Source: Rickettsiales bacterium
Lineage (GTDB): Bacteria; Pseudomonadota; Alphaproteobacteria; Rs-D84
DNA: 64,000 nt
Assembly: GCA_031265235.1 (NCBI GenBank)
Contig: JAISCX010000035.1
Coordinates: 16,839-80,838 of the forward strand
Direction: 5' to 3'
Shown here: piece after piece, positions 1 to 64,000 of the stretch
How the letters are laid out: the number at the start of each line of letters is the position of its first letter
How positions within the stretch are numbered: position 1 is the stretch's first letter
Notes under the pieces: model-generated
What the model was told of the DNA's origin: nothing
The model's database searches: none
What the model saw: only the letters and a program-made list of their open reading frames with translations
Program-made: the position numbers and the translations under genes

Positions 1-2293
1 GATTTATGAAGTGGTGAATAATTCCATCGACGAGGCAATGGCCGGCTTTGCCGATACCGTTTATGTGTCGCTGAATCCCGACGGATCCGCAACGATCCGC
101 GACAACGGGCGCGGAATGCCGTTCGATATGAATCACAAGGAAGGCCGCAGCGCCCTGGAACTGATTATGTGCGAGCTGCATGCCGGCGGCAAATTCGATA
201 ACGAGACATCCGGCGCATACAAGGTGTCGGGCGGTCTGCACGGCGTCGGCGTTTCCGTTGTCAACGCGCTGTCCACTTGGCTGGAAGTGCGCGTGTGGCG
301 GTCGGGAGAAGAGGCGACGATGTCGTTCGCCGACGGCGCGCCGACGGGTTCCATAAAAATATCGCCGTATCCTGATGCGGCGAGACACGGGACCGAGGTT
401 ACGTTTCTGCCGTCGCCATCCACGTTCACATTCACCGATTTTGAATATGACACTTTGGAAACATGGCTGCGAGAGCAATCTTATCTGAATGCGAATGTAA
501 AAATTATTTTTGAAGATTTGCGCGGGGCGGAAAAAAAGAATCGCGACTTTCATTCCGTTGACGGACTGAAAGGGTTTGCCGCATATCTTGACAAGGCAAA
601 AGAAAAGCTGACGCCCACGCCTATTCATATAGTCCGCCAGATTGACGATTCTTATGTAGAGGTCGTGCTGGAATGGACGACGGCGTATAACGAAACGTCG
701 CTGGCGTTCACGAACAATATTCCGAATCGCGACGGCGGCACGCATTTGGCGGGATTCCGCGCCGGGCTTACGCGCGCGCTGAACAAATACATCGCGGAAA
801 AGAATTCAAAGAAAGACATCGCGCTGTCGGGCGAAGATTTTCGCGAAGGCCTTACCAACATCATATCCGTAAAAATCCCGGACCCAAAGTTTTCAAGCCA
901 GACCAAGGATAAACTGGTATCCAGCGAAGTCCGCCCGATCGTGGAATCCGCGGTAAGCGATTTGCTGTATGAATATCTGGATGAAAACCCGTCGGTCGGC
1001 AAGGCCATAATTGACAAGATTATGGAAGCCGCGACCGCCCGCGAGGCCGCCCGCAAAGCGCGCGAGCTGTCGCGCAAGAAAAACGGTCCGGATTTGAACG
1101 TGATATCCGGAAAACTGGCGCAATGCTCTGAGAAAGATCCGGAAAAGTCGGAATTGTTCATAGTAGAGGGCGATTCCGCCGGCGGCACCGCAAAACAGGG
1201 CCGCGACCGCAAGTTCCAGGCCATACTGCCGCTGCGCGGAAAGATTTTGAATGTAGAGCGCGTGCGGTTTGACCGCATGCTGTCGTCGGAAACTATCGGG
1301 ACCCTGATATCGGCCTTGGGCGCCGGCATCGGCAGCGATGATTTTGATATTGAAAAAATGCGCTATCACAAAGTCATCATCATGACCGACGCGGACGTTG
1401 ACGGCGCGCATATCCAGACGCTGCTGTTGACGTTCTTTTACCGCCATATGCGAGAAGCCATCGACAGAGGATTCGTATATGTTGCAAAGCCGCCGCTTTA
1501 CAGGGTTTCCCGCGGCAAACAGCAGGCGTATTTGCAGAATGAAAAAGAATACGACGATTATCTGCTGGATGTTTTGGCAACGGATGGGATGCTGGAATTA
1601 TCCGACGGCGCGCAGATCGCGGGCGCGGATTTGAAACGCGTGCTGGGGCTTTGCGCGAACGCAAAAACGATTTTATCGCCTTTGTCCAGCGCAATGCCGT
1701 TAAGATTTGTAGAGGCGCTGGCGCTGGCGGACGCGCTGCGTCCGCAAAAGGAACAGGGAACGGATGGCAGAAAACGGCTGGATTTTGTAGAAAAGTTTTT
1801 GGATTCGCAAGAACTGGACTTTGAAAAAGGATGGAAGGTGTCCGCGGATGAATCTGGAATTACAATCACGCGCACGCTGCGTTCCGTCACGGAAACGCAC
1901 GCGTTGCCAACGGGCGTTCTGGATTCCGCGGAAATCCGCGCATGGGAACGCATGGCGGGCCGCGAAGAATTGGTCCAGATGTTTTCCGGCGCCATAGTTC
2001 TGCGCGTAAAAAACAAGACGCAGAAATGCGGGTCGGCATTGGAATTGCTGGATACGGCGTTCAATTATGCAAAGCAGGGGCTGTCCATCCAGCGCTATAA
2101 AGGCCTTGGCGAAATGAATGCGGAACAATTATGGGAAACGACGATGGACCCAAATCATCGCGCGCTGTTCCAGGTCAAGGTCACCGACGCGACCAAGGCG
2201 GACGAAGTATTTTCCATGCTGATGGGCGACGTGGTGGAACCGCGCCGCGACTTTATCGTGGACAACGCGCTGAACGCCAACATAGATATATAA
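1..2293 (+). CDS. gyrB: DNA gyrase subunit B, 5'-truncated at window edge (C-terminal ~760 aa present)
   Basis: The ORF translation contains GKFDNETSGAYKVSGGLHGVGVSVVNALS, TOPRIM motifs (EGDSAGG) and the long proteobacterial insertion. The frame is open to position 1. Confidence 0.95.
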   Translation, partial: IYEVVNNSIDEAMAGFADTVYVSLNPDGSATIRDNGRGMPFDMNHKEGRSALELIMCELHAGGKFDNETSGAYKVSGGLHGVGVSVVNALSTWLEVRVWRSGEEATMSFADGAPTGSIKISPYPDAARHGTEVTFLPSPSTFTFTDFEYDTLETWLREQSYLNANVKIIFEDLRGAEKKNRDFHSVDGLKGFAAYLDKAKEKLTPTPIHIVRQIDDSYVEVVLEWTTAYNETSLAFTNNIPNRDGGTHLAGFRAGLTRALNKYIAEKNSKKDIALSGEDFREGLTNIISVKIPDPKFSSQTKDKLVSSEVRPIVESAVSDLLYEYLDENPSVGKAIIDKIMEAATAREAARKARELSRKKNGPDLNVISGKLAQCSEKDPEKSELFIVEGDSAGGTAKQGRDRKFQAILPLRGKILNVERVRFDRMLSSETIGTLISALGAGIGSDDFDIEKMRYHKVIIMTDADVDGAHIQTLLLTFFYRHMREAIDRGFVYVAKPPLYRVSRGKQQAYLQNEKEYDDYLLDVLATDGMLELSDGAQIAGADLKRVLGLCANAKTILSPLSSAMPLRFVEALALADALRPQKEQGTDGRKRLDFVEKFLDSQELDFEKGWKVSADESGITITRTLRSVTETHALPTGVLDSAEIRAWERMAGREELVQMFSGAIVLRVKNKTQKCGSALELLDTAFNYAKQGLSIQRYKGLGEMNAEQLWETTMDPNHRALFQVKVTDATKADEVFSMLMGDVVEPRRDFIVDNALNANIDI

Positions 2294-2403
2294 AATCAAT
2301 TTCTATGGTCGTCTGCGTGCATTCACAGCCCCCGGTGTATGTTTAATACACGTCGGGTCTGATGAATCCACGCATTCGATTCATATAAATTAAGGAACTT
2401 GTT

Positions 2404-3144
2404 ATGAAAAAACTGATTTGTATTTTGGCGATTTTTCCGATTTTCTGCGCGTTTGGCGCCAGGCAGAAAACACCGGAAGAACAGCTGGAACAAGCGGTTG
2501 CAGAAAATGATATAGGCAGAATTATATACGCTATTTCATCCGGCGCGACAAACAAAGAAAAAGTAACCAAGGACTATCTTGCCCGCAATAATCCGCAATT
2601 TATAACAGCATTGGCTTTGGTGGATAGTGCAAGTAATTTGAAAAACTATTCGATATCAAGTGCAAGCATGTATAACTTTTGTTTCGCAAAGAAGAAGATT
2701 TGGAAATTGACGATCGCGGATATAAAGCGGGACAGCAATTATAGGGAAGGAATATTTGTTTATATCGGTATTGATAATAATGGTAATCTGAAAACAGAAA
2801 AAGTGTGGGCGAAATCTGAATTGACGGAAGCAGAAAAATTCATATGGGCAAAGGGCGTGTGTTATATTGACGACACGCTGAAAGACGCCGATATGATAAA
2901 TTGTTACTTTGATCTGAATGAAAAATATTGCAGCATAGAAAGAAACAAGGAAATTCTGACAGGCATATTGAATCCGGATTCTGGAAAGAAAGATGAAGCA
3001 TCATCATGGGGAAATCTGTCGGCAATGTTGAAACCCCCAGAAAACCAAGGGTCAGAGCAATCAGTATTGAAACAAATCGCATCAGAGCGTCTTGAAAGAT
3101 TAAATAAATTGGAAGAATCCATAAAACAAAAGGCGGCACAATGA
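2404..3144 (+). CDS. hypothetical secreted protein (N-terminal signal peptide MKKLICILAIFPIFCAFGA)
   Basis: 246-aa ORF in an AT-rich segment with a hydrophobic N-terminus. Its TGA stop overlaps the ATG of the next ORF (ATGA). Confidence 0.6.
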   Translation: MKKLICILAIFPIFCAFGARQKTPEEQLEQAVAENDIGRIIYAISSGATNKEKVTKDYLARNNPQFITALALVDSASNLKNYSISSASMYNFCFAKKKIWKLTIADIKRDSNYREGIFVYIGIDNNGNLKTEKVWAKSELTEAEKFIWAKGVCYIDDTLKDADMINCYFDLNEKYCSIERNKEILTGILNPDSGKKDEASSWGNLSAMLKPPENQGSEQSVLKQIASERLERLNKLEESIKQKAAQ

Positions 3145-3731
3145 AATTCAAACTACTCTATTTCGGCGAGCTGCGCGTCAATCCGAAAAAACGCGCGCAG
3201 CATATCACGGACATTCGGATGAAATTTCATCCGCAATTGAAAAAATTGGTGGAACATTCCCCGTGGAACAATCTTCAAAAATACATGATGCCCGCCCCGT
3301 CGAAATCGCCGGTCAACACGCGGCATGTCGGCGGAATCGATTTTAATCCGATCATCACGCCCGCGTTGAAGCTGCTTTGCGAATTGGACGTGCAGCTGTT
3401 GCATCCGGAGGTTGTCGGAATCGCCCGCGCGGATATCGATAACCGCATGAAGACGCTGCTGGATGCGCTGCGCTGTCCGCAGAACGAGCATGAGATAGGC
3501 GAAAACCAGCCAAAGGGAATTGGGCCGGTTTATACCCTTCTGGACGACGACCATTTGGTGACCAGATTGTCGGTGAATACTTCGCATTTTCTTGCGCCCA
3601 ATATGTTTGATGTTGACGCGACGGAAAATGCCCCGGTGTCGATAGAACAGGAAGAACGCATTTTCGCAATGATAGATGTGAATGTGCGCGTGGAAGAGGG
3701 GACGCTTGAAAATTTACCATTCATGGTGTGA
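3141..3731 (+). CDS. hypothetical protein (translationally coupled to the upstream secreted protein)
   Basis: 196-aa ORF with a 4-nt ATGA overlap with the preceding ORF. No recognisable domain; it contains an R-x5-H stretch (RCPQNEH) but this is weak. Confidence 0.5.
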   Translation: MKFKLLYFGELRVNPKKRAQHITDIRMKFHPQLKKLVEHSPWNNLQKYMMPAPSKSPVNTRHVGGIDFNPIITPALKLLCELDVQLLHPEVVGIARADIDNRMKTLLDALRCPQNEHEIGENQPKGIGPVYTLLDDDHLVTRLSVNTSHFLAPNMFDVDATENAPVSIEQEERIFAMIDVNVRVEEGTLENLPFMV

Positions 3732-3826
3732 TAAAATTGTCAAAACGCACCGTCTGCCTTGCGTTCGCAATACGCAGCATCCGGCACATTTTGACAATTT
3801 TATCCGCAGGGCGAGGAATATAGAAG

Positions 3827-4165
3827 ATGAATCCATCAACAAAACAAGTTATAACAGACGTTATAAAATACAAAGGCAAGAATTTTGCCGTACTTTATGC
3901 GATAGAAGAATTTGCGGAACTGACCAAAGAATTATTAAAAGATATAAACCGTCACAAAGATAACATTGATGATATTTTTGAAGAAGTGGCGGACGTCAGT
4001 GTCATTATGGAATACCTTAAATTGATTTATAATATATCAGATGATAAAATCTGGGATTATCTGAATAAAAAAATGCCGGAAAAGTGGGCGCCGCGCATTG
4101 AAAAATGGAAAGCCCGCGTTGCTGATACCGGAAATCCGGATGCAAATAAGAGAATCTTGGATTGA
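3827..4165 (+). CDS. MazG-like nucleotide pyrophosphohydrolase (small single-domain type)
   Basis: 112 aa with EEFAELTKEL and EEVADVSVIMEYLKL, matching the MazG EExxE/EExxD helix pair. A GAGG-type RBS lies upstream. Confidence 0.65.
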   Translation: MNPSTKQVITDVIKYKGKNFAVLYAIEEFAELTKELLKDINRHKDNIDDIFEEVADVSVIMEYLKLIYNISDDKIWDYLNKKMPEKWAPRIEKWKARVADTGNPDANKRILD

Positions 4166-4833
4166 TAAACTTGGATGCGGAATTCTTTTTTGATTTGGAA
4201 CGGCGGTTGAAAGCCGCAGGTTTGGATTCCGATTCAGAAAGTTTTGACGTTATAAAAGAACGCCTGTCGCACAAAGAGCATTTGTCCGCGAATGAATTCG
4301 CGCGCCAGGCAATATATGTAATTCTCGCCGGCGGGTTTTCCCAAAAAACCGCAAAGGTGATTCATGGCAAGGTTATGGATTATATTGAAAAAAATCCGTC
4401 GGCCAGCCATGACCAGATGTTTGGCGATCTGATAAAAACTTTCAATAACAAAAACAAAATCAACGCGGTTATAAAGATTTGGCAGAACAGGCAACAATAT
4501 AGGGATGATTATTATGCGATAAACGGTTCGTTGGAACAAAAATTGGCATACATTGTAAAGTTGCCGCATATTGGAAAAATCACCGCGAACCATCTGGCGC
4601 GGAATCTGGGCGAGGACGTTGTAAAATACGATATATGGATCCAGCGTCTTGGCGTTGTCTTTTCCGGACGTGATTTATGGGACAAGATAGATAATGGCGA
4701 TCTTGATCCACAAGTAAAAGCCGCATGCGACGAAATGTTCGCGCATCTGGCGCGCGAAACAGGTCTGCCCCGCGGATATATCGATGTCGTGTTGTGGAAA
4801 GCATGTCAGAACCATATGATAGAAGGGTTATGA
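4162..4833 (+). CDS. HhH-type DNA glycosylase-like protein (AlkA/Tag-like helix-hairpin-helix)
   Basis: Putative TTG start overlaps the MazG stop. LPHIGKITANHLARNLG is an HhH motif followed by an Asp (KYDIW). The C-terminus has YIDVVLWKACQNH, similar to the AlkA C-terminus. Confidence 0.5.
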   Translation: MINLDAEFFFDLERRLKAAGLDSDSESFDVIKERLSHKEHLSANEFARQAIYVILAGGFSQKTAKVIHGKVMDYIEKNPSASHDQMFGDLIKTFNNKNKINAVIKIWQNRQQYRDDYYAINGSLEQKLAYIVKLPHIGKITANHLARNLGEDVVKYDIWIQRLGVVFSGRDLWDKIDNGDLDPQVKAACDEMFAHLARETGLPRGYIDVVLWKACQNHMIEGL

Positions 4834-4834
4834 T

Positions 4835-5707
4835 ATGTCGAAATATTTACGAAAAGTTTACGATGGCGCAAGCGGTGGATGGGTTATCGAGAAAGGCATG
4901 CAAGAATGCAATACGGCCCAGTTCGGAAAAGGTTGGTTGGCTGATCAGATAAAAGAAAGAAGGATAACAAACAAATTGCTTGCGATCGGCAGGGAAGAAT
5001 ATATCGTCCCGAAAATGTTAGAGATAGACAAAGAAAAAGTCCGGGTGCGGCAAAAATTCATATCGGGCGGCATGGTTACGGAACAATATTTTAAAGGCCT
5101 TTCAAAACAGCATAAAAATAGCGTAATCGCCGCCAATGCGCTTTTTACAGCCGATATGGCGTCGTTAAAGCCAGTGGCATTCCGCAACAGGTTCCGGTTC
5201 TGGGACGGACTGATGAACGATATTTCGACCGGGATGCCCGCCGACGTGTTAAGCTGCCATGACCTTGCATATTTATGCGAATCCGCGCAGGCGGCCAAGG
5301 ATTTTATTGATACCAAACCGTTTTCGCAGGCCTATGTATTTCAACACGGGGACAACAGCTATAATAATGTTTTGTATGATAAGAAAAAACGGCGCATGGG
5401 CGTGATAGATTTTGAAGCGGCGGGAATCGGCGATCTGCACGGCGCGTTCGCCATGCTGCTGCCCGATATGGATCCGGCCTTGGAAAGCATGCAGGGCACC
5501 GTATTCGCGAATGAATATCCGAAAGTTTTCCAAAGCATATCGGCGGCTAATTTTAAGATATATGACTTTGTCCAGGATTTTTATATATACGGATCAATGT
5601 TTCTTCGCGTGCGCAAGCGCGATTATCATAAAAATGGATTCAGAAATATCTTTGCCGAGATGGTCAAATCCGCCAAGATTATAGAAAAAAGCAGGAGCAT
5701 GAAATGA
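4835..5707 (+). CDS. phosphotransferase enzyme family protein (APH/choline-kinase-like fold)
   Basis: FQHGDNSYNNVLYD is a Brenner/HGD catalytic-loop motif and GVIDFEAAGIGD is a DFG-like IDFE motif. The start is 1 nt after the upstream stop. Confidence 0.65.
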   Translation: MSKYLRKVYDGASGGWVIEKGMQECNTAQFGKGWLADQIKERRITNKLLAIGREEYIVPKMLEIDKEKVRVRQKFISGGMVTEQYFKGLSKQHKNSVIAANALFTADMASLKPVAFRNRFRFWDGLMNDISTGMPADVLSCHDLAYLCESAQAAKDFIDTKPFSQAYVFQHGDNSYNNVLYDKKKRRMGVIDFEAAGIGDLHGAFAMLLPDMDPALESMQGTVFANEYPKVFQSISAANFKIYDFVQDFYIYGSMFLRVRKRDYHKNGFRNIFAEMVKSAKIIEKSRSMK

Positions 5708-6378
5708 ACGTAAAAATTGAAGAAACATGGAAAACGGCATTAGAGAATGAATTCGACAAGCCTTATTTTATCGCGCTGACCGATTTCGTGCGCGAACAAT
5801 ACAACAAGTGGGCGAACGGCGCGGCCGCAATTTATCCAAAGCCCGCAGAGATATTCAATGCTTTCAATATGTGCCCGTATGACCGGGCCAGGGTTGTCAT
5901 AATCGGCCAGGACCCGTATCATGAGCCGGGCCAGGCGCACGGGCTGTGCTTTTCCGTGCGCGACGGAATCGCTTTGCCGCCAAGTCTGCAAAATATTTAC
6001 AAAGAAATTCAGAACGATTTGGGACGCGAATCCGTCACGCGCGGTGATTTGACCAAGTGGGCGGAACAGGGCGTTTTATTGCTGAACTCTACGCTGACGG
6101 TCCAGGCGCATTTGGCTGCAAGCCACGCAGGCAAAGGGTGGGAACAATTTACGGATGCCGTGATAAAAGCATTGTCGCGCCAAACCGGAATTGTGTATTT
6201 ACTATGGGGCAGCTATGCCCAGCGAAAAGCCGAATTCGTAAACCCTATGGAAAACCTGGTGCTGAAATCCGTGCATCCGTCGCCGTTGTCGGCGTCGCGG
6301 GGATTTTTCGGCAACCATCACTTTTCCCGCGCGAACGAATATCTGGCCGCCCATGGCAAAGAGCCGATAGAGTGGTAA
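5704..6378 (+). CDS. ung: uracil-DNA glycosylase
   Basis: Contains VVIIGQDPYHEPGQAHGLCFSV, LLLNSTLTV and HPSPLSASRGFFG, which are the canonical family-1 UDG motifs. ATGA overlap with the upstream gene. Confidence 0.92.
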   Translation: MNVKIEETWKTALENEFDKPYFIALTDFVREQYNKWANGAAAIYPKPAEIFNAFNMCPYDRARVVIIGQDPYHEPGQAHGLCFSVRDGIALPPSLQNIYKEIQNDLGRESVTRGDLTKWAEQGVLLLNSTLTVQAHLAASHAGKGWEQFTDAVIKALSRQTGIVYLLWGSYAQRKAEFVNPMENLVLKSVHPSPLSASRGFFGNHHFSRANEYLAAHGKEPIEW

Positions 6379-6570
6379 GTTCGTGTCCGCGCCATTTTTT
6401 ATAGAGATTGAATCTCTTGCTTTTTTAAATTCTATGTATTAAACTTTCCAACGAGTCTGCAGGGATGCAGGATCGGGACCTTCAAAAGTCCATATAGAAG
6501 ACATTGTCCGCAAGGGCATTGCATCCGCTTGAACAATGGCGGCACGTAAGTGCCTTTTGTTGTTTATAGG

Positions 6571-6689
6571 CCCCGCCGAAAGGTCGGGGAGCTGTCGGTT
6601 ATAAAACAGGTTTTCCCGAAGGCCGATGGGATCATTTCTTCTGTATGATTTTTGAACTCCCCGACCGCCAATTCCCTTGGCGGTTTTTC
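6571..6689 (+). promoter_or_regulatory. attenuator-like leader: GNRA hairpin / antiterminator / intrinsic terminator immediately upstream of RBS+ATG of the 6713 gene
   Basis: Hairpin ccccgcc-gaaa-ggtcgggg. The segment ggtcggggag (6582-6591) is complementary to ctccccgacc (6657-6666), which overlaps the terminator accgccaa-ttccc-ttggcggt-ttttt (6663-6689). An AGGAG RBS and the ATG follow. Confidence 0.4.
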
Positions 6690-6712
6690 GTTGCTGAAAA
6701 ATAGGAGCAATC

Positions 6713-7840
6713 ATGAAGAAGGGCTTATACAGCAAATCGGTCATTTTCGGTCTGTCGGCATGCGCGCTGCTTTCGTCCCAAGAAGCGAAATCTGAAAATG
6801 CAGAAAAAGATTCCGTGCGATTGGTCGAATCTGTCGATAGCCTGACGTCGGCGGGGATCATAAGCTGTGCGGCGTCCGTTTTTTCCGTAAGTGAATCGCT
6901 GGCTGGCGACTTTCACGACATTGAAAAGTTTCTGGCGCGGATAAAATCCGACGGCCCGAAAATCAACCGCGATTCGCTGGCAAATCTTGAATTTTCGGAA
7001 ATTGCGAAATTTGTCGAAAGCGCGAAAAGGCGGCCGGCGCGCGTGGAAATCGAAACCGTTCCGATAAAAAGCGCCGATGATATGAAACGCCTGTTCGAAA
7101 CAGGATCCTTTGTCCAGGCCGGATACAATCAGGATATCAATATAATCGAGATAAACGTGCTGGCCGCGGATTTCAAGCCCGCGGAAAATCCCGGATTGTT
7201 CGCGCTGATCCAATCAATGAACGCGGAATTGCCGTTTCTGTTCGTTCACGAGAAAAAGCACGAATTCGACGCCGCGCGCAAGCGCCCGGAATTTTTGAAT
7301 TTCGATCGGCAAATGCCGGAATATGAGTTTTATTTTGAATGCGCCGGCTATGTTTCCGGGCTGCTTGCAAAGCGGCTGGCGCTTTTGCGCACGCGGGAAT
7401 TGCAAACGGCGGGGCCCATAGACAGCATTTCGTCCGGCGAAATCAGCCGCGACGAGGCGGACGCATTGGTCATGTCGATGATCAAATGGTTAAAGGAAAA
7501 CGGCGCGGACTATGCGCGCCGTCAGATTCCGGGAATGGTCGCGAAAGACGTCCGCGACGCGTTTGCGAATTTGAGAAAAAGCAAAGAGGCCCCGATTCTG
7601 TTTCAAGAACAGGTGCGCCGCCTGTTCCAATTTGAAACAGGAAATCTGCTGGATATTTGCGGACCGGAATTAAGAAAAACGCTGGCCCGCGAAATCGAAA
7701 GTCTGGCGAACGGCAAACGGCTGAAAAAAGATCTGGCGAAATTGTCCGCCCGCATTCCCGCCATGATTCAATTCATAGACCGCGCCCAACGCGCGCGTTT
7801 CGCATTTTATTATCAAAATCAAAAAGGAGATGAAAAATGA
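6713..7840 (+). CDS. hypothetical secreted protein (signal peptide MKKGLYSKSVIFGLSACALLSSQEA)
   Basis: 375-aa ORF with a good RBS (AGGAGCAATCATG). Its stop overlaps the next ATG. Confidence 0.65.
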   Translation: MKKGLYSKSVIFGLSACALLSSQEAKSENAEKDSVRLVESVDSLTSAGIISCAASVFSVSESLAGDFHDIEKFLARIKSDGPKINRDSLANLEFSEIAKFVESAKRRPARVEIETVPIKSADDMKRLFETGSFVQAGYNQDINIIEINVLAADFKPAENPGLFALIQSMNAELPFLFVHEKKHEFDAARKRPEFLNFDRQMPEYEFYFECAGYVSGLLAKRLALLRTRELQTAGPIDSISSGEISRDEADALVMSMIKWLKENGADYARRQIPGMVAKDVRDAFANLRKSKEAPILFQEQVRRLFQFETGNLLDICGPELRKTLAREIESLANGKRLKKDLAKLSARIPAMIQFIDRAQRARFAFYYQNQKGDEK

Positions 7841-8451
7841 AGACTGCTTTTGCGGCCGGTGCTTTGTGTGCGCTGGTATTATTGACGGAAACGGGGAATG
7901 CGTTTTATTGCGCCAACAGTATGACCACTGCTTTCGCGACGTATTGTTCCGGGCTGGGGGGGACGATATCCACGTTGGATAACGCAGAGTTTTCCAACGG
8001 GGGCCATTGCAGCTATGTATGCTTTTCCAACGCGGCCGAGAAGACCTCTGTCGAGTCCAAGAAGAACAACGCCACCGCGGCCACAGGAAGTTGCGGCAGC
8101 AATGCGAGTCCGGTTTACAGTAGTGGGGCGGTGATGACCACAAGCCCGGCGACATGCAATATCAGCGAAAACGTATGCGGCGGGCCCAACAGTCCGACGT
8201 ATTACAGTATAAACAGCGCGGTCAAACCGATATCTTCGTGCAAATGCAATGCCGGATACTGGGGGGCGACGTCCGTCCCGACAACCTGCACCAGGTGTCC
8301 GAAAATTTGCGACAACCCGTCCGGATCGGAAGTGTTCGGGACATCAACGGCCGGATCCACGGCACAAACTCAATGCCAGGCGCCCGCAGGAACACAATGC
8401 AAGGACGGCGCCGGCGATTATACATTTCAAGCCGCTTGCAGTTATCAATAG
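7837..8451 (+). CDS. cysteine-rich secreted protein (signal peptide; C-terminal CxxC-rich modules)
   Basis: 204 aa with the N-terminal signal MKTAFAAGALCALVLLTETGNA and many Cys in CxC/CxxC spacing. Translationally coupled to the 6713 gene. Confidence 0.6.
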   Translation: MKTAFAAGALCALVLLTETGNAFYCANSMTTAFATYCSGLGGTISTLDNAEFSNGGHCSYVCFSNAAEKTSVESKKNNATAATGSCGSNASPVYSSGAVMTTSPATCNISENVCGGPNSPTYYSINSAVKPISSCKCNAGYWGATSVPTTCTRCPKICDNPSGSEVFGTSTAGSTAQTQCQAPAGTQCKDGAGDYTFQAACSYQ

Positions 8452-8546
8452 CGCGAAAACCAATAAGGAATATTAAAATAAACGGTGCGGGTCGCCGTGA
8501 CATGACCGGACCGGTTTAGTTCGGCAGACCCAACTTTTCACAAAGA

Positions 8547-9095
8547 CTATCTGTATGAAACCTTGTGATTAACTAATTCACATGACCCAAGCTTTTTGTC
8601 GTTATGGACATCCAGGTTATTTATATCCTCTTTGCCCAGCGCGACGCCCAGTAAAAAATAGTGGTGTCGAAAAGGCGCGCCAAAAATATCGAAAAGATTT
8701 TCATAAGTATCAAATAAAGCGTTTGCCCAGTCCTCGTGGTCTTGCTGCTCTAAGCTTGCCAATTCTATAAAAAAAGTTTTTATCTTTGCGCATCGGTTTT
8801 CGTTTTTATGCGCGGCGCAGTATATGTTATCAAAGTCCAAGGGCATTTTTTCAATCTTTCTTATATCAAAGTATCCGGTTTCTTCAATCAATTCACGAAT
8901 GGCGGAAACCATCGGATTTTCATTATCTTCAATTCCACCTTGAACCAAAACATTCCAACCAAATTTCTTATTGCTTAGATACAAATATTTATCTTCTGAC
9001 GGGTGCTTGACCACAACCATGATGGAATCACGTTCCACTGTTTTCATTGATGGATTCAATTTATTTTCATCGATGCTTTCAATTATTGGAATCAT
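8547..9095 (-). CDS. NUDIX hydrolase
   Basis: Nudix box GGIEDNENPMVSAIRELIEETG (GX5EX7REUXEEXGU). The start is taken at MIPIIES with an AAGAGG RBS; the longer ORF to 9167 lacks an RBS. Confidence 0.75.
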   Translation of the reverse strand: MIPIIESIDENKLNPSMKTVERDSIMVVVKHPSEDKYLYLSNKKFGWNVLVQGGIEDNENPMVSAIRELIEETGYFDIRKIEKMPLDFDNIYCAAHKNENRCAKIKTFFIELASLEQQDHEDWANALFDTYENLFDIFGAPFRHHYFLLGVALGKEDINNLDVHNDKKLGSCELVNHKVSYR

Positions 9096-9229
9096 TATAA
9101 AACCTCTTATATTGAACCATTGGAATTTATCGAACGCGCGCATGCTTTGCAAAACCAATGCTATCAAAGGAAATCCAACTTTTCAAGAAAATCTGTGATA
9201 TAATACAACCTGAGCGAGGAGCAGTTGAA

Positions 9230-9802
9230 ATGAAGCTGTATCACGGAACAGATAAAGAGATTCAAGCAGGCGAATATTTAAATCCCCAAAAAAATTGGAT
9301 CGATGGGAAAGAAGAAAAAGAAAAGACGCATGCCGTTTTTGCAACCCCGCTGTTAAACTGGGCTCAGTGCTTTGCTTTTTGCAGGGCTGTGGAGAAAGGC
9401 CTATGCAAAATAAGCCCTATGGATACAGGATTTTTAATCGTATCAAACAACTGCTTGCCGTTTGACGATGCAAAAGATACAAAAATATTTGTATATGAAT
9501 TGCCGACCAAAGGATTTGCACGTTCTAATCCGGAAAAGAAAGGCGGCGTTGAAGAATATATTTCGCACGGTCCTGTAAAAGTTATGCAAACGGTTGCCGA
9601 AACAACGGTTGGGGAATTATTAAAGTCAGGTTATATAAAATTATATACTGTTCCGGACGAAATAATGAAGCAGACGTGGGGTAATAAAAACATAAAAGCA
9701 GCAGATATAATAAATAATCCGGAATACAATGCGCAAATTTATTATGACTTTAACAAGGCATTATTTATGCAGCAAGCAGTTATGATTAAAGACCGAATAT
9801 AA
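9230..9802 (+). CDS. hypothetical protein (divergent from the NUDIX gene)
   Basis: The start MKLYHGTDKE is preceded by a GAGGAG RBS. No confident domain assignment. Confidence 0.5.
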   Translation: MKLYHGTDKEIQAGEYLNPQKNWIDGKEEKEKTHAVFATPLLNWAQCFAFCRAVEKGLCKISPMDTGFLIVSNNCLPFDDAKDTKIFVYELPTKGFARSNPEKKGGVEEYISHGPVKVMQTVAETTVGELLKSGYIKLYTVPDEIMKQTWGNKNIKAADIINNPEYNAQIYYDFNKALFMQQAVMIKDRI

Positions 9803-9834
9803 TCGGTTTATCAAAAAGTCCGATAATTTGTGAA

Positions 9835-9862
9835 AAAGCCCCGTCACGCGGGGCTTTTTTTT
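9835..9862. terminator. bidirectional rho-independent terminator
   Basis: aaaagccccgtcacgcggggctttttttt lies between convergent genes. Confidence 0.6.
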
Positions 9863-9880
9863 AACCAGCAGGGATCGTCC

Positions 9881-10558
9881 CTAGAATGCATAGCGCACGC
9901 CGATGTTGACTTCATGCGAAGACAAATCCATTAACAGTTTTTGAAAGTTGTCGAACCCCTGGATCGTTGCCAAACCATTCACAGTGCCGAAATTTGTATA
10001 GCGATACCCCAGGTCGACCGCTATGTTTGCGCAGATGTCATAAGACACGCCCGCGCCCACGTTCCAGACGATGGTGTTCGTCGAATCTTTGCCGTACAAC
10101 TTTTGCCATGTGCCAAAGCTCTCGGAAACATAGCTGATATGGGCCAGACCGAATCCCGCGCCAACATAAGGCTTGAATGCGGTGCCGGTATCGAAATCGT
10201 AATAGCCATTTACCGCAAAGGTATTCGTTTTGATGTCATTGGCGGCAAAGTTGTCCAATGCGTCAATAAAATAATTGTTCGTGCTGATTTTCGCGTTCCA
10301 TCCCCATTCCAGTTCCGCGCGCAGCGCGCCGGAAATTACGGAAATCGGGGCCGTCGTCAGGCCGACCGCCAGGCGATTGCCGAACACGTTGTCCTTTTCA
10401 TTGGCTTCTTTATTGTGATAAGCCAGCACGATGACATCGGCATTGGAAACGCTGGCGAAACTATAAGAAACTTTTTCCGACACGTATGGGTTTACCTGGG
10501 CGGCGTTTGCGCTGACGGCGGCCAGAATGGCCGCAGATGCCAAGACAAGTTTTTTCAT
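9881..10558 (-). CDS. outer-membrane beta-barrel protein (Omp25/Omp31/OmpA-like porin family)
   Basis: Signal peptide MKKLVLASAAILAAVSANA, alternating beta-strand pattern and a C-terminal ...GVRYAF aromatic terminus. An AAAGGAAAA RBS precedes the ATG. Confidence 0.75.
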   Translation of the reverse strand: MKKLVLASAAILAAVSANAAQVNPYVSEKVSYSFASVSNADVIVLAYHNKEANEKDNVFGNRLAVGLTTAPISVISGALRAELEWGWNAKISTNNYFIDALDNFAANDIKTNTFAVNGYYDFDTGTAFKPYVGAGFGLAHISYVSESFGTWQKLYGKDSTNTIVWNVGAGVSYDICANIAVDLGYRYTNFGTVNGLATIQGFDNFQKLLMDLSSHEVNIGVRYAF

Positions 10559-10779
10559 ATATTTTCCTTTTGGGTTATACACGCGATTTAAGCGTGTTAT
10601 TATTTTAATGCAAATTTAGGAAAAAAATCAAGTGATAGACAGAACCAATCCAAATAATTCCTATTGTCGTTGCAAGGTAACTATTTCATTAATATTTTAC
10701 TGCTGTTCTGCTTTTTTATAATATCGAACGATGTCTTCTGCATGGGCGGTATTGTATCGCACAACGCCGTCAAAATAAC

Positions 10780-11226
10780 TTAGATTTTCCCACGCTGTCT
10801 TTCAGCATAATGGTATTTTCTAGAAAGTTTTTCCCGCTCGTACAACAGGCCGATTGGAACGCCGTTCACTTTCTCTATCGACAGATAATGGACGCGCATG
10901 TTCCTGGCCCTGAACGGAATATCGCGGTGTCTGGCAAAACGAATATCATAAATCGTCACCGAGTCATCGACATTGATGACATCTATGTATCGCATATGCA
11001 TGCCCAAATTCGTCTTGTACATCCAGTCGTTCTTGTAAAAATCTATCACGTAATCCGGAATCGTGTCGCCGGGAACGGTGCTGACATAAACCTTGCCTTC
11101 ATTTTTCAAAAGCACCTTGCCATTATAAAAGCCGGTATGCTTGTCGTCCGTGCCGCCTTTGCAGGAAAGAAACATCAATGGCGCCGCGACCAAAGACAGC
11201 AGTAAAGATTTGTAAATCGTTTTCAT
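10780..11226 (-). CDS. hypothetical lipoprotein
   Basis: Signal MKTIYKSLLLSLVAAPLMFLSC with a lipobox LSC. Confidence 0.55.
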   Translation of the reverse strand: MKTIYKSLLLSLVAAPLMFLSCKGGTDDKHTGFYNGKVLLKNEGKVYVSTVPGDTIPDYVIDFYKNDWMYKTNLGMHMRYIDVINVDDSVTIYDIRFARHRDIPFRARNMRVHYLSIEKVNGVPIGLLYEREKLSRKYHYAERQRGKI

Positions 11227-11324
11227 ATATTATCGCCTGCTTTTGTATTCTCTCTGCCGGGATTATAGTGCGCCACCGCATAAAATCAACAGAAAACAAC
11301 CGCCGGTATCGGGCCGTGAAAGTA

Positions 11325-11354
11325 TTGATTTCAACATCAGAAATATGTTATAAT
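11325..11354 (+). promoter_or_regulatory. sigma70-like promoter (TTGATT-18-TATAAT) upstream of SSR-containing locus
   Basis: ttgatt at 11325-11330 and tataat at 11349-11354. Confidence 0.4.
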
Positions 11355-11425
11355 TTATCCAAAGCAGCAGAGCGGAGCGGGGCAGAAAATGATATATTCT
11401 AACAAAATGCAATCGGAACGCGAAT

Positions 11426-11965
<540 letters not shown>

Positions 11966-12015
11966 TTGGGATTCCAGCCCAGGCCCGGAATGACACGGTA
12001 AGAAAGAAGGATATG

Positions 12016-13164
12016 TTTATGAAAAAACTATTGGCCGTCAGCTGTTTTCTATGGGCTTTGCCCGCATTGGCGGCGGACCCGGCTTTTACCAATCTATCGG
12101 TCAAAAATCGTATTCTGAATATCATTGGTTCTGATTTTCCTTATTCGCCGATTTCATCGTATGTTACAAGCGACCGCCTTTTGCATTTGGACGCTATTGA
12201 CAACACAGGCGCCGGCGATATGAATCATTCATATGCCACGACCACTTGGACCGATTTGTCCGGCAACGCCAACAATATTTCAGGTATGGTCGGAATCCTG
12301 AATTGGTCTGTGCAAAGTCTGAAAATCGGCGGCAGCGACGGGATTATTTACGCGCCGACAATCAAACTGCAACCGCAATACGACGATGGCAAAACTCTCA
12401 CAAAAATGACTTACGAGTATATTTTCAGTGGAAATTCGTATATCGCAAATGCAGGAATAAACAGTATTGACACCGACCCCTTTGACAAAAGCATCAACAA
12501 TTGTTTCTGGAAACAAACGTCCAATTCCGGCGGCAATATTACTTGGCAATGGACGGACAAGGGAAATATCCGCCGGGCAACCGTATCTATTCCGGATGAT
12601 GGAAAAATTCACGCGGTATCGGTAAGTCTTGATATGACGGTGCAGACCAACGGATTATTAAAGTTTTATGTAGACGGGGTCTATCAAACCAGCGCTTCCA
12701 CCAATAGCAACACCGGATATTCCAGCGGATTTACTTTGGGCAGAAGTTTCCAAGACGATTTTCCCGCCCCGAACGTAAAGCTGCACAGTGTCAGAATTTA
12801 TAATACAAATCTGACCGACGCCCAATTGATGAATAATTTTACAGTGGATTCTATACGGTTTCTGGCCCCGCCGGTAATAAAAATCGGAAATGCCGTTTGC
12901 GGCGAAGTTTCTGTTTTATCATCCGGCGCGATAAGTTGCATGGTGCCGGCATCCGTTGTGGCCGGCGAGTACGAGGTTACTTATACCGAAAACGGAACAG
13001 TGTTTACGGTCGGAAAATGCACTTATGACGGGCAGAATTGCATAGATGTGAATTTTAATTATAGCAACATTGCAAAGTCCGGAAAGCTGATGAAAGCAAT
13101 TTATCGTGGCGGCAGCAAAGTCAAGGCGGTGTTCAAAAACGGGGTCCAAATATTTTCTGAATAA
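12016..13164 (+). CDS. secreted LamG/concanavalin-A-like lectin domain protein
   Basis: Signal MFMKKLLAVSCFLWALPALA with an AAGAAGGA RBS. The block FTLGRSF...KLHSVRIYNTNLTDAQL is typical of LamG jelly-roll domains. Confidence 0.6.
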   Translation, partial: FMKKLLAVSCFLWALPALAADPAFTNLSVKNRILNIIGSDFPYSPISSYVTSDRLLHLDAIDNTGAGDMNHSYATTTWTDLSGNANNISGMVGILNWSVQSLKIGGSDGIIYAPTIKLQPQYDDGKTLTKMTYEYIFSGNSYIANAGINSIDTDPFDKSINNCFWKQTSNSGGNITWQWTDKGNIRRATVSIPDDGKIHAVSVSLDMTVQTNGLLKFYVDGVYQTSASTNSNTGYSSGFTLGRSFQDDFPAPNVKLHSVRIYNTNLTDAQLMNNFTVDSIRFLAPPVIKIGNAVCGEVSVLSSGAISCMVPASVVAGEYEVTYTENGTVFTVGKCTYDGQNCIDVNFNYSNIAKSGKLMKAIYRGGSKVKAVFKNGVQIFSE

Positions 13165-13230
13165 AGGAAAAATTTATAGGGGCTGTCTATGCGCAATGGA
13201 AAGTGGCCGCATCCGGGTCTGGAAAAAAGA

Positions 13231-13258
13231 TTGATTTTTGCGCGCGGGTCTGTATAAT
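13231..13258 (+). promoter_or_regulatory. sigma70-like promoter for tRNA-Thr (TTGATT-16-TATAAT)
   Basis: ttgatt at 13231-13236 and tataat at 13253-13258, about 12 nt before the tRNA 5' end. Confidence 0.5.
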
Positions 13259-13269
13259 GGCCCCCAACA

Positions 13270-13343
13270 GCCCGCATAGTATAATGGTAGAACAGGTCCT
13301 TGGTAAGGACCAGGCGCAAGTCCGATTCTTGCTGCGGGCACCA
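13270..13343 (+). tRNA. tRNA-Thr (anticodon GGT)
   Basis: Acceptor stem GCCCGCA/TGCGGGC, anticodon stem GGTCC/GGACC with loop TTGGTAA and T-arm GCAAG-TCCGATT-CTTGC. Discriminator A and an encoded CCA. One A-A mismatch in the D stem. Confidence 0.85.
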
Positions 13344-13396
13344 TGATTTCTGCCGAATATACATTCCAAATTTACAAAAAATTTATGAAAATCAAC

Positions 13397-13424
13397 TTGA
13401 TTTTTGATTTCCGTCGTATATAAT
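13397..13424 (+). promoter_or_regulatory. sigma70-like promoter for aspS leader (TTGATT-16-TATAAT)
   Basis: ttgatt at 13397-13402 and tataat at 13419-13424. Confidence 0.45.
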
Positions 13425-13436
13425 TGGCATTACAAA

Positions 13437-13655
13437 GCCGGCGAGGTGCAAACAACACTTAGGCGAAAGAAGAACGGCGCATTGCGCGCTTATTAGAACT
13501 TTCCGGGGATGCCCGTTACAGCAGAGAATTTCTTTAATGGTGGTCAATCCAGCGAGAGATAAAGGCGGCAATGGCGACATTATCGCAAAGCAAGGTGGCA
13601 CCGCGTCGCTATCAGACGCCCTTGCATAATGATTTTTCAGACAAAGGATGCCAAA
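13437..13655 (+). promoter_or_regulatory. candidate T-box leader of aspS (~220-nt 5' UTR)
   Basis: AAGCAAGGTGGCACCGCG (13588-13605) matches the T-box consensus AANNNGGGUGGNACCGCG with a UGGC bulge. CCGTTA, an F-box-like element, lies at 13513-18. A possible antiterminator is GCAAGG[UGGCACC]GCGUC-loop-GACGCCCUUGC. Confidence 0.4.
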
Positions 13656-15407
13656 ATGAAGCCAAATATTTACAGATCCCACACCTGCGGCGAATTGTCC
13701 GCAAATGACGTCGGCACATCCGTGAAGCTTTCCGGATGGGTGCACCGCAAGCGCGACCATGGCGGGCTGGTGTTCGTGGATCTGCGCGACAATTACGGGA
13801 TCACCCAGATTGTTTTCGACAACGACGAGGAAATTGAAAAGGTTCGCCCGGAATCCGTAATAATGGTTTCCGGCAAAGTGATCGCGCGCGGGGCAAAGGA
13901 AACAAACCCGAAAATTTCAACCGGCGAAATCGAAGTGGCGGCGAAAGAATGGAATGTTCTGACCAGCGCGGATGTTCTGCCGATCCAGGTATTTGAAAGC
14001 GACGAACTGGCGGCGGAAGAATTGCGGCTTAGATACCGCTATATCGACTTGCGCCGCAAATCGCTGCACGACAATATATTATTTCGCAACAAAGTCATAA
14101 AATTTATGCGCGACAAGATGTGGGATTTGGGATTCTCGGAATTCCAGACACCCGTTCTGACGGTATCGTCGCCGGAAGGGGCCCGCGATTTTCTGGTGCC
14201 CAGCCGCTTTCATCACGGATGTTTTTATGCGCTGCCGCAATCGCCGCAGCAATTCAAGCAGCTTTTGCAGATATCGGGATTCGACCGGTATTTCCAGGTC
14301 GCCCCGTGTTTTCGCGATGAAGATTTGCGCAGCGACAGGCTGTTGGAGCATTATCAGCTTGATTTCGAAATGTCTTTCGTCGAATCCAAAGATATTCAGG
14401 CGGTCGGCAATGCGGTAATTTCCGCCGTGATAAAAGAATTTGTTCCGAATGCGAAGTTTTGTGATGAAATCCCGAATATCACGTATGCCGAAGCGCAATT
14501 AAAATACGGAACGGACAAGCCGGATCTGCGCAACCCGATAATCATTTCGGACGTGTCCGACATATTCCGGGACAGCGAATTCGGGATTTTTGCGGACGCT
14601 GTGAAAAACGGGTCCGCCGTCAGGGCGATACCTGCGCCCAAAACGGCGGACAAGCCGCGGTCCTGGTTTGATAAAACCGAATCTTTTGCCAAGGACGAAT
14701 TAAAGCTGGCCGGTCTGGGATATATTGTCTTTGCCGAAGAAGCCAAAGGGCCCGTCGCAAAAAAGCTGGACGTCGCGCGAATTGAAAAAATACGGGAAAT
14801 CTGCGGTCTGGCGACGGGCGATTCCGTGTTCTTTGTTTGCGACAATGAATCCGCCGCCGCCAAAGCGGCCGGCAGACTGCGCACGCGATTCGGCAACGAT
14901 CTGGGTCTGGTTGATCCCGATGAATTCAAAATGTGCTGGATAGATGATTTCCCGATGTATGAGCAGAACGAGGAAACCGGAACCATAGATTTCGGACACA
15001 ATCCGTTCACAATGCCAAAGTCGTCGCTTGACGGGGACCCGCTGAAAATCGTCGCGCATCAGTTTGACTGTGTCATGAACGGGATGGAACTGTGTTCCGG
15101 CGGTCTGCGCAATTACAATCCTGAAACGATGATAAAGGCGTTCGCAATAGCCGGATACGACGAGGACGAGGTCAAGAAAAAATTCGGCGGAATGTGGAGC
15201 GCGTTTCAATACGGCGCCCCGCCGCACGGCGGCTGTGGCTTTGGGATAGACCGGATCGTTATGATCGCCTTGAAAGAGCCAAGCATGCGCGAAGTCGTCG
15301 CATTTCCGACAAACCAGCGGGGCCAGGATCTGATGATGGGCAGCCCGGCGCCCGTGTCGGAACAGCAGCTGCGCGAAGTGCATATACAGGTTCGAAAGAA
15401 AAGCTAA
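13656..15407 (+). CDS. aspS: aspartyl-tRNA synthetase
   Basis: Start MKPNIYRSHTCGEL. Class II motifs include FRDEDLRSDRLLEHYQLDFEMSF and GGCGFGIDRIVM. Confidence 0.95.
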   Translation: MKPNIYRSHTCGELSANDVGTSVKLSGWVHRKRDHGGLVFVDLRDNYGITQIVFDNDEEIEKVRPESVIMVSGKVIARGAKETNPKISTGEIEVAAKEWNVLTSADVLPIQVFESDELAAEELRLRYRYIDLRRKSLHDNILFRNKVIKFMRDKMWDLGFSEFQTPVLTVSSPEGARDFLVPSRFHHGCFYALPQSPQQFKQLLQISGFDRYFQVAPCFRDEDLRSDRLLEHYQLDFEMSFVESKDIQAVGNAVISAVIKEFVPNAKFCDEIPNITYAEAQLKYGTDKPDLRNPIIISDVSDIFRDSEFGIFADAVKNGSAVRAIPAPKTADKPRSWFDKTESFAKDELKLAGLGYIVFAEEAKGPVAKKLDVARIEKIREICGLATGDSVFFVCDNESAAAKAAGRLRTRFGNDLGLVDPDEFKMCWIDDFPMYEQNEETGTIDFGHNPFTMPKSSLDGDPLKIVAHQFDCVMNGMELCSGGLRNYNPETMIKAFAIAGYDEDEVKKKFGGMWSAFQYGAPPHGGCGFGIDRIVMIALKEPSMREVVAFPTNQRGQDLMMGSPAPVSEQQLREVHIQVRKKS

Positions 15408-15631
15408 TTGCGTTTGCGTGATAATGCGTCAAATCGACGCAAAGACGGCCCCTCGTGTATTTCAATACACGTCGGGCCCGTTTTCATGCCACCTTGCCGC
15501 ATTCTGACGCAAACGCGTCATTTGTATGGTGTATTTTTTCATACTTGTATTTTTAACATATTCGGCATATAATCCAATCGGAATTTAACATTCCGGCAAC
15601 GGGGCCTGATAACCCTTAATACAATGAAATA

Positions 15632-15738
15632 CCCTGCCTAGGGCGGGAGAATGGCGAAATATCCAATACGCCATGCCATTTCCATTGTGTTAGTGGTATC
15701 AGTCTCCCGCCATCTTTTTCAAAGATGGTTTTTTTAAC
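15632..15738 (+). ncRNA. sRNA candidate 1 (stem-enclosed, ends in intrinsic terminator)
   Basis: GGGCGGGAGA...TCTCCCGCC is a long-range stem. The terminator is ccatcttt-ttc-aaagatgg followed by T7. Confidence 0.35.
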
Positions 15739-15745
15739 AAAAAAC

Positions 15746-15845
15746 TTGGGCAGGAGGCCGATGAAATATGTTGAATACATCGGGCTACGATCTTGGTAGA
15801 TTGAACCTCCTGCCACTTTTGATTTTCAAAGGTGGTTTTTTATAT
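15746..15845 (+). ncRNA. sRNA candidate 2 (paralogue of candidate 1, ends in intrinsic terminator)
   Basis: GGGCAGGAGG...CCTCCTGCC is the enclosing stem. It shares the GAAATAT...AATAC core with candidate 1. The terminator is ccacttttg-atttt-caaaggtgg followed by T6. Confidence 0.35.
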
Positions 15846-15863
15846 AACCCAAGGAAGGATTAA

Positions 15864-16034
15864 ATGTTTACAAAATTTGCAACATATAAAGAAGTCAGGG
15901 AAATGGTTGAAAACAATCTGCAAAATGATATTGCAATAGACTTTATCATGAAATATATTTTTGAGACCAGAAAAAGAATTAAAAATCTTTTAAAAGAATT
16001 GGAATCTTTGAAAGACCCAGAAAAAATCGATTAG
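15864..16034 (+). CDS. small hypothetical protein (56 aa; below ORF-track cutoff)
   Basis: ATG at 15864 preceded by an AAGGAAGG RBS at a spacing of 5 nt. Translation MFTKFATYKEVREMVENNLQ...KDPEKID. Confidence 0.4.
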   Translation: MFTKFATYKEVREMVENNLQNDIAIDFIMKYIFETRKRIKNLLKELESLKDPEKID

Positions 16035-16134
16035 AACGATGCGAATGCGGTTTTAATTTTTTCCTAGGGAGTCATTCTCATTCATATTGCGGCCATGGTT
16101 TTGTATCATTTCCAATAAGAGAAGAGGGAGAATG

Positions 16135-16503
16135 CATATGAACAAAGCCCGGCTGGAAAAGATTTCAGAACATTTGCGGCTGTCGCCTTATCAGACGTAT
16201 ATTCTGTCCATGAACATGCAGAAATACAAGATGGACAGGCTGGTCAAGCGCGGCGATGTTTTATATGCGCCTTATCGATGCTCGCTGCCGCGCGGAATGC
16301 GCGATTATTTTTCCAAACTGTTCCTGGGCCCGCGGGCGGACCTGATTGGTGCCGATAGAATGCTGGTAATCGGCCGCCGCGGAATAAGACTGTATCCGAC
16401 CGGGTTTTACAAAGCGTGCGACAATACCGGCCGTTCTTACTATGCCGATTCAATGGGACAAAAAATAGAGAGAAGTTTGTTCGAAGATATTCTTGGATTA
16501 TAG
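16135..16503 (+). CDS. hypothetical protein
   Basis: ORF taken from MHMNKARLEK; a longer version starts at 16087. No domain recognised. Confidence 0.45.
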   Translation, partial: HMNKARLEKISEHLRLSPYQTYILSMNMQKYKMDRLVKRGDVLYAPYRCSLPRGMRDYFSKLFLGPRADLIGADRMLVIGRRGIRLYPTGFYKACDNTGRSYYADSMGQKIERSLFEDILGL

Positions 16504-16518
16504 CTGGCGGCGGAATTG

Positions 16519-19149
16519 TTAAAACTTGTCATGCGTCTTAACAAATTCCCGCATGTAATCCGGATCCAGGGTCAGCATTATTTCAGACAGCGAATAATCG
16601 CGTTCGCCGTCCCGGGATATGTCAAGCGAGATCGGCAGCGGCTTTGGCGACGTCGCGCGAAGCAAGACTTGCAATTGCGCCGCCATCTTTCCGTTCCGTA
16701 CCTGCAATTTTCCGGTTATTTCCGAATGCCGCGCGGACGCGGACAAAGGCACGGTTGTCTGGAATCCGCCGTTTTCATACCGTCCGGCAAGATGAAGTGA
16801 TTTTAGCTTTGTCGTCCCGCCGGACAGCGCGTCGGAAATCGCATATTCCGCATTCATCTTGGTTATGTTTTTCGCGTTCGCGTAAAATCTGTCTATGTCG
16901 AATCCGACCAGTGTTCCGCCGTCAAAGGCCAGGTCCAGGCTGCCCGACATATTCGCCCAGAAATCATATGCCGTGATCCCGTGTGTTGCAAGCTCTGCCT
17001 GGGCGGTCAGCACCGTGTCCGCGACATTCAGCGGCGATCTTGACGGCAGCACCAGTCCCATAATCTCGAAACGGTTCGATTGGACCAGCAAATTGTATTT
17101 TGTCGATTTCTTGTCGATAGACAATAACACCGAACCGCGCGCGGCGTCCGTCACGGACATCTTTTGACTTTCAGGTTTCAGGGAATAGTTGAAATTATCA
17201 TAAACCTCGTTCCCGAATTTTATCCGGTCCGCGGACATGGTCAGATTCATGCCAAGCAGGAACGGAAATGTCAAAGGCTCGGCCGATACGTATCTGGCGG
17301 ATTCGTATTGTTCGATATAATTCCGATCTATCAATTCGTCCATATCCAAAATGTCCGCATGCAGGTCGAATTTTCTGCCATCGAATTTTCCTGAAAATTC
17401 CGCGGCATGATCCCCCGTAATCGTTATGTTTATATCCGGAATATATCCTGATTTATAATGCCCGGTAACAGACATGGGCAGTTCCGCGCGTAAAAACTTT
17501 GCATCCAGATTTGGATAATACAAAGACAGCAGATAACGCGCGTCGATGTAAAACCGCACAAGTTCCTGGTCGTCAATGCCGACCGACCATTGATTTTTTC
17601 TGCCGTTATGCAGAAAGTCCAATGACAGCAGCTTTCCATTTAAAATTCGCGCGTTTTCAACAACGCCGCGCGTTTTCATCAGATCTTTGGGCAAAAGTTT
17701 TAAAAAGTCATGCATTGCCGGCAGCGCGTTCAGCGTTGTGTCCGCATGGTTTGAATATTCTATATCCGTGTTTTTTCCGTCCAGTCTGACCGTTCCAATC
17801 ATGCCATTGGCAAGCCGGAATCCAATCGTTCCCTTGGGACAATCAAACAGGGTTGAAAACCTTTGGTTGAGGGTAGAGATATCGATAGATTCCGGATGCA
17901 AATTATCGGACGCGAATTGCATTTGGAATTCGTCCGGATTGACCGTCAGTGTTCCGCCGGCGGCGAAATCGGCGTTCGCATAATCCCAGCGGGCGCACGA
18001 CCAATCGCCGCGGCGGCCCGACAGAATGCAATGGATTGATTCGTTCGTCTCTCTGCGCCAAAATGATATGTCCAGATTTTCCGGCGATTCCTTTGCAATT
18101 CTTCCGAATGCGGACAATGAAAAATCCGGACCTTCCAAAACCATTTCCTTGACGGTTATCGTGTCGGAATCGGATGCGGTTTGAATTTTGATTCTGTTGA
18201 ATACTGGTTCGCGGCCCTTGTCGTTTCCGGTCGGGATCATGCCGGACATTGTAAGGCGTCCGTTCCCTGCAAAGTTTATTTCGGAATTATTTAGGAATTC
18301 CGGATGCTGATGCAGAAACGAAAAGTCATAATCCAGGTTGTCCGCAACGATGCTTATTTTTTTGCGTCCGCGTCCGAATTCTATGCCGCCCGCGAAATCG
18401 CCGTCGTCAAGCTCGCCTTTTATATTGGAAAATAAGAATATTCCGTCGCCCCACAGAAAGTCCGATTTGAATTTCACGCGCCCCTTGATTTTTGGAACGT
18501 CAAATTCAAACCATTTGTTTATATCGTCAGATTCAAGCGCCATTTCGCCGTATGCGGATATGTTGCCGTCGTCGTCCGACGCCAGTTGTCCCACGATATC
18601 CAGCTTTATGTTCGGGTTTGTTATGCGGAAATTGTCGCCGTCGGATTCCAAGGTATATTTATGTTCTTGCGTGCGCACGACCCCGTTGAATATTCCGTTC
18701 TTGAATACCCCGTCGATATGGTCATAAGTCTTGCCCGCGAACACAACGGATCCATTGCGGAATATAATGCGCGACTGAACACCGGCCGGCGCGGACAGGC
18801 TTGACAGGTTAAGCCGCGCGCCGTCAATGATAATCGTGCTGTTTATCGAAGCGGTGTTGATGTCATCCAGAGAGCGGAATGGAATATAAAAGGAAACGGA
18901 ATCGGCAAAGCCGTCGTATTCGGCGATCGCGACCTGGGTCGCGGTCAGTGTCGCGCGCCCCAGCAGGGACAGGCGGACATGCCCGCGTATATCGATATTG
19001 ATTCCGGTCTGGTTCCGGACGGCGGATTCTATCTGGGGTTTCAGTCTGTCAAAGTTGATAAGGGGCGGCACGCAGATCACGGCCAGCATGGCGGCCAGCA
19101 CCGCGCCGATTCCAAAATAGAAAAGCTTTCGCTTTGTTCTGGCCTTCAT
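16519..19149 (-). CDS. asmA: AsmA family outer-membrane assembly protein
   Basis: 876 aa with an N-terminal TM helix [33 protein letters not shown] followed by an AsmA-like N domain ([26 protein letters not shown]). Confidence 0.75.
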
Positions 19150-19200
19150 CTCTCACTTTCCCTTGAATGTATGATAAAATTTATTATATTAATATGCAAT

Positions 19201-21345
19201 ATGAAAAGCAAAGTATTTCAGCTTGAATCAAATTACAAGCCGGCGGGCGATCAGCCGGGTGCCATACGCGAATTGTCCGACGGTCTGAAAGACGGCGTTC
19301 GCGACCAGGTTCTGCTTGGCGTCACGGGTTCCGGCAAGACATTCACAATGGCAAGCGTTATCGCGGAAATGGACCGGCCTGCGTTAATTATGGCGCCGAA
19401 CAAGATTCTGGCCGCGCAATTATATACTGAAATGAAGGGATTTTTTCCAAACAATCATGTCGAATATTTTGTGTCATATTACGACTATTACCAGCCAGAG
19501 GCTTACGTTCCCACAACCGACACCTATATAGACAAGGACGCCAGCATAAACGACCAGCTGGACAGAATGCGTCATTCTGCCACGCGCGCCATGCTGGAAG
19601 AGCGCGATGTTGTCGTTGTATCATCAGTGTCCAGCATCTACGGGCTTGGGTCGCCGGAAACATATTCGGAAATGAAGGCCGTGTTCGCGGCCGGCGACAA
19701 GATTGGCATCCGCGATGTTGTCGACGCATTGGTGCGATTGCAATACAAACGCAACGACATCGGATTCAACCGCGGCGAATTCCGCGTCCGCGGCGATTCA
19801 TTGGATGTATTTCCGTCGCACAGTCAGGACCGCGGCTGGCGATTTTCATTCTTTGGCGATGAAATAGAAGACATTTATGAATTTGATGTTTTAACGGGGC
19901 AGAAAACGCGAATGATGGACAGGGCCGCGGTATATCCGAATACCCACTATGCTACGCCGCAGCTGTCAGTGGTTCAGGCCATACACGAAATCCGCCGTGA
20001 ATTGTCGGACCGGTTGGATTATTTCAAATCGAATATGAAATATTTGGAAGAACAGCGCCTGCGCGAACGGACAAACTTTGATATGGAAATGATGGAGGCG
20101 ACGGGCGCATGCCGCGGAATTGAAAACTATTCCAGGTATTTGTCGGGGAGAGGCCCCGGCGAACCGCCGCCAACGCTGTTCGAATATCTGCCAAAGGACG
20201 CCATTTTATTCGTGGATGAAAGCCACGTTTCCGTCCCGCAAATCGGCGGCATGGCGCGGGGCGACCGCGCACGGAAAGAAACGCTGTCACAGTATGGATT
20301 CAGGTTGCCCAGCGCGTTGGACAATCGCCCGCTGACATTCGAAGAATGGGACGGGTTCCGCCCGCAGACCATATTTGTGTCCGCGACGCCTAACGATTGG
20401 GAAATAGAACAGGCGCATGGCGTCGTCGTAGAACAAGTGATACGTCCGACGGGTCTGCTGGATCCCGAATGTTTCGTTCGTCCGACAAAAAATCAGGTTG
20501 ACGATTTATTGCACGAGATCAAAAAAATAGTATGTCATCCCGGCGCGCGCGCTGGCGCGAACCCGGGATCCGGTCATGACATGTGTGTAGAAAATGTTTC
20601 AAACAAGAAAAATCAAGCTAGTTCCCGACCCCACCAGGTCCCGGATAATTTGCCTGCGGCAAATTTCCGGGATGACACCTGTGATACGGGGCGTGTTCTC
20701 ATCACCACGCTTACCAAAAAGATGGCGGAACAGCTGACGGATTATCTTGTCGAAAATGGCGTCCGCGCGCGATATCTGCATTCCGATATAGAAACTTTGG
20801 AACGTATCGAATTGCTGCGGTCCTTGCGACTTGGCGAATTTGACGTTCTGGTCGGAATCAACCTGCTGCGCGAAGGATTGGATATTCCGGAATGCGAACT
20901 GGTCGCGATCATGGATGCGGACAAGGAAGGTTTTCTGCGTTCGGCGCGGTCACTGATCCAGACGATCGGCCGCGCGGCGCGCAACGTGAACGGCCGCGTG
21001 ATTCTGTATGCCGATAGAATAACAAACAGTATGAAGATTGCGCTGGACGAGACCGCGCGTCGCCGGGAAAAACAAAGCGCGTATAACAAAAAGCATAAGA
21101 TAACGCCCGTGACCACGACCAAGGCCGTATTTGCCGAAGTGTCCGAGTTTAAGAAAAAAACAGATGCAAGGAAACAATTTGTGTATAACGACGACGGGCT
21201 TATGACTGCGGACGATATCCGTAAAGAAATTGCAAAGCAGACGCGCCAGATGAAAAAGCATGCGGAAAATCTGGAATTCGAACAAGCCGGGGCCGCGCGC
21301 GACGCAATCCGGCGATTAGAGGACGATCTGTTGTTGTTGGGATAA
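19201..21345 (+). CDS. uvrB: excinuclease ABC subunit B (carries an in-frame palindromic-element insertion)
   Basis: [22 protein letters not shown]...GVTGSGKTF. Helicase motifs and the UvrB YY motif [15 protein letters not shown] are present. A 48-aa insert ([15 protein letters not shown]...) precedes [13 protein letters not shown]. Confidence 0.95.
20533..20677. mobile_element. RPE-like palindromic element, copy A (in-frame within uvrB)
   Basis: Terminal inverted repeats tgtcatcccgg...ccgggatgaca with two internal hairpin modules (GC-stem; tcccggataattt-hp-aaatttccggga). 145 bp, roughly a multiple of 3. Confidence 0.7.
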
Positions 21346-21349
21346 CTTA

Positions 21350-21385
21350 TAGATAATAGATAATAGATAGTAGATACTAGATATC
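21350..21385. repeat. TAGATA-hexamer repeat block (half element)
   Basis: tagataatagataatagatagtagatactagatatc directly after the uvrB stop. Confidence 0.6.
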
Positions 21386-21412
21386 GCTCTGTCCGATAAT
21401 AGGGGTGCTGCA

Positions 21413-21652
21413 AATGTGATTTGTGATCTGTGATTTGAAAATCCGCCGCGGTCTAAATTCCCCTCCTTGGGAGGGGTGTCGGCAAAGCCGACGGGGTGGG
21501 TGCGCAAAATCTGGGCATGCTTGTTTTCGTCTCTCACAAAGTCCGAATACCCACCCCGGACTGCTAGGGCAGCATAGCTGCCAAGCAGGCCGCCCCTCCT
21601 CCGGAGGGGAATGTCGACCGCGGCGGATTTTCAAATCACAGATCACAAATCA
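21413..21652. repeat. 240-bp structured palindromic element with 38-nt terminal inverted repeats (aatgtgatttgtgatctgtgatttgaaaatccgccgcggtc)
   Basis: Left arm at 21413-21452 and right arm at 21615-21652 as an exact reverse complement. The interior carries five or more hairpins. ORFs on both strands start MICDLKIRRG, a mirror artefact. Confidence 0.7.
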
Positions 21653-21674
21653 CGCTTCACCAATCACACTTCAC

Positions 21675-21702
21675 AAAAAATCCGGCATTCGCCGGATTTT
21701 TT
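21675..21702. terminator. bidirectional rho-independent terminator
   Basis: aaaaaatccggcattcgccggatttttt between convergent genes. Confidence 0.6.
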
Positions 21703-23194
21703 ATTCCCCAAAATTATACCTGTTTTCTATATACAGTTCCGTTTTTGCGCCATTCGTATGTGAAAGCAGCCCGATGCCGTGCGGTATGCATTTATTGCTT
21801 TCGAATCTACACACGTTTGCCAATAAGTCGCCATTGTGCCGTATTACATACCAATCTGTTCCTGATGCCGCCGATGCCAGCACATTAAACTTATAACTGC
21901 TTGCTTTATTTTTCTCGATCTCTGCTTCTGAATATGTCGAGAATTTTTGCTGAACCCCGCCATTTGGTATTGTATAGTTGCCGGAATGAGACGAGTCTGC
22001 TGTCGCCGGTTCTATCTTATCCATGCAATCGCCAGCATTTGTTGCGGACGCGCAATAGTTTTTCCATTGGCTATAGGATGACAGAGTCACTTTGCCTTTG
22101 GAAATTATATCTTGTTCTGTTCTGTACGCATGGCCGTTGTCGTCCCAATACAAATATTCTTCGCATGCGGTCAGCTTTTTGCGTTCTTTGCCGATAGTGC
22201 TTTTATTGCTGGCAACGATTACGATTGATACCACGCTGGCGCCCGCGCCGACGCCCGCAGCAATTGTCGCACCCTTGTTCAGTCCGTTATTCAGACCGTC
22301 TTTTTCCTTGACTGCGTTTATGTTCCCGGCGCCGGACGCAATCGCGGACCCGGCGTTGGCCACGGCGCCGACAATCTGGAAAGTCTTTGCGGTTTTCAAA
22401 TTCTTTGCAGGTTTAGACACGTCGATGTTATTCGCGCATTTTGCTATTTCCATCATGGGATTGTTATCGCGTCCCTCTGTATGCGCCTGCATTGCTATTT
22501 CTTTGAATTCCTTGACTGCGCTGTTCCACTCGTTTGTTTTTGCATCGGCGAGATCATTTGCAACGCTGCCGATCACACTGACCGAAATCACGTTGGTGAT
22601 CAATCCGCCGGCCGCCGCGCCCATTCGCACCCAGTTCATGGTTTGGTTGAACCCGGCGTTGGAATCGTTCTTGTTGACCAGGTACGCGATCATCGCGTCG
22701 TTGGACACTTCCTTGCCTTCGCTGGTCTTGAATATGTCGTTTTTCAGATCGTCGCACGTTTTGGCCTTGATCGTTTTGCCGTCGGCGTCTTTGGAATCCT
22801 TATACGCGTCCGGGTTTTTGGATTTGTCAGCCGCGCAGTCTGCAGAGAAAGCCGATTCGAATTCTTTTTTCAGATCAGCGTCCGCCATCTTGGCCAGATC
22901 ATCCCCGTATTTCGCATCCGCGCGCGCGGACCTGGAATCCTTTATAATTCCGGTCGCGACAGCCGCGCCGTCAAGAATGACGCCGATAACGGACGCAAGC
23001 ATCGCGTTTGACAATTTTTTTTCTGCGCCGTATATGGAATCGAACAGCGCGTCGTGCTTGTCGCGCATGTTTTTGATCGCGCCCAGTTCGAAATCTGTCA
23101 TGTCGCCGTATGATTGCGCGTCGATCGGACGTGCCGCGAAAGCAGGTGTAATTAAAATTGCGGATAATAATCCGGAGATAATTTTTGTTTTCAT
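21701..23194 (-). CDS. hypothetical secreted Ala/Gly/Lys-rich protein (signal peptide MKTKIISGLLSAILITPAFAA)
   Basis: 497-aa ORF of low complexity with Cys pairs near the C-terminus. Confidence 0.6.
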   Translation of the reverse strand: MKTKIISGLLSAILITPAFAARPIDAQSYGDMTDFELGAIKNMRDKHDALFDSIYGAEKKLSNAMLASVIGVILDGAAVATGIIKDSRSARADAKYGDDLAKMADADLKKEFESAFSADCAADKSKNPDAYKDSKDADGKTIKAKTCDDLKNDIFKTSEGKEVSNDAMIAYLVNKNDSNAGFNQTMNWVRMGAAAGGLITNVISVSVIGSVANDLADAKTNEWNSAVKEFKEIAMQAHTEGRDNNPMMEIAKCANNIDVSKPAKNLKTAKTFQIVGAVANAGSAIASGAGNINAVKEKDGLNNGLNKGATIAAGVGAGASVVSIVIVASNKSTIGKERKKLTACEEYLYWDDNGHAYRTEQDIISKGKVTLSSYSQWKNYCASATNAGDCMDKIEPATADSSHSGNYTIPNGGVQQKFSTYSEAEIEKNKASSYKFNVLASAASGTDWYVIRHNGDLLANVCRFESNKCIPHGIGLLSHTNGAKTELYIENRYNFGE

Positions 23195-23271
23195 GTTATC
23201 CTTCCTTTACAGATATTATATCATGCTATCAATTTGAGTTCAACATATATTTGCTATCAAAATGCTGGCAA

Positions 23272-23520
23272 ATGAAAACGACCACCAAATCCATTTTCAA
23301 TCCGAAATACAAACGCCTGATTGACGATATGGTGGACGCGCGCAAGAAAAAGGGGTGGAGCCAGCGCGAGCTGGCCAAGCAGGCAGGCGTGTCGCATTGC
23401 TTTATCGGGCGCATGGAGACACGCGAACGTCGGCTGGATGTGATCGAGGCCGTCGAGATTATGAAGCTTTTGGGGTTGAGCAGGTCGATGATTCTTAAAA
23501 AAGTATCTGAATTGCTGTAA
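23272..23520 (+). CDS. XRE-family helix-turn-helix transcriptional regulator
   Basis: GWSQRELAKQAGVSHCFIGRMETRER is a typical HTH_XRE segment. Start at MKTTTKS. Confidence 0.7.
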   Translation: MKTTTKSIFNPKYKRLIDDMVDARKKKGWSQRELAKQAGVSHCFIGRMETRERRLDVIEAVEIMKLLGLSRSMILKKVSELL

Positions 23521-23596
23521 GCATGGCCGGCGCCCGCATTTTCTTGAAATCGTATAATAATTTGATAAACTATTTCCAAAGCCAAGGGATTATAAA

Positions 23597-24016
23597 ATGC
23601 ATATTGCCACCGTATCTGATATGCGCGCATGGGCGTGCGGGTTCGCAATGGGTCTGCGCGCGCCGCGCGCGGTCGCGCTGCACGGCGATCTGGGAATGGG
23701 AAAAACCGAAATCGCGCGCGCGATTATTCAAACGCTTTGCGGGTCGGATACCGTGGTGCCAAGCCCGACATTTACGCTGGTTCAGAGTTATGATGCGAAA
23801 TCCGGGGGAGACGCGACTCCCCGGATTTCGCATTTTGACCTGTATCGTATAACAGACGCGTCAGAGCTGGAAGAAATAGGATTATCGCACGCATGCGCGA
23901 ATGATATAACGCTTATAGAATGGCCCGAGATTGCGGAAAGCATGCTGCCCCGCGACACCGTTCATATTTATATCACGGCGGAAGGAGAAGGGAGGAAGAT
24001 AGAAATTAAAGAATGA
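23597..24016 (+). CDS. tsaE: tRNA threonylcarbamoyladenosine biosynthesis ATPase TsaE
   Basis: Contains GDLGMGKTEIARAI, PSPTFTLVQSY and HFDLYRI. A short palindromic insert (GGDATPRI) sits inside. Confidence 0.8.
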   Translation: MHIATVSDMRAWACGFAMGLRAPRAVALHGDLGMGKTEIARAIIQTLCGSDTVVPSPTFTLVQSYDAKSGGDATPRISHFDLYRITDASELEEIGLSHACANDITLIEWPEIAESMLPRDTVHIYITAEGEGRKIEIKE

Positions 24017-24092
24017 ATCCGCCAAATCGCTTTGCGGCGACGCATTGACTGCTTTGCTTTTTTACTTATAAAATCCGGCTTTGCCCGGATTT

Positions 24093-24722
24093 TTATTGCG
24101 GCAGCAACGATTGAACGGCAATCGCAAAGTCCGGCGCATTGGCCAGATAATTGCCGCTTACCAGAAAATCCGCGCCGGCGCGCCAGCATGCGGCCGCGGT
24201 ATCCGGGTTTATTCCGCCGTCCACGCTTATTTTGAATCCAAGGCCATACCTTTTGCGCGTGTTGTTCAATGCGAATATGCGGCCCAAAGCGGCGGCCAGG
24301 AATTCCTGGCCGCCCGCGCCGGGCACGACCGACATTACGAGTATCTCGTCAATCTCGCGCAGTATCGGCTTTAATATTTCGATCGGTGTTTCCGGATGCA
24401 GCGCGATTCCGGCGCGTTTGCCCCGCCGCTTGATTTCCGCGATCGCTTTCCGGACGCCCGCTGTTCCCGTTGAAAGTATTATCGTGTCCGCGCCTGCGTC
24501 CGCCGCCTGTCCCGCCCAGGATTCCGGGCTTTCAGTCATCAGATGCACATGCAGGTGCGCTTTCGTATGTTCGCGGATAAATTTCAATTCATCAATTCCG
24601 CCGGACACCGTGTCCACATAGAATCCGTCCATTATATCAACGTGAATCATAGAAACGCCGCCTGATTGAAAACGTGCGTATGTCGCGGGATCGCGCATGT
24701 TGAACGCAAGCGTGCTGGGCAT
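24093..24722 (-). CDS. rpe: ribulose-phosphate 3-epimerase (in the same reading frame as, and continuous with, upstream ftsA)
   Basis: Contains MIHVDIMDG, VMSVVPGAGGQEF and ISVDGGIN. Its ATG at 24722 overlaps an out-of-frame TAA (TAATG). Confidence 0.8.
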   Translation of the reverse strand: MPSTLAFNMRDPATYARFQSGGVSMIHVDIMDGFYVDTVSGGIDELKFIREHTKAHLHVHLMTESPESWAGQAADAGADTIILSTGTAGVRKAIAEIKRRGKRAGIALHPETPIEILKPILREIDEILVMSVVPGAGGQEFLAAALGRIFALNNTRKRYGLGFKISVDGGINPDTAAACWRAGADFLVSGNYLANAPDFAIAVQSLLPQ

Positions 24723-25880
24723 TATCGGGATAAATCTTTGTTTTTTCTTTTTCGGGAAAAGCTTTGAGAATGCGGATATGATTTTTGACAAGGCTTTTTC
24801 GCGGCGGTCGGATCGCGCCGCATATGTTCTGGCGAGCGGTTCCATCTGTTTCCAAATATATGATGCGTTCGCTTGGACCGCGGCTGCGGGACCGATGTTT
24901 TTGACGGGAATTCCGAACATGTTTGATACAAAATCGTCTATGCCCGTGATGTTCGCGCCGCCGCCGGACAGATATATTCGGACGGGCGCGTATTTTTGAA
25001 TCGCATTTTTTGTGGCATCGAACGCCGCCTGCAAGATTTCGGAAAGCACCGGAATCGCGATATCGTTCACGTCGCCTTTGGAAAAATCATGTTTGGAACT
25101 GGCCGGCGTAAACCTGTCCATATCGCCGCCGGATAGGGATATGTTCTCGCGTTTTATCTTTTCCGCAGCGTTGAAGGACAAATCAAGCCCGCTGGCGACG
25201 GAGTCGGTTATCGATGACTGCGCGTTCGGTATTTTTTTATAAAAAACCGGCCCCCTGCTTGTCCAAACCGACACGGACGTATGGCTTGCCCCAAGGTCCA
25301 GTAATACAGCCGGCTCTTTTTTTGGGCGCATTGTGCATGCGATTAAAAACGCCGGATCAAAAAAATCGCGCCCCATGATGTGCGCGGCGCGCGCGGCGCC
25401 GCGCACATCATTTATCCCGTCGGCATCATAGGCGATCGCGCCAAATGCCGCGGAAACATGCGTATCCGAAAGACCAACCGGCGTCGTGATATTTTGCAGT
25501 TCAAGCAGATCATAGCGCAGCGGAATTATATGCATCGGCGCGAAATAGGGCGATATTTCGGGAATTTCCGAAATCAAAGCATCAATATCGGCGTCCGATA
25601 TTTTATGTTCTTTGATCCAGTCTTTCTTTCTGACAAGCAAGATATATTCCAATGCGCCGAAATTTCCGGTGACATATGCGGAATCAAAGCGCGCGCCGAT
25701 GTCTGATTCTATCGCGTCGACGACAGTCCGGACCCCGGCGCCCGTATCGAACGATTCGCATGCGCGGATGGCGGATTTTGCAATGCGTCCGGACACTATG
25801 CGGAACCCTATCCCGCGAACCGCGGTTGTGCCGATGTCAAGACATAGAAAAGAGTTGTCGAATAAATTCATAATCAGCAA
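24723..25880 (-). CDS. ftsA: cell division protein FtsA (no in-frame stop; reads through into rpe as a 595-aa fusion ORF)
   Basis: Actin-fold motifs LCLDIGTTAVRG, LLDLGASHTSVSVW and IYLSGGGANITG. The C-terminal amphipathic segment is ALSKIISAFSKLFPKKKK. The gene lies downstream of ftsQ as in the dcw cluster. Confidence 0.75.
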
Positions 25881-25938
25881 TCGGCGACCGGTGGACGGTA
25901 ATCAGAGATCGAATTGCAGCAATGCCGATGATTGCCAG

Positions 25939-26637
25939 CTATCGATTGCCGATCACCACCAATGTTCTGTCCGAATCGCGCATATCTATGACAGATATTT
26001 TGCGGTTCAGTATAGAGTTCTGTTTTTGCAACGCGGACAATTTTGATATTGCCGCCTTGACCCCGGATCCGGGTAGGCGCACCGTAATTCCGGTTCTGGT
26101 CGCAAGATCCCATCTGCGGCCTTCGATCCAGGATAGCGTCTCTATTTCCGAAAATACGTTCGGTGTGTTTTTTATAATTTCTGCAATGTCCGCGATATTG
26201 TCCGGCAATACGCCCGAAAAAACAAGCATGCCCGCGTCCGCCGTATCCGCCGCCCTGTTCATTATTTTACCGTCCGCCGCCAGCGGATAGAATTTGCCGC
26301 CGTCCGTCCAGTTGGCGACAATTTTTCGCATGGTCAATTTGACTTCCATTCTTCCGTTCGGGTATTTGCGGATTGCCGCTTGGCCGACATCAGGCAATCC
26401 GGTTATTCTTGACAGGCAATCGTCCAGATCAACCGAATACGCGGATTTGCCGGGCTGCATCCGCAAGGCGTTCGCAATGTCGCCGGCGGAAGCGGTTCCT
26501 TTGGCCCGAACGGAAACAGGTCCGACGGGCGCAATATTCCCGATCCCCAATGCCGCCATTGAAATGCGCACGGACAGATACAGCGCGATCAGAATTGCGG
26601 ACGCAAACACCAGCCAAAACAGGATTGATTTTTTCAT
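25939..26637 (-). CDS. ftsQ: cell division protein FtsQ
   Basis: TM helix followed by a POTRA-like domain (start MKKSILFWLVFASAILIALYL). Position is upstream of ftsA. Confidence 0.8.
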   Translation of the reverse strand: MKKSILFWLVFASAILIALYLSVRISMAALGIGNIAPVGPVSVRAKGTASAGDIANALRMQPGKSAYSVDLDDCLSRITGLPDVGQAAIRKYPNGRMEVKLTMRKIVANWTDGGKFYPLAADGKIMNRAADTADAGMLVFSGVLPDNIADIAEIIKNTPNVFSEIETLSWIEGRRWDLATRTGITVRLPGSGVKAAISKLSALQKQNSILNRKISVIDMRDSDRTLVVIGNR

Positions 26638-26688
26638 AAACGGATTATAGCATAAAAAAAGCGCGAGTGTAAGCGCAAGTGACAAGTA

Positions 26689-27585
26689 TCAGAATGTCAT
26701 TTGTTTCACGGTGTGTTCTATCGAAAACTTTTTCGCGGCGTCCAAATTTTTCTTTTCGATAGCCGCGCGTTCGGAACCTGACATCGCCAAAACGCGAACC
26801 AGCGCGTGCCGAATGTCATCCGCGGTCGGGTTAACGGGCGGCCGTATGTTCGCACGAATCCCAAATTCATTGTCCGGCCATATTGTCGGCCGCCCTTGCG
26901 CCACCGCCGCCATCAGCAAGTCACGGTCGGCAGGCCCGATCGACATAACCGCATAGGTTGAACGCATAACGGTCGGCAAGTCCGCATCGTTTTTTATATA
27001 TATTGTTCTGAATTCCTGTCCGGACGCCTTTGTTTGCGACATTATTTTTCGTGCGTGCCGAACGCCCGAAAATCCATAGATGGCGATTACCAGATCTGGG
27101 TCGTCTATCCGTTTCATCGCGTCCAGCAAGGCGTTCAAACTTGCGCCCATCTGACTTATGACGACGATCATCTTTTGGTGCGGCGCGATATTGTATTCGG
27201 ACAAAAACCGCGTGATGCGCAGCACCGCTATGGAATTCGGCGAGAATAGGGCCAGGTCCAGCCCGAAATCAATCGGTTTTGACGACGCTTTCAGCTTCAT
27301 TCTGGCGGCCAGCTTGGCGGCCGGCATATCTATGGCATGTATGGCGTGCGGCCCGGATTTTAAAAATTCGCGGAATTTTCGCGACGGTATCAGGAATTCG
27401 CGCCCGAATATCTTGATTTTATAAATTTCGACATGCGGCACCCGCAGACGCCGCACAATGCCGTTTGACACAGGCGACGCGATTGCCGCGGAAAATCCGG
27501 ATTTTTGCAAACTGGTCGCCAATGTGGCCAATCCGCGCGAAACGTTGGACGTTACAAACAGAAAAGATTTGGGATTTGCTGTCAT
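26689..27585 (-). CDS. GT-B fold glycosyltransferase-like protein (possibly LpxB-like; uncertain)
   Basis: C-terminal half resembles GT1/LpxB C-domains (VVISQMGASLNALLDAMKRI ... AAVAQGRPTIWP). Start is uncertain. Confidence 0.4.
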   Translation of the reverse strand: MTANPKSFLFVTSNVSRGLATLATSLQKSGFSAAIASPVSNGIVRRLRVPHVEIYKIKIFGREFLIPSRKFREFLKSGPHAIHAIDMPAAKLAARMKLKASSKPIDFGLDLALFSPNSIAVLRITRFLSEYNIAPHQKMIVVISQMGASLNALLDAMKRIDDPDLVIAIYGFSGVRHARKIMSQTKASGQEFRTIYIKNDADLPTVMRSTYAVMSIGPADRDLLMAAVAQGRPTIWPDNEFGIRANIRPPVNPTADDIRHALVRVLAMSGSERAAIEKKNLDAAKKFSIEHTVKQMTF

Positions 27586-27659
27586 TTTAACTTTATAGAG
27601 CAATCGGGAGTATATTTTATTCTTATACTCTGCGCGCAAAGCGCGGCGTTAATCTTTTT

Positions 27660-28049
27660 TTACGCGGCCCGCAGCAGATATCCCTTGCGAAACATGCATT
27701 TTCGGTATGCGCCGACGGATTTGGACGCCGTATTCGGTGGGACCGACATCAGAACCCGCTGTCCGGTATCCATGAATTCATTGGATTGGAACGTTACCCA
27801 TAAGCCATCCCAGTCCGGCATCTGCGTCGCGGAATTCGGCATCAGCAGCTTTGAAAGGCGGGAACGCGGCATGTGCGACGGCTTTGTTATGCCCAGACAG
27901 TTCTTGTGGTCTTTTACGAATTGATCCGTTGTCACCATTTCGTTTTCCCAGTTCAGAACGGTGGCGTTGTCAATGCTGCCTAAATTCGGGCTGGCGCATC
28001 CGAAAAGGGCAAAGATCAGAGGGCAAAAAGCAAAAATACTGAATTTCAT
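27660..28049 (-). CDS. hypothetical lipoprotein
   Basis: Signal MKFSIFAFCPLIFALFGC with a lipobox. The longer 275-aa ORF is probably an artefactual extension. Confidence 0.5.
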   Translation of the reverse strand: MKFSIFAFCPLIFALFGCASPNLGSIDNATVLNWENEMVTTDQFVKDHKNCLGITKPSHMPRSRLSKLLMPNSATQMPDWDGLWVTFQSNEFMDTGQRVLMSVPPNTASKSVGAYRKCMFRKGYLLRAA

Positions 28050-28124
28050 AATCCGATTATAATTTAATTGCGTTACCGGGGCAATAGTTTTTATAATCAG
28101 GGAAAAGGGCAGAGGTGGAAGAGA

Positions 28125-28433
28125 ATGACGGACACGGAAAAATTTAATAACCTGGCTAATTTCTATGAGTATATGAAAACGGTTATGTCCGCCATATGCG
28201 TCAGCAAAGGCGGGATTCCGTTGGAAAATTATGCGGGGCGTTTTTTCGCGGCGGATGTCTTGGAAATGCTGAACGCGTACGGGGGCAAAATCGGGCGGGC
28301 GGACACGGCCATGGCGGCCAAGCTGGATAAATACAAGCAGGAATTTGCAAAAATGCGGGATATGGCGACGCCATCGCAAAAGCCGATACATGAAATGACG
28401 CTGGAAGAATTCGAAAAGGTTATGAATATTTAA
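28125..28433 (+). CDS. hypothetical protein
   Basis: AGGTGG RBS 8 nt before ATG (MTDTEKFNNLANFYEY...). Confidence 0.45.
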   Translation: MTDTEKFNNLANFYEYMKTVMSAICVSKGGIPLENYAGRFFAADVLEMLNAYGGKIGRADTAMAAKLDKYKQEFAKMRDMATPSQKPIHEMTLEEFEKVMNI

Positions 28434-28456
28434 CGCGCAAAGCGAGGTTAAATGTT

Positions 28457-28579
28457 CAAAGAGCAAAGAGCAAAGAACAAAGAGCAATAATGCCCTTGTC
28501 TTTATCCTTGCTTTACAACATAGGTTATAAAGATGAGAAAATATTATTTGTTCTTTGCTCTTTGCTCTTTACTCTTTGC
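28457..28579. repeat. heptamer-repeat palindrome: (CAAAGAG)4 ... (CTCTTTG)4 arms separated by ~50 nt
   Basis: Left arm at 28457-28491 and right arm at 28543-28579. The right arm overlaps the start and signal peptide of the 28533 gene. Confidence 0.7.
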
Positions 28580-29855
28580 TGCTGGCTGCGTACAACAGAT
28601 GCAAAACCGGGGACAGCCGATGTATGATGATGTTACGGTTGTCGAAAATCTGGTTATTGACGAACGGTCCGTGCCAATATTCCCGCGCAAAGCCGCGCTT
28701 ACGACCGATACCGCGCGTCGTTTTGCGCTGGATCTGCCGAAACGCTGCACGGTTGATTGGGACAATCAGCGCGTTTTATCCGTTCTGCCGGAAGAACGCG
28801 TGGAAATGACGCAATTGGACAAAGGCGACCCGCTGCCCGAATTTGCCGTTGAAAACTATTCCTTTGAAAAACTGACCGTCCGGGACGCGCTGGAAAAACT
28901 GCTTGCCGGAACGAATATCCGCGTGATAGAGGACGAGAATATCCCCGATAAAATCACCGGCACGATCAAATCCGGGGAACTGGCTGATGCCGTGGACCTG
29001 CTGGTCAGAATGGGCAAGGCATATTATTCTTATGACGACGCGACGCGCGATCTGCATATAGGGCGCCGGGCGCAATTTCTGATGAAAATGCCGAAAGATC
29101 AAATGATAATAATGGCGCTGATCGATGCGATGCGCGGAATGGGGATTGGAAACCTGATGGTCAACTGGGAAGACAAGACGCTTGCATTCGAAGGAAATTA
29201 CCAGACCGAACGCGAAGCGCGTCAGATAATCACCGATCTTGGCGCCCAAAAATATCTGATCGCATGGGATATTGACATATACCGCGTATATCCGCGGACG
29301 GATAATCCGATTATCTGGATGAACATGCTGCCTGCGCTGGGCGAAAAGAATATAAAAATGTCCATTCCGGGCGTCGTCGGGCGCGCGCTGGTCGTGGGAC
29401 CCGAAATAAATACCAAAACATTGCAGGAGTTTCTGGGCCAGCAGGCAAACGTGGTTCTTATTTCCCAGGGGACTTTCTCGATCCCGAACGGGTGGCAGTC
29501 GCGGTTTGACATCGGCCAATGTTCGCGCGAAGAACGTTTGGAAACAGACCTGATTGTCGGCGCGATCGGCAAATACGGCGACTATGCGGGGATGAAGAAA
29601 TTGGATACAAAGCTGGCGCTGCGAACGCATGCCGGGGAAATCGCGACATACCAGGTGCCCAGCACCATCGGCGACAATTATGTAATTATCGGGATTCCAA
29701 CGCATTCGTTTGTGCAAGGCACGGAAACATTGATATCGCCCTTTGCCGAGTTGGTCGTGTTCATGTCCCCCCGCATTATTTCAATAACAAATGGCGCCGC
29801 GGTGCCGGCGGCGGCGCTGTCGGGTCAGAACCTCCGGGACTATTTGGATGAATAA
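28533..29855 (+). CDS. outer-membrane lipoprotein with secretin-like C-terminus (putative)
   Basis: Lipobox LLFAAGC. The C-terminal VPSTIGDNYVIIGIPTHSF...AELVVFMSPRII resembles the secretin signature (VP.LGDIP..G.LF...ELLIFITPRI). Confidence 0.45.
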   Translation: MRKYYLFFALCSLLFAAGCVQQMQNRGQPMYDDVTVVENLVIDERSVPIFPRKAALTTDTARRFALDLPKRCTVDWDNQRVLSVLPEERVEMTQLDKGDPLPEFAVENYSFEKLTVRDALEKLLAGTNIRVIEDENIPDKITGTIKSGELADAVDLLVRMGKAYYSYDDATRDLHIGRRAQFLMKMPKDQMIIMALIDAMRGMGIGNLMVNWEDKTLAFEGNYQTEREARQIITDLGAQKYLIAWDIDIYRVYPRTDNPIIWMNMLPALGEKNIKMSIPGVVGRALVVGPEINTKTLQEFLGQQANVVLISQGTFSIPNGWQSRFDIGQCSREERLETDLIVGAIGKYGDYAGMKKLDTKLALRTHAGEIATYQVPSTIGDNYVIIGIPTHSFVQGTETLISPFAELVVFMSPRIISITNGAAVPAAALSGQNLRDYLDE

Positions 29856-29917
29856 GGTTGACAGTATGGAAAATGTTCCATATTTCGCGTCTTCATAATA
29901 AAGTTTAAGGTTTTTCC

Positions 29918-31171
29918 ATGTTTGCAAAGCTTGAAAAAAAAGTGGCTTTTCTATATCTGCGGGCCCGCGGCCGCGGATTCGGCAGCGTCATATCATGGGT
30001 GTCGCTGCTTGGCATCATGCTGGGGGTCGCGACGCTGGTCGTCGTTATGTCCGTTATGTCCGGATTTCATGACGCGCTGTTGTCACGCATTATCGGCATG
30101 AACGGACATGTCGTTGTATATCACCAGGACGGCGCGATAAAAGATTATGATTTTCTTATCGATAAAATAAAACAAAACAAAGTGGTCCGCGCGAATATGA
30201 TCGGCACAGTCCCCGTGTTAGAGGGCCAGGTCATGGTATCCGCGAACGGCACCAATTCCGGCGCCATGGTCCGCGGAATCCGCATGTCCGACCTGTCGCG
30301 TGTTTCCGGCGTCGGCACGAAAATATACGGAACTGAACTGAAAGACATAAAGGATGGCGAGCTGGTGATGGGAATGGCGCTGGCCCGCAATCTTAAACTT
30401 ACCATGAACGACACTGTGTCATTGATATCCGCGAACGGCGGGACGCCGACCGCGTTCGGCACCATGCCGCGGATGATGTCTTATCCCGTCCGTTCCACGT
30501 TCATGATGGGTATGTACGAATATGATTCCGGATATGTGTTTATGAATTTGGAAACGGCCCAGAAATACCTGAACGTGCCGGGCGGAGTGTCGCATATAGA
30601 CCTGTTCCTGAAAGACGCCGAACGGACGGCCGCGGTGCGCGACGCATTGCGCGATCTGTTGCCGGGCGGATTTATAGTGCGCGACTGGCGGGATCTGAAC
30701 CGCGGATTTGTCGGCGCGCTGCAAGTTGAATCAAACGTGATGTTCCTGATCCTTTTGCTGATCGTGATCGTCGCGGCGTTCAATATTGTATCAAGCCTTG
30801 TCATGCTGGTCAAAGACAAGTCGCGCGACATCGCGGTATTGCGCACGTTCGGGGTCCGGCGCAGCTCTATGATGAAGATATTCATTCTTGCCGGAACGTC
30901 AATCGGCGTTATCGGCGCGGTGTTCGGGACAATCTTGGGGCTGGTTATCGCCAAATATATTGAGCCGATCCGGAAATTTTTCCAGTGGGCGACGGGCCGC
31001 GATTTATTCCCGGCTGAATTATATTACCTGTCGGAACTGCCGTCCAAGATTGATCCAATATCGGTTGTCGGAATCGCGGTTGTCGCGGTCGCGCTGGCAT
31101 TCTTGGCGACGCTGTATCCCGCGTGGCGCGCGGCAAGGCTGGACCCGGTAGAGGTGTTAAGGAATGAATAA
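29918..31171 (+). CDS. lolE: lipoprotein-releasing system transmembrane subunit LolC/LolE (FtsX-like permease)
   Basis: 417 aa with an N-terminal TM, a large periplasmic loop and a C-terminal FtsX 3-TM bundle. Adjacent to lolD. Confidence 0.85.
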   Translation: MFAKLEKKVAFLYLRARGRGFGSVISWVSLLGIMLGVATLVVVMSVMSGFHDALLSRIIGMNGHVVVYHQDGAIKDYDFLIDKIKQNKVVRANMIGTVPVLEGQVMVSANGTNSGAMVRGIRMSDLSRVSGVGTKIYGTELKDIKDGELVMGMALARNLKLTMNDTVSLISANGGTPTAFGTMPRMMSYPVRSTFMMGMYEYDSGYVFMNLETAQKYLNVPGGVSHIDLFLKDAERTAAVRDALRDLLPGGFIVRDWRDLNRGFVGALQVESNVMFLILLLIVIVAAFNIVSSLVMLVKDKSRDIAVLRTFGVRRSSMMKIFILAGTSIGVIGAVFGTILGLVIAKYIEPIRKFFQWATGRDLFPAELYYLSELPSKIDPISVVGIAVVAVALAFLATLYPAWRAARLDPVEVLRNE

Positions 31172-31175
31172 AATT

Positions 31176-31294
31176 TAGATACTAGATACTGGATACTAGA
31201 TATTAGATATTAGTTTTGAACGCACTGAGAATTTATTGCGCCATCCGAACCAATATCTAGAATCTAATATCTAGAATCTAGTATCTAGTATCTA
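31176..31294. repeat. TAGATA-hexamer palindromic element (full, two inverted arms around 40-nt core)
   Basis: tagatactagatactggatactagatattagatattag ... ctaatatctagaatctaatatctagaatctagtatctagtatcta. Confidence 0.7.
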
Positions 31295-31306
31295 AAAAGG
31301 TAAATA

Positions 31307-32017
31307 GTGACTAGCATACTGAAATCCCTTTCAAAACCGAAAAACCGCGACGTGGTTTTAAGCGTGCGCGAAATCGGCAAGACATTCATGGAAGGGGGGC
31401 AGCCGCTGGCGATACTCCGCGGCGGCGGATTTGATCTGGGCCGCGGGGAAATAGTGGCGCTTGTCGGCCCCAGCGGATGCGGCAAATCAACGCTGTTGCA
31501 ATGCGTCGGGCTGCTGGAACGACCGACGCATGGGAATATCATGGTAACGGGACAGGCTGTGCACAAGATGAATGATGAAGACCGCACGCGCATCCGCCGC
31601 GACAAGATCGGCTTTGTATACCAGCGGCATAATTTATTGGAAGATTTCACGGCGTTGGAAAACGTTGTTCTGCCCATGCTTGCCGCCGGCATAGACGAAG
31701 AAGCCGCGGATGTTCGGGCAAAGAAATTGTTAAAGATGGTAAACGTCTTGCATCGCGCGACGCATAGGCCCAGCCAAATGTCCGGCGGGGAACAACAGCG
31801 CACGGCGGTCGCGCGGGCTCTTTCAAATAATCCCGACATAATTCTGGCGGACGAACCGACGGGGAGTCTGGACCCAAAGCACGCCGGCGCGGTGTTCGAT
31901 CTGTTGCTGGGCCTTGCGCGCGAACAAAGGATGGCGATGCTGTTTGTTACGCATGATATGAATCTTGCCGCGCGCGCGGACAGAACGATTACGATTGCAA
32001 ACGGAATTGTCGGATAA
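31307..32017 (+). CDS. lolD: lipoprotein-releasing system ATP-binding protein LolD
   Basis: GTG start. Walker A GPSGCGKST, signature LSGGEQQR and Walker B ILADEPTGSLD. Confidence 0.9.
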   Translation: MTSILKSLSKPKNRDVVLSVREIGKTFMEGGQPLAILRGGGFDLGRGEIVALVGPSGCGKSTLLQCVGLLERPTHGNIMVTGQAVHKMNDEDRTRIRRDKIGFVYQRHNLLEDFTALENVVLPMLAAGIDEEAADVRAKKLLKMVNVLHRATHRPSQMSGGEQQRTAVARALSNNPDIILADEPTGSLDPKHAGAVFDLLLGLAREQRMAMLFVTHDMNLAARADRTITIANGIVG

Positions 32018-32037
32018 ATAAAATACAGGAGAGAGTA

Positions 32038-32541
32038 ATGACAACCCCAAAAACATCGGCGACAAGTCAGACGCGGCACGCGTGGGCCTTGCCGCTTTTT
32101 GCCGCCGCGACAAGCTGTTTGTTTTCCATGGGGGCGAATGCAGAGGATTCAAGCATTCTTGCAAATAATATTGCAAGCCAGATATCGAAAGGACAGGATG
32201 CCGCGGCAAATCCGGACGCTTGCGGAACGCTGAAAAGCATTCTTTTGAAAAAACTGGACGATTATCCCGAACTGTCGGACAAGGCGATGGACCATGTCCA
32301 GCGGGCGGAGATTTATTCGCGTCTGGGCAAGAATAACTGCGCGGATGACAGCGGCGCGAATTATGCGGAATTGGAAAAGAAAGAATTGTCTGTCGCGGCG
32401 GCGCTTGACGACATGAACGAAGAAACGTATAAAAAGTATTACGACGCGGCCAAGGCCAAGATCAAAAAGCACGGCATTCCGGTTGTCATGGACATACTGG
32501 ACTTTACGGATTCCGTGACGGACGCCGTGGACAAGAGATAA
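32038..32541 (+). CDS. hypothetical secreted protein
   Basis: Signal peptide with AAATSCLFSMGANA. Confidence 0.55.
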   Translation: MTTPKTSATSQTRHAWALPLFAAATSCLFSMGANAEDSSILANNIASQISKGQDAAANPDACGTLKSILLKKLDDYPELSDKAMDHVQRAEIYSRLGKNNCADDSGANYAELEKKELSVAAALDDMNEETYKKYYDAAKAKIKKHGIPVVMDILDFTDSVTDAVDKR

Positions 32542-32555
32542 CGCCCAAGAATAAT

Positions 32556-32583
32556 TTGCATTTTTGGAAAAAATAGTTATAAT
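32556..32583 (+). promoter_or_regulatory. sigma70-like promoter for tRNA-Gly/tRNA-Tyr (TTGCAT-16-TATAAT)
   Basis: ttgcat at 32556-32561 and tataat at 32578-32583. Confidence 0.4.
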
Positions 32584-32604
32584 AACCAAGCTTTTTGTTG
32601 TCGC

Positions 32605-32678
32605 GGGCGTAGTCCAATGGTAGAATGCAAGCCTTCCAAGCTCGAGACGCGGGTTCGATTCCCGCCGCCCGCACCACC
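32605..32678 (+). tRNA. tRNA-Gly (anticodon TCC)
   Basis: Acceptor GCGGGCG/CGCCCGC, anticodon loop CTTCCAA and T-arm GCGGG-TTCGATT-CCCGC with an encoded CCA. Very similar to E. coli tRNA-Gly(UCC). Confidence 0.9.
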
Positions 32679-32775
32679 AATTTTCGTTAATGGCGAAGCC
32701 TTTAAGAAAATTGAGTGCCGCGCCATAGCGCAAGCGAAGGCAGGCAGGTTGATCAAACAAAGCAAATTTTTCCAA

Positions 32776-32861
32776 GGGCGTGCGCCGGAGTCGGAGAGCC
32801 GGGGCAGACTGTAAATCTGTTGTCTTAGACTGAGATGGTTCGAATCTATCCACGCCCACCA
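32776..32861 (+). tRNA. tRNA-Tyr (anticodon GTA), type II with long variable arm
   Basis: Acceptor GGGCGTG/CACGCCC, D-stem CCGG/CCGG, anticodon stem GCAGA/TCTGT with loop CTGTAAA, a 13-nt variable arm and T-arm GATGG-TTCGAAT-CTATC. CCA is encoded. Confidence 0.88.
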
Positions 32862-32870
32862 AGATAAAAT

Positions 32871-32903
32871 ACCCGTCGCGACTGCGACGGGTATTATTGT
32901 TTT
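32871..32903 (+). terminator. rho-independent terminator after tRNA-Tyr
   Basis: acccgtcgcgactgcgacgggt followed by attattgtttt. Confidence 0.5.
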
Positions 32904-33097
32904 AATGGTTGTGGGCAGATTTGAACCATCGGCAAACGGCAAAGCCGCAACCCCGGCATCCCAGGCCCCGCCGCGAACAAAGTTCGCGGCGGGTGGGGAT
33001 GGCCGGGGGCAGCGGCGGATGGTTCGCGTATGAGTTGGGTTCTGCAATTGCGAAGCGATGGCGGAACCCTTACGAATGCTAACGCGCGAAGCGCGGA

Positions 33098-33235
33098 AGC
33101 CATCTATCCACGCCCACCACGTATTACAGACCTGTGAAAAACAGGTCTTTTTGTTTAGATTCATATACTCTTGAATGAGTTCTAATCTAGATTTTTCAAA
33201 GAAATGTTGATTTTTAGCCAGTTTTGAACTATTAT
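33098..33235. repeat. cassette-boundary repeat unit, copy 1 (starts with tRNA-Tyr 3'-end-like ccatctatccacgcccaccac)
   Basis: Shares ccaccacNtattacag-hairpin-tttttgtttagattNNtatactNttg...gagttc...ccagtttNgaactatt with copies at 34027 and 35120. Confidence 0.5.
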
Positions 33236-33258
33236 CGCAAAAAGCCAAAGGTTTTCCA

Positions 33259-33627
33259 ATGATACAGTATGAAATTTTAATAGATTTTATAGCATCGTTT
33301 GAAAAAATAAAATCAGGCAAGAAAACAGTAGAGATGCGTCTGGATAATGGGGATATTCCATTCCTGTCGTCAATTAAGATTAATGATACAATTTCTTTTA
33401 CAAACACGGAAAATAGCGAACGCATACAGACCAAAGTCATAGGTCTTTGTCGATTTAAGAGCTTTAACGCATTGGTTGAATTTCTAGGTGTTCAGCGCTG
33501 TCTTACAAATAGTGATAATCCACCAAAAGATATTGATGCTTATATGGAGTTATATTATCCACGCGAACAAATAGAAAGATGCGAAAAATTAGGTATTGTG
33601 ATAGATGTAAAAATGAGAGGCATGTAA
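33259..33627 (+). CDS. ASCH domain protein (YqfB-like)
   Basis: KSGKKTVEMR is a GxKxxExR ASCH motif. 122 aa, the size of the E. coli YqfB family. Confidence 0.7.
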   Translation: MIQYEILIDFIASFEKIKSGKKTVEMRLDNGDIPFLSSIKINDTISFTNTENSERIQTKVIGLCRFKSFNALVEFLGVQRCLTNSDNPPKDIDAYMELYYPREQIERCEKLGIVIDVKMRGM

Positions 33628-33995
33628 TGACACAACATGAAGTTTTAATAGATTTTCCTTGGGCATTTGAAAAAATCAAATCGGGTCAAAAGACCATAGA
33701 ACGCAGAATGTATGATGACAAGTTTCGCGCAATAAAAATTGGTGACACTATCTTGTTTGTAAATCTTGCGAATGGCGAAACCGTAACTTGTGATGTGAAA
33801 GGATTGTGCATTTTTCCAAATTACACAGAATTAATGAGAGTTGTTGATGCAAAAGCCTGTGGCTGGAACAAAGAAGATGAAGCGATACAAGACCCGGATG
33901 GGTTCATAGAAAGAAACTATGGGCAATTTGGCTATACAAAAGAAAATATCAAAAAATATGGCGCAGTGGGCATAGTTATTAAGCTTTGTTCATAA
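33627..33995 (+). CDS. ASCH domain protein (paralogue of upstream gene)
   Basis: Start MTQHEVLIDF overlaps the upstream stop (TAATG). KSGQKTIERR motif. About 35% identity to the neighbouring ASCH protein. Confidence 0.7.
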   Translation: MTQHEVLIDFPWAFEKIKSGQKTIERRMYDDKFRAIKIGDTILFVNLANGETVTCDVKGLCIFPNYTELMRVVDAKACGWNKEDEAIQDPDGFIERNYGQFGYTKENIKKYGAVGIVIKLCS

Positions 33996-34026
33996 AAGTT
34001 TGAATATTTTGTCCCAGTGTTATGAA

Positions 34027-34185
34027 TTCTTGCGGTGAATCAGTTCGAAACTTGTCGAAAGTCTTCCACCACTTATTACAGGTCGCAGAGAATGCGACCT
34101 TTTTGTTTAGATTTGTATACTTTTGGCTGAGTTCGAAGCTTATGTTTTGAAAAATGGCTAAAAATAAGCCAGTTTCGAACTATTT
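34027..34185. repeat. cassette-boundary repeat unit, copy 2
   Basis: gttcgaaacttgtcgaaagtcttccaccacttattacag-gtcgcagagaatgcgacc-tttttgtttagatttgtatacttttggctgagttcgaagc... Homologous to 33098-33235. Confidence 0.5.
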
Positions 34186-34995
34186 CAATTTTTGACACTG
34201 AATTATTCGTTGCGGATTTGTGAACCAAAAGTTCGTGCCGTCTGTATCAAAATGTGGTCGTTTTTCTTTTGGAACGGCCGCAATCATATCGCAAATGGCC
34301 TGTTGTTGCCCTGTATCAAAATGATACCTATTACGCATAGATTCGGCTGTAAAATCAAGACTACGAGAGTTCGGATTTGGTAAAAACTTTGCATTTTTAA
34401 AAACTTTCTTATGCATACCATAAAAATCTGCAATCGTATTCCAACGAACTGATTTCGGAAGAATTTTGTAGAACCTATTTTCCAAATCCGCTTCTGATGC
34501 AAGACGAAATGCGACTGAATAATTTATAAGATATCCACCAGGTTTTAATGCGCAAAAAGCTTGTTTTATTACTTGCTCTTGAGCCTGCTTTGTATCTTCA
34601 TAATGAAATGCCCCACGCATAAAAACAACATCAAAAAAATTATCAGCAAAAGGAATACTTTTATTATCCGCACAGAACCAGGTTATATCTGGCGCATCCT
34701 TTTTATTTTGTTGTATTAAATCGTCCTGACAATCAATCCCATAATACAGAACCGGCTGAAAGCCATTGCGTTCAGGCAGATTCAATTTTTGTTTTAGATT
34801 TTTAACAATTATCCCGGTCCCAGTCCCCATATCAAGAACGTGAATTATGGTATTTGGTTGATTATCCATTGATTCTATTGTGCGCTCTGAAATAGGATTT
34901 ACTATATCGGCGATAACTTTCGGTTCAGAAAAGAAACCGAAATTAGGATTTAGAAAGTTTTTACCTTCTGCGGTCGGATCTGTCTTTTTATCCAT
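34180..34995 (-). CDS. class I SAM-dependent methyltransferase
   Basis: Motif I VLDMGTGTGIIVKNL and post-motif LKPGGYLINYS. AAAGGGA RBS before MDKKTDP. Confidence 0.7.
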   Translation of the reverse strand: MDKKTDPTAEGKNFLNPNFGFFSEPKVIADIVNPISERTIESMDNQPNTIIHVLDMGTGTGIIVKNLKQKLNLPERNGFQPVLYYGIDCQDDLIQQNKKDAPDITWFCADNKSIPFADNFFDVVFMRGAFHYEDTKQAQEQVIKQAFCALKPGGYLINYSVAFRLASEADLENRFYKILPKSVRWNTIADFYGMHKKVFKNAKFLPNPNSRSLDFTAESMRNRYHFDTGQQQAICDMIAAVPKEKRPHFDTDGTNFWFTNPQRIIQCQKLK

Positions 34996-35119
34996 TTTAT
35001 TCCCTTTCATTCCCAGACTTGGATTAAACATTACGAAACCTATTTTGTCCAAATTATATAACTATAATTGATCTTGTCAATCTAACGCCTGGAAATTTTA
35101 TGACGTTTGTTTTTGAAAT

Positions 35120-35245
35120 TTAGGATACTCTGTGCCAAACTCTGAAAGTTTTAAGGGTTCTGAGTTCAAGACTTGTCAAATCTCTTCCATCATAATAAAC
35201 AAACGCACCTTTTGGGTGCGTTTTATTCCAACTGTTTCCCATCGC
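35120..35245. repeat. cassette-boundary repeat unit, copy 3 (modules in swapped order)
   Basis: tttgtttttgaaatttaggatactctgtgcc...gttcaagacttgtcaaatctcttccatcat...acaaacgcaccttttgggtgcgtttt. Confidence 0.45.
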
Positions 35246-35276
35246 TTTGGCGGCGGCGTGCAAGCCGCGGCTTTTT

Positions 35277-36929
35277 TTATCTGGTCGTGACGGTCACGCT
35301 GTCCATGTATGTCTTTTCGATCGTGTCCATCTGGTATGGCTGAAAGTTCGGATCGGACATAATCGAAATATCCGAATCATCTTCGGGCAGTATATAAATA
35401 GGCGACATTTGCGGCGATACGGGCGCCGCGGCCGATGCGCCGGACAATCTGTATGTCTTTGCGGAATACTGGCCCGCCAATGATTTTGGCAGCGATATGT
35501 AATCCATCGGGTTTATGCCGTTCGTTATTTCAATTTCCGACGGACGCCGGCTGTCCGCGGCTGTCGTGTTGTATAACGGGTTTATAAAGTTCCGGGCGGC
35601 CGGTGCTTTGACCTTGGGTGCGCCGCTGCCGTCAAGGCGCATGATTTGCAGCGCGCGTTCGTCCGCGCCGTTCGGACGCAGCCGCACAAGCCCGTCCAGC
35701 CCCTTGAATCCGGACGGATCCAGCAGATACGCCGCCAGGCTTTTGCTTGAAGACAAAGCGCCGATGGAAAGCATCGCCGCATCATATCCCATGGAATTCA
35801 TGCGGTTCGGCGCGACCCCCATCAAGTCCGTGTATGTCCGCGCGAAATCCAAAGAAATGGACGGCAGCGCCGCGTATTCCGCGCCATTCAGCGTCATGTC
35901 GGAAAACATGCTGTCCGCGTCCCACATCGCCGTTCCGTAAAATCTGATCGTGTTTGTTGGCACGTCGTAATAACGCAAAAATGACGCCAGTGCCTTGGAA
36001 TCAGCGGCATTGCCCAGGAACAGGACGGCGTCATACGGCAGTTTTCCGACGGTGTCCGATTTGTTCAGCGCTTCCAATTGTTTGTTGATGTATGCTTTTT
36101 CGACCGACGGCAGCTGCTTTTTCAAAAGAATGTCGGACAATATCTCTTTGGCGCCGTTGTTCGCCTTTTCCCGCGGACCAAACATTGACGCGCGTTCGGC
36201 CACTGATTTTTGGCTGCCCATGTCGCCTTCGTCATAGTAATACATGCCGGTCACGCGCATATTGTTAATATATGCCGATTCAAGCGCGGCATTGGCAAGC
36301 ATGTATCCCGTCTTTGTATCGGGGCTTAATATCAATATGTTTGATGCGCCCGCGGCCGCCATGTGGCTGGTCACCGCCTCGGCCCCTTGGTTCGGCAACA
36401 GCGCGAGCGTAAAGACGCCGCCGCTTAGCGCCGTTTGGTCGGACGTGAACGTTATCGCAGGAATCGCGTCAGGCTTTAACCCGCGCAATATTTCGACGTC
36501 TTCGGCGAATATGGGTCCAAGAATCATATCCGGGTTGCGGGATATCACATGTTCCGCGACCGCGATTTTTTTCGCCCGATCGCCCGACATATCGTTAAAC
36601 GCGACCATTACGCCATTCGGCTGTTTTTGAAAGAACGCGATTTCTATCGCATGCTGGATGCCCTGGCCGATTGCGGCGTTGGGACCCGACAGCGGCAAAA
36701 GCACCGCCACGGTTTTTATGTTTTCCGAAAATGCGTCCGGTTCTTCGAATGACACCAGGGCCGCGGATTCATGGCCTTCGTCGTAAAAATCCTGGTCGAT
36801 TGCGGCAGGCGCGCCGGCTGGCGGCAGTTCGCCGTATTCATATCCCCAATCGCGGTTATGATTGGCACAGCCAATCAGAAAGAACAAAGAACAAATAGCG
36901 CACAGCAAAGATATTTTTTTAATAAACAT
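35277..36929 (-). CDS. lpoA: LppC/LpoA-family lipoprotein (penicillin-binding protein activator-like, periplasmic-binding-protein fold)
   Basis: Lipobox LFFLIGC. VAVLLPLSGPNAAIGQGIQHAIEIAF is PBP-type-I-like. Divergent from rsmI as in the E. coli rsmI-lpoA arrangement. Confidence 0.65.
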   Translation of the reverse strand: MFIKKISLLCAICSLFFLIGCANHNRDWGYEYGELPPAGAPAAIDQDFYDEGHESAALVSFEEPDAFSENIKTVAVLLPLSGPNAAIGQGIQHAIEIAFFQKQPNGVMVAFNDMSGDRAKKIAVAEHVISRNPDMILGPIFAEDVEILRGLKPDAIPAITFTSDQTALSGGVFTLALLPNQGAEAVTSHMAAAGASNILILSPDTKTGYMLANAALESAYINNMRVTGMYYYDEGDMGSQKSVAERASMFGPREKANNGAKEILSDILLKKQLPSVEKAYINKQLEALNKSDTVGKLPYDAVLFLGNAADSKALASFLRYYDVPTNTIRFYGTAMWDADSMFSDMTLNGAEYAALPSISLDFARTYTDLMGVAPNRMNSMGYDAAMLSIGALSSSKSLAAYLLDPSGFKGLDGLVRLRPNGADERALQIMRLDGSGAPKVKAPAARNFINPLYNTTAADSRRPSEIEITNGINPMDYISLPKSLAGQYSAKTYRLSGASAAAPVSPQMSPIYILPEDDSDISIMSDPNFQPYQMDTIEKTYMDSVTVTTR

Positions 36930-36975
36930 TTGAAAATTCCCTTATAAGGAGTATTATATTATAAAAGGTTTTGTA

Positions 36976-37836
36976 ATGCAATCAGGACTTTATATTGTAG
37001 GAACGCCGATCGGAAATCTATCCGATATGTCGCCGCGCGCGATCGACGTCTTGAAAACGGCGGATTTGATTGCCGCCGAAGATACGCGCGTCGCCGGCAA
37101 ACTATTGTGTCATTTCGGCATAAAGACAAAGATGATCGCATTGCACGAGCATAATGAGCGCGAGACAAGCGCAAAAATCGCCGACATGATCGCAGGGCGC
37201 GTTTCTGTCGGCGGTGCGGCGCAACTGGAAGGGCTGAACCCGGGCGCGGCAGTGGCGCTGGTCAGTGATTCCGGAATGCCGGCAATATCGGATCCGGGGT
37301 TTCGCGTCATCCGCACGTGCCGGGCGGATGGTTTGCCGGTATTTGTTGTTCCGGGGCCGACGGCCCTTGTAAGTGCGCTGGTTTTGTCGGGATTTCCGAC
37401 GGACAGGTTTACTTTTTGCGGCTTTCTGCCATCGGGGGACGTCGCGCGCGAAACGGTTTTGCGAAACGACAATAAAATTCGCCATACCATAATTTATTAT
37501 GAATCGCCGAACCGGATTATGGATACCGTTTCCGCGTGCGCCCGGATTATGCCGGAACGGCGCATGGCAATAGTTCGCGAAATTACAAAAATTCACGAAG
37601 AAACGATAATCGGGTATCCTGCGGAAATATCCGTGCGCGCGGAACATTCTTTCAAGGGCGAAATCGTGATCGTCATAGAGCCTGCGCCGGATGTCAGGAT
37701 GTCGGACGATCAGATAAACGAAATAGTGCGCGAAGTCGTCGCCGGCGGCATAAGCACGAAATCCGCCGCCAATGAGATTGCAGAACGCACGGGGATCAGC
37801 AAATCGGAAGCATATGAAAGGGTCATAAAAAAATGA
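36976..37836 (+). CDS. rsmI: 16S rRNA (cytidine1402-2'-O)-methyltransferase
   Basis: LYIVGTPIGNLSDMSPRAIDVLKTADLIAAEDTR is a tetrapyrrole-methylase-fold RsmI signature. Confidence 0.9.
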   Translation: MQSGLYIVGTPIGNLSDMSPRAIDVLKTADLIAAEDTRVAGKLLCHFGIKTKMIALHEHNERETSAKIADMIAGRVSVGGAAQLEGLNPGAAVALVSDSGMPAISDPGFRVIRTCRADGLPVFVVPGPTALVSALVLSGFPTDRFTFCGFLPSGDVARETVLRNDNKIRHTIIYYESPNRIMDTVSACARIMPERRMAIVREITKIHEETIIGYPAEISVRAEHSFKGEIVIVIEPAPDVRMSDDQINEIVREVVAGGISTKSAANEIAERTGISKSEAYERVIKK

Positions 37837-38426
37837 TTAAATTCATAGGTTCTTTTGAAACAGCGGAATCTCTGCCAAAAAAGCAAATGCCCGAATATGC
37901 TTTCGTGGGCCGGTCCAATGTCGGGAAATCGTCTTTATTGAACGCTTTGGTCGGTCAAAAAATCGCGCGTACCAGCAATACCCCCGGCCGCACGCAATCC
38001 ATTAACTTGTTTGAGTGGTCCGTCCCGGCCGGGCCGGGCCGAGATTCTCATGTAATGTTAGCGGACCTTCCGGGTTATGGATATGCGAAAGCGTCAAAGA
38101 CGGAAATATCTAAATGGGCGCTGCGCTTGGAAAAATATCTGCTTTCGCGCGCGCAGATGAAGCGCGTGTTTATTCTGGTCGATTCGCGGCACGGCTTGAA
38201 GCCGTCGGATTTAGAGCTGATGCAGTTCTGCGATGAAAACGCGGTTCGATATCAGATAATTCTGACCAAAACGGACAAGATAAAAAAAGTTGCAAGCGAA
38301 AAGCTGAGAATTGAAACGGAAGAGCTGGTAAAAAAACGTGGCGCGGCGTGTTCAACGGTGCACGCAACATCCGCCGATAAAAAATGCGGGATAGAGGAAT
38401 TGAAAGGCGAAATAGCGAAAGAGTGA
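37833..38426 (+). CDS. engB: ribosome biogenesis GTP-binding protein YihA/EngB
   Basis: G1 GRSNVGKSSLLNAL, G3 DLPGYGYA and G4 TKTDK. Confidence 0.9.
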   Translation: MIKFIGSFETAESLPKKQMPEYAFVGRSNVGKSSLLNALVGQKIARTSNTPGRTQSINLFEWSVPAGPGRDSHVMLADLPGYGYAKASKTEISKWALRLEKYLLSRAQMKRVFILVDSRHGLKPSDLELMQFCDENAVRYQIILTKTDKIKKVASEKLRIETEELVKKRGAACSTVHATSADKKCGIEELKGEIAKE

Positions 38427-38429
38427 AAA

Positions 38430-41222
38430 GTGTCGGCGAATAACATTTTTTGCGCAAGCAACCCGGCAAAGATTGTCGACGCGCTGTGGCAGGTTCTGAC
38501 AAATAAAATCTCGGCGCGTGAAAGCGCGACGGATGATTTTTCCAACGATATAATTTTTTTGCCCAGCCGCCGCGCCGTCGGAACCGTTGAAAGGATGATT
38601 GCCGAAAAGACGGGCGCGGCCGTATTGCTGCCGCGGCTTGTCGCGCTTGGGGAAGAAGCCGAAGATGACGGGCCGCAAGAAGATAAATCTGAAAAAGGCG
38701 GCCCGGGCGCGCCGGTATCGAATCTTGAACGCGCGGCTGTCCTGGCAAAAATGCTGACCGCGCACATGGACGGCGGAATAGCCGGGACACTGCCGGTTGC
38801 GAAAGATCTGGTTCGGACGATGGATTATCTGGAAAACGAAAGGAACGCGGACCGGAAAACAGAAATAAACTGGTCTGAATTGGTTTGCGAGAAATACGCC
38901 GTGCATTTCCGGGACAAGGCGCGGTTCTTGGATTTGGCATGCAGGGCTTTGCCCCTTGTATTTCCAGGAAGAGAGACTGTCGCGCAAAAACGCAACAAGG
39001 ACGTTCGCGGCTGGATCGAATATCTGAATAAGCACAAATCACGAATAATTGTATGCGGATCAACCGGCTCGGTGCCCGCGACTGCGGACCTGATGGAATA
39101 TATCGCGGGGCGCGCTAATGGATATATTATTCTTCCTGGAAAGATAAACGAGATCCGAGATACGTTGTGCGAGATCCGAGATACAAATCCGTATTATTCT
39201 GAAATGAAGTTTCTTGAACGGATTTGTGTCATGCCAACTGATGTTCAAACGATTGATGTTGGCGAATCCGCCATAGGTTTTTTCAATTCAGCTTTTGATA
39301 ATAATACAAATCACAGATCACAAATAACAAATCACGACGCGCGTTTCACGCGCGTCGACTGTGCCCGCGAAGCGGAAGAAATGGAGACTGTCGCCGAAAT
39401 CGCAAAGGACGCCGCATCAAGCGGCAAGACCGTTCTGATCGTATCCCCGGACAAGGCCGCGGCGCAGCGGCTGCGGGAATCATTGATTATGCGATCCGTG
39501 GAATTTGACTTTTCCATCGGGATGTCCGGCGGATCGACAAAGCTGGGAAGACTTGTTTTGAACATGCTGGATGAGGGAAAAGGGAAAAGGGATGGGGGAA
39601 AAGGATATGTGCGGGACATTTGCGCTGAATACAAAAAAACGGGCGATTTGTTTGGGGCCGTCCAGAATATGGTTGAAGATTATGTGTCATCCCGGGCGCC
39701 GCTTTGCGGCGACCCGGTATCTTGTCAGGACCAGGGACTAGAAGATGTTCAAAATAACGAAGATTCCGATTATCTCCAGAATGACAAGATCCCGGGTTCC
39801 GCTTCGCGGCCCCGGGATGACACAAATCGCCACTCACAAATCACCCATCACGATATAACATCCGAAGAATCTCTGGCGGTTTGGGACGCCGTTCGCGAAG
39901 TTTCGGATATCATAAAAAATAACAGGCTTGAACTGTCAAAGCCCGATTTGCGCGGACTGGTCGCGGAAGCGTTAGATACGGTGAATATCAGGCCGCCGGG
40001 AAAGGAAGGCTGTCCCGTCTGCATTCTTGGCACAATCGAATCGCGAATGCAGACGGCGGACGTCGTGATTTTAACCGGGCTTAATGAAAACATGTTTCCG
40101 GCGACGGGTTATGAAAATCCCTGGCTGCCGCGGCGCGTATGCGACGCGCTGGGCATGCCGCCGCCCGAACGAAAAGTGTCTTTGATGGCGATGGATTTTA
40201 TTACGCTTTCCTGCGGGGGGGATGTTTATTGGACGCGGTCAAAGACATCGGGCGGATATGACACGACGGAATCGCGATTTCTGTCGCGGGTAAGTGTGAA
40301 AGAAAACAAGGGCAAGGAAATTCTTATTGATGACGGTTCCGAATGGCTTGCGCGGGTTCGCGCCCGCGACAGTGTGCCGCTGCGTCCTTTGGATTATTTA
40401 GCGCCAAAACCAAACGCCGATTGGTCGGATGTTTTTGTGACGGAATTGGAACTGCTGGTTCATAATCCGTATGCTTTTTATGCCAGACATATATTGCGCC
40501 TGAGACCATCGCCGGATCCGTGGGATGACGCATCCGCGATTGATTTCGGAAATATCGTGCACGAGGCGATAAAGGAATTGACGATATCCGAAAAGGACAC
40601 GCAATGTCGCGACATTATCGAAATACTTAAACAGAAAGCGAAAGAAAAGCTGGAACCCGGCAGCATTCTGTTTCATTTCTGGGATGCGCGCTTTAAAGAA
40701 ATGGCGCCGTTGGTAAAAGAATTTATAGACGAGGCTAAAAGCGACGACGTTGTGTGGTCTGCCGCGGAAGACGCGGCCACGGGCGTTGTTGAAATCGCGG
40801 GCCGAAATGTTCGCGCCAAGGCGGATTGCGTTTATGTAAAGAGGGAAGAGGGAAGAGGGAAGAGGGAAGAAATCGGTTGTGCCATAGATATAAAAACCGG
40901 AAGGGTGCCTTCGAATTCTCAATTAGATAACGGCATGATGCCGCAGCTGCCGTTAGAGGCATATATGCTGAAAAATAAAAAGTTTACCGGGCAAAACGTT
41001 TTGCCCGCGCGCGTCGTTATGAAGTTCCTGCAACTTTCCCGCGGAAAATGCGGCGTGATTGAATATGCGGGCGAAGACTTGGATAATAAAATCGGCGCGG
41101 CGATCGCCAAGACGACCGAATTGTTCAATATGTATTCCGCGGGCGGCAAGGCGTATGAGTATCGCGAAACAGGGGACGATAAATACAAGGCATACGACGA
41201 TCTGGCGCGGGCGTGGGATTAG
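38430..41222 (+). CDS. addB: double-strand break repair nuclease AddB-like (alphaproteobacterial type) riddled with in-frame repeat insertions
   Basis: IIFLPSRRAV...LLPRLVALG resembles the AddB N-terminus and TVLIVSPDKAAAQRLRESL is AddB-like. The C-terminal block AKADCVYV...AIDIKTGR is PD-(D/E)XK-like. Inserts include EGKGKRDGGKG, KREEGRGKREE and an RPE-like copy. Confidence 0.5.
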   Translation: MSANNIFCASNPAKIVDALWQVLTNKISARESATDDFSNDIIFLPSRRAVGTVERMIAEKTGAAVLLPRLVALGEEAEDDGPQEDKSEKGGPGAPVSNLERAAVLAKMLTAHMDGGIAGTLPVAKDLVRTMDYLENERNADRKTEINWSELVCEKYAVHFRDKARFLDLACRALPLVFPGRETVAQKRNKDVRGWIEYLNKHKSRIIVCGSTGSVPATADLMEYIAGRANGYIILPGKINEIRDTLCEIRDTNPYYSEMKFLERICVMPTDVQTIDVGESAIGFFNSAFDNNTNHRSQITNHDARFTRVDCAREAEEMETVAEIAKDAASSGKTVLIVSPDKAAAQRLRESLIMRSVEFDFSIGMSGGSTKLGRLVLNMLDEGKGKRDGGKGYVRDICAEYKKTGDLFGAVQNMVEDYVSSRAPLCGDPVSCQDQGLEDVQNNEDSDYLQNDKIPGSASRPRDDTNRHSQITHHDITSEESLAVWDAVREVSDIIKNNRLELSKPDLRGLVAEALDTVNIRPPGKEGCPVCILGTIESRMQTADVVILTGLNENMFPATGYENPWLPRRVCDALGMPPPERKVSLMAMDFITLSCGGDVYWTRSKTSGGYDTTESRFLSRVSVKENKGKEILIDDGSEWLARVRARDSVPLRPLDYLAPKPNADWSDVFVTELELLVHNPYAFYARHILRLRPSPDPWDDASAIDFGNIVHEAIKELTISEKDTQCRDIIEILKQKAKEKLEPGSILFHFWDARFKEMAPLVKEFIDEAKSDDVVWSAAEDAATGVVEIAGRNVRAKADCVYVKREEGRGKREEIGCAIDIKTGRVPSNSQLDNGMMPQLPLEAYMLKNKKFTGQNVLPARVVMKFLQLSRGKCGVIEYAGEDLDNKIGAAIAKTTELFNMYSAGGKAYEYRETGDDKYKAYDDLARAWD
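39686..39821. mobile_element. RPE-like palindromic element, copy B (in-frame within addB)
   Basis: tgtcatcccgggcgccgctttgcggcgacccgg...cccgggttccgcttcgcggccccgggatgaca, the same architecture as copies A and C. Confidence 0.7.
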
Positions 41223-41525
41223 AGTAAGAGGGTGAAAGAGCTTATTTAATTTCATAATTCACTACTTTCTTACTCTTCTACTCTCCTACTCTTAATAAAA
41301 AATACTTCGTGCTAAAAAACACAACTCGCAGACACAAAGGCTTTGCGGGTTATTTCTTGGAATCGCCAAAATCCTATGTAGCATGCCCAGACAGCCCCAA
41401 ACACCCATAAAAACCGCTTTTGGTAGATTTATTTACTATGGATTATTTTTATATATTTTGCTAAAATTATCGTTGTCCTTTATAAAGGACAAGTAATATA
41501 TAACCAAATATTTTAGGAAAAAATT

Positions 41526-42368
41526 ATGATCGACCCAAGAATTGAACAAATGTTTACGCCTGGACTTTTGGAAGAATACGATATTCTTAAAATCGCACTA
41601 ACATATTATGACGAGTTAGAGGCATCTTGCCAAAAGCCCATATCGGAATATGTCGCCAAAAATCCAAACCAATCGGACTATAAAGTTATAGAGGCGGGCT
41701 TTGGGACATTTATCACGACCAATAATATCTTGGCGGCTGGCGATAAAATATCTGTATATGCTTTTGACCCAGATATAGGCATGTTCAAGAACGCTATTAG
41801 AACTTTTCTTGAATGGAAAAATAAGTCGGGAGGTTTTACAAAAGTTGGAACGAATGAACGGGATTTAATAGACCTTGCCGATAGCGATATTGATTTTGCT
41901 AAAACTAAGTGTGTAGCGTATTTTGACCGCAATTCGTTTATGAAAGTGATAGTATTTTGTGATAAGATTCAAGACGGATTAAAATTATATTCTGATGGTT
42001 ATTTTGACGGTTTTGCGTCGGGCTTTATGTTGCATAATCTAACCCCTGAACAAAGAACAGATATATTTCCATATATATCCAAAGTCATAAAGTCGGGTGG
42101 ATTTTATGTAAATGTGGACAAGTATGCGGTGGATGATGACGCGAAACATAAAGAAGAATATAATGCTGAAATCGTGTTGCTGGACAAATTGGAGCAAAAT
42201 GGATATCCGCAAGTAAAACAGGAATGGATTGACCATTACGAAAAAGACGACACTATCAAATTCACTCACGCAGAACAGCAAAAATTGCTGTCCGATAACG
42301 GATTTTCAGAACCAATAAATCTATTTAAAGAATTGTTATCTGAAACATTTTCGGCGACTAAAAAATAA
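41526..42368 (+). CDS. SAM-dependent methyltransferase-like protein (AT-rich, likely acquired)
   Basis: VIEAGFGTFITTNNILAAG is a motif I-like segment and MLHNLTPEQRTDIFPYISKVIKSGGFYVN follows. Flanked by similar hairpins (ttgtcctttataaaggacaa; gtttgtccattataatggacaaac). Confidence 0.5.
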   Translation: MIDPRIEQMFTPGLLEEYDILKIALTYYDELEASCQKPISEYVAKNPNQSDYKVIEAGFGTFITTNNILAAGDKISVYAFDPDIGMFKNAIRTFLEWKNKSGGFTKVGTNERDLIDLADSDIDFAKTKCVAYFDRNSFMKVIVFCDKIQDGLKLYSDGYFDGFASGFMLHNLTPEQRTDIFPYISKVIKSGGFYVNVDKYAVDDDAKHKEEYNAEIVLLDKLEQNGYPQVKQEWIDHYEKDDTIKFTHAEQQKLLSDNGFSEPINLFKELLSETFSATKK

Positions 42369-42571
42369 AATTGCTATTCGTTTGTCCATTATAATGGACA
42401 AACACTACATTGACTTGTTCGGTGTATGTATTGGATATGTAGCAATCTCTATGTAGCGTAGCGAATAGTTGGGATGTCTGCAAACTGCCTCAATCTGCAC
42501 CCGTTTGACCCGAAATAACCTCAAATGACCCGCCAAATGGGAACTATAAAAAACGGCGCAAAGCGCCGTTT

Positions 42572-44152
42572 TTATTCTTTCCTTATCGGATATTCGCCTT
42601 GTTCCAGTTTTTCGCGGACAACATGGTGCTTTATTTTTTGCGTTGATGTCAGCGGCAGATCATCCGTCGTCATTGCGAAATGTGTCACCCATTTATAGCT
42701 GGCCACCCTTTTGTTCTTTTCCGCGACGGCCGCGGCAAGCTTTGCCAATGTCATGCCTTCGTCCACTGAAAACACGCCGTATGCCACGGTCTTGTTCTTG
42801 ACGGCATGTTCAAATACCGCGATGTTTTTAACGCCGGGAATTTCCAGAAACAATGCCTCTAATTCGTCCGGATAGACGTTTTTTCCGGAATCCAGCACGA
42901 TCACCTGCTTTTTGCGTCCGTGGAAATGCAATTCCCCGTTCGTGTCCATGCTGACCAGATCGCCGGTGTTAAAGAATCCGCGTTCGTCAAAAATTTCGGA
43001 ATTCACAATCGGATTGTTCAGGTATCCGCCAAACACCTGATGCCCGCGCAGCCACAGCACGCCGATGCCTTCGCTGTTTTTATCGCGCAGCTCGCAATCG
43101 TTGTTCGTGATGGGGCCCCCGAATGCAAACGGGAAACGGTGCTTGCCCGGCTTTGATATGCAGATAGGCCCGACTGTTTCCGTCAATCCGTATCCTTGGA
43201 TAAAGGGCAGACCCAGACGTTCATAAAAGGTCTCTACTTCCGGTTTGGTTGCTGCGCCGCCGGCAATAAGCAGACTGACGCGGCCGCCGAATACGGCAAG
43301 CACGGGATCCTGGATTTTTTTGACCAGAAATCCAAATCCGATTTTCTTTAAAACAGGTCCGAATTTCAAGACAAAGCTTGCCAGCCACCACAGCTTTTTC
43401 TTTTTAAAGTTTTCAATGATCTTGTTGCGGAATACTTCCCAAAGTCGCGGCACGGCCGGAATGACATGCGGCCGGTATTGCTTAAAGTCGTCGAGAATCC
43501 CCGCGGGATTGACGGCCGCCTGCAACAGGACGCTGGAACGGTAATGGATGGACGCCAAAATCTCTACGGCAAAACCGTAAACATGATACATCGGCAGAAA
43601 ACCATAGATTATATATCCCCTGTCGAACCAGGCACTCATGTCTTCCAGCGAATTTGCGCATTCTATCAGGTTGAAATGGGTCAGCGGCACGATTTTCGGA
43701 ACACCCGTGGAACCCGATGTGAAAGACAAGGTCGCTATATCCGGTGATTCAACCGCAGCCGGCTGCAAATCCTGGTTGATGCCGGCGTCTTCGGATTCTA
43801 TGTCATAGAACGCAAAGTTTTTCGTCTTGAAAAAGAAAGACTTTTCCGCACAGACGAGGCGGCAATTCGCAAGGCTTGCCATATTGTCGTATTCAAACGG
43901 CGTCAGGTTCGTGTCCAGCAATAACGCCTGGGCCCCCAGATACCATATTGCGAAAGCGGTCAGCGGAAATTCCGGGATATTGTGGGACAGGATTCCGATC
44001 ACGTCGTCCTTTTTGACGCCCATATTGGCCAGCGTTGCCGCCCGCTTTTTGACGTTTTCATTAAATTTGGAATATGTTATCCCTTCGCGGGTAAGGAAAA
44101 GCATATCCGGCGCGTCTGCGACGGCGCTTTCCAGAAATTGATACATGTTCAT
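42572..44152 (-). CDS. AMP-dependent synthetase/ligase (acyl-CoA synthetase family)
   Basis: LSFTSGSTGVPKIV is the AMP-binding motif, with YGLTETVG and GDLVSMDTNGELHFHGRKK. AAAGGAA RBS before MNMYQF. Confidence 0.8.
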   Translation of the reverse strand: MNMYQFLESAVADAPDMLFLTREGITYSKFNENVKKRAATLANMGVKKDDVIGILSHNIPEFPLTAFAIWYLGAQALLLDTNLTPFEYDNMASLANCRLVCAEKSFFFKTKNFAFYDIESEDAGINQDLQPAAVESPDIATLSFTSGSTGVPKIVPLTHFNLIECANSLEDMSAWFDRGYIIYGFLPMYHVYGFAVEILASIHYRSSVLLQAAVNPAGILDDFKQYRPHVIPAVPRLWEVFRNKIIENFKKKKLWWLASFVLKFGPVLKKIGFGFLVKKIQDPVLAVFGGRVSLLIAGGAATKPEVETFYERLGLPFIQGYGLTETVGPICISKPGKHRFPFAFGGPITNNDCELRDKNSEGIGVLWLRGHQVFGGYLNNPIVNSEIFDERGFFNTGDLVSMDTNGELHFHGRKKQVIVLDSGKNVYPDELEALFLEIPGVKNIAVFEHAVKNKTVAYGVFSVDEGMTLAKLAAAVAEKNKRVASYKWVTHFAMTTDDLPLTSTQKIKHHVVREKLEQGEYPIRKE

Positions 44153-44199
44153 AATAAAAATTCCTTTGAGTTTATATTGGACAAAGGGTATTATAGATG

Positions 44200-44236
44200 A
44201 GGAATTAGCAATTAGCAATTAACAATTAACAATTTA
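44200..44236. repeat. heptamer tandem repeat (TTAGCAA)2(TTAACAA)2 in xthA promoter region
   Basis: attagcaattagcaattaacaattaacaattt read from sequence. Confidence 0.6.
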
Positions 44237-44247
44237 GGAATGTTTAA

Positions 44248-45018
44248 ATGAAAATATTGTCAATAAACATCAATTCAATCCGCGCGCATGCGGAAAGCTT
44301 TATAAAGGTTTTGACCGCGCGCGCGCCGGACGTGGTTCTGGTTCAGGAAACAAAAGTCGAAGATCACGCGTTTCCGCATGTCTTGTTTGAACATTTGGGA
44401 TACAATGTTAAGACTTTCGGCCAAAAATCATGGAACGGCGTCGCGGTTTTTTCAAAGGCATCGATAGAAGATGTCGTCAAAGGCCTGTCCGGTCATTCTG
44501 ATCCGGCCGCACGGATGCTGGAATGCGTTATCGATGGGCGCATTCGTATAATAAACGTATATATGCCGAACGGAGAGGCAACCGATTCCCCGAAATTTCC
44601 GCCGAAAATAGAATGGATGAATCATTTCACCCGGCATATCGAACCGCTGTTGCATTCGGAAGAGCCGGTAATAATAGGCGGCGATTTTAATGTCGCAATA
44701 GAAGACCGGGACGTCTGGAATCCGACTGCATACATTGGATCCAGCATTTCTGCGCCCGCCGCGCGCGACATTATGCGGAAATGGCTGGATGCCGGATGGA
44801 TTGACTGTTATCGCAAATATCATCCGACGCAGGAAAAACCATGGACATGGATCGGATATCGCGGCGGATCGCTGGGCAAAGACAACGGTCTGCGGCTGGA
44901 TTATTTCCTGGCCAACAATGCGGCGGAAAAATTGATAAAGGGCTGTGATATAGACATGATGCCCCGGACAGAGGATAAGCCGACGGATCATTGCGGATTG
45001 GTTCTTGAAATCGCATAG
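44248..45018 (+). CDS. xthA: exodeoxyribonuclease III
   Basis: MKILSININSIRA...VVLVQETKV, colinear with E. coli XthA. The C-terminal PTDHCGLVLEI matches. Confidence 0.9.
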   Translation: MKILSININSIRAHAESFIKVLTARAPDVVLVQETKVEDHAFPHVLFEHLGYNVKTFGQKSWNGVAVFSKASIEDVVKGLSGHSDPAARMLECVIDGRIRIINVYMPNGEATDSPKFPPKIEWMNHFTRHIEPLLHSEEPVIIGGDFNVAIEDRDVWNPTAYIGSSISAPAARDIMRKWLDAGWIDCYRKYHPTQEKPWTWIGYRGGSLGKDNGLRLDYFLANNAAEKLIKGCDIDMMPRTEDKPTDHCGLVLEIA

Positions 45019-45059
45019 CGGTTTCAAGAAAATGACAAATAATTTAAAAAGGCAGTGAA

Positions 45060-45782
45060 ATGAAAATAGTTGCGATTGGCGGCGGTCAAAACGGCAGAAA
45101 GAAAACCATGCCGGACGGAACGGTAAAGCAATACCCTTTTGACAATGTGCCTATAAATAAAAAGATTATTGAATTATCAGGTAAGAAAAATCCTAATTTG
45201 CTGTTGCTTGGGACTGCTGGTCGTGATGTGGTGTCATTCACGGATTACTTGGCAGACCATTTCAAGTCTCTTGGTGCAAATGTTTCGGAATTGAAACTGG
45301 CGGAAAACAACCCGACAGAGGCGGAAATGAGAAAAATTTTAGATAAAACAGATATCGTTTATGCAGGCGGCGGAGACACTTTGATTCTGATGAATCGTTG
45401 GCGTGAAACAGGTTTTGACAGACTGTTGAAAGAATACGGCGACCAGGGGGTTGTTCTTTCGGGATTGTCCGCCGGTGGGATATGTTGGTTTGACTATTAT
45501 GACAACGATGAATATATTGACGGAGATATGTCAAAACTGGATTTTCTGCCGGGACTTGGGTTTATCAAAGGATTTGCAGTTCCGCATTATGACGATAAAA
45601 CGCCGGAAGAAAAGAAATTGTTTGATAACTTGCTTGTTAAGAAAGGTGTCGTTGGATATGGAATTGATAATAATGCCGCGATAATTTTTGATAATGGAAA
45701 AATGTCCATCATGTCCAGCCAGCCAAATGTCGGAATACATTATTTGAATACGCCTAAACAAAACATGAAAGAACGTGGGTAA
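45060..45782 (+). CDS. peptidase S51 family (dipeptidase E-like)
   Basis: YAGGGDTLILMNRWRETG...LSGLSAGGICWFD aligns with PepE GGGNTF...GWSAGAN. Confidence 0.7.
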   Translation: MKIVAIGGGQNGRKKTMPDGTVKQYPFDNVPINKKIIELSGKKNPNLLLLGTAGRDVVSFTDYLADHFKSLGANVSELKLAENNPTEAEMRKILDKTDIVYAGGGDTLILMNRWRETGFDRLLKEYGDQGVVLSGLSAGGICWFDYYDNDEYIDGDMSKLDFLPGLGFIKGFAVPHYDDKTPEEKKLFDNLLVKKGVVGYGIDNNAAIIFDNGKMSIMSSQPNVGIHYLNTPKQNMKERG

Positions 45783-45889
45783 AATTTGAGATTTCAGACA
45801 TATTCTGGACATAGAAATTGCACAATAAAAAAACAATCACCCGCAGACCTATAAAATCTGCGGGTTTGATTTTTTGCACAAAGCTGTTT

Positions 45890-46315
45890 TTATTTGGCGT
45901 TTTTTTCTTCATACAGTTTTTGAAAATCAACCGGTTGCATCGCGAATGGCGGGAATCCGCTTTCCGCCGTCAGACGCACGACCAGTGCGCGCACGCTTGG
46001 GAATATCAATGTCGGCACTTCGATCAGCAGCGTCCGTTTCAATTCCTCTTCGTTTTCGGTCTTTTCCATCTGGACCAGTCCGGAATAAGTGCATTCGATC
46101 ATGAATATGGATTTGTCGCCCTGTTCCAGCTTGCTGTGCAGTTTCGTGATCAAATCAACCATATACAGATTGTTTTCGGTGCCCTTAATCTGGATATCGA
46201 TATTGATTTCCATCTTGGCTTGGCCGTTTTCCTGTTTAAAGAACAATTCCGGAACGTTCGGGCTTTCAAAAGAAATGTCCTTTAAAAACTGGGATATTAT
46301 ATTGAATTGCGGCAT
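45890..46315 (-). CDS. secB: protein-export chaperone SecB
   Basis: 141 aa colinear with SecB, beginning MPQFNIISQFLKDISFESPNVPELF. Confidence 0.85.
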   Translation of the reverse strand: MPQFNIISQFLKDISFESPNVPELFFKQENGQAKMEINIDIQIKGTENNLYMVDLITKLHSKLEQGDKSIFMIECTYSGLVQMEKTENEEELKRTLLIEVPTLIFPSVRALVVRLTAESGFPPFAMQPVDFQKLYEEKNAK

Positions 46316-46412
46316 TGATTGCTCCTTTGTTTGCGTGCCATTTTATGATAATATAGCATAAACGAATAATTTTTCAAGCCCGGGGCCTGAAAAATAATTA
46401 ATGGAATCTGAA

Positions 46413-47495
46413 ATGAAAAAATCTTTGATATTTGCTATTTGCTCTCTTCTCTTTGTTTATGGTTGCCGCGACTTGACGCAGCAAAGCCCGTCCGTCACGA
46501 CGGACGACGGAATAAAGCCGCGGAATTTGACGCGCGCGTCGTTTTCCGATTTGCCGGGGTGGCGCGCGGATGACGTGCGTTATGCGCTGAAAGCTTTCCG
46601 CAATACGTGCAAAGCAAAAATAAGCTATTCCGGCAAGGTTGTCCCGGACCGGTATCTGCTGGAAGAAAAGTGCCGGGTTTTGCCGAATGAATCCGCGGAC
46701 AATGCCACCGTCCGCGCATGGTTTGAATCGCATTTCCAGCCTTATAAAATAGCGGACGAATCCGGCAAGACCAAGGGAACGTTTACGGGGTATTATTCCC
46801 CTGTCGTACAGGCATGCCGCGCGCAGACTGCGAAGTGCAGCGTGCCGATTATGGATACGCCCGTCGACGGCCGCCAGTATAAAGGCGTCGATAGCAAAAC
46901 ATTGGTCAAGGGCAGAATCGGCCGCGTGATTTTCTGGATAGATCCGATTGACTTGCAGGATATGGGATCGGCAACGCTGATACTTGATGACGGGACCAAG
47001 GCAAAGGTAAACGTCGCGTCCACGAACGATCTGCCGTTCAACGGGATCGGGGGCCAGCTGAAAAATCGCGGAATCCGTCCCGCGGACGGATACGGCATGA
47101 AGTCGGTCCGCGCACACCTGAAACAAAATCGGACGCTTGCCAATGAACTGATAGACAATAATCCGCGGTACGTATATTACCGCCAGTCGGATAATTTCGA
47201 TGTGATCGGAAACATGGGCGTGGGCTTGTCAAAAATACGCTCCATCGCCATGGATACCAGCATTTATTCATTGGGGCTGCCGGTTTTTGTGGATACAAAC
47301 CTGTCAGATTCCAGCAAGTTTCAGCGTCTTATGATCGCCCAGGATACCGGTGGCGCAATCAAGGGCTGGGTGCGCGCAGACATTTATTTCGGCGTGGGGG
47401 ACGACGCGTTTCAATACGCCCAGGGACAGTATTCAAGCGGCGAAGCATACATACTTATGCCGAAACAGTATGAATACGTAAAGCCAAGCTTTTAA
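46413..47495 (+). CDS. mltA: membrane-bound lytic murein transglycosylase A
   Basis: Lipobox LLFVYGC. TFTGYYSP is the MltA motif, and the C-terminal 3D domain is AQDTGGAIKGWVRADIYFGVGDDA. Confidence 0.8.
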   Translation: MKKSLIFAICSLLFVYGCRDLTQQSPSVTTDDGIKPRNLTRASFSDLPGWRADDVRYALKAFRNTCKAKISYSGKVVPDRYLLEEKCRVLPNESADNATVRAWFESHFQPYKIADESGKTKGTFTGYYSPVVQACRAQTAKCSVPIMDTPVDGRQYKGVDSKTLVKGRIGRVIFWIDPIDLQDMGSATLILDDGTKAKVNVASTNDLPFNGIGGQLKNRGIRPADGYGMKSVRAHLKQNRTLANELIDNNPRYVYYRQSDNFDVIGNMGVGLSKIRSIAMDTSIYSLGLPVFVDTNLSDSSKFQRLMIAQDTGGAIKGWVRADIYFGVGDDAFQYAQGQYSSGEAYILMPKQYEYVKPSF

Positions 47496-47606
47496 AGCAA
47501 ATTATCATTGCGTGCGGACAGAATTCGCGAAGCAATTTTTTAAATTCGGGAATTAAGGGACTCTCTTGAATCCGCGAAATTGCTTTGTCGCCTGCGGCCC
47601 ATCGCA

Positions 47607-48104
47607 ATGACAGCCATAATTATGAACAAAGCACAGGATTTTAACAAACGCAAAGGCCGTCCGCAGACGCTGGGCGGGGCCTTTGGCGATCTTTTGCGAA
47701 AGTTTGGACGACATTCGTCCGATGCGGATTTGGTGGCCAGATGGGTTGATATCATGGGGCCGGAAATTGCAGGAATCGCGGATTTGGTTTCGATATCAAA
47801 AATTAAAAGCAATGTGTCATCCCGGGCGCGGCAGAGCCGCGACCCGGGACCTGGTCATAGCCAGGGAATAGAAAATGTTTCCGATAGAAGAAACATTAAT
47901 AATCCCAATTCCCACCAGATCCCGGATAATTTTTCGCATTCTGCGAAAAATTTCCGGGATGACACCCTTGGCCGCGTAATGACCGTGCGGGCAAAGAATC
48001 CGGCTGCGGCGCTGGCCCTTTCCTATAAGGTTGCCGATATCCGCGCGGCCGCAAACAAGTATTTCGGATACGACGCCGTCGTGCGCGTGATCGTGAAAAA
48101 ATGA
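47607..48104 (+). CDS. DUF721 (DciA-like) family protein with in-frame palindromic-element insertion (start uncertain)
   Basis: C-terminal YFGYDAVVRVIVKK and N-terminal ...LVARWVDIMGPEIAGIADLVSI fit DUF721. The middle ~50 aa are encoded by RPE-like copy C. Confidence 0.5.
   Translation: MTAIIMNKAQDFNKRKGRPQTLGGAFGDLLRKFGRHSSDADLVARWVDIMGPEIAGIADLVSISKIKSNVSSRARQSRDPGPGHSQGIENVSDRRNINNPNSHQIPDNFSHSAKNFRDDTLGRVMTVRAKNPAAALALSYKVADIRAAANKYFGYDAVVRVIVKK
47816..47964. mobile_element. RPE-like palindromic element, copy C (in-frame within DUF721 gene)
   Basis: tgtcatcccgggcgcggcagagccgcgacccggga...cccggataatttttcgcattctgcgaaaaatttccgggatgaca. Confidence 0.7.
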
Positions 48105-48251
48105 ATCCGCCGCTGATTTTTAGATTAACGTTTAATATATCTTTATTTTTCTGACATTTCTGTTATAATTAACTTGTCGCAGGGTGTTCCCGCGGCGGGG
48201 GATGATTGCCCCTTTATTGGCGTCTATGAAGACGAAAAACTCCAGCCCGAC

Positions 48252-48345
48252 GGTTGGAGGGTTCGCGTTATACATTGAAAGCGCGACACAATTTCCAATA
48301 AATTGCAATCAACCTCCAACCGCCAATGTTTTGGTGGTTTTTTGT
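48252..48345 (+). promoter_or_regulatory. attenuator-like leader (paralogue of 6571-6689) upstream of large Cys-rich secreted protein gene
   Basis: ggttggagg (48252-60) is complementary to cctccaacc (48313-21), which overlaps the terminator aaccgccaa-tgtt-ttggtggtt-tttttt (48318-48345). The terminator core accgccaat is shared with the 6663 terminator. Confidence 0.4.
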
Positions 48346-48360
48346 ATAAAAGAATATATC

Positions 48361-50886
48361 ATGAAAAAAATTTTGATATTTTCAACGTTGTGCATGACGC
48401 TTGCTTTCGGCGCGCGCGCCGACGACTGCATCATGGACCAGTTTCTGGGTACAAAGATTTCCTGCAACGACAGCTGTGCCGGCGATTGGGAAATGAAATG
48501 GGGCGCGGTGTCATTCGGTCAATGCCCGTACGGCCAGATGCGGGAATGCTATGAGCAGCGCCTGCTTATCGGCGTCAACGACAAATGGACGGCGTGCAAG
48601 AACCGTGGCAGCTCTGGCCGCAGTTTTGTATGTCCCAATGCGCCGGACGAATTGCCCCTATATGCAACGACCAAAGGCGTTGCTAACATGCTTGACAAGG
48701 CTCACCCGACGACTTGGTGGGACGGTACTGTATCTTATAACAGGACGTATCTCGCGCTGACCAAAGCGAACAATAATAACTGGTGCTGGACATTTGAATG
48801 CCCGTCGGACAAGCCGTGGCATCTTTGGCTTGACGGCAGAAATGAGTGCGTCGCCGCATGCGGAGACGCGGGCGCCTATGCCCCTTATGGCGAACACACT
48901 TGCGGCCATTGCAGACAGAATTCTGACTATAGACTTGCAGACGGCAAATGCATAAGAAGACAAAACTACGACTATAAAGGATGCTATCAAAGAGTTAATG
49001 CTGTGCTGAAATCCGTCAGTCTTGGCGAAGACGTCAACGGTTTCTGCATACCGTCGGAAATTGATCCTAAAATGTCCCGTTATGCCATAATGGTGGGGGG
49101 CCAGCTTTGGCAAATACCGCTTTCGATAGAAAAAGAAAATGATATGTTGATGGCGTTAGGATGGACAGATTATAAAAAAGATGCCCCATGGTGCTGGGCT
49201 GAAGAAAAGATGAAGGAACCGAAAAAAAACGGTTTCAAAAAAATCCCAAGATGCAAAAAAAGTACAAGTTCCGCCGCATCGGCCGCGATGGTCGCAGGCA
49301 ACTGCATAACCGATCCGTTCTCCCAGAAAAACATCTGTTGTAATAATGACACCCTTTACAGCACGTCTTTTTACGGCTGCGAATATCCAAATCTGACATG
49401 GTGCGGACAAGACGGCAAATGGTCGGATTGCGGCATTGCGACCGTCGGTATAATTGGGACGGACGGAAAAGACATTGCCGGGATATGCACGATTGATAAC
49501 CTGAATACAGATTTGTATGAGTATGAAAAGCACCAGAATGGCAAGGCGAGTTTTTCATTCAAGAACAACAAACTTATGCATAATGTCTGCTGGGATTCGG
49601 TGCAGCCCAAGGCCGAAAGCAATATGTACCGGAGGTCTGGAACTCTATCGGATGGAACCGATTGTGAAGCAAAATGGGCGAACAAAGACAAAACCAAGTG
49701 CGTTGATCGTTGCGAAGATTCTATTATTTACGCATCAGATATTGATTCCGAACAAAAATTTGTCTGGGTGGCAAAAGATGACTGCGCTGGATTTTACTGC
49801 GCCGACGAAGCTGGAAATCCGGATCCGAATCTTGTTTGGGATTATTTTGTTGAAAAGCATAACAATAAAATAAAGTGCACGTCAAAAGATAGAACAGATA
49901 ACTCGCAACAGTCGGGAGAATCCACCAAGAAAGAACAGGAACAGAGGGAAACCGAAGAAACGCGGCTAGCAAATGAACGTGAATCGGCGCGTCTGGATCG
50001 AGAACGCGAGCAAAAACTCGCCGCCATAGAAACCATGATAACATCGCACACTAAAACAATGTCAGATATCAAATCCGCGCATGCGGGCGACAAGGTCAGC
50101 GCCTGGAAGACTGCGGACGGGAATTTCAACGGCGCGCGCTTGGCGTCCGATTCCATCGCGGGCGCCGCAATCGGCACGCTGGGCGGCGTCATCACGTTCA
50201 ACATCATAAAGAAAAACCAAATAAACAATGGATTCGACGACCTGGATTGCGTTGTCGGGGGTGCGGGAACGGCCAATGTAGGGGCGCCCCTACAAATAAC
50301 TATCAGCTGGGGGGACGTGTTCATGATATCCGGACCCACAACCAAGAAAGACTGCGAAGCGGCGTCAAACGGCCGGAACAATATCTTTGTCTGGGCGGCA
50401 AAGACCGGCACGGGCGCGGATTATGCGACTTTACGCGAAGACATGAAAGACACGGCGAATAATGCGTGCTGGGTCCGTGTTGATATCATATCGAAAGATC
50501 CAAACATCAATACGGATCTGATGAAGCCACGATGGTTTATGACGGGCGCCCGGGAAACATGCGGCGGTTGGCTGGACGAGAATTTTGTGCGGCAAAAGAT
50601 ATTGGACGCGAAAAAGACAAAGCGGACATGGGGGACTGTGGCTGGCGCGGTTGGGGGCGCGGCGGTTGGCGTCGGCACCATGGAATTGTTTGGGAACAAG
50701 CTGATCGGCGGCAAGGTGATGGGCCAGAAAGCATTAAAGGAAGAAGAGCTGTTGCGGAGCCAGATATTGGCAGGTCCCGGCGGTGCGGCGGAATGGACAC
50801 GGTATGAATCCGCAAAAGCAGGACTGGCCGCCGCATGCAATGAATTGCGCGCAGCGGGCGGGAAATTGCCGAAAGAGTGCGAATGA
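48361..50886 (+). CDS. large secreted cysteine-rich protein with Glu/Arg-rich coiled segment and Gly-rich C-terminus (hypothetical surface/effector-like)
   Basis: Signal MKKILIFSTLCMTLAFGARA, then more than 40 Cys in the N-terminal 550 aa. TKKEQEQRETEETRLANERESARLDREREQKLAA is a charged helix, and the C-terminus is a GxxxG-rich hydrophobic segment. Confidence 0.6.
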   Translation: MKKILIFSTLCMTLAFGARADDCIMDQFLGTKISCNDSCAGDWEMKWGAVSFGQCPYGQMRECYEQRLLIGVNDKWTACKNRGSSGRSFVCPNAPDELPLYATTKGVANMLDKAHPTTWWDGTVSYNRTYLALTKANNNNWCWTFECPSDKPWHLWLDGRNECVAACGDAGAYAPYGEHTCGHCRQNSDYRLADGKCIRRQNYDYKGCYQRVNAVLKSVSLGEDVNGFCIPSEIDPKMSRYAIMVGGQLWQIPLSIEKENDMLMALGWTDYKKDAPWCWAEEKMKEPKKNGFKKIPRCKKSTSSAASAAMVAGNCITDPFSQKNICCNNDTLYSTSFYGCEYPNLTWCGQDGKWSDCGIATVGIIGTDGKDIAGICTIDNLNTDLYEYEKHQNGKASFSFKNNKLMHNVCWDSVQPKAESNMYRRSGTLSDGTDCEAKWANKDKTKCVDRCEDSIIYASDIDSEQKFVWVAKDDCAGFYCADEAGNPDPNLVWDYFVEKHNNKIKCTSKDRTDNSQQSGESTKKEQEQRETEETRLANERESARLDREREQKLAAIETMITSHTKTMSDIKSAHAGDKVSAWKTADGNFNGARLASDSIAGAAIGTLGGVITFNIIKKNQINNGFDDLDCVVGGAGTANVGAPLQITISWGDVFMISGPTTKKDCEAASNGRNNIFVWAAKTGTGADYATLREDMKDTANNACWVRVDIISKDPNINTDLMKPRWFMTGARETCGGWLDENFVRQKILDAKKTKRTWGTVAGAVGGAAVGVGTMELFGNKLIGGKVMGQKALKEEELLRSQILAGPGGAAEWTRYESAKAGLAAACNELRAAGGKLPKECE

Positions 50887-51016
50887 CGGCGGAGTATGAC
50901 GTGTTCATTGTAGGGGCGCAATTATGCGCCCCTACAATGAACAACCATGAAAAAATCCGTGCGGTGCGCATATTTTTATCCTTTATTCTTTCTCTCCTAT
51001 TATCTATACTGTTTTT

Positions 51017-51499
51017 ATGACAACGCGAATTCTTGGGATTGATCCCGGACTTGTGCATACCGGATGGGCCGTTATTGAATCTGCCGGATCGGACAGGCGC
51101 TATATAGCATCCGGCGTGATTTTGCCGCCTGCGCGCGCGGCGCTGGCCGTGCGGTTGACGCATATCTTTGACAGCGTTAAAAAGATTTGCAAAGACATGG
51201 GTCCTGACGAATGCGCGATAGAAATAACGTTTGTGAACAAGAATCCGACATCCACGCTTTTGCTGGGGCATGCGCGCGCGGCGGCGATTGTCGCGGTCGG
51301 AACGTTTGATATGCCTATTTACGAATATGAGCCGAACAAGATCAAAAAGGCAATAACCGGCGCGGGGCACGCAGATAAAAACCAGATCGATACCATGGTC
51401 CGGATACTGTTGCCGGGCGCGCGTGCAAAGACCACGGATGAATCCGATGCCATCGCCATCGCCATCGCCCATTCGAACATGAGCAAAATCCTGGTCTGA
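51017..51499 (+). CDS. ruvC: crossover junction endodeoxyribonuclease RuvC
   Basis: ILGIDPGLVHTGWAV with the catalytic D in GIDPG, and ...DESDAIAIAIAH as the C-terminal acidic motif. Confidence 0.9.
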   Translation: MTTRILGIDPGLVHTGWAVIESAGSDRRYIASGVILPPARAALAVRLTHIFDSVKKICKDMGPDECAIEITFVNKNPTSTLLLGHARAAAIVAVGTFDMPIYEYEPNKIKKAITGAGHADKNQIDTMVRILLPGARAKTTDESDAIAIAIAHSNMSKILV

Positions 51500-51606
51500 A
51501 TTTCCACGAATCCGTTCCTATCGGTAAGAACTTAAATTTTTGATAAAATTGATTAAACAGGGCGCATGGTTCGCCCTGTATCCACAATCAACAAAAGGAA
51601 GCAAAA

Positions 51607-51918
51607 ATGAAAGACTTGAAAATGCCTAAGGAATGGATGGAGCACAAGCTTCACAAACTATACCACAAGCGGAACTTTCTGTTAAAGGCGTTTGTCATCA
51701 ACTATGCGCTGATCGCGGCCGTATGGCTGATTTCCATGGCGCCGTGGTATGACGGCCTGATGATGGGCTTTATGCACTGCGACGCGCAGCAGGCGGAAAT
51801 ATACACGATGGACATGCTGGGGCTGTGGAAAATCGCGGGCGTGGTGTTGTTTTTGGTGCCGGCGATCGCCGCATGGTGGGAAATGCATTCTGTTAAAAAA
51901 TATCTGCTGAACAAATGA
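51607..51918 (+). CDS. hypothetical small membrane protein
   Basis: 103 aa with two predicted TM helices (FVINYALIAAVWLISMAPW; IAGVVLFLVPAIAAWW). Confidence 0.4.
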   Translation: MKDLKMPKEWMEHKLHKLYHKRNFLLKAFVINYALIAAVWLISMAPWYDGLMMGFMHCDAQQAEIYTMDMLGLWKIAGVVLFLVPAIAAWWEMHSVKKYLLNK

Positions 51919-52031
51919 TGACCGGCGGATGCGGATTGGCTCTTGGTCCCGGCAATGGGTCTGAGAACCATCCGCGCCGGGATGAAAAATTACCGGTCGT
52001 TCGCGTCTTTTTTTAACAAAGTTTTTTCCCG

Positions 52032-53102
52032 TTATTTTTCTTCCGGATCGTCCGATGGGCCGACGGTCATCTCTTCGGCGATGCCGGCCGATTTCTCTAC
52101 GATTTTTTTCAACAGCTCTTCCGCGACATTCGGATTGTTTTTCAGCCATTCGCGTGCGTTCGCCTCGCCCTGGCCGATGCGTTCGGAATTATAAGAATAG
52201 AACGAACCGGCTTTTTCGATCAGGTTCATCTTGACCCCCATGTCAAGGATTTCGCTGACGCGGCTGATGCCTTCGCCATACATGATCTTAAAGTCCACGG
52301 TGCGGAATGGCGGCGCGACCTTGTTCTTTACAACCTTTACCCGCGTTTCGTTGCCGACCACGTTTTCCTTGTCTTTTATCGCGCCGATGCGACGTATGTC
52401 GATGCGCACGGACGCATAGAATTTCAGCGCGTTCCCGCCGCTTGTCGTTTCAGGATTGCCGAACATCACGCCGATTTTCATGCGGATCTGATTGATGAAG
52501 ATCAAAAGCGCGTTGCTTCTGGACACGCTGCCCGCCAGTTTTTTCAATGCCTGGGACATCAGGCGCGCGGTTGTTCCCATGAATGTGTCGCCGATGTTGC
52601 CTTCTATTTCGGCGCGCGGCACCAGGGCTGCGACGCTGTCCACGACCACCACGTCCACCGCGCCCGATTTGATCAGCGTGTCCGCGATTTCCAAAGCCTG
52701 TTCGCCGGAATCAGGTTGGGATACGATCAGATTTTTCACATCCACGCCAAGCTTGTGCGCATAGTTCGGATCCAAAGCGTTTTCCGCGTCGATATATGCG
52801 GCCGTGCCGCCAAGCTTTTGCGCCTCGGCGACCGCATGCAGCGCGAGCGTTGTTTTCCCGGACGATTCCGGCCCGTATATTTCGACAATGCGTCCGCGCG
52901 GATAACCGCCGATGCCAAGCGCAATGTCAAGGCCCAGCGATCCGCTCGACACTGCGTCGATATTCTGCGTGGCGCCGTCGCCCATTGTCATAATGGCGTC
53001 TTTTCCGAATTCTTTCTTTATCTGGGCAAGCGCGGATTCCAGCGCCGGATTTGTGTTCGCCGCGCTTGATGCCGCCGCTTTTTCTTCGATTTTCTTTGCC
53101 AT
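52032..53102 (-). CDS. recA: recombinase RecA
   Basis: Walker [13 protein letters not shown], the L2 loop and the C-terminal acidic tail DDPEEK. Confidence 0.97.
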
Positions 53103-53161
53103 AAAAAACTCCTTTTCCTTGTGGAAAAAGCATAGGAAAAAAACGTGGGGAAAGCAAGGGA

Positions 53162-53283
53162 ATAGATAATAGATAGTAGATACTAGATATTAGATATCGA
53201 TTTTTGGCAGACATGGCAAGCATCAAAATCTGGAAAGTCCACATCAGTTCAACTGTGAACGAATATCTAATATCTACTATCTC
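53162..53283. repeat. TAGATA-hexamer palindromic element (full)
   Basis: atagataatagatagtagatactagatattagatatcga ... cgaatatctaatatctactatct flanking a ~75-nt core. Confidence 0.7.
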
Positions 53284-54464
53284 TTCTTTGGCAATAACAC
53301 GAATATTCCGGTCAATATGCCGATGACCCCGGTCAGCAGCCAGACAGAGCCGGTCGTGCCGAACAGCATGATGACAAAGGCGCCCATCATCGGAACGATA
53401 AACCGCGGCAAACGGTTTACGGTTTTGAATATTCCGAAAAACTTCTCGCGGTCGCGTCCGCGCGCCGCGTCGAAAAAGAACATGTCTGTCAGCGGTTCTA
53501 TCAATGCGCCCGAGATCTGCCAAAGTATGAATATCCAAAGCAATGTCCGCCCTGTCGCAAACGATGCCCAGAATGAAAACGCCGCGAATGACAGAAAGCC
53601 CAGCGCCACCCATATGTTTATGCCTGTTTTTTTTGCGATTCTTCCCAACGGCTCTGCCAGGATTATGTATGGAACGATTCCAGCGGTCAGCACCAGCCCA
53701 AGCGTATCTTTGCTGAATCCTGCCTCTATAACCATTATCGGAACATACAAAAGCCGGATTGCGGAAAGCGCGTATTGCCCGAAATTTATCATATACGCGC
53801 GGACCAGTTCGCGCCGGCGGAAATATCCGATCGTTGTTTTCCATACGGATTTCATCGTCCTGCGCGTGCTTATTTTCGGAATCCGCTTGTCCGGCTGGAT
53901 AATGCCGAACCATTTGAAATAAAGCAGCCCCAAGATATTGAACAAGGCGACTGCAAAAAACGGCGTTCTGATTCCAAAATTTTTTGCCATATACATTGCA
54001 AGAATAGGCGCGAGAAGCGCGCCCATGTTTATCCAGAACACATAGCGGCCGTTAAGCTTTTCCATGCCGACGCCCTTGGAAAAATCCACCATAAACAGAG
54101 CAAGCAGCGACGTCACCAGCATCTGCGGCACGGCGGAAGCAAAGTCCAGCGCGACAAATGTCGCCGGCTTTACGGAAAACGCCATCATGAAATACATTGC
54201 GGCGACGGACAGCAGGCTGAATGTCAACAGCTTTGCCTTGCTGGATAATTTTAACAATTCGCCGGAAAATAAAGTTATCAGCATGAAAAACACGTAATAC
54301 ACGGAAGAATAAATGCCGATGGTCGCAGAGTTATGGAATATGTCCAACAGCACCAACGCCCATACGGCGTTTATTATGCCATCGCTAAATCCTTTGAATA
54401 GTCCGAGATTTGCGAACGAGAATCCGTTGACGCGTTCTCTGACGGACAGATATTTATCGGCCAT
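53277..54464 (-). CDS. MFS transporter
   Basis: 395 aa with about 12 predicted TM helices and an MFS-typical G-x3-D/R loop (GELLKLSSKAK). Substrate unknown. Confidence 0.7.
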   Translation of the reverse strand: MADKYLSVRERVNGFSFANLGLFKGFSDGIINAVWALVLLDIFHNSATIGIYSSVYYVFFMLITLFSGELLKLSSKAKLLTFSLLSVAAMYFMMAFSVKPATFVALDFASAVPQMLVTSLLALFMVDFSKGVGMEKLNGRYVFWINMGALLAPILAMYMAKNFGIRTPFFAVALFNILGLLYFKWFGIIQPDKRIPKISTRRTMKSVWKTTIGYFRRRELVRAYMINFGQYALSAIRLLYVPIMVIEAGFSKDTLGLVLTAGIVPYIILAEPLGRIAKKTGINIWVALGFLSFAAFSFWASFATGRTLLWIFILWQISGALIEPLTDMFFFDAARGRDREKFFGIFKTVNRLPRFIVPMMGAFVIMLFGTTGSVWLLTGVIGILTGIFVLLPKKR

Positions 54465-54589
54465 TTTTTCTAGTCTTCCTCGTTGATTGAGATAATATCA
54501 GAAACTGTGGAATTTGGAAAGTGGAATTGTAGTGGCGCGCATGCGCGCAATTTTTCTTGACTTATAAAGGATTCGTGTTAGATTGCGCT

Positions 54590-54785
54590 AGCCGTGAAAA
54601 TGGTCAGGGGCCTAACAAATCCTTGAACACGCGATATGTCTTATTCTTGCTTGCAATAAGGCGTATGGGGCTGTGCTTTCCGACTAACTCCTATATGGTC
54701 GGGGTGACCGGGCTATACAACAATGCGTTGCATAAAAGCCCGGTGGTCAAGCGTGTTTGACTTTGTTAGCCCCCGGCCGCCAATC
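54590..54785 (+). ncRNA. structured ncRNA candidate (strand and identity uncertain)
   Basis: Long closing helix ggggcctaacaaa.../...tttgttagccccc, with internal hairpins cttatt/aataag, ccgac/gtcgg and accgggct/agcccggt (perfect 8 bp). No ORF. Confidence 0.3.
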
Positions 54786-54929
54786 TGAGTATTATGCTTT
54801 TGCAAGCCGCAATATGGATTGGCTGTTTCAATTGTAGCAAATTTTTAGAAATATTTCCCTAAGAACAAAATCCGCTTGATTTATAACCTGCGATCAGAGA
54901 TGATCGGTTTGATAAAAAAAGGATTATCC

Positions 54930-55643
54930 ATGCCCGAAGAAAAGCTTCCGTATATTAAAATAACCGAAGACGGGCCGTATCTTTTGTTCGGCGCGAAACA
55001 AATTTCCGAGAAAATAATCCTGACGGACGAGAACGGCATATCCGTGAAATACGGCGACGGCAAGGTATTTGAAATCAAGTCCGACCCCGTGGCGCTTTGC
55101 CGCTGCGGACACAGCAAGATCGCGCCGTTCTGCGACGGATCGCATATAGATGCCGAATGGTCCGGGCGTGAAACCGCGCCTTTCACGCCGATTATGAAAC
55201 AGCCGTCCGCCGAAGCCATAAAAGGCCCGACCCAGACATTGCTGGACAACCAGAATTACTGCGCTTTCGCGCGGTTCTGCGATCGCGGCGGCCGCATATG
55301 GAATCTGGTGATAAAGGGCGGCGCGGCGGCGGACAAGTTATCGGCGGAAGAAGCGAACCTGTGTCCCGCGGGGCGTTTGATGATGTTTACAAATTCCGGT
55401 GAATTGTTGGAAGAAAAAACAGAACCCCGGGTTCACACTATCGAAGACGGCGGTCTGAAAATCAGCGGGCCGTTATGGATACGCGGCGGAATCAGGGTTG
55501 AATCGGCGGACGGGCGCAGCTATGAAGTTCGGCAGAAACAAACATTGTGCAGATGCGGGGCAAGCGGGAATAAACCGTTCTGCAATGGCGCGCATGCGTC
55601 CATGCGCTGGAAAGCAAAGACGGGAAATGACGCGCATTCGTGA
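54930..55643 (+). CDS. CDGSH iron-sulfur (mitoNEET-like) domain protein, two CDGSH modules
   Basis: CRCGHSKIAPFCDGSH and CRCGASGNKPFCNGAH match C-x-C-x2-S-x3-P-x-C-[DN]-G-[SA]-H. AAGGA RBS before MPEEK. Confidence 0.7.
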   Translation: MPEEKLPYIKITEDGPYLLFGAKQISEKIILTDENGISVKYGDGKVFEIKSDPVALCRCGHSKIAPFCDGSHIDAEWSGRETAPFTPIMKQPSAEAIKGPTQTLLDNQNYCAFARFCDRGGRIWNLVIKGGAAADKLSAEEANLCPAGRLMMFTNSGELLEEKTEPRVHTIEDGGLKISGPLWIRGGIRVESADGRSYEVRQKQTLCRCGASGNKPFCNGAHASMRWKAKTGNDAHS

Positions 55644-55709
55644 TATGGGACAAACCGGCGCATGGGCGCACACTCGTATATTTATATTGTATGAAAAGTA
55701 TGCTGTTTT

Positions 55710-57068
55710 TTATTTTCCCAAGCATAATTGTCCAAATATTTTGTCCGCGATTTCGTCGGCCCCAATGATTCCAAGGATCCGGCCGATCGCATCACTTGCC
55801 GCGCGCGCATGTTCGGCGAAAATATCATGACTGGAATTATTGCTTATCGCCTGATTTAATTCGGCGGCGGATTCTTCAAGCAAGGTTTTCGTCCGCGCAT
55901 TGACGACGACGTCCGATTCCGCGCCATCAAGCATTTCATGGACTTTCCGCTTTATAATTTCCAACAATTCCGGAATGCCTTTACCTGTCAAAGCAGAAAC
56001 AAGAATGTGGTTCGCAGATTGCAGGGCGCTGTTTTCTGTGTGCAGATCACTTTTGTTCACAACAACAATTTCATTATCTTTTATATCGTCTGACTGCGCT
56101 ATGTGCTTTGCACTCTGCAATCTTATCACCATATCCGCATTGTCGCATGCATCCATTGTTCGGGAAATTCCCATATTTTCAATCGGGTCATCCGTATCGC
56201 GCAGTCCCGCGGTATCCAGCAATCTGACAAGGTATCCGTCGACATCGATTTCCGCAGTTATCACATCGCGCGTGGTGCCCGGAATATCCGACACTATCGC
56301 GCGGGATTCCCCGACAAGACGGTTGAACAGGCTGGATTTTCCGGCATTAACCGGTCCCGCCAATGCAATGTTAAATCCTGATTGCACGGCGCGCGTCGCA
56401 TTTGCGCGGGCAAGCGCCGCAGTTATTTCATCATGCAATTCTTTCGTCCGTGAAAGCAGCGTTTTGCCGATATTCTGTGGCAATTCGTCCGACGGATAAT
56501 CCAGCATTGCCGCAGAATAGGCCGCGATCTCGATCATCCGGTTCCGCCAATTTTCATACGCGGCCGAATCCGCGCCCGCCATAGACTTTAACGCGCGCGC
56601 GCGCTGTTTGTCCGTCCGCGAATCGATCAGCGCGCATAGACCGTCAACCTCGGCCAGGTCCATTTTGCTATTATGGAACGCGCGGCGGGTGAATTCGCCG
56701 GGTTCCGCCATCCGCGCGCCGTGCGATTTCAATGTGTCGAATAATTTCTGGATTACCGCTTGTGATCCATGTGTATGAAATTCTATAACATCTTCGCCGG
56801 TAAAGGAATTCGGCGCCGAAAAATAAATCGCGATCGCGCGGTCGATAACATCGCCGGCGTCATCCGCCAGATCTGCAAGATACGCATGCCGCGGGGTTAT
56901 TTCAAATTCGGAGAATCGCGTCTCACCCCCGTAGGGGGGGGAGACGCGACTCCCCACTGGGCTGACAATAGATGCAAACAATCCGCGGAGGTTCGCGCCG
57001 GATATGCGGATCACAGCGATGCCGGCGCGGCCGTGTCCACTTGAAAGCGCAAAGATTGTATCGGTCAT
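55710..57068 (-). CDS. mnmE: tRNA modification GTPase MnmE (with short in-frame palindromic insertion near N-terminus)
   Basis: MTDTIFALSSGHGRAGIAVIRISG, G-domain GPVNAGKSSLFN and the C-terminal CLGK motif. The insert ...VSPVGSRVSPPYGGETRFSEFE is encoded by a palindrome. Confidence 0.9.
   Translation of the reverse strand: MTDTIFALSSGHGRAGIAVIRISGANLRGLFASIVSPVGSRVSPPYGGETRFSEFEITPRHAYLADLADDAGDVIDRAIAIYFSAPNSFTGEDVIEFHTHGSQAVIQKLFDTLKSHGARMAEPGEFTRRAFHNSKMDLAEVDGLCALIDSRTDKQRARALKSMAGADSAAYENWRNRMIEIAAYSAAMLDYPSDELPQNIGKTLLSRTKELHDEITAALARANATRAVQSGFNIALAGPVNAGKSSLFNRLVGESRAIVSDIPGTTRDVITAEIDVDGYLVRLLDTAGLRDTDDPIENMGISRTMDACDNADMVIRLQSAKHIAQSDDIKDNEIVVVNKSDLHTENSALQSANHILVSALTGKGIPELLEIIKRKVHEMLDGAESDVVVNARTKTLLEESAAELNQAISNNSSHDIFAEHARAASDAIGRILGIIGADEIADKIFGQLCLGK
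56908..56957. repeat. small palindromic element inside mnmE sharing core GGGGAGACGCGACTCCCC with a tsaE-internal palindrome (23797-23833)
   Basis: ggagaatcgcgtctcaccccc-gta-gggggggagacgcgactcc. The same 18-nt core appears at 23806-23823. Confidence 0.55.
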
Positions 57069-57565
57069 AATGATTTCACGGATTCCAAATACATGCACAT
57101 TTTCCAACGCATGTCGTGTCTTTTTTGAACATGTCCGGGAAGATCGCTGGTCCAGATGTTCCATTCCCTGTTTTCCGGTCTGGGCAGATTATACCATAGC
57201 ATTTTTGCGATATGCTTGGCATATTCCTGCATTTTGCGAGCAATCGCGTATGCGGGCGCCAGATGGGGAAAGGACTTTGCCCTATGAAAATCTTTTAGCG
57301 AGATGTTCTTGTCTATTCCCCAATTCGTTGCGCTTTGCTTTATAAAATTATATGCATCGGCAAAATTTCCGTGCATGTCTATGATTTTTTTGTCTTTTGC
57401 AAATTCGAAACTTGCATCGCCAAGGGCTTTTCTTATAAAGCCGACATCCGCGCTGTATTCGGTTTTTTTCACTTCGTCCAGTATGCCAATGATCGTTTCC
57501 GTATCCAGGATATGTTTTTTCATTTTATCCATCCTATTGTTCCCAATCTGCTTTAACATGTTCAT
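57065..57565 (-). CDS. hypothetical protein (between ruvA and mnmE; occupies the position usually held by ruvB)
   Basis: AAAGGAG RBS before MNMLKQIGNN. The start abuts the ruvA stop and the end overlaps the mnmE start (ATGA). Confidence 0.5.
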   Translation of the reverse strand: MNMLKQIGNNRMDKMKKHILDTETIIGILDEVKKTEYSADVGFIRKALGDASFEFAKDKKIIDMHGNFADAYNFIKQSATNWGIDKNISLKDFHRAKSFPHLAPAYAIARKMQEYAKHIAKMLWYNLPRPENREWNIWTSDLPGHVQKRHDMRWKMCMYLESVKSL

Positions 57566-58140
57566 TTCGTTATCTCCTTTAATGCTGCGCGGACCAGTGA
57601 TCCCATGTCCGTTTCCGGATTCTCGCGGACAAGTTTCTGGGCGCATTCCGCAACATCGGCCCGTCTGTATCCCAGCGATTCCAATGCGGACAGCAAGTCG
57701 GATAGATTATTGCCGGCGCCGCCATCGCCACCGCCAAGGTCAAATCCCTTGGTCTTGCCCTTTAATTCCACGATGATTTTTTCCGCGACCTTTTTGCCGA
57801 CCCCGGGCGCGCTGGAAATGGTCTTGGCATCGCCGGTTGCGATTGCGGAAAGCAAAACGTTTGCTTTCAATGAACCGATTATGGACATTCCGACCTTTGG
57901 CCCCACGCCGGATACGGATGTCAGCTTGCCGAATAAATCCTGTTGGGCCATGCTTTCAAACCCGAACAGTTTGAACGAATCTTCGCGGACAATCGTTTCG
58001 ATCCAGAGCGTCATCTGCGAACCATAAGTCGCGCACTGTAAATTTGCCGGCACGAAAACGTGGTATCCGACGCCGCCGACCATAAGAATAATATATCCGT
58101 CGCCGATATAATCAATAATTCCTTGCAATTTTCCAATCAT
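57562..58140 (-). CDS. ruvA: Holliday junction DNA helicase RuvA
   Basis: MIGKLQGIIDYIGDGYIILMVGGVGYHVFVP, followed by HhH domains and the C-terminal domain III. Confidence 0.9.
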   Translation of the reverse strand: MIGKLQGIIDYIGDGYIILMVGGVGYHVFVPANLQCATYGSQMTLWIETIVREDSFKLFGFESMAQQDLFGKLTSVSGVGPKVGMSIIGSLKANVLLSAIATGDAKTISSAPGVGKKVAEKIIVELKGKTKGFDLGGGDGGAGNNLSDLLSALESLGYRRADVAECAQKLVRENPETDMGSLVRAALKEITK

Positions 58141-58191
58141 TTTGTATCCTTTGAAAGCAATTATACTAAACTTAAATCAAAAGGCAAATTT

Positions 58192-58908
58192 ATGTCCGGA
58201 CACAGCAAATGGCACAATATCATGCATAAAAAGGGCGCGGCCGACGCGGCGCGTTCCGGTCTCTTTACCAAACTGGCCCGCGAAATTACCATGGCAGCGA
58301 AGCTGGGCGATTCAAATCCCGACAATAACCCGCGCCTGCGATTGGCAATTCTGAATGCGCGCAAAAATTCGATGCCGAATGACAATATAAAACGCGCGAT
58401 AGAGAAATCCCAAGGCGCGGGCGCCGAAAATTATGATTCTGTGCGCTATGAAGGATATGGCCCCGGCGCGGTGCCGATGATTGTAGAGGCCATGACGGAC
58501 AATCCCCGCAGAACAGTGCCCGAAGTGCGCAGCATATTCGCCAAGAACGGCGGCAATATGGGCGAAGAGGGCAGCGTCGCGTTCATGTTCACCCGTGCGG
58601 GCGTGATATATTACCCGCTGTCAGCCGCAAAATCCGAAGACGAGATGGCAGAAGAGATAATGAATGCGGGCGCGGACGATTTGGAAACGTCGGATGAAGG
58701 GTATATTGTAAAAACCAAGCCGGATGATTTTATGGCCGTGCAAAAGATCTTGTCCGACAAACTGGGCGAACCGGAACGGGCGGAATTAACCTGGATACCG
58801 AACATGCCGATGGATCTGGATGACGACGCGTATGCCAAATTGGAAAAATTGGCGGATGCGCTGGATGCGAACGACGACGTGCAGCGCGTAATCACCGCCG
58901 CGCAGTGA
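58192..58908 (+). CDS. yebC: YebC/PmpR family DNA-binding transcriptional regulator
   Basis: MSGHSKWHNIMHKKGAADAARSG... is the hallmark N-terminus. Confidence 0.9.
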   Translation: MSGHSKWHNIMHKKGAADAARSGLFTKLAREITMAAKLGDSNPDNNPRLRLAILNARKNSMPNDNIKRAIEKSQGAGAENYDSVRYEGYGPGAVPMIVEAMTDNPRRTVPEVRSIFAKNGGNMGEEGSVAFMFTRAGVIYYPLSAAKSEDEMAEEIMNAGADDLETSDEGYIVKTKPDDFMAVQKILSDKLGEPERAELTWIPNMPMDLDDDAYAKLEKLADALDANDDVQRVITAAQ

Positions 58909-58913
58909 TTAAA

Positions 58914-60725
58914 TTATGCTTTCTTTGCTTTCTTGCGCATGGTGGAATCAAGTTCTCTTTTTCGCAGCCTGATTGTTTGCGGCGTGACTTCCACCAGTTC
59001 GTCGTCCTGTATATATGACAGCGCTTCTTCCAATGTAATGCGCCGCGGCGGCGCCAGAAACAGCTTTTCATCCGCGGTCACGGACCGCATGTTGGTCAGT
59101 TCCTTGCCTTTTATCGGATTTATTTCCAGATCGTTTTCCTTGGAATGCTCGCCTATTATCATGCCGCTGTAAACCTGTGTCTGCGGTTCTATAAACAGTG
59201 TTCCGCGCGGCTGCAGGTTGAACAAGGCATAAGTCGCGGCAGCCCCGTTTTCCATGCTTACAAGCACGCCCGGACGATACGCTTCGATGTCGCCCCTGTA
59301 TGGCGCGTATTCTGCGAATATGCGGTTCATGATTCCGGTGCCGCGCGTGTCAGTGCGGAATTCGGAAAGATATCCGATCAGCCCGCGCGACGGCGCCGAA
59401 AATACAATGCGCGTTTTTCCGGCGCCCGACGGTTTCATTTCTGTGATCGTCGCCTTGCGCTTTGTCATTTTTTCAATCACGACGCCGCTGAATTCATCGT
59501 CAACGTCAATCACCACGTCTTCGATAGGTTCGTTCCCGTCAACCATCACGACGCGCGGGCGCGAAACCGACAGCTCAAAGCCTTCTCTGCGCATGGTTTC
59601 AATAAGTATCCCCAGCTGCAATTCGCCGCGTCCGGATACTTCGAATGATTCGTTGTTCGCGGACTGTGCGACGCGCAGCGCGATATTTGTTTCCGCTTCT
59701 TTGAACAGGCGTTCGCCGATCATGCGGCTTGTCAATTTCTTGCCGCCGGAACGGCCGGCAAGCGGCGAAGTATTTACAAAAAACGTCATGGTAAGCGTCG
59801 GCGGGTCGATCGGCAGCGCCGGGATCGGTTCCGTCACCTCTGGCGCGCACAATGTGTCCGCCACGGTGGCCTTGGAAAAACCGGCGATGACGACAATGTC
59901 GCCGGCGCTTGCGGATTCCAGCGAAATCTTTTCAACGCCGCGGTGTTCTATGATTTTTGTAATTTTGGCGTTTTCTATGAATTCGCCTTGCATGTTTATA
60001 GCCTTGACGCTTTGCCCCACGCGAACGGTTCCTGATTCGATTTTTCCGGTCAGTATCCGACCCACGTACGGATCCGCTTCCAAGGTGGTCGCAAGCATTT
60101 TGAAAGGCGCGTCCAATTCGCAGCGCGTACCGTTGCAGTCCGGTGCGGGAACATGGTCGATAATCAGCTGGAACAGCGTCGTCAGATCCTTGCGTTCGTC
60201 CGTTAAATTCCGAACCGCCCAGCCGTCGCGTCCGACGGCGTATACATACGGGAAATCCAGCTGGGAATCCGTGGCGCCAAGCTTGTCAAACAAATCGAAT
60301 GTTTCTGACAGCACTTCGTCCGGGCGCGCGTCGGAACGGTCAATTTTATTAATGCATACAATGGGCTTTAACCCAAGTTTCAGCGCCTTGCTCAGCACGA
60401 ATTTGGTCTGGGGCAGGGGGCCTTCGCTTGAATCCACCAGCAGAATAACGCCGTCAACCATGGACAGTATTCGTTCAACCTCGCCCCCGAAATCCGCGTG
60501 TCCCGGTGTGTCCACGATATTGATTTTATAATCGTTCCACATGACGGACGTCGGCTTTGCTGAAATGGTGATGCCGCGTTCGCGTTCCAGATCGCCGCTG
60601 TCCATGACGCGGTCGGCGACGCGTTCGTTCTCGCGGAATGTTCCGGCCTGTTTCAGCATGTTGTCCACAAGCGTCGTCTTGCCATGGTCAACGTGCGCGA
60701 TGATCGCGATATTTCTAATCTTCAT
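58914..60725 (-). CDS. typA: translational GTPase TypA/BipA
   Basis: MKIRNIAIIAHVDHGKTTLVD...DSGDLERERGITI, EF-G-like domains at 603 aa. Confidence 0.95.
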   Translation of the reverse strand: MKIRNIAIIAHVDHGKTTLVDNMLKQAGTFRENERVADRVMDSGDLERERGITISAKPTSVMWNDYKINIVDTPGHADFGGEVERILSMVDGVILLVDSSEGPLPQTKFVLSKALKLGLKPIVCINKIDRSDARPDEVLSETFDLFDKLGATDSQLDFPYVYAVGRDGWAVRNLTDERKDLTTLFQLIIDHVPAPDCNGTRCELDAPFKMLATTLEADPYVGRILTGKIESGTVRVGQSVKAINMQGEFIENAKITKIIEHRGVEKISLESASAGDIVVIAGFSKATVADTLCAPEVTEPIPALPIDPPTLTMTFFVNTSPLAGRSGGKKLTSRMIGERLFKEAETNIALRVAQSANNESFEVSGRGELQLGILIETMRREGFELSVSRPRVVMVDGNEPIEDVVIDVDDEFSGVVIEKMTKRKATITEMKPSGAGKTRIVFSAPSRGLIGYLSEFRTDTRGTGIMNRIFAEYAPYRGDIEAYRPGVLVSMENGAAATYALFNLQPRGTLFIEPQTQVYSGMIIGEHSKENDLEINPIKGKELTNMRSVTADEKLFLAPPRRITLEEALSYIQDDELVEVTPQTIRLRKRELDSTMRKKAKKA

Positions 60726-60809
60726 TCATAATCCTTAGTCTAGCGCGGGATTATACAGCGCATGAATTTATTTGCAAGAAAAAAACCGCACCAAGATGCG
60801 GTTTTTCTT

Positions 60810-62096
60810 TCAGTTTTTCGCCCCAATGCGTGTTCGTCCGCCCATCAGTGGTTGCAGTGCCTTTGGGATGCTCACACTGCCGTCCGCGTTCTGATGGTTT
60901 TCAATAATAAACGCCAATGCGCGCGGCAGTGCAATCGCGGTATTGTTCAGGGTCGCGCAAAATTTAACCTCGTTCGTGCCATTTTCGCGATAGCGGGTCA
61001 TCGTGCGCCGCGCTTGAAATTCGCCGATTGCGCTGCAGCTGCCGGCTTCGCCCCATCTGTCTTGTCCCGGCATCAAGACCTCTACATCGTGCATTTTTAT
61101 CTTGTTGAATCCCATGTCGCCCGTGCTGGTCGCTATGACGCGGTTCGGCAATTCCATATCCGATAGAATCTCGCACAGGTTTCCCAGCATGTAATCGAAC
61201 ATCTCGTCGCTCTGTTCCGGTTTGCAATAAACGTATTGTTCAACTTTGTGGAATTCATGTATCCGGTAAAGTCCGCGGGTATCGCGGCCCGCCGCGCCCG
61301 CTTCTTTCCGAAAGCAATGCGAATATCCCGCGTATTTGATTGGCAGCGCATCTTCGGCCATGATTTCATTCGCGTGCAGCTTGTTCAGGGTAATCTCTGC
61401 GGTTCCGGCAAGGCTGCGGTCGGTATCTTCCAGCATGAATACGTCATTGTTCATTACTGATAAATCGCTGCCCAGAAAATGTCCCGCATCAAAAACGCTT
61501 TGCGGTTTTGTGATTGCAGGGACATGGATATAGGAAAATCCCTTTGCGATCATTTTTTGCGTAACAAACGCCCGTATCGCATCATCAAGCTCTGCCGCTT
61601 CTCCTATCAGACAGTAAGTGCGGCTGCCGCATATGTCCGCAATCTTTTCCGGCATCCACCATCCGTTCATGTCCAGAATATCCCAATGCGGCCGCGGCGT
61701 GAAATCAAAATCGCGGATGTTTCCCATTCGGCGAAGCTCTATATTCGCGTCGGAATCGGCGCCTATCGGTTCCGTTGTGGCCGGGATTTGCGGGACACGA
61801 TGAAGCAGGTCGTTCAGGATTGCTTCTTTATCTGTCAATTCCGCCATCTCGGAAGCCAATTCAGCATTCACGCGTTTTGATTCGTTTATATATCCCATGC
61901 GGGCGGACGGATTCGCACCCGGAATCTTTGCAGTGATTTTATTTTTATACGCGGTTTTCGTTTGCGTCGTTGTTTTCAGCTCGCGCACGCGAATGTCCAG
62001 CGCAATTATTTCGTCTGTCCGGTCTGCAAAGCCCTTGACCTCGCACGCCCATTTTACTTTTTCGGGATTTTCCCGAATGAATTTTATATCCAGCAT
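60810..62096 (-). CDS. serS: seryl-tRNA synthetase
   Basis: MLDIKFIRENPE with an N-terminal coiled coil and class II motifs (FRKEAGAAGRDTRGLYRIHEFHKVEQ). Confidence 0.95.
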   Translation of the reverse strand: MLDIKFIRENPEKVKWACEVKGFADRTDEIIALDIRVRELKTTTQTKTAYKNKITAKIPGANPSARMGYINESKRVNAELASEMAELTDKEAILNDLLHRVPQIPATTEPIGADSDANIELRRMGNIRDFDFTPRPHWDILDMNGWWMPEKIADICGSRTYCLIGEAAELDDAIRAFVTQKMIAKGFSYIHVPAITKPQSVFDAGHFLGSDLSVMNNDVFMLEDTDRSLAGTAEITLNKLHANEIMAEDALPIKYAGYSHCFRKEAGAAGRDTRGLYRIHEFHKVEQYVYCKPEQSDEMFDYMLGNLCEILSDMELPNRVIATSTGDMGFNKIKMHDVEVLMPGQDRWGEAGSCSAIGEFQARRTMTRYRENGTNEVKFCATLNNTAIALPRALAFIIENHQNADGSVSIPKALQPLMGGRTRIGAKN

Positions 62097-62298
62097 TGTT
62101 TTGCCTTTGTATTATTTCGAAACAAATATTGATTTTAATTATTATAATGTCTGCGAAAGAATTCGCAAATAAAAATTATTCCCCCAAAGGGGACGAAGAA
62201 GAGCAGGATGACAAATGGTTCATAACGAATGGTCTAAACATGTTTTACATTTTATAAAATATGACCGGAAAGTCAAATAAATTTTAGGTTGTCGATTT

Positions 62299-62850
62299 TT
62301 ACGCGACGGCGGCAAGCGGCAGTTGTGTCGTCGCCATCTCGTCGTTGAATAATGCGGGTTGTGCCGCGACGCCCCGTTCGAACGATTTTACGAACAAGTA
62401 ATCGCTAAGTCTGTTGAAATACTGGACCATCGGCGCGATGTCGGACAGGGGCATATAACGTTCTTCATCTATCAGCGCGCGTTCGCTTTCCGCAAATTCC
62501 ACGATGCGGCGTTCTGCGCGGCGGCATATCGCGCGCGCCAAAGACGCCGCGCCGCGCGGATTTACAAACCACGGCGGGATTGAATTGTTGTGTTCGGATA
62601 TGTATTCTTCCAGTGTTTCTATCTGGGCGTGCACGCGGGAAACGTCAACGGTTTTATAGTATAAATACCCCATAATCTCGGATAAAAACGTCTGGATGGC
62701 GTCAAACCGTCCGCCGTCCATGCCCAGCGCGCAGGACAGTTCGTCAACCTCGCCCATGATCCATATCACCGGATGCGTTTTTGACGCGATCCGGTCCGGA
62801 TTCAACTGGGTCATCCCCTGGTCGCCATTCTTTGTTGTTATCTGTGCCAT
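62299..62850 (-). CDS. ATP:cob(I)alamin adenosyltransferase, PduO-type
   Basis: ITTKNGDQGMTQL...IWIMGEVDELSCALG matches Cob_adeno_trans (TGDKGxTSL...GxVDELNxxIG). Confidence 0.8.
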   Translation of the reverse strand: MAQITTKNGDQGMTQLNPDRIASKTHPVIWIMGEVDELSCALGMDGGRFDAIQTFLSEIMGYLYYKTVDVSRVHAQIETLEEYISEHNNSIPPWFVNPRGAASLARAICRRAERRIVEFAESERALIDEERYMPLSDIAPMVQYFNRLSDYLFVKSFERGVAAQPALFNDEMATTQLPLAAVA

Positions 62851-62874
62851 TGCAAAAATCTTTCTTGTTTTTTA

Positions 62875-62968
62875 GTGTAAGTGACAGTGTAAGTGCAAGT
62901 GGTTTAGATTATAATATAAAGCTTGTCCATAATCCGAACCGCTTGCACTTACACTGTCCTTACACTTA
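62875..62968. repeat. palindromic element (gtgtaagtgacagtgtaagtgcaagtgg ... cgcttgcacttacactgtccttacactta)
   Basis: 28-nt inverted arms around an AT-rich core. Related motifs are gtgtaagcgcaagtgacaag at 26652 and agagtaagagg.../...cctactctt at 41221-41293. Confidence 0.6.
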
Positions 62969-63424
62969 TTATTTCATCCCGCTTGACCCAAAGCCTTTTC
63001 CACCGCGGTCCGTTTCCATCAGTTCGCTGACAAATTCTATTTGCGGCTTTTCTATTTTCTGCACGACTATCTGCGCGATTCTGTCGCCGAATTCTATATG
63101 GACCGGCGCGCCCGACAAGTTGGTCAGGCACACCCCGCCGATCCCGGTATAGGAATGGTCGATCGTTCCATAATGGCACAATATCCCCTTGGACGACATG
63201 CCGCTCCTTGGACGTATCAGCCATTCGACCATATCGTCGTCGCCCGTAATTTGCAGACGCACGCCAGAGCTGATTATTTTCGTTTCGCCCGGGTTTATGA
63301 CGACGCCGTCTTCCGCGCATCGCATGTCAATCCCGGAATTGCCGGCGCCCCACGCGAACTTTTTTTCGCCGTTCAGATATGCGTCACGGATTCGGTCGCT
63401 TTCAAATACTATGTTTAGTTTCAT
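62969..63424 (-). CDS. dut: dUTP diphosphatase
   Basis: AGNSGIDMR, GETKIISSGV, RPRSGMSSKG, GTIDHSYTGIGGV and FGDRIAQIVV are dUTPase motifs 1-5. Confidence 0.9.
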   Translation of the reverse strand: MKLNIVFESDRIRDAYLNGEKKFAWGAGNSGIDMRCAEDGVVINPGETKIISSGVRLQITGDDDMVEWLIRPRSGMSSKGILCHYGTIDHSYTGIGGVCLTNLSGAPVHIEFGDRIAQIVVQKIEKPQIEFVSELMETDRGGKGFGSSGMK

Positions 63425-63426
63425 TG

Positions 63427-64000
63427 CTATATCACCTCGCATCCGCCGCCTGCGCATGCCGGCGCGGCAGCAAAGTTAACGAAATTCTTTTCTTCCACGA
63501 TCTTGTCGAATTCAAACTTGTAATGACAGTCGGCAAAGGCCTTGTAGACTTCTTCGTTGGTGTCTTCAAACGGCGCCTGTTCATAGCTGGAATCGGAATA
63601 AGGCAGCAGCGATATCCCGGTGTAATTGCCGCGGTTCGCCCACATCCATTCGCGCACTTCGTCCCATTCGTGATTCTTGACGTTGCATGTGCAGGACACG
63701 TTGTTATAGTTGTCGCCCTTGATATGTCCCGGCATGATCCAATGTTCGAACAGATATTTCACCCGCTCTAAAAATTGGATCGCGGTTTCATTCCTTCGCG
63801 TTACCGCGCCTTCGGGCGCGCGTATCACAAGGGATATGACGCCGTCCGTGGATTTTCGCTTGTCGTCTTCTATCAGATCCGGGAAATTTTTCAATATATA
63901 GCCATACATCGGTTCCACCTTGTTCACGCGGATGCGGCGGATGTAATGCTTTGCATGCCACGGATGTATGCCGGAAGACGTGCCGAGCACCGGCGCCCCC
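63427..64000 (-). CDS. nrdJ: ribonucleotide reductase, C-terminal part (probably class II adenosylcobalamin-dependent NrdJ); 5' end beyond window
   Basis: The frame is open to the window edge and the C-terminal tail ends ...AAAPACAGGGCEVI, a redox Cys pair. The RNR C-terminal region precedes it. Neighbouring dut and the PduO adenosyltransferase support a B12-dependent class. Confidence 0.5.
   Translation of the reverse strand, partial: GAPVLGTSSGIHPWHAKHYIRRIRVNKVEPMYGYILKNFPDLIEDDKRKSTDGVISLVIRAPEGAVTRRNETAIQFLERVKYLFEHWIMPGHIKGDNYNNVSCTCNVKNHEWDEVREWMWANRGNYTGISLLPYSDSSYEQAPFEDTNEEVYKAFADCHYKFEFDKIVEEKNFVNFAAAPACAGGGCEVI

Follow-up and report, generated by a model that had tools for sequence, protein, structure and literature searches.

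Introduction

Enzymes of central metabolism are known to act on the bacterial division machinery, among them UgtP in Bacillus subtilis, OpgH in Escherichia coli, and GdhZ and KidO in Caulobacter. Three of them, UgtP, OpgH and GdhZ, regulate the formation of the FtsZ ring. Canonical FtsA carries a 1C (SHS2) subdomain that replaces 1B; it binds the C-terminal peptide of FtsZ and brings in the late proteins of the divisome. Ribulose-phosphate 3-epimerases (Rpe) are oligomers. In reduced genomes, the rescue of frameshifted genes by slippage has been described. Our literature search for a fusion of FtsA with Rpe or an epimerase found no relevant paper, and the one on Enterousia and Rs-D84 returned genome-survey papers only.

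Here, we analyse a locus where these two protein families meet, in a stretch of 64,000 nucleotides from a Rickettsiales bacterium of the Rs-D84 lineage (hereafter the window). We think it very probable that this locus holds an ancient, stably inherited in-frame fusion of ftsA and rpe, encoding one predicted two-domain protein of 592 aa. It combines two known families in a domain architecture that is new, with its function predicted from theirs.

Results

The fused gene and its junction

The minus strand of the window is open from 25880 to 24093, i.e. 24093..25880(-), as a single frame of 595 codons beginning at a TTG. The original prediction had taken this frame as one 595-aa ORF; its continuity stands, but its start probably does not. 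The TTG at 25880 lies three codons upstream of an ATG at 25871 and all relatives share the N-terminus MNL(F)D, so that this ATG is probably the start codon and the protein has 592 aa (Table 1). The protein is identical to NCBI entry MDR1207578.1. Pfam finds two domains, FtsA (PF14450, 4.3e-11, residues 192-331) and Ribul_P_3_epim (PF00834, 2.5e-45, residues 388-578). A 1.8-kb open frame with two domain matches is far beyond chance. The motifs by which the FtsA half had been recognised (CLDIGTTAV, LLDLGASHTSV, LSGGGANITG and ISAFSKLFPKKKKQRF) are all found.

Table 1. Features of the ftsA::rpe locus, in window coordinates.
Feature	Coordinates	Strand	Evidence or remark
ftsA::rpe, complete fused gene	24093..25871	-	592 aa from ATG 25871; stop TAA 24095-24093
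FtsA actin-fold ATPase core, residues 1-345	24837..25871	-	Pfam PF14450, Foldseek, motifs
Amphipathic helix KALSKIISAFSKLF, residues 359-372	24756..24797	-	helical hydrophobic moment
Polybasic disordered linker PKKKKQR, residues 373-379	24735..24755	-	ccg aaa aag aaa aaa caa aga; A5 and A6 runs
Ribulose-phosphate 3-epimerase TIM-barrel, residues 380-592	24096..24734	-	PF00834, NF004076, 2FLI match
ftsQ, immediately upstream of the fusion gene	25939..26685	-	Pfam FtsQ_DivIB_C 1.4e-12
tsaE, convergent with the fusion gene	23597..24016	+	Pfam TsaE 1.3e-31
8-bp inverted repeat AAATCCGG-gcaaag-CCGGATTT	24071..24092	.	read directly; right after the stop, between convergent genes

The junction reads ccgAAAAAgAAAAAAcaaagatttatcccgaTAATGccc at 24755..24717(-). 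It contains a run of five A (24752-24748), a run of six A (24746-24741) and the pentamer TAATG (24724-24720), whose ATG (24722-24720) encodes residue 387 if the protein is counted from the TTG (595 aa) and residue 384 if it is counted from ATG 25871 (592 aa). Deleting one A from the A6 run does produce, as had been noted, an ftsA ending in ...PKKKNKDLSR* whose stop TAA overlaps this ATG; we reproduced this in frame 1 of the junction. Among a genuine fusion, a homopolymer error and slippage, the original prediction had made no choice, although it leaned towards a junction lying a single base from a regular stop/start.

Such a tidy stop/start overlap is what one would expect if the A6 run were a sequencing or assembly error, the true tract being A5 and the true genes a separate ftsA and rpe overlapping at TAATG. 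Yet 80 other species' genomes and more than 120 protein clusters share the open frame (see below), and an independent assembly carries the identical tract. The TAATG pentamer itself occurs in only 7 of 81 genomes. The codon of residue 384 specifies Met in 41 of these genomes, Leu in 36 (19 TTA and 2 CTG codons among the 36) and Ala in 4, i.e. Met is absent in 40 of the 81, and the residues upstream of it are conserved in the fusion frame as part of the first strand of the Rpe domain. These observations contradict the homopolymer-error explanation, to which we give practically no credence. TAATG simply results from ATA-ATG, the codons of a conserved Ile-Met; together with Lys codons, these can by coincidence alone place a poly-A tract a single base from a neat stop/start.

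Breadth and depth of the fusion

The original prediction had listed a comparison with orthologous loci among its checks, and had anticipated that relatives with the same fusion would speak for a stable fusion instead of a slippage site. We found the same fusion in all 80 other species' genomes in which the locus was compared: 80 loci from distinct species match residues 1-592, and each has one open frame, of 588-619 codons, spanning the junction. At the protein level, nearly all of the best 120 clusters (49-100% identity) are 587-602 aa long, are covered over 99-100% and carry both Pfam domains. Four of them are shorter (539-574 aa, 90-97% coverage), probably because they are truncated or were annotated from a start further downstream. 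A Logan contig from an independent assembly of the same organism (L001) equals window positions 21727..29950 with 0 mismatches. The Candidatus Enterousia orthologue (P0063) recurs, identical in sequence, on contigs from 340 blocks of the collection. All fusion sequences come from uncultured, metagenome-assembled genomes. The relatives and the identical independent assembly thus lend strong support to a genuine FtsA-Rpe fusion.

To gauge its depth, we queried 1.84 billion representatives with the FtsA part alone. The full-length matches better than 1e-13 are nearly all 542-623 aa long, the shorter ones (65-487 aa) looking like fragments, and ordinary FtsA of about 410 aa first appears at about 1e-12. 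Ten matches from the weaker end were scanned with Pfam and all ten carry Rpe, down to 25% identity. A profile search with the deep members, limited by its word index, returned only one of them (P0138). Another deep member, P0134, has a full-length Rpe domain that lacks both catalytic Asp and one His; this single sequence also lacks the FtsA ATP-binding motifs.

The FtsA half

The nucleotide-binding motifs of FtsA are present in the N-terminal half: phosphate-1 (DIGTT), phosphate-2 (DLGASHT) and adenosine (SGGGAN). Among 33 homologues, D192, G194, G303 and G304 are invariant, and D12, G14 and G305 are kept in at least 90%; some much deeper members lack these motifs. The best Foldseek matches in the PDB are all FtsA (3wt0, 3wqt, 1e4g, 7q6i, 4a2a), with E down to 1e-25, target-normalised TM of 0.70-0.77, and 16-18% identity to the solved structures. 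The window protein scores 43.7 bits against PF14450 (cut-off 31.8), but lies far under the curated equivalog cut-off of TIGR01174 (62.2 bits versus 175.85), does not reach the threshold of PRK09472 (20 versus 409), and is therefore a very divergent FtsA. Pfam SHS2_FTSA gives no match in the window protein and does match in relatives, so that the assignment of the 1C subdomain relies on the fold matches and on those relatives. In species pairs about 91% identical, dN/dS of the core is 0.06-0.07. On sequence and structural model, this half looks functional.

The core is followed by an amphipathic helix and a polybasic linker. The hydrophobic moment of the helix is 0.70 in the window protein and 0.67 in the median of the 33 homologues, where it lies at the 99th percentile within each protein; that of the E. 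coli FtsA membrane-targeting sequence is 0.62. We identify this helix as the predicted counterpart of the C-terminal membrane-targeting helix of FtsA, here in an internal position. AlphaFold2 models a helix at 330-371, with confidence dropping toward its end and pLDDT below 50 at residues 372-377. Over the whole fusion, the model has a mean pLDDT of 90.3, with a pTM of 0.60, too low to predict how the two domains are placed with respect to each other. Family-wide, the 25 residues that precede the Rpe domain have a median net charge of +8. The linker evolves faster than both domains (dN/dS 0.17-0.35, same pairs), and the A-runs of the junction arise from the Lys codons of this conserved polybasic stretch.

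The Rpe half

The C-terminal half scores 154.8 bits against PF00834 (cut-off 21.1) and passes NCBIfam NF004076 (179 bits, cut-off 165), but stays below the cut-off of the equivalog TIGR01163 (163.5 versus 212.6 bits). Its best solved match, from a Firmicute, is the Streptococcus pyogenes Rpe 2FLI, to which it aligns with 38% identity over 208 residues, a TM of 0.92 and an rmsd of 1.5 Å. H410, D412, H443 and D551, invariant in the 33 homologues, align with the metal-binding and catalytic His34, Asp36, His67 and Asp176 of 2FLI. Also retained is the Met of each of the motifs MDG, HLM and MSV. The first strand of the barrel is FIPIMPST, and Met384 lies within it, aligned with Ala7 of the S. pyogenes enzyme, where the strand begins at Lys5. 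FIPI(M/L)PST is among the best conserved motifs of the 33 homologues, with P382 and T387 invariant. The dN/dS of the domain is 0.04-0.06 in the same species pairs, and the overall value of about 0.05 points to strong purifying selection on both halves. This half, too, looks functional in sequence and model, and epimerase activity on ribulose 5-phosphate and xylulose 5-phosphate is predicted. Most reduced genomes of the group formed by order Rs-D84 and family UBA1242 are reported to have the non-oxidative pentose-phosphate genes except transaldolase (PMC12306168), an inventory consistent with the fusion being the working rpe. The same paper bears out the reduced-genome context that had been assumed for the window.

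Slippage and separate products

The original prediction also considered that the gene might depend on slippage at the A-run. Programmed transcriptional or translational slippage would yield an FtsA-only product beside the fusion or in its place, and one might see some appeal in it: the lineage has reduced genomes, and 73 of 82 sequences have an A-run of at least five at the junction, with A8 as the maximum. Yet the window and all 81 related loci encode the complete conserved protein in the zero frame, which makes slippage unnecessary. The Lys codons of the basic linker explain the runs, the longest of which varies from 1 to 8 among species and is four or less in 25 of the 82 sequences. A6 is shorter than the tracts known for efficient slippage. 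We found no conserved slippery tract with a conserved shifted-frame stop among the related sequences. The stops reached after a one-base loss come at a median of 28 codons (background 12), those after a one-base gain at 14 (background 10). A programmed frameshift was thus rejected, the shifted-frame stops being no nearer than background and further away after a one-base loss. Dependence on slippage is contradicted by these data, and we consider even a supplementary role highly improbable. We conclude that the long gene is genuine: gut Alphaproteobacteria with shrunken genomes carry ftsA and rpe permanently fused, and the poly-A tract reflects neither sequencing error nor slippage.

A fused gene could still give separate proteins, by cleavage of the linker or by internal initiation at Met384 where this residue is present. 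The linker is disordered and less constrained than the domains, as described above, and the window genome has an in-frame ATG at the site. But half of the family lacks a usable start there, and, judged by 2FLI, a product initiated at Met384 would be missing the initial residues of strand 1. Apart from being basic, the linker shows no apparent conserved cleavage motif, and long-term conservation of the frame would be needless if the products were meant to be separate. We find this scenario very unlikely. An internal Rpe start at Met384 as such was rejected, because 40 of 81 genomes encode Leu or Ala there and because of the 2FLI alignment. Post-translational cleavage in the linker is, for its part, an event invisible at the sequence level.

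Neighbourhood and ftsZ

The order of ftsQ followed by the fusion is also found in Ca. Enterousia (L084), and the order ftsI-ftsQ-fusion in a relative that is 27% identical in the FtsA part (L082). On the other side, tsaE sits where ftsZ normally follows ftsA, and this neighbour is likewise present in Ca. Enterousia. The inverted repeat between the convergent genes is a possible shared terminator of ftsA::rpe and tsaE. It was not reported by a consensus terminator scan, and in a promoter and terminator scan of 23500-26800 the counts were not above shuffled expectation, with nothing notable between the two halves of the fusion gene.

The absence of ftsZ downstream of ftsA, already remarked on for this locus, extends to its relatives. 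A tblastn search with E. coli FtsZ gave no match in the 64-kb window at E<=1, nor within 10 kb on either side of the fusion in 81 loci (the 80 species' genomes and L001), a result that concerns adjacency only. The called-gene tables of L082, L084 and L085 list no FtsZ/tubulin family.

Discussion

We showed that what could be taken for two genes separated by a faulty or slippery A-run is one gene in every related genome compared. How might such a gene have arisen, and why was it kept? The fusion probably originated by the loss of the ftsA stop codon in a genome undergoing reduction, and by then ftsZ had probably already moved away from its usual site behind ftsA. The fusion would then have persisted because both activities were needed. 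The helix and basic stretch that normally end FtsA would still bind the membrane. If so, FtsA would remain the membrane anchor of the divisome with a tethered epimerase, holding an active enzyme within about 10 residues of the membrane.

One might ask whether the Rpe domain is more than a passenger enzyme. FtsA could have co-opted it for a structural or regulatory role, e.g. as a handle for oligomerisation or as a sensor of pentose phosphates that ties division to nutrient supply. The retention of the fusion across very deep divergence speaks for this, as do the oligomeric nature of Rpe, the precedent of metabolic enzymes regulating the FtsZ ring, and P0134, which keeps a full-length Rpe domain after the loss of catalytic residues. 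But in the window's clade none of the four catalytic residues varies, nor does the Met cushion, and dN/dS has the low value of a working enzyme, so that catalysis alone could explain the retention. Besides, P0134 may simply be decaying, since this single sequence has also lost the ATP-binding motifs of FtsA. On balance, recruitment seems unlikely to us.

A bolder speculation is that the divisome anchor of Rs-D84 and of its deeper relatives has made the Rpe barrel an integral working component, as an oligomerisation platform for FtsA filaments at the membrane or as a pentose-phosphate sensor gating division on nutrient supply, with catalysis maybe dispensable and FtsZ perhaps unusual or missing. 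The first of these last two traits is hinted at by P0134, with its Rpe domain devoid of catalytic residues, and the second is suggested by the fact that ftsZ was never found adjoining the fused ftsA. We regard this as distinctly unlikely. The nutrient supply read by such a sensor would be that from a partner organism.

The fusion has practical consequences for annotation. Hundreds of database entries, e.g. MDR1207578.1 and HIS70590.1 / UniRef100_A0A9D1FFP0, are named only 'ribulose-phosphate 3-epimerase', so that inventories based on names overlook ftsA in an entire order of gut Alphaproteobacteria. This could mislead, reduced genomes being wrongly judged to lack FtsA. More generally, the ftsA-rpe fusion is a natural case, long maintained, of a core divisome protein joined covalently to an enzyme of pentose-phosphate metabolism. 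It suggests that the membrane helix of FtsA can tolerate an internal position, and offers a ready-made test of physical coupling between metabolism and division in minimal-genome organisms.

How does this protein compare with the systems already described? We took as references for canonical FtsA the family TIGR01174 and the structures 1E4G and 4A2A (Thermotoga maritima), 3WQT (Staphylococcus aureus) and 7Q6D (E. coli). Like them, the fusion has the actin-like fold and the phosphate-1, phosphate-2 and adenosine motifs, is encoded directly after ftsQ, and has an amphipathic basic helix after the core, with predicted membrane binding. Unlike them, its core is about 40 residues shorter, its membrane helix is internal and followed by an enzyme domain of 213 residues, and its gene has no downstream ftsZ. 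The Rpe domain shares with the S. pyogenes enzyme the His/Asp/His/Asp set of metal and catalytic residues. Yet canonical Rpe is a soluble, free-standing oligomer, whereas the fused domain lacks an N-terminus of its own, strand 1 continuing from the FtsA linker. Some substrate-loop motifs also differ, with MDGFYVD instead of the usual MDGxFVPN and SGNYLA instead of the AGSYLF or AGSAVF of two aligned solved Rpe. With the homopolymer-dependent genes of endosymbionts the fusion has in common a reduced-genome lineage and an A-rich tract inside an essential gene, but its frame is intact and conserved, its A6 is short, and the length of the tract varies freely among relatives without frameshift. Finally, as with UgtP, OpgH, GdhZ and KidO, an enzyme of central metabolism is physically associated with the early divisome, here as predicted from sequence. 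Those four are separate proteins that bind FtsZ reversibly and whose regulatory role is demonstrated, whereas in the fusion the enzyme is linked covalently, and to FtsA.

A single reading frame for FtsA and Rpe

The original prediction of one continuous frame holds: the window sequence contains 595 codons without a stop at 24093..25880(-), counting from a TTG. Pfam and NCBIfam matches assign its N-terminal part to FtsA and its C-terminal part to ribulose-phosphate 3-epimerase (Rpe). The FtsA motifs that had been quoted are all found in the translated frame. With one A fewer, the junction (ccg aaa aag aaa aaa caa aga ttt atc ccg ata atg, 24755..24720(-)) does yield the announced overlap of stop and start, ...PKKKNKDLSR* with its TAA over the ATG at 24722. 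The observation was thus right in every detail. Since all relatives begin with MNL(F)D in the homologue alignment, ATG 25871 is most likely the true start, with a product of 592 aa. This product is identical to NCBI MDR1207578.1, whose title, 'ribulose-phosphate 3-epimerase [Rickettsiales bacterium]', names Rpe only.

The fusion is conserved among relatives

Comparison with the orthologous locus in related genomes had been proposed as a check, and it favours a genuine fusion. The protein has 764 matches among 5.8 billion protein clusters. The best 120 of these (49-100% identity) are nearly all 587-602 aa long, with 99-100% query coverage and both Pfam domains; four have only 539-574 aa. Scanning a single genome from each species gave 80 loci with a match spanning residues 1-592, and in all 80 one frame of 588-619 codons stays open across both domains. 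The loci come from metagenome-assembled genomes of termite, ruminant, horse, chicken and human gut origin; many of these genomes are named Candidatus Enterousia (GTDB order Rs-D84). Published genomes of Rs-D84 and of the other reduced-genome lineages studied alongside measure 0.67-1.6 Mb; the genes of the non-oxidative pentose-phosphate pathway, transaldolase excepted, are reported for most of them (PMC12306168). Some records with this alphaproteobacterial gene (loci L013, L023, L031, L044 and L079) bear the name Bacteroides fragilis or 'uncultured Muribaculaceae bacterium', probably through binning contamination or mislabelling of metagenome-assembled genomes.

A sequencing error in the A6 run had been offered as another reading of the junction. 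It is excluded by the open frame in the relatives and by an independent assembly of the same organism: the Logan contig (run SRR14710921) matches window 21727..29950 with 0 mismatches and therefore has the same A6. Likewise, 340 blocks of the collection contain the Ca. Enterousia orthologue P0063 with no sequence difference.

A third reading, a gene dependent on slippage at the A-run, fares no better. Lys codons account for the A-runs, the linker being polybasic and conserved; the longest run in it ranges from 1 to 8 across species and the frame is never broken. Shifted-frame stops are not nearer than random after the run: the first lies at a median of 28 codons after the loss of one base (12 for randomly chosen sites of these genes) and of 14 after the gain of one (10 for such sites). 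Nothing in these sequences suggests a selected frameshift product.

The junction had been described as one base away from the usual operon stop/start, TAATG. Among 81 distinct genomes (80 species' genomes and the window genome) only 7 have it, and the supposed rpe start is Met in 41 (ATG), Leu in 36 (TTA 19, TTG 15, CTG 2) and Ala in 4 (GCG 3, GCA 1). Besides, PIMPSTLAFN aligns with KIAPSILAAD of the S. pyogenes Rpe structure 2FLI, which places the Met at Ala7, within strand 1, and makes the preceding residues part of the Rpe domain. Few motifs of the fusion protein are as well conserved as FIPI(M/L)PST. The TAATG is a mere product of the Ile-Met codon pair ATA-ATG, without meaning as a stop/start. 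The gene is a genuine, conserved FtsA-Rpe fusion, neither artefact nor slippage site.

Both halves appear functional

An AlphaFold2 model built with 33 homologues has a mean pLDDT of 90.3, with both domains confident; linker residues 372-377 are disordered (pLDDT <50) and a pTM of 0.60 leaves the mutual orientation of the domains undefined. In Foldseek searches of the PDB, the N-terminal ~375 residues match FtsA structures from S. aureus, T. maritima, Vibrio and E. coli (target-normalised TM 0.70-0.77) and the C-terminal part matches Rpe structures (2FLI: TM 0.92, rmsd 1.5 A, 38% identity). The 33 homologues keep the nucleotide-binding motifs of FtsA and H410, D412, H443 and D551 of Rpe, which align with H34, D36, H67 and D176 of 2FLI. 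In species pairs ~91% identical, dN/dS is 0.06-0.07 in the FtsA core, 0.04-0.06 in the Rpe part and 0.17-0.35 in the helix and linker. The low values in both halves argue that each is maintained as a functional unit. The Rpe half scores above the cut-offs of Pfam and of one NCBIfam subfamily. The FtsA half clears that of Pfam and falls far under the FtsA equivalog cut-off, which points to a very divergent FtsA. Among solved structures, the Rpe half (24096-24734(-)) has its best match in the enzyme of S. pyogenes, a Firmicute (38% identity, E 1e-41); the proteobacterial ones (Neisseria, Pseudomonas, Stenotrophomonas; 27-32%) score lower, so this half may be of non-alphaproteobacterial origin.

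The basic stretch is directly preceded by an amphipathic segment of 14 residues (KALSKIISAFSKLF in the window), which has a helical hydrophobic moment of 0.70 (family median 0.67, 99th percentile within each protein), against 0.62 for the membrane-targeting helix of E. coli FtsA, and the family has a median net charge of +8 in the final 25 residues ahead of Rpe. The segment has the amphipathic and basic look of the C-terminal membrane anchor of FtsA, but is placed internally. It would still lie on the membrane, and the Rpe barrel would then be held at most ~10 residues from it.

Depth of the family and gene neighbourhood

When the FtsA part alone was queried against 1.84 billion representatives, full-length matches better than ~1e-13 were nearly all 542-623 aa long; shorter ones look like fragments. 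Ten matches from the weaker end (1e-13 to 9e-49) all had an Rpe domain in Pfam scans, even where the FtsA part is only 25% identical, and ordinary FtsA (~410 aa) first turns up at about 1e-12, which argues for an old fusion. P0134, a deep family member of the representative library, keeps the full two-domain length (589 aa). It lacks Rpe residues H410, D412 and D551 (reading FYTTIMDG and VCGD) and the DxG, DxG and GGG motifs of FtsA, and its composition is strongly biased to Lys, Asn and Ile; either the gene is decaying in a genome that is extremely reduced, or the protein persists as a structural remnant only. P0277, P0280 and P0287 are further Rpe fusions of the protein collection: one partner is thiamine pyrophosphokinase, another an AP_endonuc_2 (xylose-isomerase-like) domain, the third a PASTA domain, so Rpe seems prone to fusion with gene neighbours.

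The order ftsQ-fusion is common to the window, Ca. Enterousia and one deep relative (ftsI-ftsQ-fusion-rpmB); a convergent tsaE follows in the first two. As originally noted, ftsZ is missing at this locus: it was found neither in the 64-kb window nor, for the 81 loci searched, in the 10 kb to either side of the gene, and is absent from the gene tables of three loci fetched later. The inverted repeat after the fusion gene may be a shared terminator; it is not among the calls of a consensus scan. In division clusters ddl usually sits upstream of ftsQ, a place occupied here by an ORF that the Logan gene call gives as 304 aa, without Pfam match. The remaining window is ordinary chromosome (gyrB, aspS, asmA-like, FtsX/MacB-type permease, rsmI, mltA, recA, mnmE, typA), with many ORFs lacking a family match. 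The long ones, those of 497, 440 and 900 aa among them, fit the published remark that genomes of the group encode many hypothetical membrane proteins (PMC12306168). The 440-aa ORF is paired with the permease in Ca. Enterousia too, as a 446-aa gene.

Features around the fusion gene and long unmatched ORFs of the window
Feature	Position	Strand	Remarks
Perfect 8-bp inverted repeat AAATCCGG/CCGGATTT, 6-nt loop	24071-24092		Directly after the fusion stop, between convergent ftsA::rpe and tsaE
316-aa ORF	26689-27639	-	Directly upstream of ftsQ; sub-threshold matches to GT4-like domain and cyanophycin synthetase segment
497-aa ORF	21701-23194	-	No Pfam match at E<=0.001 to 0.01
440-aa ORF	28533-29855	+	No Pfam match at E<=0.001 to 0.01; adjoins FtsX/MacB-type permease
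900-aa ORF	48184-50886	+	No Pfam match at E<=0.001 to 0.01

A divisome protein joined to a metabolic enzyme

What is new is the domain architecture, each half being from a well-known family; a full-text literature search found no paper with an FtsA-Rpe fusion. In databases the protein goes by the name of Rpe only, so that recognising its FtsA half removes a blind spot in annotation. The fusion is also a naturally occurring instance of a divisome protein joined to an enzyme of central metabolism. Gene fusions are, however, expected in shrinking genomes, and any special mechanism is conjectural. Metabolic enzymes acting on the divisome include UgtP, OpgH and GdhZ. These are the closest functional analogies, but they are separate proteins that bind FtsZ, whereas FtsA-Rpe is a covalent fusion known from sequence.

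What the first reader, a model, noticed from the sequence alone, without database searches (positions are those of the whole stretch)
32605..35250. tRNA-Gly/tRNA-Tyr-adjacent cassette islet: tandem ASCH proteins and a SAM methyltransferase bounded by repeated att-like units
Directly after tRNA-Tyr, a ~100-130-nt repeat unit recurs three times (33098-33235, 34027-34185, 35120-35245). The unit is ccaccacNtattacag, then a GC hairpin, then tttttgtttagattNgtatact...gagttcgaa. The first copy begins with an 18-nt duplicate of the tRNA-Tyr 3' end (atctatccacgcccacca). The units bracket two cassettes. One holds two paralogous ASCH-domain proteins (YqfB-like; that family includes an N4-acetylcytidine amidohydrolase). 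The other holds an oppositely oriented class I SAM methyltransferase. The pattern suggests serial site-specific integration at the tRNA, each event leaving a boundary scar, but no integrase is present in the window. ASCH plus methyltransferase hints at a modified-nucleoside or nucleic-acid processing function.
Basis: partly seen in the sequence, partly recalled or inferred. Interest (0 to 1): 0.6.

Follow-up and report, generated by a model that had tools for sequence, protein, structure and literature searches.

The report
Integrase-less gene cassettes beside tRNA-Tyr
A 2.1-kb piece of foreign DNA beside a tRNA-Tyr gene in an uncultured Rickettsiales bacterium consists of two small gene cassettes whose repeated boundaries are the leftover ends of mobile elements driven by a large serine recombinase, a family found next to tRNA genes in many reduced-genome microbes and little described.

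Summary
An AT-rich 2,073-bp block (33120-35192; 35% GC against about 49%) lies exactly after an 18-nt copy of the tRNA-Tyr 3' end. A relative with conserved synteny lacks it.

The block holds two units, one with two ASCH-like genes and one with a SAM methyltransferase. Each unit has a left "R" module and a right "L" module.

The R module matches the 3' end of a roughly 500-aa large serine recombinase (LSR) gene plus its junction with a tRNA. This LSR family abuts tRNA 3' ends in Saccharibacteria, Dependentiae, Chlamydiae, Rickettsiales, gut Alphaproteobacteria and one Woesearchaeota-labelled MAG. The module contains a 51-bp dyad, here called M. Its arms co-vary across the family, and homology between units breaks at its outer arm.

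No recombinase gene is in the window. The cassettes are best read as integrase-less derivatives moved in trans by an LSR, not by a tyrosine integrase.

A near-identical ASCH gene lies in the same module at tRNA-Val in another genome, and methyltransferase homologues occur without ASCH, so the two cargoes are independent.

The 18-nt duplicate and its GC-rich spacer are also present in the cassette-free relative and remain unexplained.

The parts
32603..32676 (+). tRNA-Gly (TCC); host gene, conserved in relatives
   Evidence: ARAGORN; Rfam 64.9 bits; aligned with L117
32776..32861 (+). tRNA-Tyr (GTA); host gene whose 3' flank is the insertion hotspot
   Evidence: Relatives L116 and L117 have the same tRNA-Gly/tRNA-Tyr pair beside lpoA
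32862..33101 (+). 'Unit 0' spacer: a terminator hairpin (32868-32895), an inverted pseudo-tRNA-Tyr 3' end (32897-32930), a GC-rich palindrome (32951-33008) and a conserved right end (33060-33101). It has host-like GC and is also present in a relative that lacks the cassettes
   Evidence: Inverted repeats I1, I7 and I9. The right end matches L117 closely (41 of 42 nt by eye) and the region is colinear with it. No Rfam match
33102..33119 (+). Exact 18-nt direct repeat of the tRNA-Tyr 3' end, from mid T-loop to CCA. The cassette block begins immediately after its CCA
   Evidence: (D12). L117 has the equivalent copy, 17/18 identical to its own tRNA
33120..33236 (+). R1 module: CGTATTACAG, a terminator hairpin (33130-33146), a T-run, and the degenerate dyad M1 (33179-33230). 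It is a non-coding relic of an LSR gene 3' end plus its junction
33259..33627 (+). ASCH-like ORF a (122 aa), cargo
   Evidence: PHROG 19935 E 6e-8; 39% identical to ORF b; no Pfam hit
33627..33995 (+). ASCH-like ORF b (122 aa), cargo. It is 95% aa / 94% nt identical to a gene beside tRNA-Val in loci L002 and L003
33976..34071 (+). L1 module: a single M-arm-like site AGTTCGAAACT (34042-34052), then a pseudo-tRNA 3' end ending in CCACCA (34066-34071)
   Evidence: 65% match to 35098-35192; D8 and I3
34072..34184 (+). R2 module: CTTATTACAG, a terminator hairpin (34082-34098), a T-run, and dyad M2 (34131-34181; GTTCGAAG-N34-GTTTCGAACT)
34180..34995 (-). Class I SAM-dependent methyltransferase (271 aa), cargo. 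The substrate is unknown
   Evidence: Pfam Methyltransf_25 at 54.4 bits. 100% identical to an NCBI protein from a 'Rickettsiales bacterium' MAG, with homologues at 78, 70, 52 and 46% identity
35098..35192 (+). L2 module: the site AGTTCAAGACT (35163-35173), then a pseudo-3' end ending in CCATCA (35187-35192). This is the right end of the inserted block
35193..35230 (+). Host DNA resumes with TAATAAAC and a terminator hairpin. It is orthologous to the sequence that directly follows the tRNA-3'-end copy in L117
   Evidence: alignment

Best explanation
Positions 33120-35192 are a 2,073-bp horizontally acquired block. It is inserted by site-specific recombination immediately after the CCA of a tRNA-Tyr 3'-end copy. 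The block is a tandem pair of integrase-less cassettes, ASCH x2 and a methyltransferase.

Each cassette carries the two ends of a family of integrative elements whose integrase is a ~500-aa large serine recombinase (LSR).
- The left end (R module) supplies a terminator for the upstream tRNA. It also retains, as non-coding DNA, the last ~130 nt of the LSR gene, including a 51-bp dyad-symmetric element (M).
- The right end (L module) carries one M-arm-like site and a mimic of a tRNA 3' end that finishes in CCA.

Shown: the insertion, the module anatomy, homology of R to LSR gene ends, the tRNA linkage of the family, co-variation of the M arms, and the absence of a recombinase gene in the window.

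Inferred: an LSR encoded elsewhere, in the same genome or on a co-resident element, recombines the L.R junction of a circular cassette with the CCA-proximal target. Successive events or co-mobilisation would then build the array. The crossover lies in or next to CCACCA.

The cargo genes are independent passengers, and their substrates are unknown.
For: Foreign insertion:
- GC is 35% against a window mean of 49%.
- With the block removed, the window is colinear with cassette-free relative L117. The junctions are ..CCACCA|CGTATTACAG on the left and ..CTTCCATCA|TAATAAAC on the right.
- A second relative, L116, has a different island at the same tRNA-Tyr.

Mobility of the module-plus-cargo design:
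- An ASCH gene 94% nt identical lies directly after tRNA-Val in L002 and L003, with an R module on its left and a degenerate tRNA-Val 3' copy on its right.
- The 78%-identical methyltransferase homologue lies beside an R-type module and a tRNA-Pro 3'-end copy (L005). The 52% homologue lies between tRNA-Ser and tRNA-Lys in L007, where an R module follows tRNA-Lys.

Link to the LSR:
- The R-core pattern found 27 loci in GTDB genomes, against my estimate of about 0.5 by chance.
- In 12 of these loci the pattern lies in the 3' coding end of a 493-540-aa ORF. The five ORFs scanned all have Resolvase and Recombinase domains, and four also have Zn_ribbon_recom.
- In 17 of the 27 loci the pattern lies downstream of a tRNA on the same strand, in 13 of them at 81-83 nt.
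- An independent protein-based scan found 446 relatives. In 39 of the 42 distinct loci that passed the dyad search, the dyad stands about 82 nt past the tRNA 3' end.

M is constrained at the nucleic-acid level:
- Nine of 13 arm pairs change on both sides. There are 34 doubly changed cells against 10.1 +/- 2.6 in shuffles (0 of 500), and the slid controls are far lower.
- Homology between units collapses at, or within about 20 nt beyond, the outer arm.

No recombinase in the window: Pfam; LSR HMM on all six frames.
Against: - No LSR gene, circular junction or excision product was seen for this genome, so mobilisation in trans is inferred.
- Only 64 kb of a 122-kb contig was available.
- At the protein level the R modules are no longer recognisable as LSR (tblastn found nothing). 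Homology rests on the DNA alignment, position and orientation.
- The L.R junction is not a symmetric attP. M stays intact in integrated elements, so the true crossover site is not established.
- The far ends of intact LSR elements were out of range, so the L module could not be tied to them.
- The ORF b flanks are much more diverged from L002 (about 65-77%) than the ORF itself (94%). The history therefore includes recombination finer than whole-cassette transfer.
- The nearest relative is only 61% identical at LpoA, so the timing of the insertion is loose.
Confidence: 0.7

Rival explanations
1. In-situ decay. Each unit was once an autonomous LSR-bearing element that integrated on its own, and later lost or replaced its recombinase gene. 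The repeats are dead scars, and the cassettes never moved without an integrase.
For: The R modules contain a non-coding relic of the LSR 3' end. Intermediate stages exist: L033 and L027b keep LSR remnants of about 100 codons.
Against: The same truncation point, at or within about 20 nt beyond arm 2, recurs in at least 8 units with unrelated cargo in different genomes. An integrase-less ASCH unit occurs at two different tRNAs in two genomes with a 94%-identical gene. The M arms are better conserved than the interior in the relics.
Confidence: 0.2
2. Cassette exchange at the M dyad. M, and specifically its outer arm with the TTCGAA-type core, is itself a recombination site. The tRNA-proximal 'tail + M' acts as a resident platform, and bodies (LSR or cargo) are swapped in and out there, in the manner of an integron but driven by a serine recombinase.
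For: Tail + M are 80-100% identical between units whose sequence beyond arm 2 is unrelated. L033 combines an L013-type M (100%) with an L010-type downstream segment (78%). The arms co-vary as expected for two half-sites read by one protein. The overall size of about 51 bp with terminal inverted arms resembles serine-integrase attP sites (from memory, e.g. Bxb1).
Against: The block in this window is bounded by CCA-type junctions, not by an M on its right side. M is intact in integrated elements. Typical LSRs do not recombine identical sites. Selection to retain M, combined with gene conversion, could mimic a sharp breakpoint.
Confidence: 0.15
3. Tyrosine-integrase or integron-like serial integration at the tRNA.
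For: tRNA 3' ends are the classic targets of tyrosine integrases, and the array looks cassette-like.
Against: No Phage_integrase domain was found in the window. The boundary module is homologous to serine recombinase gene ends. No attI/attC-type organisation is present. The cargo genes lie in both orientations.
Confidence: 0.04
4. A generic intergenic repeat (REP- or MITE-like) with vertically inherited genes.
For: The units are short, AT-rich and hairpin-containing.
Against: There are no other copies in 64 kb. Linkage to tRNA 3' ends elsewhere is strict. The block is absent from the syntenic relative. GC is anomalous.
Confidence: 0.02

Closest known systems
Dehalococcoides ssrA-specific genomic islands with the DsiB large serine recombinase (McMurdie et al. 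2011, PMC3146451)
   Same: A ~540-aa CcrB-like serine recombinase lies on the reverse strand directly beside attL. The target is the 3' end of a tRNA-like gene. [quoted passage not shown] Islands are tandem, and some units lack the integration module and are read as cis-mobilisable elements.
   Different: Here the targets are many ordinary tRNA genes (Tyr, Val, Lys, Pro, Asn, Gln, Asp, Leu, Glu, Ser, Ala, Arg) in many phyla. The cassettes are 1 kb rather than 10-30 kb. The cassette block joins at CCA rather than mid T-loop. The co-varying M dyad and the read-through of the LSR ORF into the antisense tRNA are not described there. Sequence relatedness to DsiB was not tested.
SCCmec and pseudo-SCC elements mobilised by CcrAB at the 3' end of rlmH (orfX) (from memory, and as discussed in PMC3146451)
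   Same: Serine-recombinase elements insert at the 3' end of a conserved gene. They form tandem composite arrays, and recombinase-less units are bounded by short direct repeats.
   Different: The target is a protein-coding gene, the recombinase pair is CcrA/CcrB, and the elements are much larger. No tRNA or terminator logic is involved.
CIMEs / accretion-mobilisation of integrative elements (review PMC5704250)
   Same: Units lacking an integrase but flanked by att sites lie in tandem at a tRNA or gene 3' end. They are proposed to move in cis or trans with a neighbour's recombinase.
   Different: Classical CIMEs belong to tyrosine-integrase ICE families, and an autonomous partner usually lies adjacent. 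None is in this window.
Tycheposon arrays in Prochlorococcus (bioRxiv 10.1101/2020.12.28.424599)
   Same: Islands are built by successive integration beside tRNA genes, with partial tRNAs and degenerate elements pushed distally. A minority of elements (27 of 937) carry an LSR.
   Different: Those elements are mostly tyrosine-recombinase elements with replication modules. No shared module or dyad is known.
Integron gene cassettes
   Same: Cargo units of about 1 kb are each bounded by an imperfect inverted-repeat site and arranged in tandem next to a fixed platform.
   Different: Integrons use the tyrosine recombinase IntI, attI and attC sites with GTTRRRY cores, and a common promoter with one orientation. 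None of these features is present here.

Membership tests
Integrative element of the large-serine-recombinase (serine integrase) type | Encodes a Resolvase + Recombinase (+ Zn-ribbon) protein | tested here: not met
   No such ORF is in the window (Pfam; LSR HMM on six frames). Related loci do have it. The window units are therefore derivatives, not autonomous members.
Integrative element of the large-serine-recombinase (serine integrase) type | Element ends homologous to those of recombinase-bearing members | tested here: met
   The R modules align with the LSR gene 3' end plus the tRNA junction, in the same strand and position. The L end could not be compared because the far ends were out of range.
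Integrative element of the large-serine-recombinase (serine integrase) type | Insertion relative to an empty site at a specific target | tested here: met
   relative L117 lacks 33120-35192. The junction lies at the CCA of the tRNA-Tyr 3'-end copy.
Integrative element of the large-serine-recombinase (serine integrase) type | attP x attB recombination with a defined 2-bp crossover; excision to a circle | not testable with these tools
   This needs read-level or experimental data.
Cis-mobilisable / integrase-less element (CIME, pseudo-SCC-like) | Flanked by att-type junctions with no recombination genes inside | tested here: met
   R and L modules lie at both ends of each unit. The cargo is only ASCH x2 or the methyltransferase.
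Cis-mobilisable / integrase-less element (CIME, pseudo-SCC-like) | Tandem with, or mobilised by, an autonomous element using the same sites | tested here: inconclusive
   No autonomous element is in the 64 kb. LSR-bearing relatives occur in the same metagenome as the ASCH cassette (L047 and L003, both Ga0209737).
Integron cassette array | IntI tyrosine recombinase, attI, and attC sites with RYYYAAC/GTTRRRY cores | tested here: not met
   No Phage_integrase hit. The dyad arms are GTTCGAA-type and are homologous to LSR coding sequence.
ASCH domain (PF04266) proteins | Significant match to the ASCH profile or fold | tested here: inconclusive
   ORF b scores 20.6 bits against a cut-off of 21.2. 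ORF a has no Pfam hit. PHROG 19935 gives E 4e-14 and 6e-8. PDB 2z0t (PH0355) gives E 4e-8. The proteins are probably members, below Pfam's own threshold.
YqfB-type N4-acetylcytidine amidohydrolase | Orthology to, or catalytic residues of, YqfB | not tested
There was no NCBIfam match, and no residue-level comparison was made.
Class I SAM-dependent methyltransferase | Rossmann-type SAM-binding domain above the curated threshold | tested here: met
   Methyltransf_25 scores 54.4 bits (cut-off 27) and Methyltransf_11 scores 52.4. No specific equivalog was matched.

The most novel reading that the evidence does not exclude
The 'tail + M' module next to tRNA genes is a docking platform, and the M dyad (outer arm, TTCGAA-type core) is a second recombination site of this serine recombinase family. 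Together they would form a cassette-exchange system, functionally like an integron but built on a serine recombinase and on tRNA 3' ends. It would operate in CPR bacteria, one DPANN-labelled archaeal MAG, and obligate symbionts or parasites that otherwise have few known routes of gene gain. The recombinase would obtain its own C-terminal ~45 codons, and the antisense-tRNA tail, from the platform.
Probability: 0.15. Interest if true: 0.85.

Novelty: new variant of a known kind. Interest (0 to 1): 0.6.

Why it matters
Serine integrases have been regarded as not, or only rarely, using tRNA genes. A 2020 survey found 14 of 297 at t(m)RNA genes and called for experimental proof (PMC7192596). The only clear precedent found was tmRNA in Dehalococcoides.

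This small islet led to a large family of tRNA-abutting serine recombinases: 446 relatives in one metagenome scan, and 27 hits in species-representative genomes. They span Saccharibacteria, Dependentiae, Chlamydiae, Rickettsiales, gut Alphaproteobacteria and one Woesearchaeota-labelled MAG. These are lineages with reduced genomes in which the routes of gene acquisition are poorly known.

The family has three unusual features:
- The recombinase ORF reads into the antisense of the tRNA.
- A terminator for the tRNA is embedded in the coding sequence.
- A 51-bp dyad has arms that co-vary at the expense of the encoded amino acids, and it survives in integrase-less 1-kb cassettes.

If the dyad is a recombination or control site, it defines a testable mechanism for minimal gene cassettes. 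It could also provide a new set of serine-integrase/att pairs for engineering.

Tried and rejected
- **Rfam.** Scans of the region and of related spacers found only the tRNAs. No tmRNA, ribozyme or sRNA family matched. A hammerhead-like reading of the L018/L025/L026 spacers was not supported.
- **First metagenome DNA pattern** (CCACNTATTACAG...GTTTYGAACTATT): 0 hits.
- **Viral contigs**: 0 hits, so there is no evidence that these are phage.
- **tblastn** of LSR C-termini against the window: nothing significant. The relic is detectable only at the DNA level.
- **PADLOC**: only a generic methyltransferase-domain hit (mad2). No defence system was called.
- **Hairpin fold of M as single-stranded DNA**: significant for R2 (z about -3) but not for R1 or L002, so a hairpin model is not established.
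- **Extra arm copies or tRNA-end repeats within ~5 kb of intact LSR elements**: none convincing. The far ends are out of range.
- **Serine-integrase half-site geometry.** The T-loop GTTCGAA lies 5 nt closer to CCACCA than the L-site does. I set this idea aside because the actual target in the window is the tRNA-end copy, which lacks a T-loop motif to its left.
- **Cargo homologues inside LSR loci**: none.
- **Exact-protein look-ups** of the window's own LpoA and methyltransferase: not on record, so the rest of the MAG could not be reached.
Full report
**1. What is in the sequence**

ARAGORN and Rfam place tRNA-Gly(TCC) at 32603-32676 and tRNA-Tyr(GTA) at 32776-32861. The last 18 nt of tRNA-Tyr, ATCTATCCACGCCCACCA, recur exactly at 33102-33119. 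That gives two matches in 64 kb against 0.02 expected.

From 33120 to about 35200, GC falls to 33-38%. The window mean is 49% with sd 5.6.

Self-comparison shows two kinds of repeat, not one:
- An "R" module: 33114-33233 against 34066-34184, 72% over 120 nt, E 1e-14.
- An "L" module: 33976-34071 against 35098-35192, 65% over 96 nt, E 2e-4.

The layout is therefore:

tRNA-Tyr | spacer | 18-nt copy . R1 | two ASCH-like ORFs | L1 . R2 | methyltransferase (minus strand) | L2 . host

**2. The genes**

- The methyltransferase (34180-34995) is a clear class I SAM enzyme (Methyltransf_25, 54 bits). It matches no specific equivalog.
- The two 122-aa ORFs are 39% identical to each other.
- Their ASCH assignment is below Pfam's threshold: 20.6 against 21.2 bits for ORF b, and no hit for ORF a. 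PHROG 19935 and the ASCH-fold protein PH0355, PDB 2z0t at E 4e-8, support it.
- No defence-system model fits.

**3. Host and empty site**

The methyltransferase and the flanking LpoA are 100% identical to proteins of an NCBI "Rickettsiales bacterium" MAG on a 122-kb contig. A Logan contig from SRR14710921 reproduces 32959-35592 exactly.

The nearest LpoA relatives are only about 60% identical, but synteny is kept: rsmI-lpoA-[tRNA-Tyr, tRNA-Gly]-lolD-lolCE.

In relative L117, the order after tRNA-Tyr is a terminator, a spacer, an 18-nt copy of its own tRNA 3' end (17/18), a terminator, and then lpoA. There are no cassettes.

Deleting 33120-35192 from the window gives a sequence colinear with L117 from tRNA-Gly to lpoA. 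The block is therefore a 2,073-bp insertion. Its left junction is ...CGCCCACCA|CGTATTACAG and its right junction is ...CTTCCATCA|TAATAAAC.

A second relative, L116, carries a different AT-rich island (a HAD hydrolase and two other ORFs) at the same tRNA-Tyr. The site is a hotspot.

**4. The cassette design recurs elsewhere**

- **ASCH.** A protein 95% identical to ORF b (94% at the DNA level) lies in L002 and L003 in an unrelated context, next to metG and queH. It directly follows tRNA-Val(GAC)...CACCCACCA|CTTATTACAG, hairpin...GAGTTCGAG-N-GTTTCGAACTATT, ORF. A degenerate copy of the tRNA-Val 3' end and a terminator follow the ORF.
- **Methyltransferase.** Its 78%-identical homologue (L005) lies beside an R-type module that follows an 18-nt copy of a tRNA-Pro 3' end, which is itself separated from tRNA-Pro by a GC-rich spacer.
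- **Other loci.** L007 has the 52% homologue between tRNA-Ser and tRNA-Lys. There, an R module with different cargo follows tRNA-Lys.
- **Independence.** ASCH and the methyltransferase travel separately. Nothing supports a joint function.
- **Mosaicism.** The modules flanking ORF b are much more diverged from L002 (about 65-77%) than the ORF itself (94%), so there is mosaicism inside cassettes.

**5. What the R module is**

The conserved core of R is GTTCGAR-N12-AAAA-N18-GTTTCGAACT. It matched the window's R2, L002, L003 and L007.

Scanning one genome per species for this pattern gave 27 loci, against my estimate of about 0.5 by chance. They came from Saccharibacteria, gut Alphaproteobacteria (including Ca. 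Enterousia), Ca. Deianiraea, Dependentiae/Babeliales, Simkaniaceae and others.

In 17 of the 27 loci the pattern lies downstream of a tRNA on the same strand. In 13 of them the distance from the tRNA 3' end is 81-83 nt.

In 12 loci the pattern lies inside the 3' end of a 493-540-aa ORF on the opposite strand. The ORF continues through the next 82 nt and into the antisense of the tRNA (W is antisense CCA; DSN is the antisense T-loop). Five of these ORFs were scanned. All five have Resolvase and Recombinase domains, and four also have Zn_ribbon_recom. They are large serine recombinases.

R modules align with these gene ends across the T-run, both arms and the interior. In the window the reading frame is broken, and tblastn finds nothing.

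R is therefore the tRNA junction plus a non-coding relic of the LSR 3' end. The hairpin in it serves as the terminator of the upstream tRNA.

**6. The family and the M dyad**

A profile of seven LSRs, seeded on an N-terminal catalytic motif, found 446 relatives in metagenome contigs. Eighty loci were fetched. This seeding makes the set unbiased with respect to the 3' DNA.

Forty-two distinct loci passed a search for a tRNA on the antisense strand followed by an 8-nt inverted repeat (at most one mismatch) starting 70-96 nt past its 3' end. In 39 of them the repeat is the M dyad, beginning about 82 nt past the tRNA. The tRNAs are Gln, Asn, Pro, Asp, Leu, Glu, Ser, Ala and Arg.

The two arms change together. 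Examples:
- GTTCGAAAGTA / TACTTTCGAAC
- GTTCTGAAGT / ACTTCAGAAC
- AAGTTCGCAAA / TTTGCGAACTT
- AAGTTCGGGAAT / ATTCCCGAACTT
- AAGTTCAAGAAT / ATTCTTGAACTT

The encoded residues change accordingly (SSK..FSN, SSE..LQN, RST..FSN), while the tRNA T-loop stays GGTTCGA(A/G)TCC.

On 30 distinct sequences, nine of 13 pairs show changes on both sides. There are 34 doubly changed cells against 10.1 +/- 2.6 in shuffles (0 of 500). Slid registers give 2-15. One-sided G.U-type intermediates are rare, which fits a DNA dyad at least as well as an RNA stem.

M is thus a cis element constrained at the nucleic-acid level. It is embedded in the recombinase gene and retained in integrase-less cassettes.

Among alphaproteobacterial units, tail + M are 80-100% identical while sequence beyond the outer arm is unrelated. 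L033 combines one M type with another unit's downstream sequence. In a few units homology runs about 20 nt past the arm.

**7. No recombinase here**

Thirty-five window ORFs scanned with Pfam show no Phage_integrase, Resolvase, Recombinase or transposase domain. An HMM of the LSR family finds nothing in any frame. The largest ORFs were not scanned with Pfam.

**8. Interpretation**

The best-supported reading has four parts:
- The islet is a tandem pair of integrase-less cassettes derived from LSR-type elements that target tRNA 3' ends.
- It was inserted by site-specific recombination at a CCA-terminated target.
- It depends on an LSR supplied in trans.
- Each unit brings its own terminator for the upstream tRNA.

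The steps that are shown and those that are inferred are listed under Best explanation.

The closest published system is the Dehalococcoides ssrA islands with the CcrB-like DsiB. Those have a reverse-strand LSR at attL, insertion at the T-loop with a 20-bp repeat, tandem islands, and units without integration modules read as cis-mobilisable elements.

A 2020 survey stated that serine integrases were not known to target tRNA genes. It found 14 of 297 at t(m)RNA genes and asked for experimental proof. My literature searches found no description of this family.

**9. What remains unexplained**

*(a) "Unit 0".* This is the terminator, the GC-rich spacer and the exact 18-19-nt tRNA-end copy that begins mid T-loop.
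- It is also present in the cassette-free relative. Its right end matches L117 closely (41 of 42 nt by my count), although the hosts are only about 60% identical at LpoA.
- The copy tracks each host's own tRNA.
- Analogous units precede LSR relics at tRNA-Pro loci (L005, L018, L025, L026).
- Three of those spacers are homologous to one another and contain hairpins that look compensated.
- Unit 0 may be the far arm of a T-loop-type element, a minimal non-coding element, or a structured RNA. Rfam has no match.

*(b) The role of M.* It stays intact in integrated elements, yet it marks a recombination breakpoint.

*(c) The exact crossover.* It has not been located.

**10. Verdict**

The mobile-cassette interpretation is right in outline but wrong on the enzyme class and on the origin of the 18-nt duplicate.

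The islet itself is a modest example of a known phenomenon: integrase-less units in a tRNA-linked array. The family it belongs to is widespread and little described, and it has unusual, testable features.

Noticed in passing
window 32862-33119; L117 7720-7860 (minus strand); L005 1012-1217; L018 ~4237-4420; L025 ~3930-4097; L026 ~470-545: A recurring 'unit 0' lies between a tRNA and the first cassette or LSR relic. It consists of a terminator, a GC-rich 100-240-nt spacer, and an exact 18-19-nt copy of that tRNA's 3' end starting mid T-loop. The window and L117 spacers match closely at their right end (41 of 42 nt by my count) although the hosts are only ~60% identical at LpoA. The L018, L025 and L026 spacers are homologous to one another and contain hairpins that look compensated. 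Rfam has no match.
   Followed up: partly
L036-L115 (for example L037, L056, L068, L113), about +82 to +132 nt past the tRNA 3' end: A 51-bp dyad lies inside the 3' coding region of the serine recombinase genes. Its 10-12-nt arms co-vary and override the encoded amino acids. The recombinase ORFs also read through the antisense of the tRNA 3' end, and a terminator hairpin for the tRNA lies inside the coding sequence.
   Followed up: yes
L116 7650-10480: A relative (GCA_009777955.1) has a different AT-rich 2.8-kb island between the same tRNA-Tyr and lpoA. It carries a HAD hydrolase, a 193-aa ORF and a 332-aa ORF. The tRNA-Tyr flank is therefore a hotspot in this lineage.
   Followed up: partly
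window ~2300-3000, 3600-4100, 8500-9700, 15500-16000, 41100-42400, 45300-45700: Other islets with GC of 40% or less lie in a ~49% GC window. Several contain ORFs with no Pfam match (for example 2404-3144 and 41526-42368). None shares the R or L modules, and none is next to a tRNA.
   Followed up: no
window 33627-33995 against L002 424-792: The ASCH ORF is 94% identical at the DNA level between two genomes, but the flanking modules are only ~65-77% identical. Identity starts about 3 nt before the ATG. This implies recombination at the level of the gene inside cassettes.
   Followed up: partly
window 32940-33050: A GC-rich ~58-nt palindrome (32951-33008, with a core of 12 perfect pairs) and its flanks are present in the window's spacer but absent from the orthologous spacer of L117. 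This is a secondary insertion of a palindromic element.
   Followed up: no
L006 230-480 and 940-1761: A 70%-identical methyltransferase homologue has host-like GC and overlaps acpS, with no tRNA and no modules. It looks like a fixed, ameliorated copy. About 2.5 tandem copies of a ~77-nt unit lie upstream.
   Followed up: no
L027 372 and 6690; L033 6993 (the same contig, JAZSQL010000050.1): At least three copies of the tail + M module (96-100% identical in M) lie several kb apart next to tRNA-Pro in one gut alphaproteobacterial MAG. This is a longer array of the same kind.
   Followed up: partly
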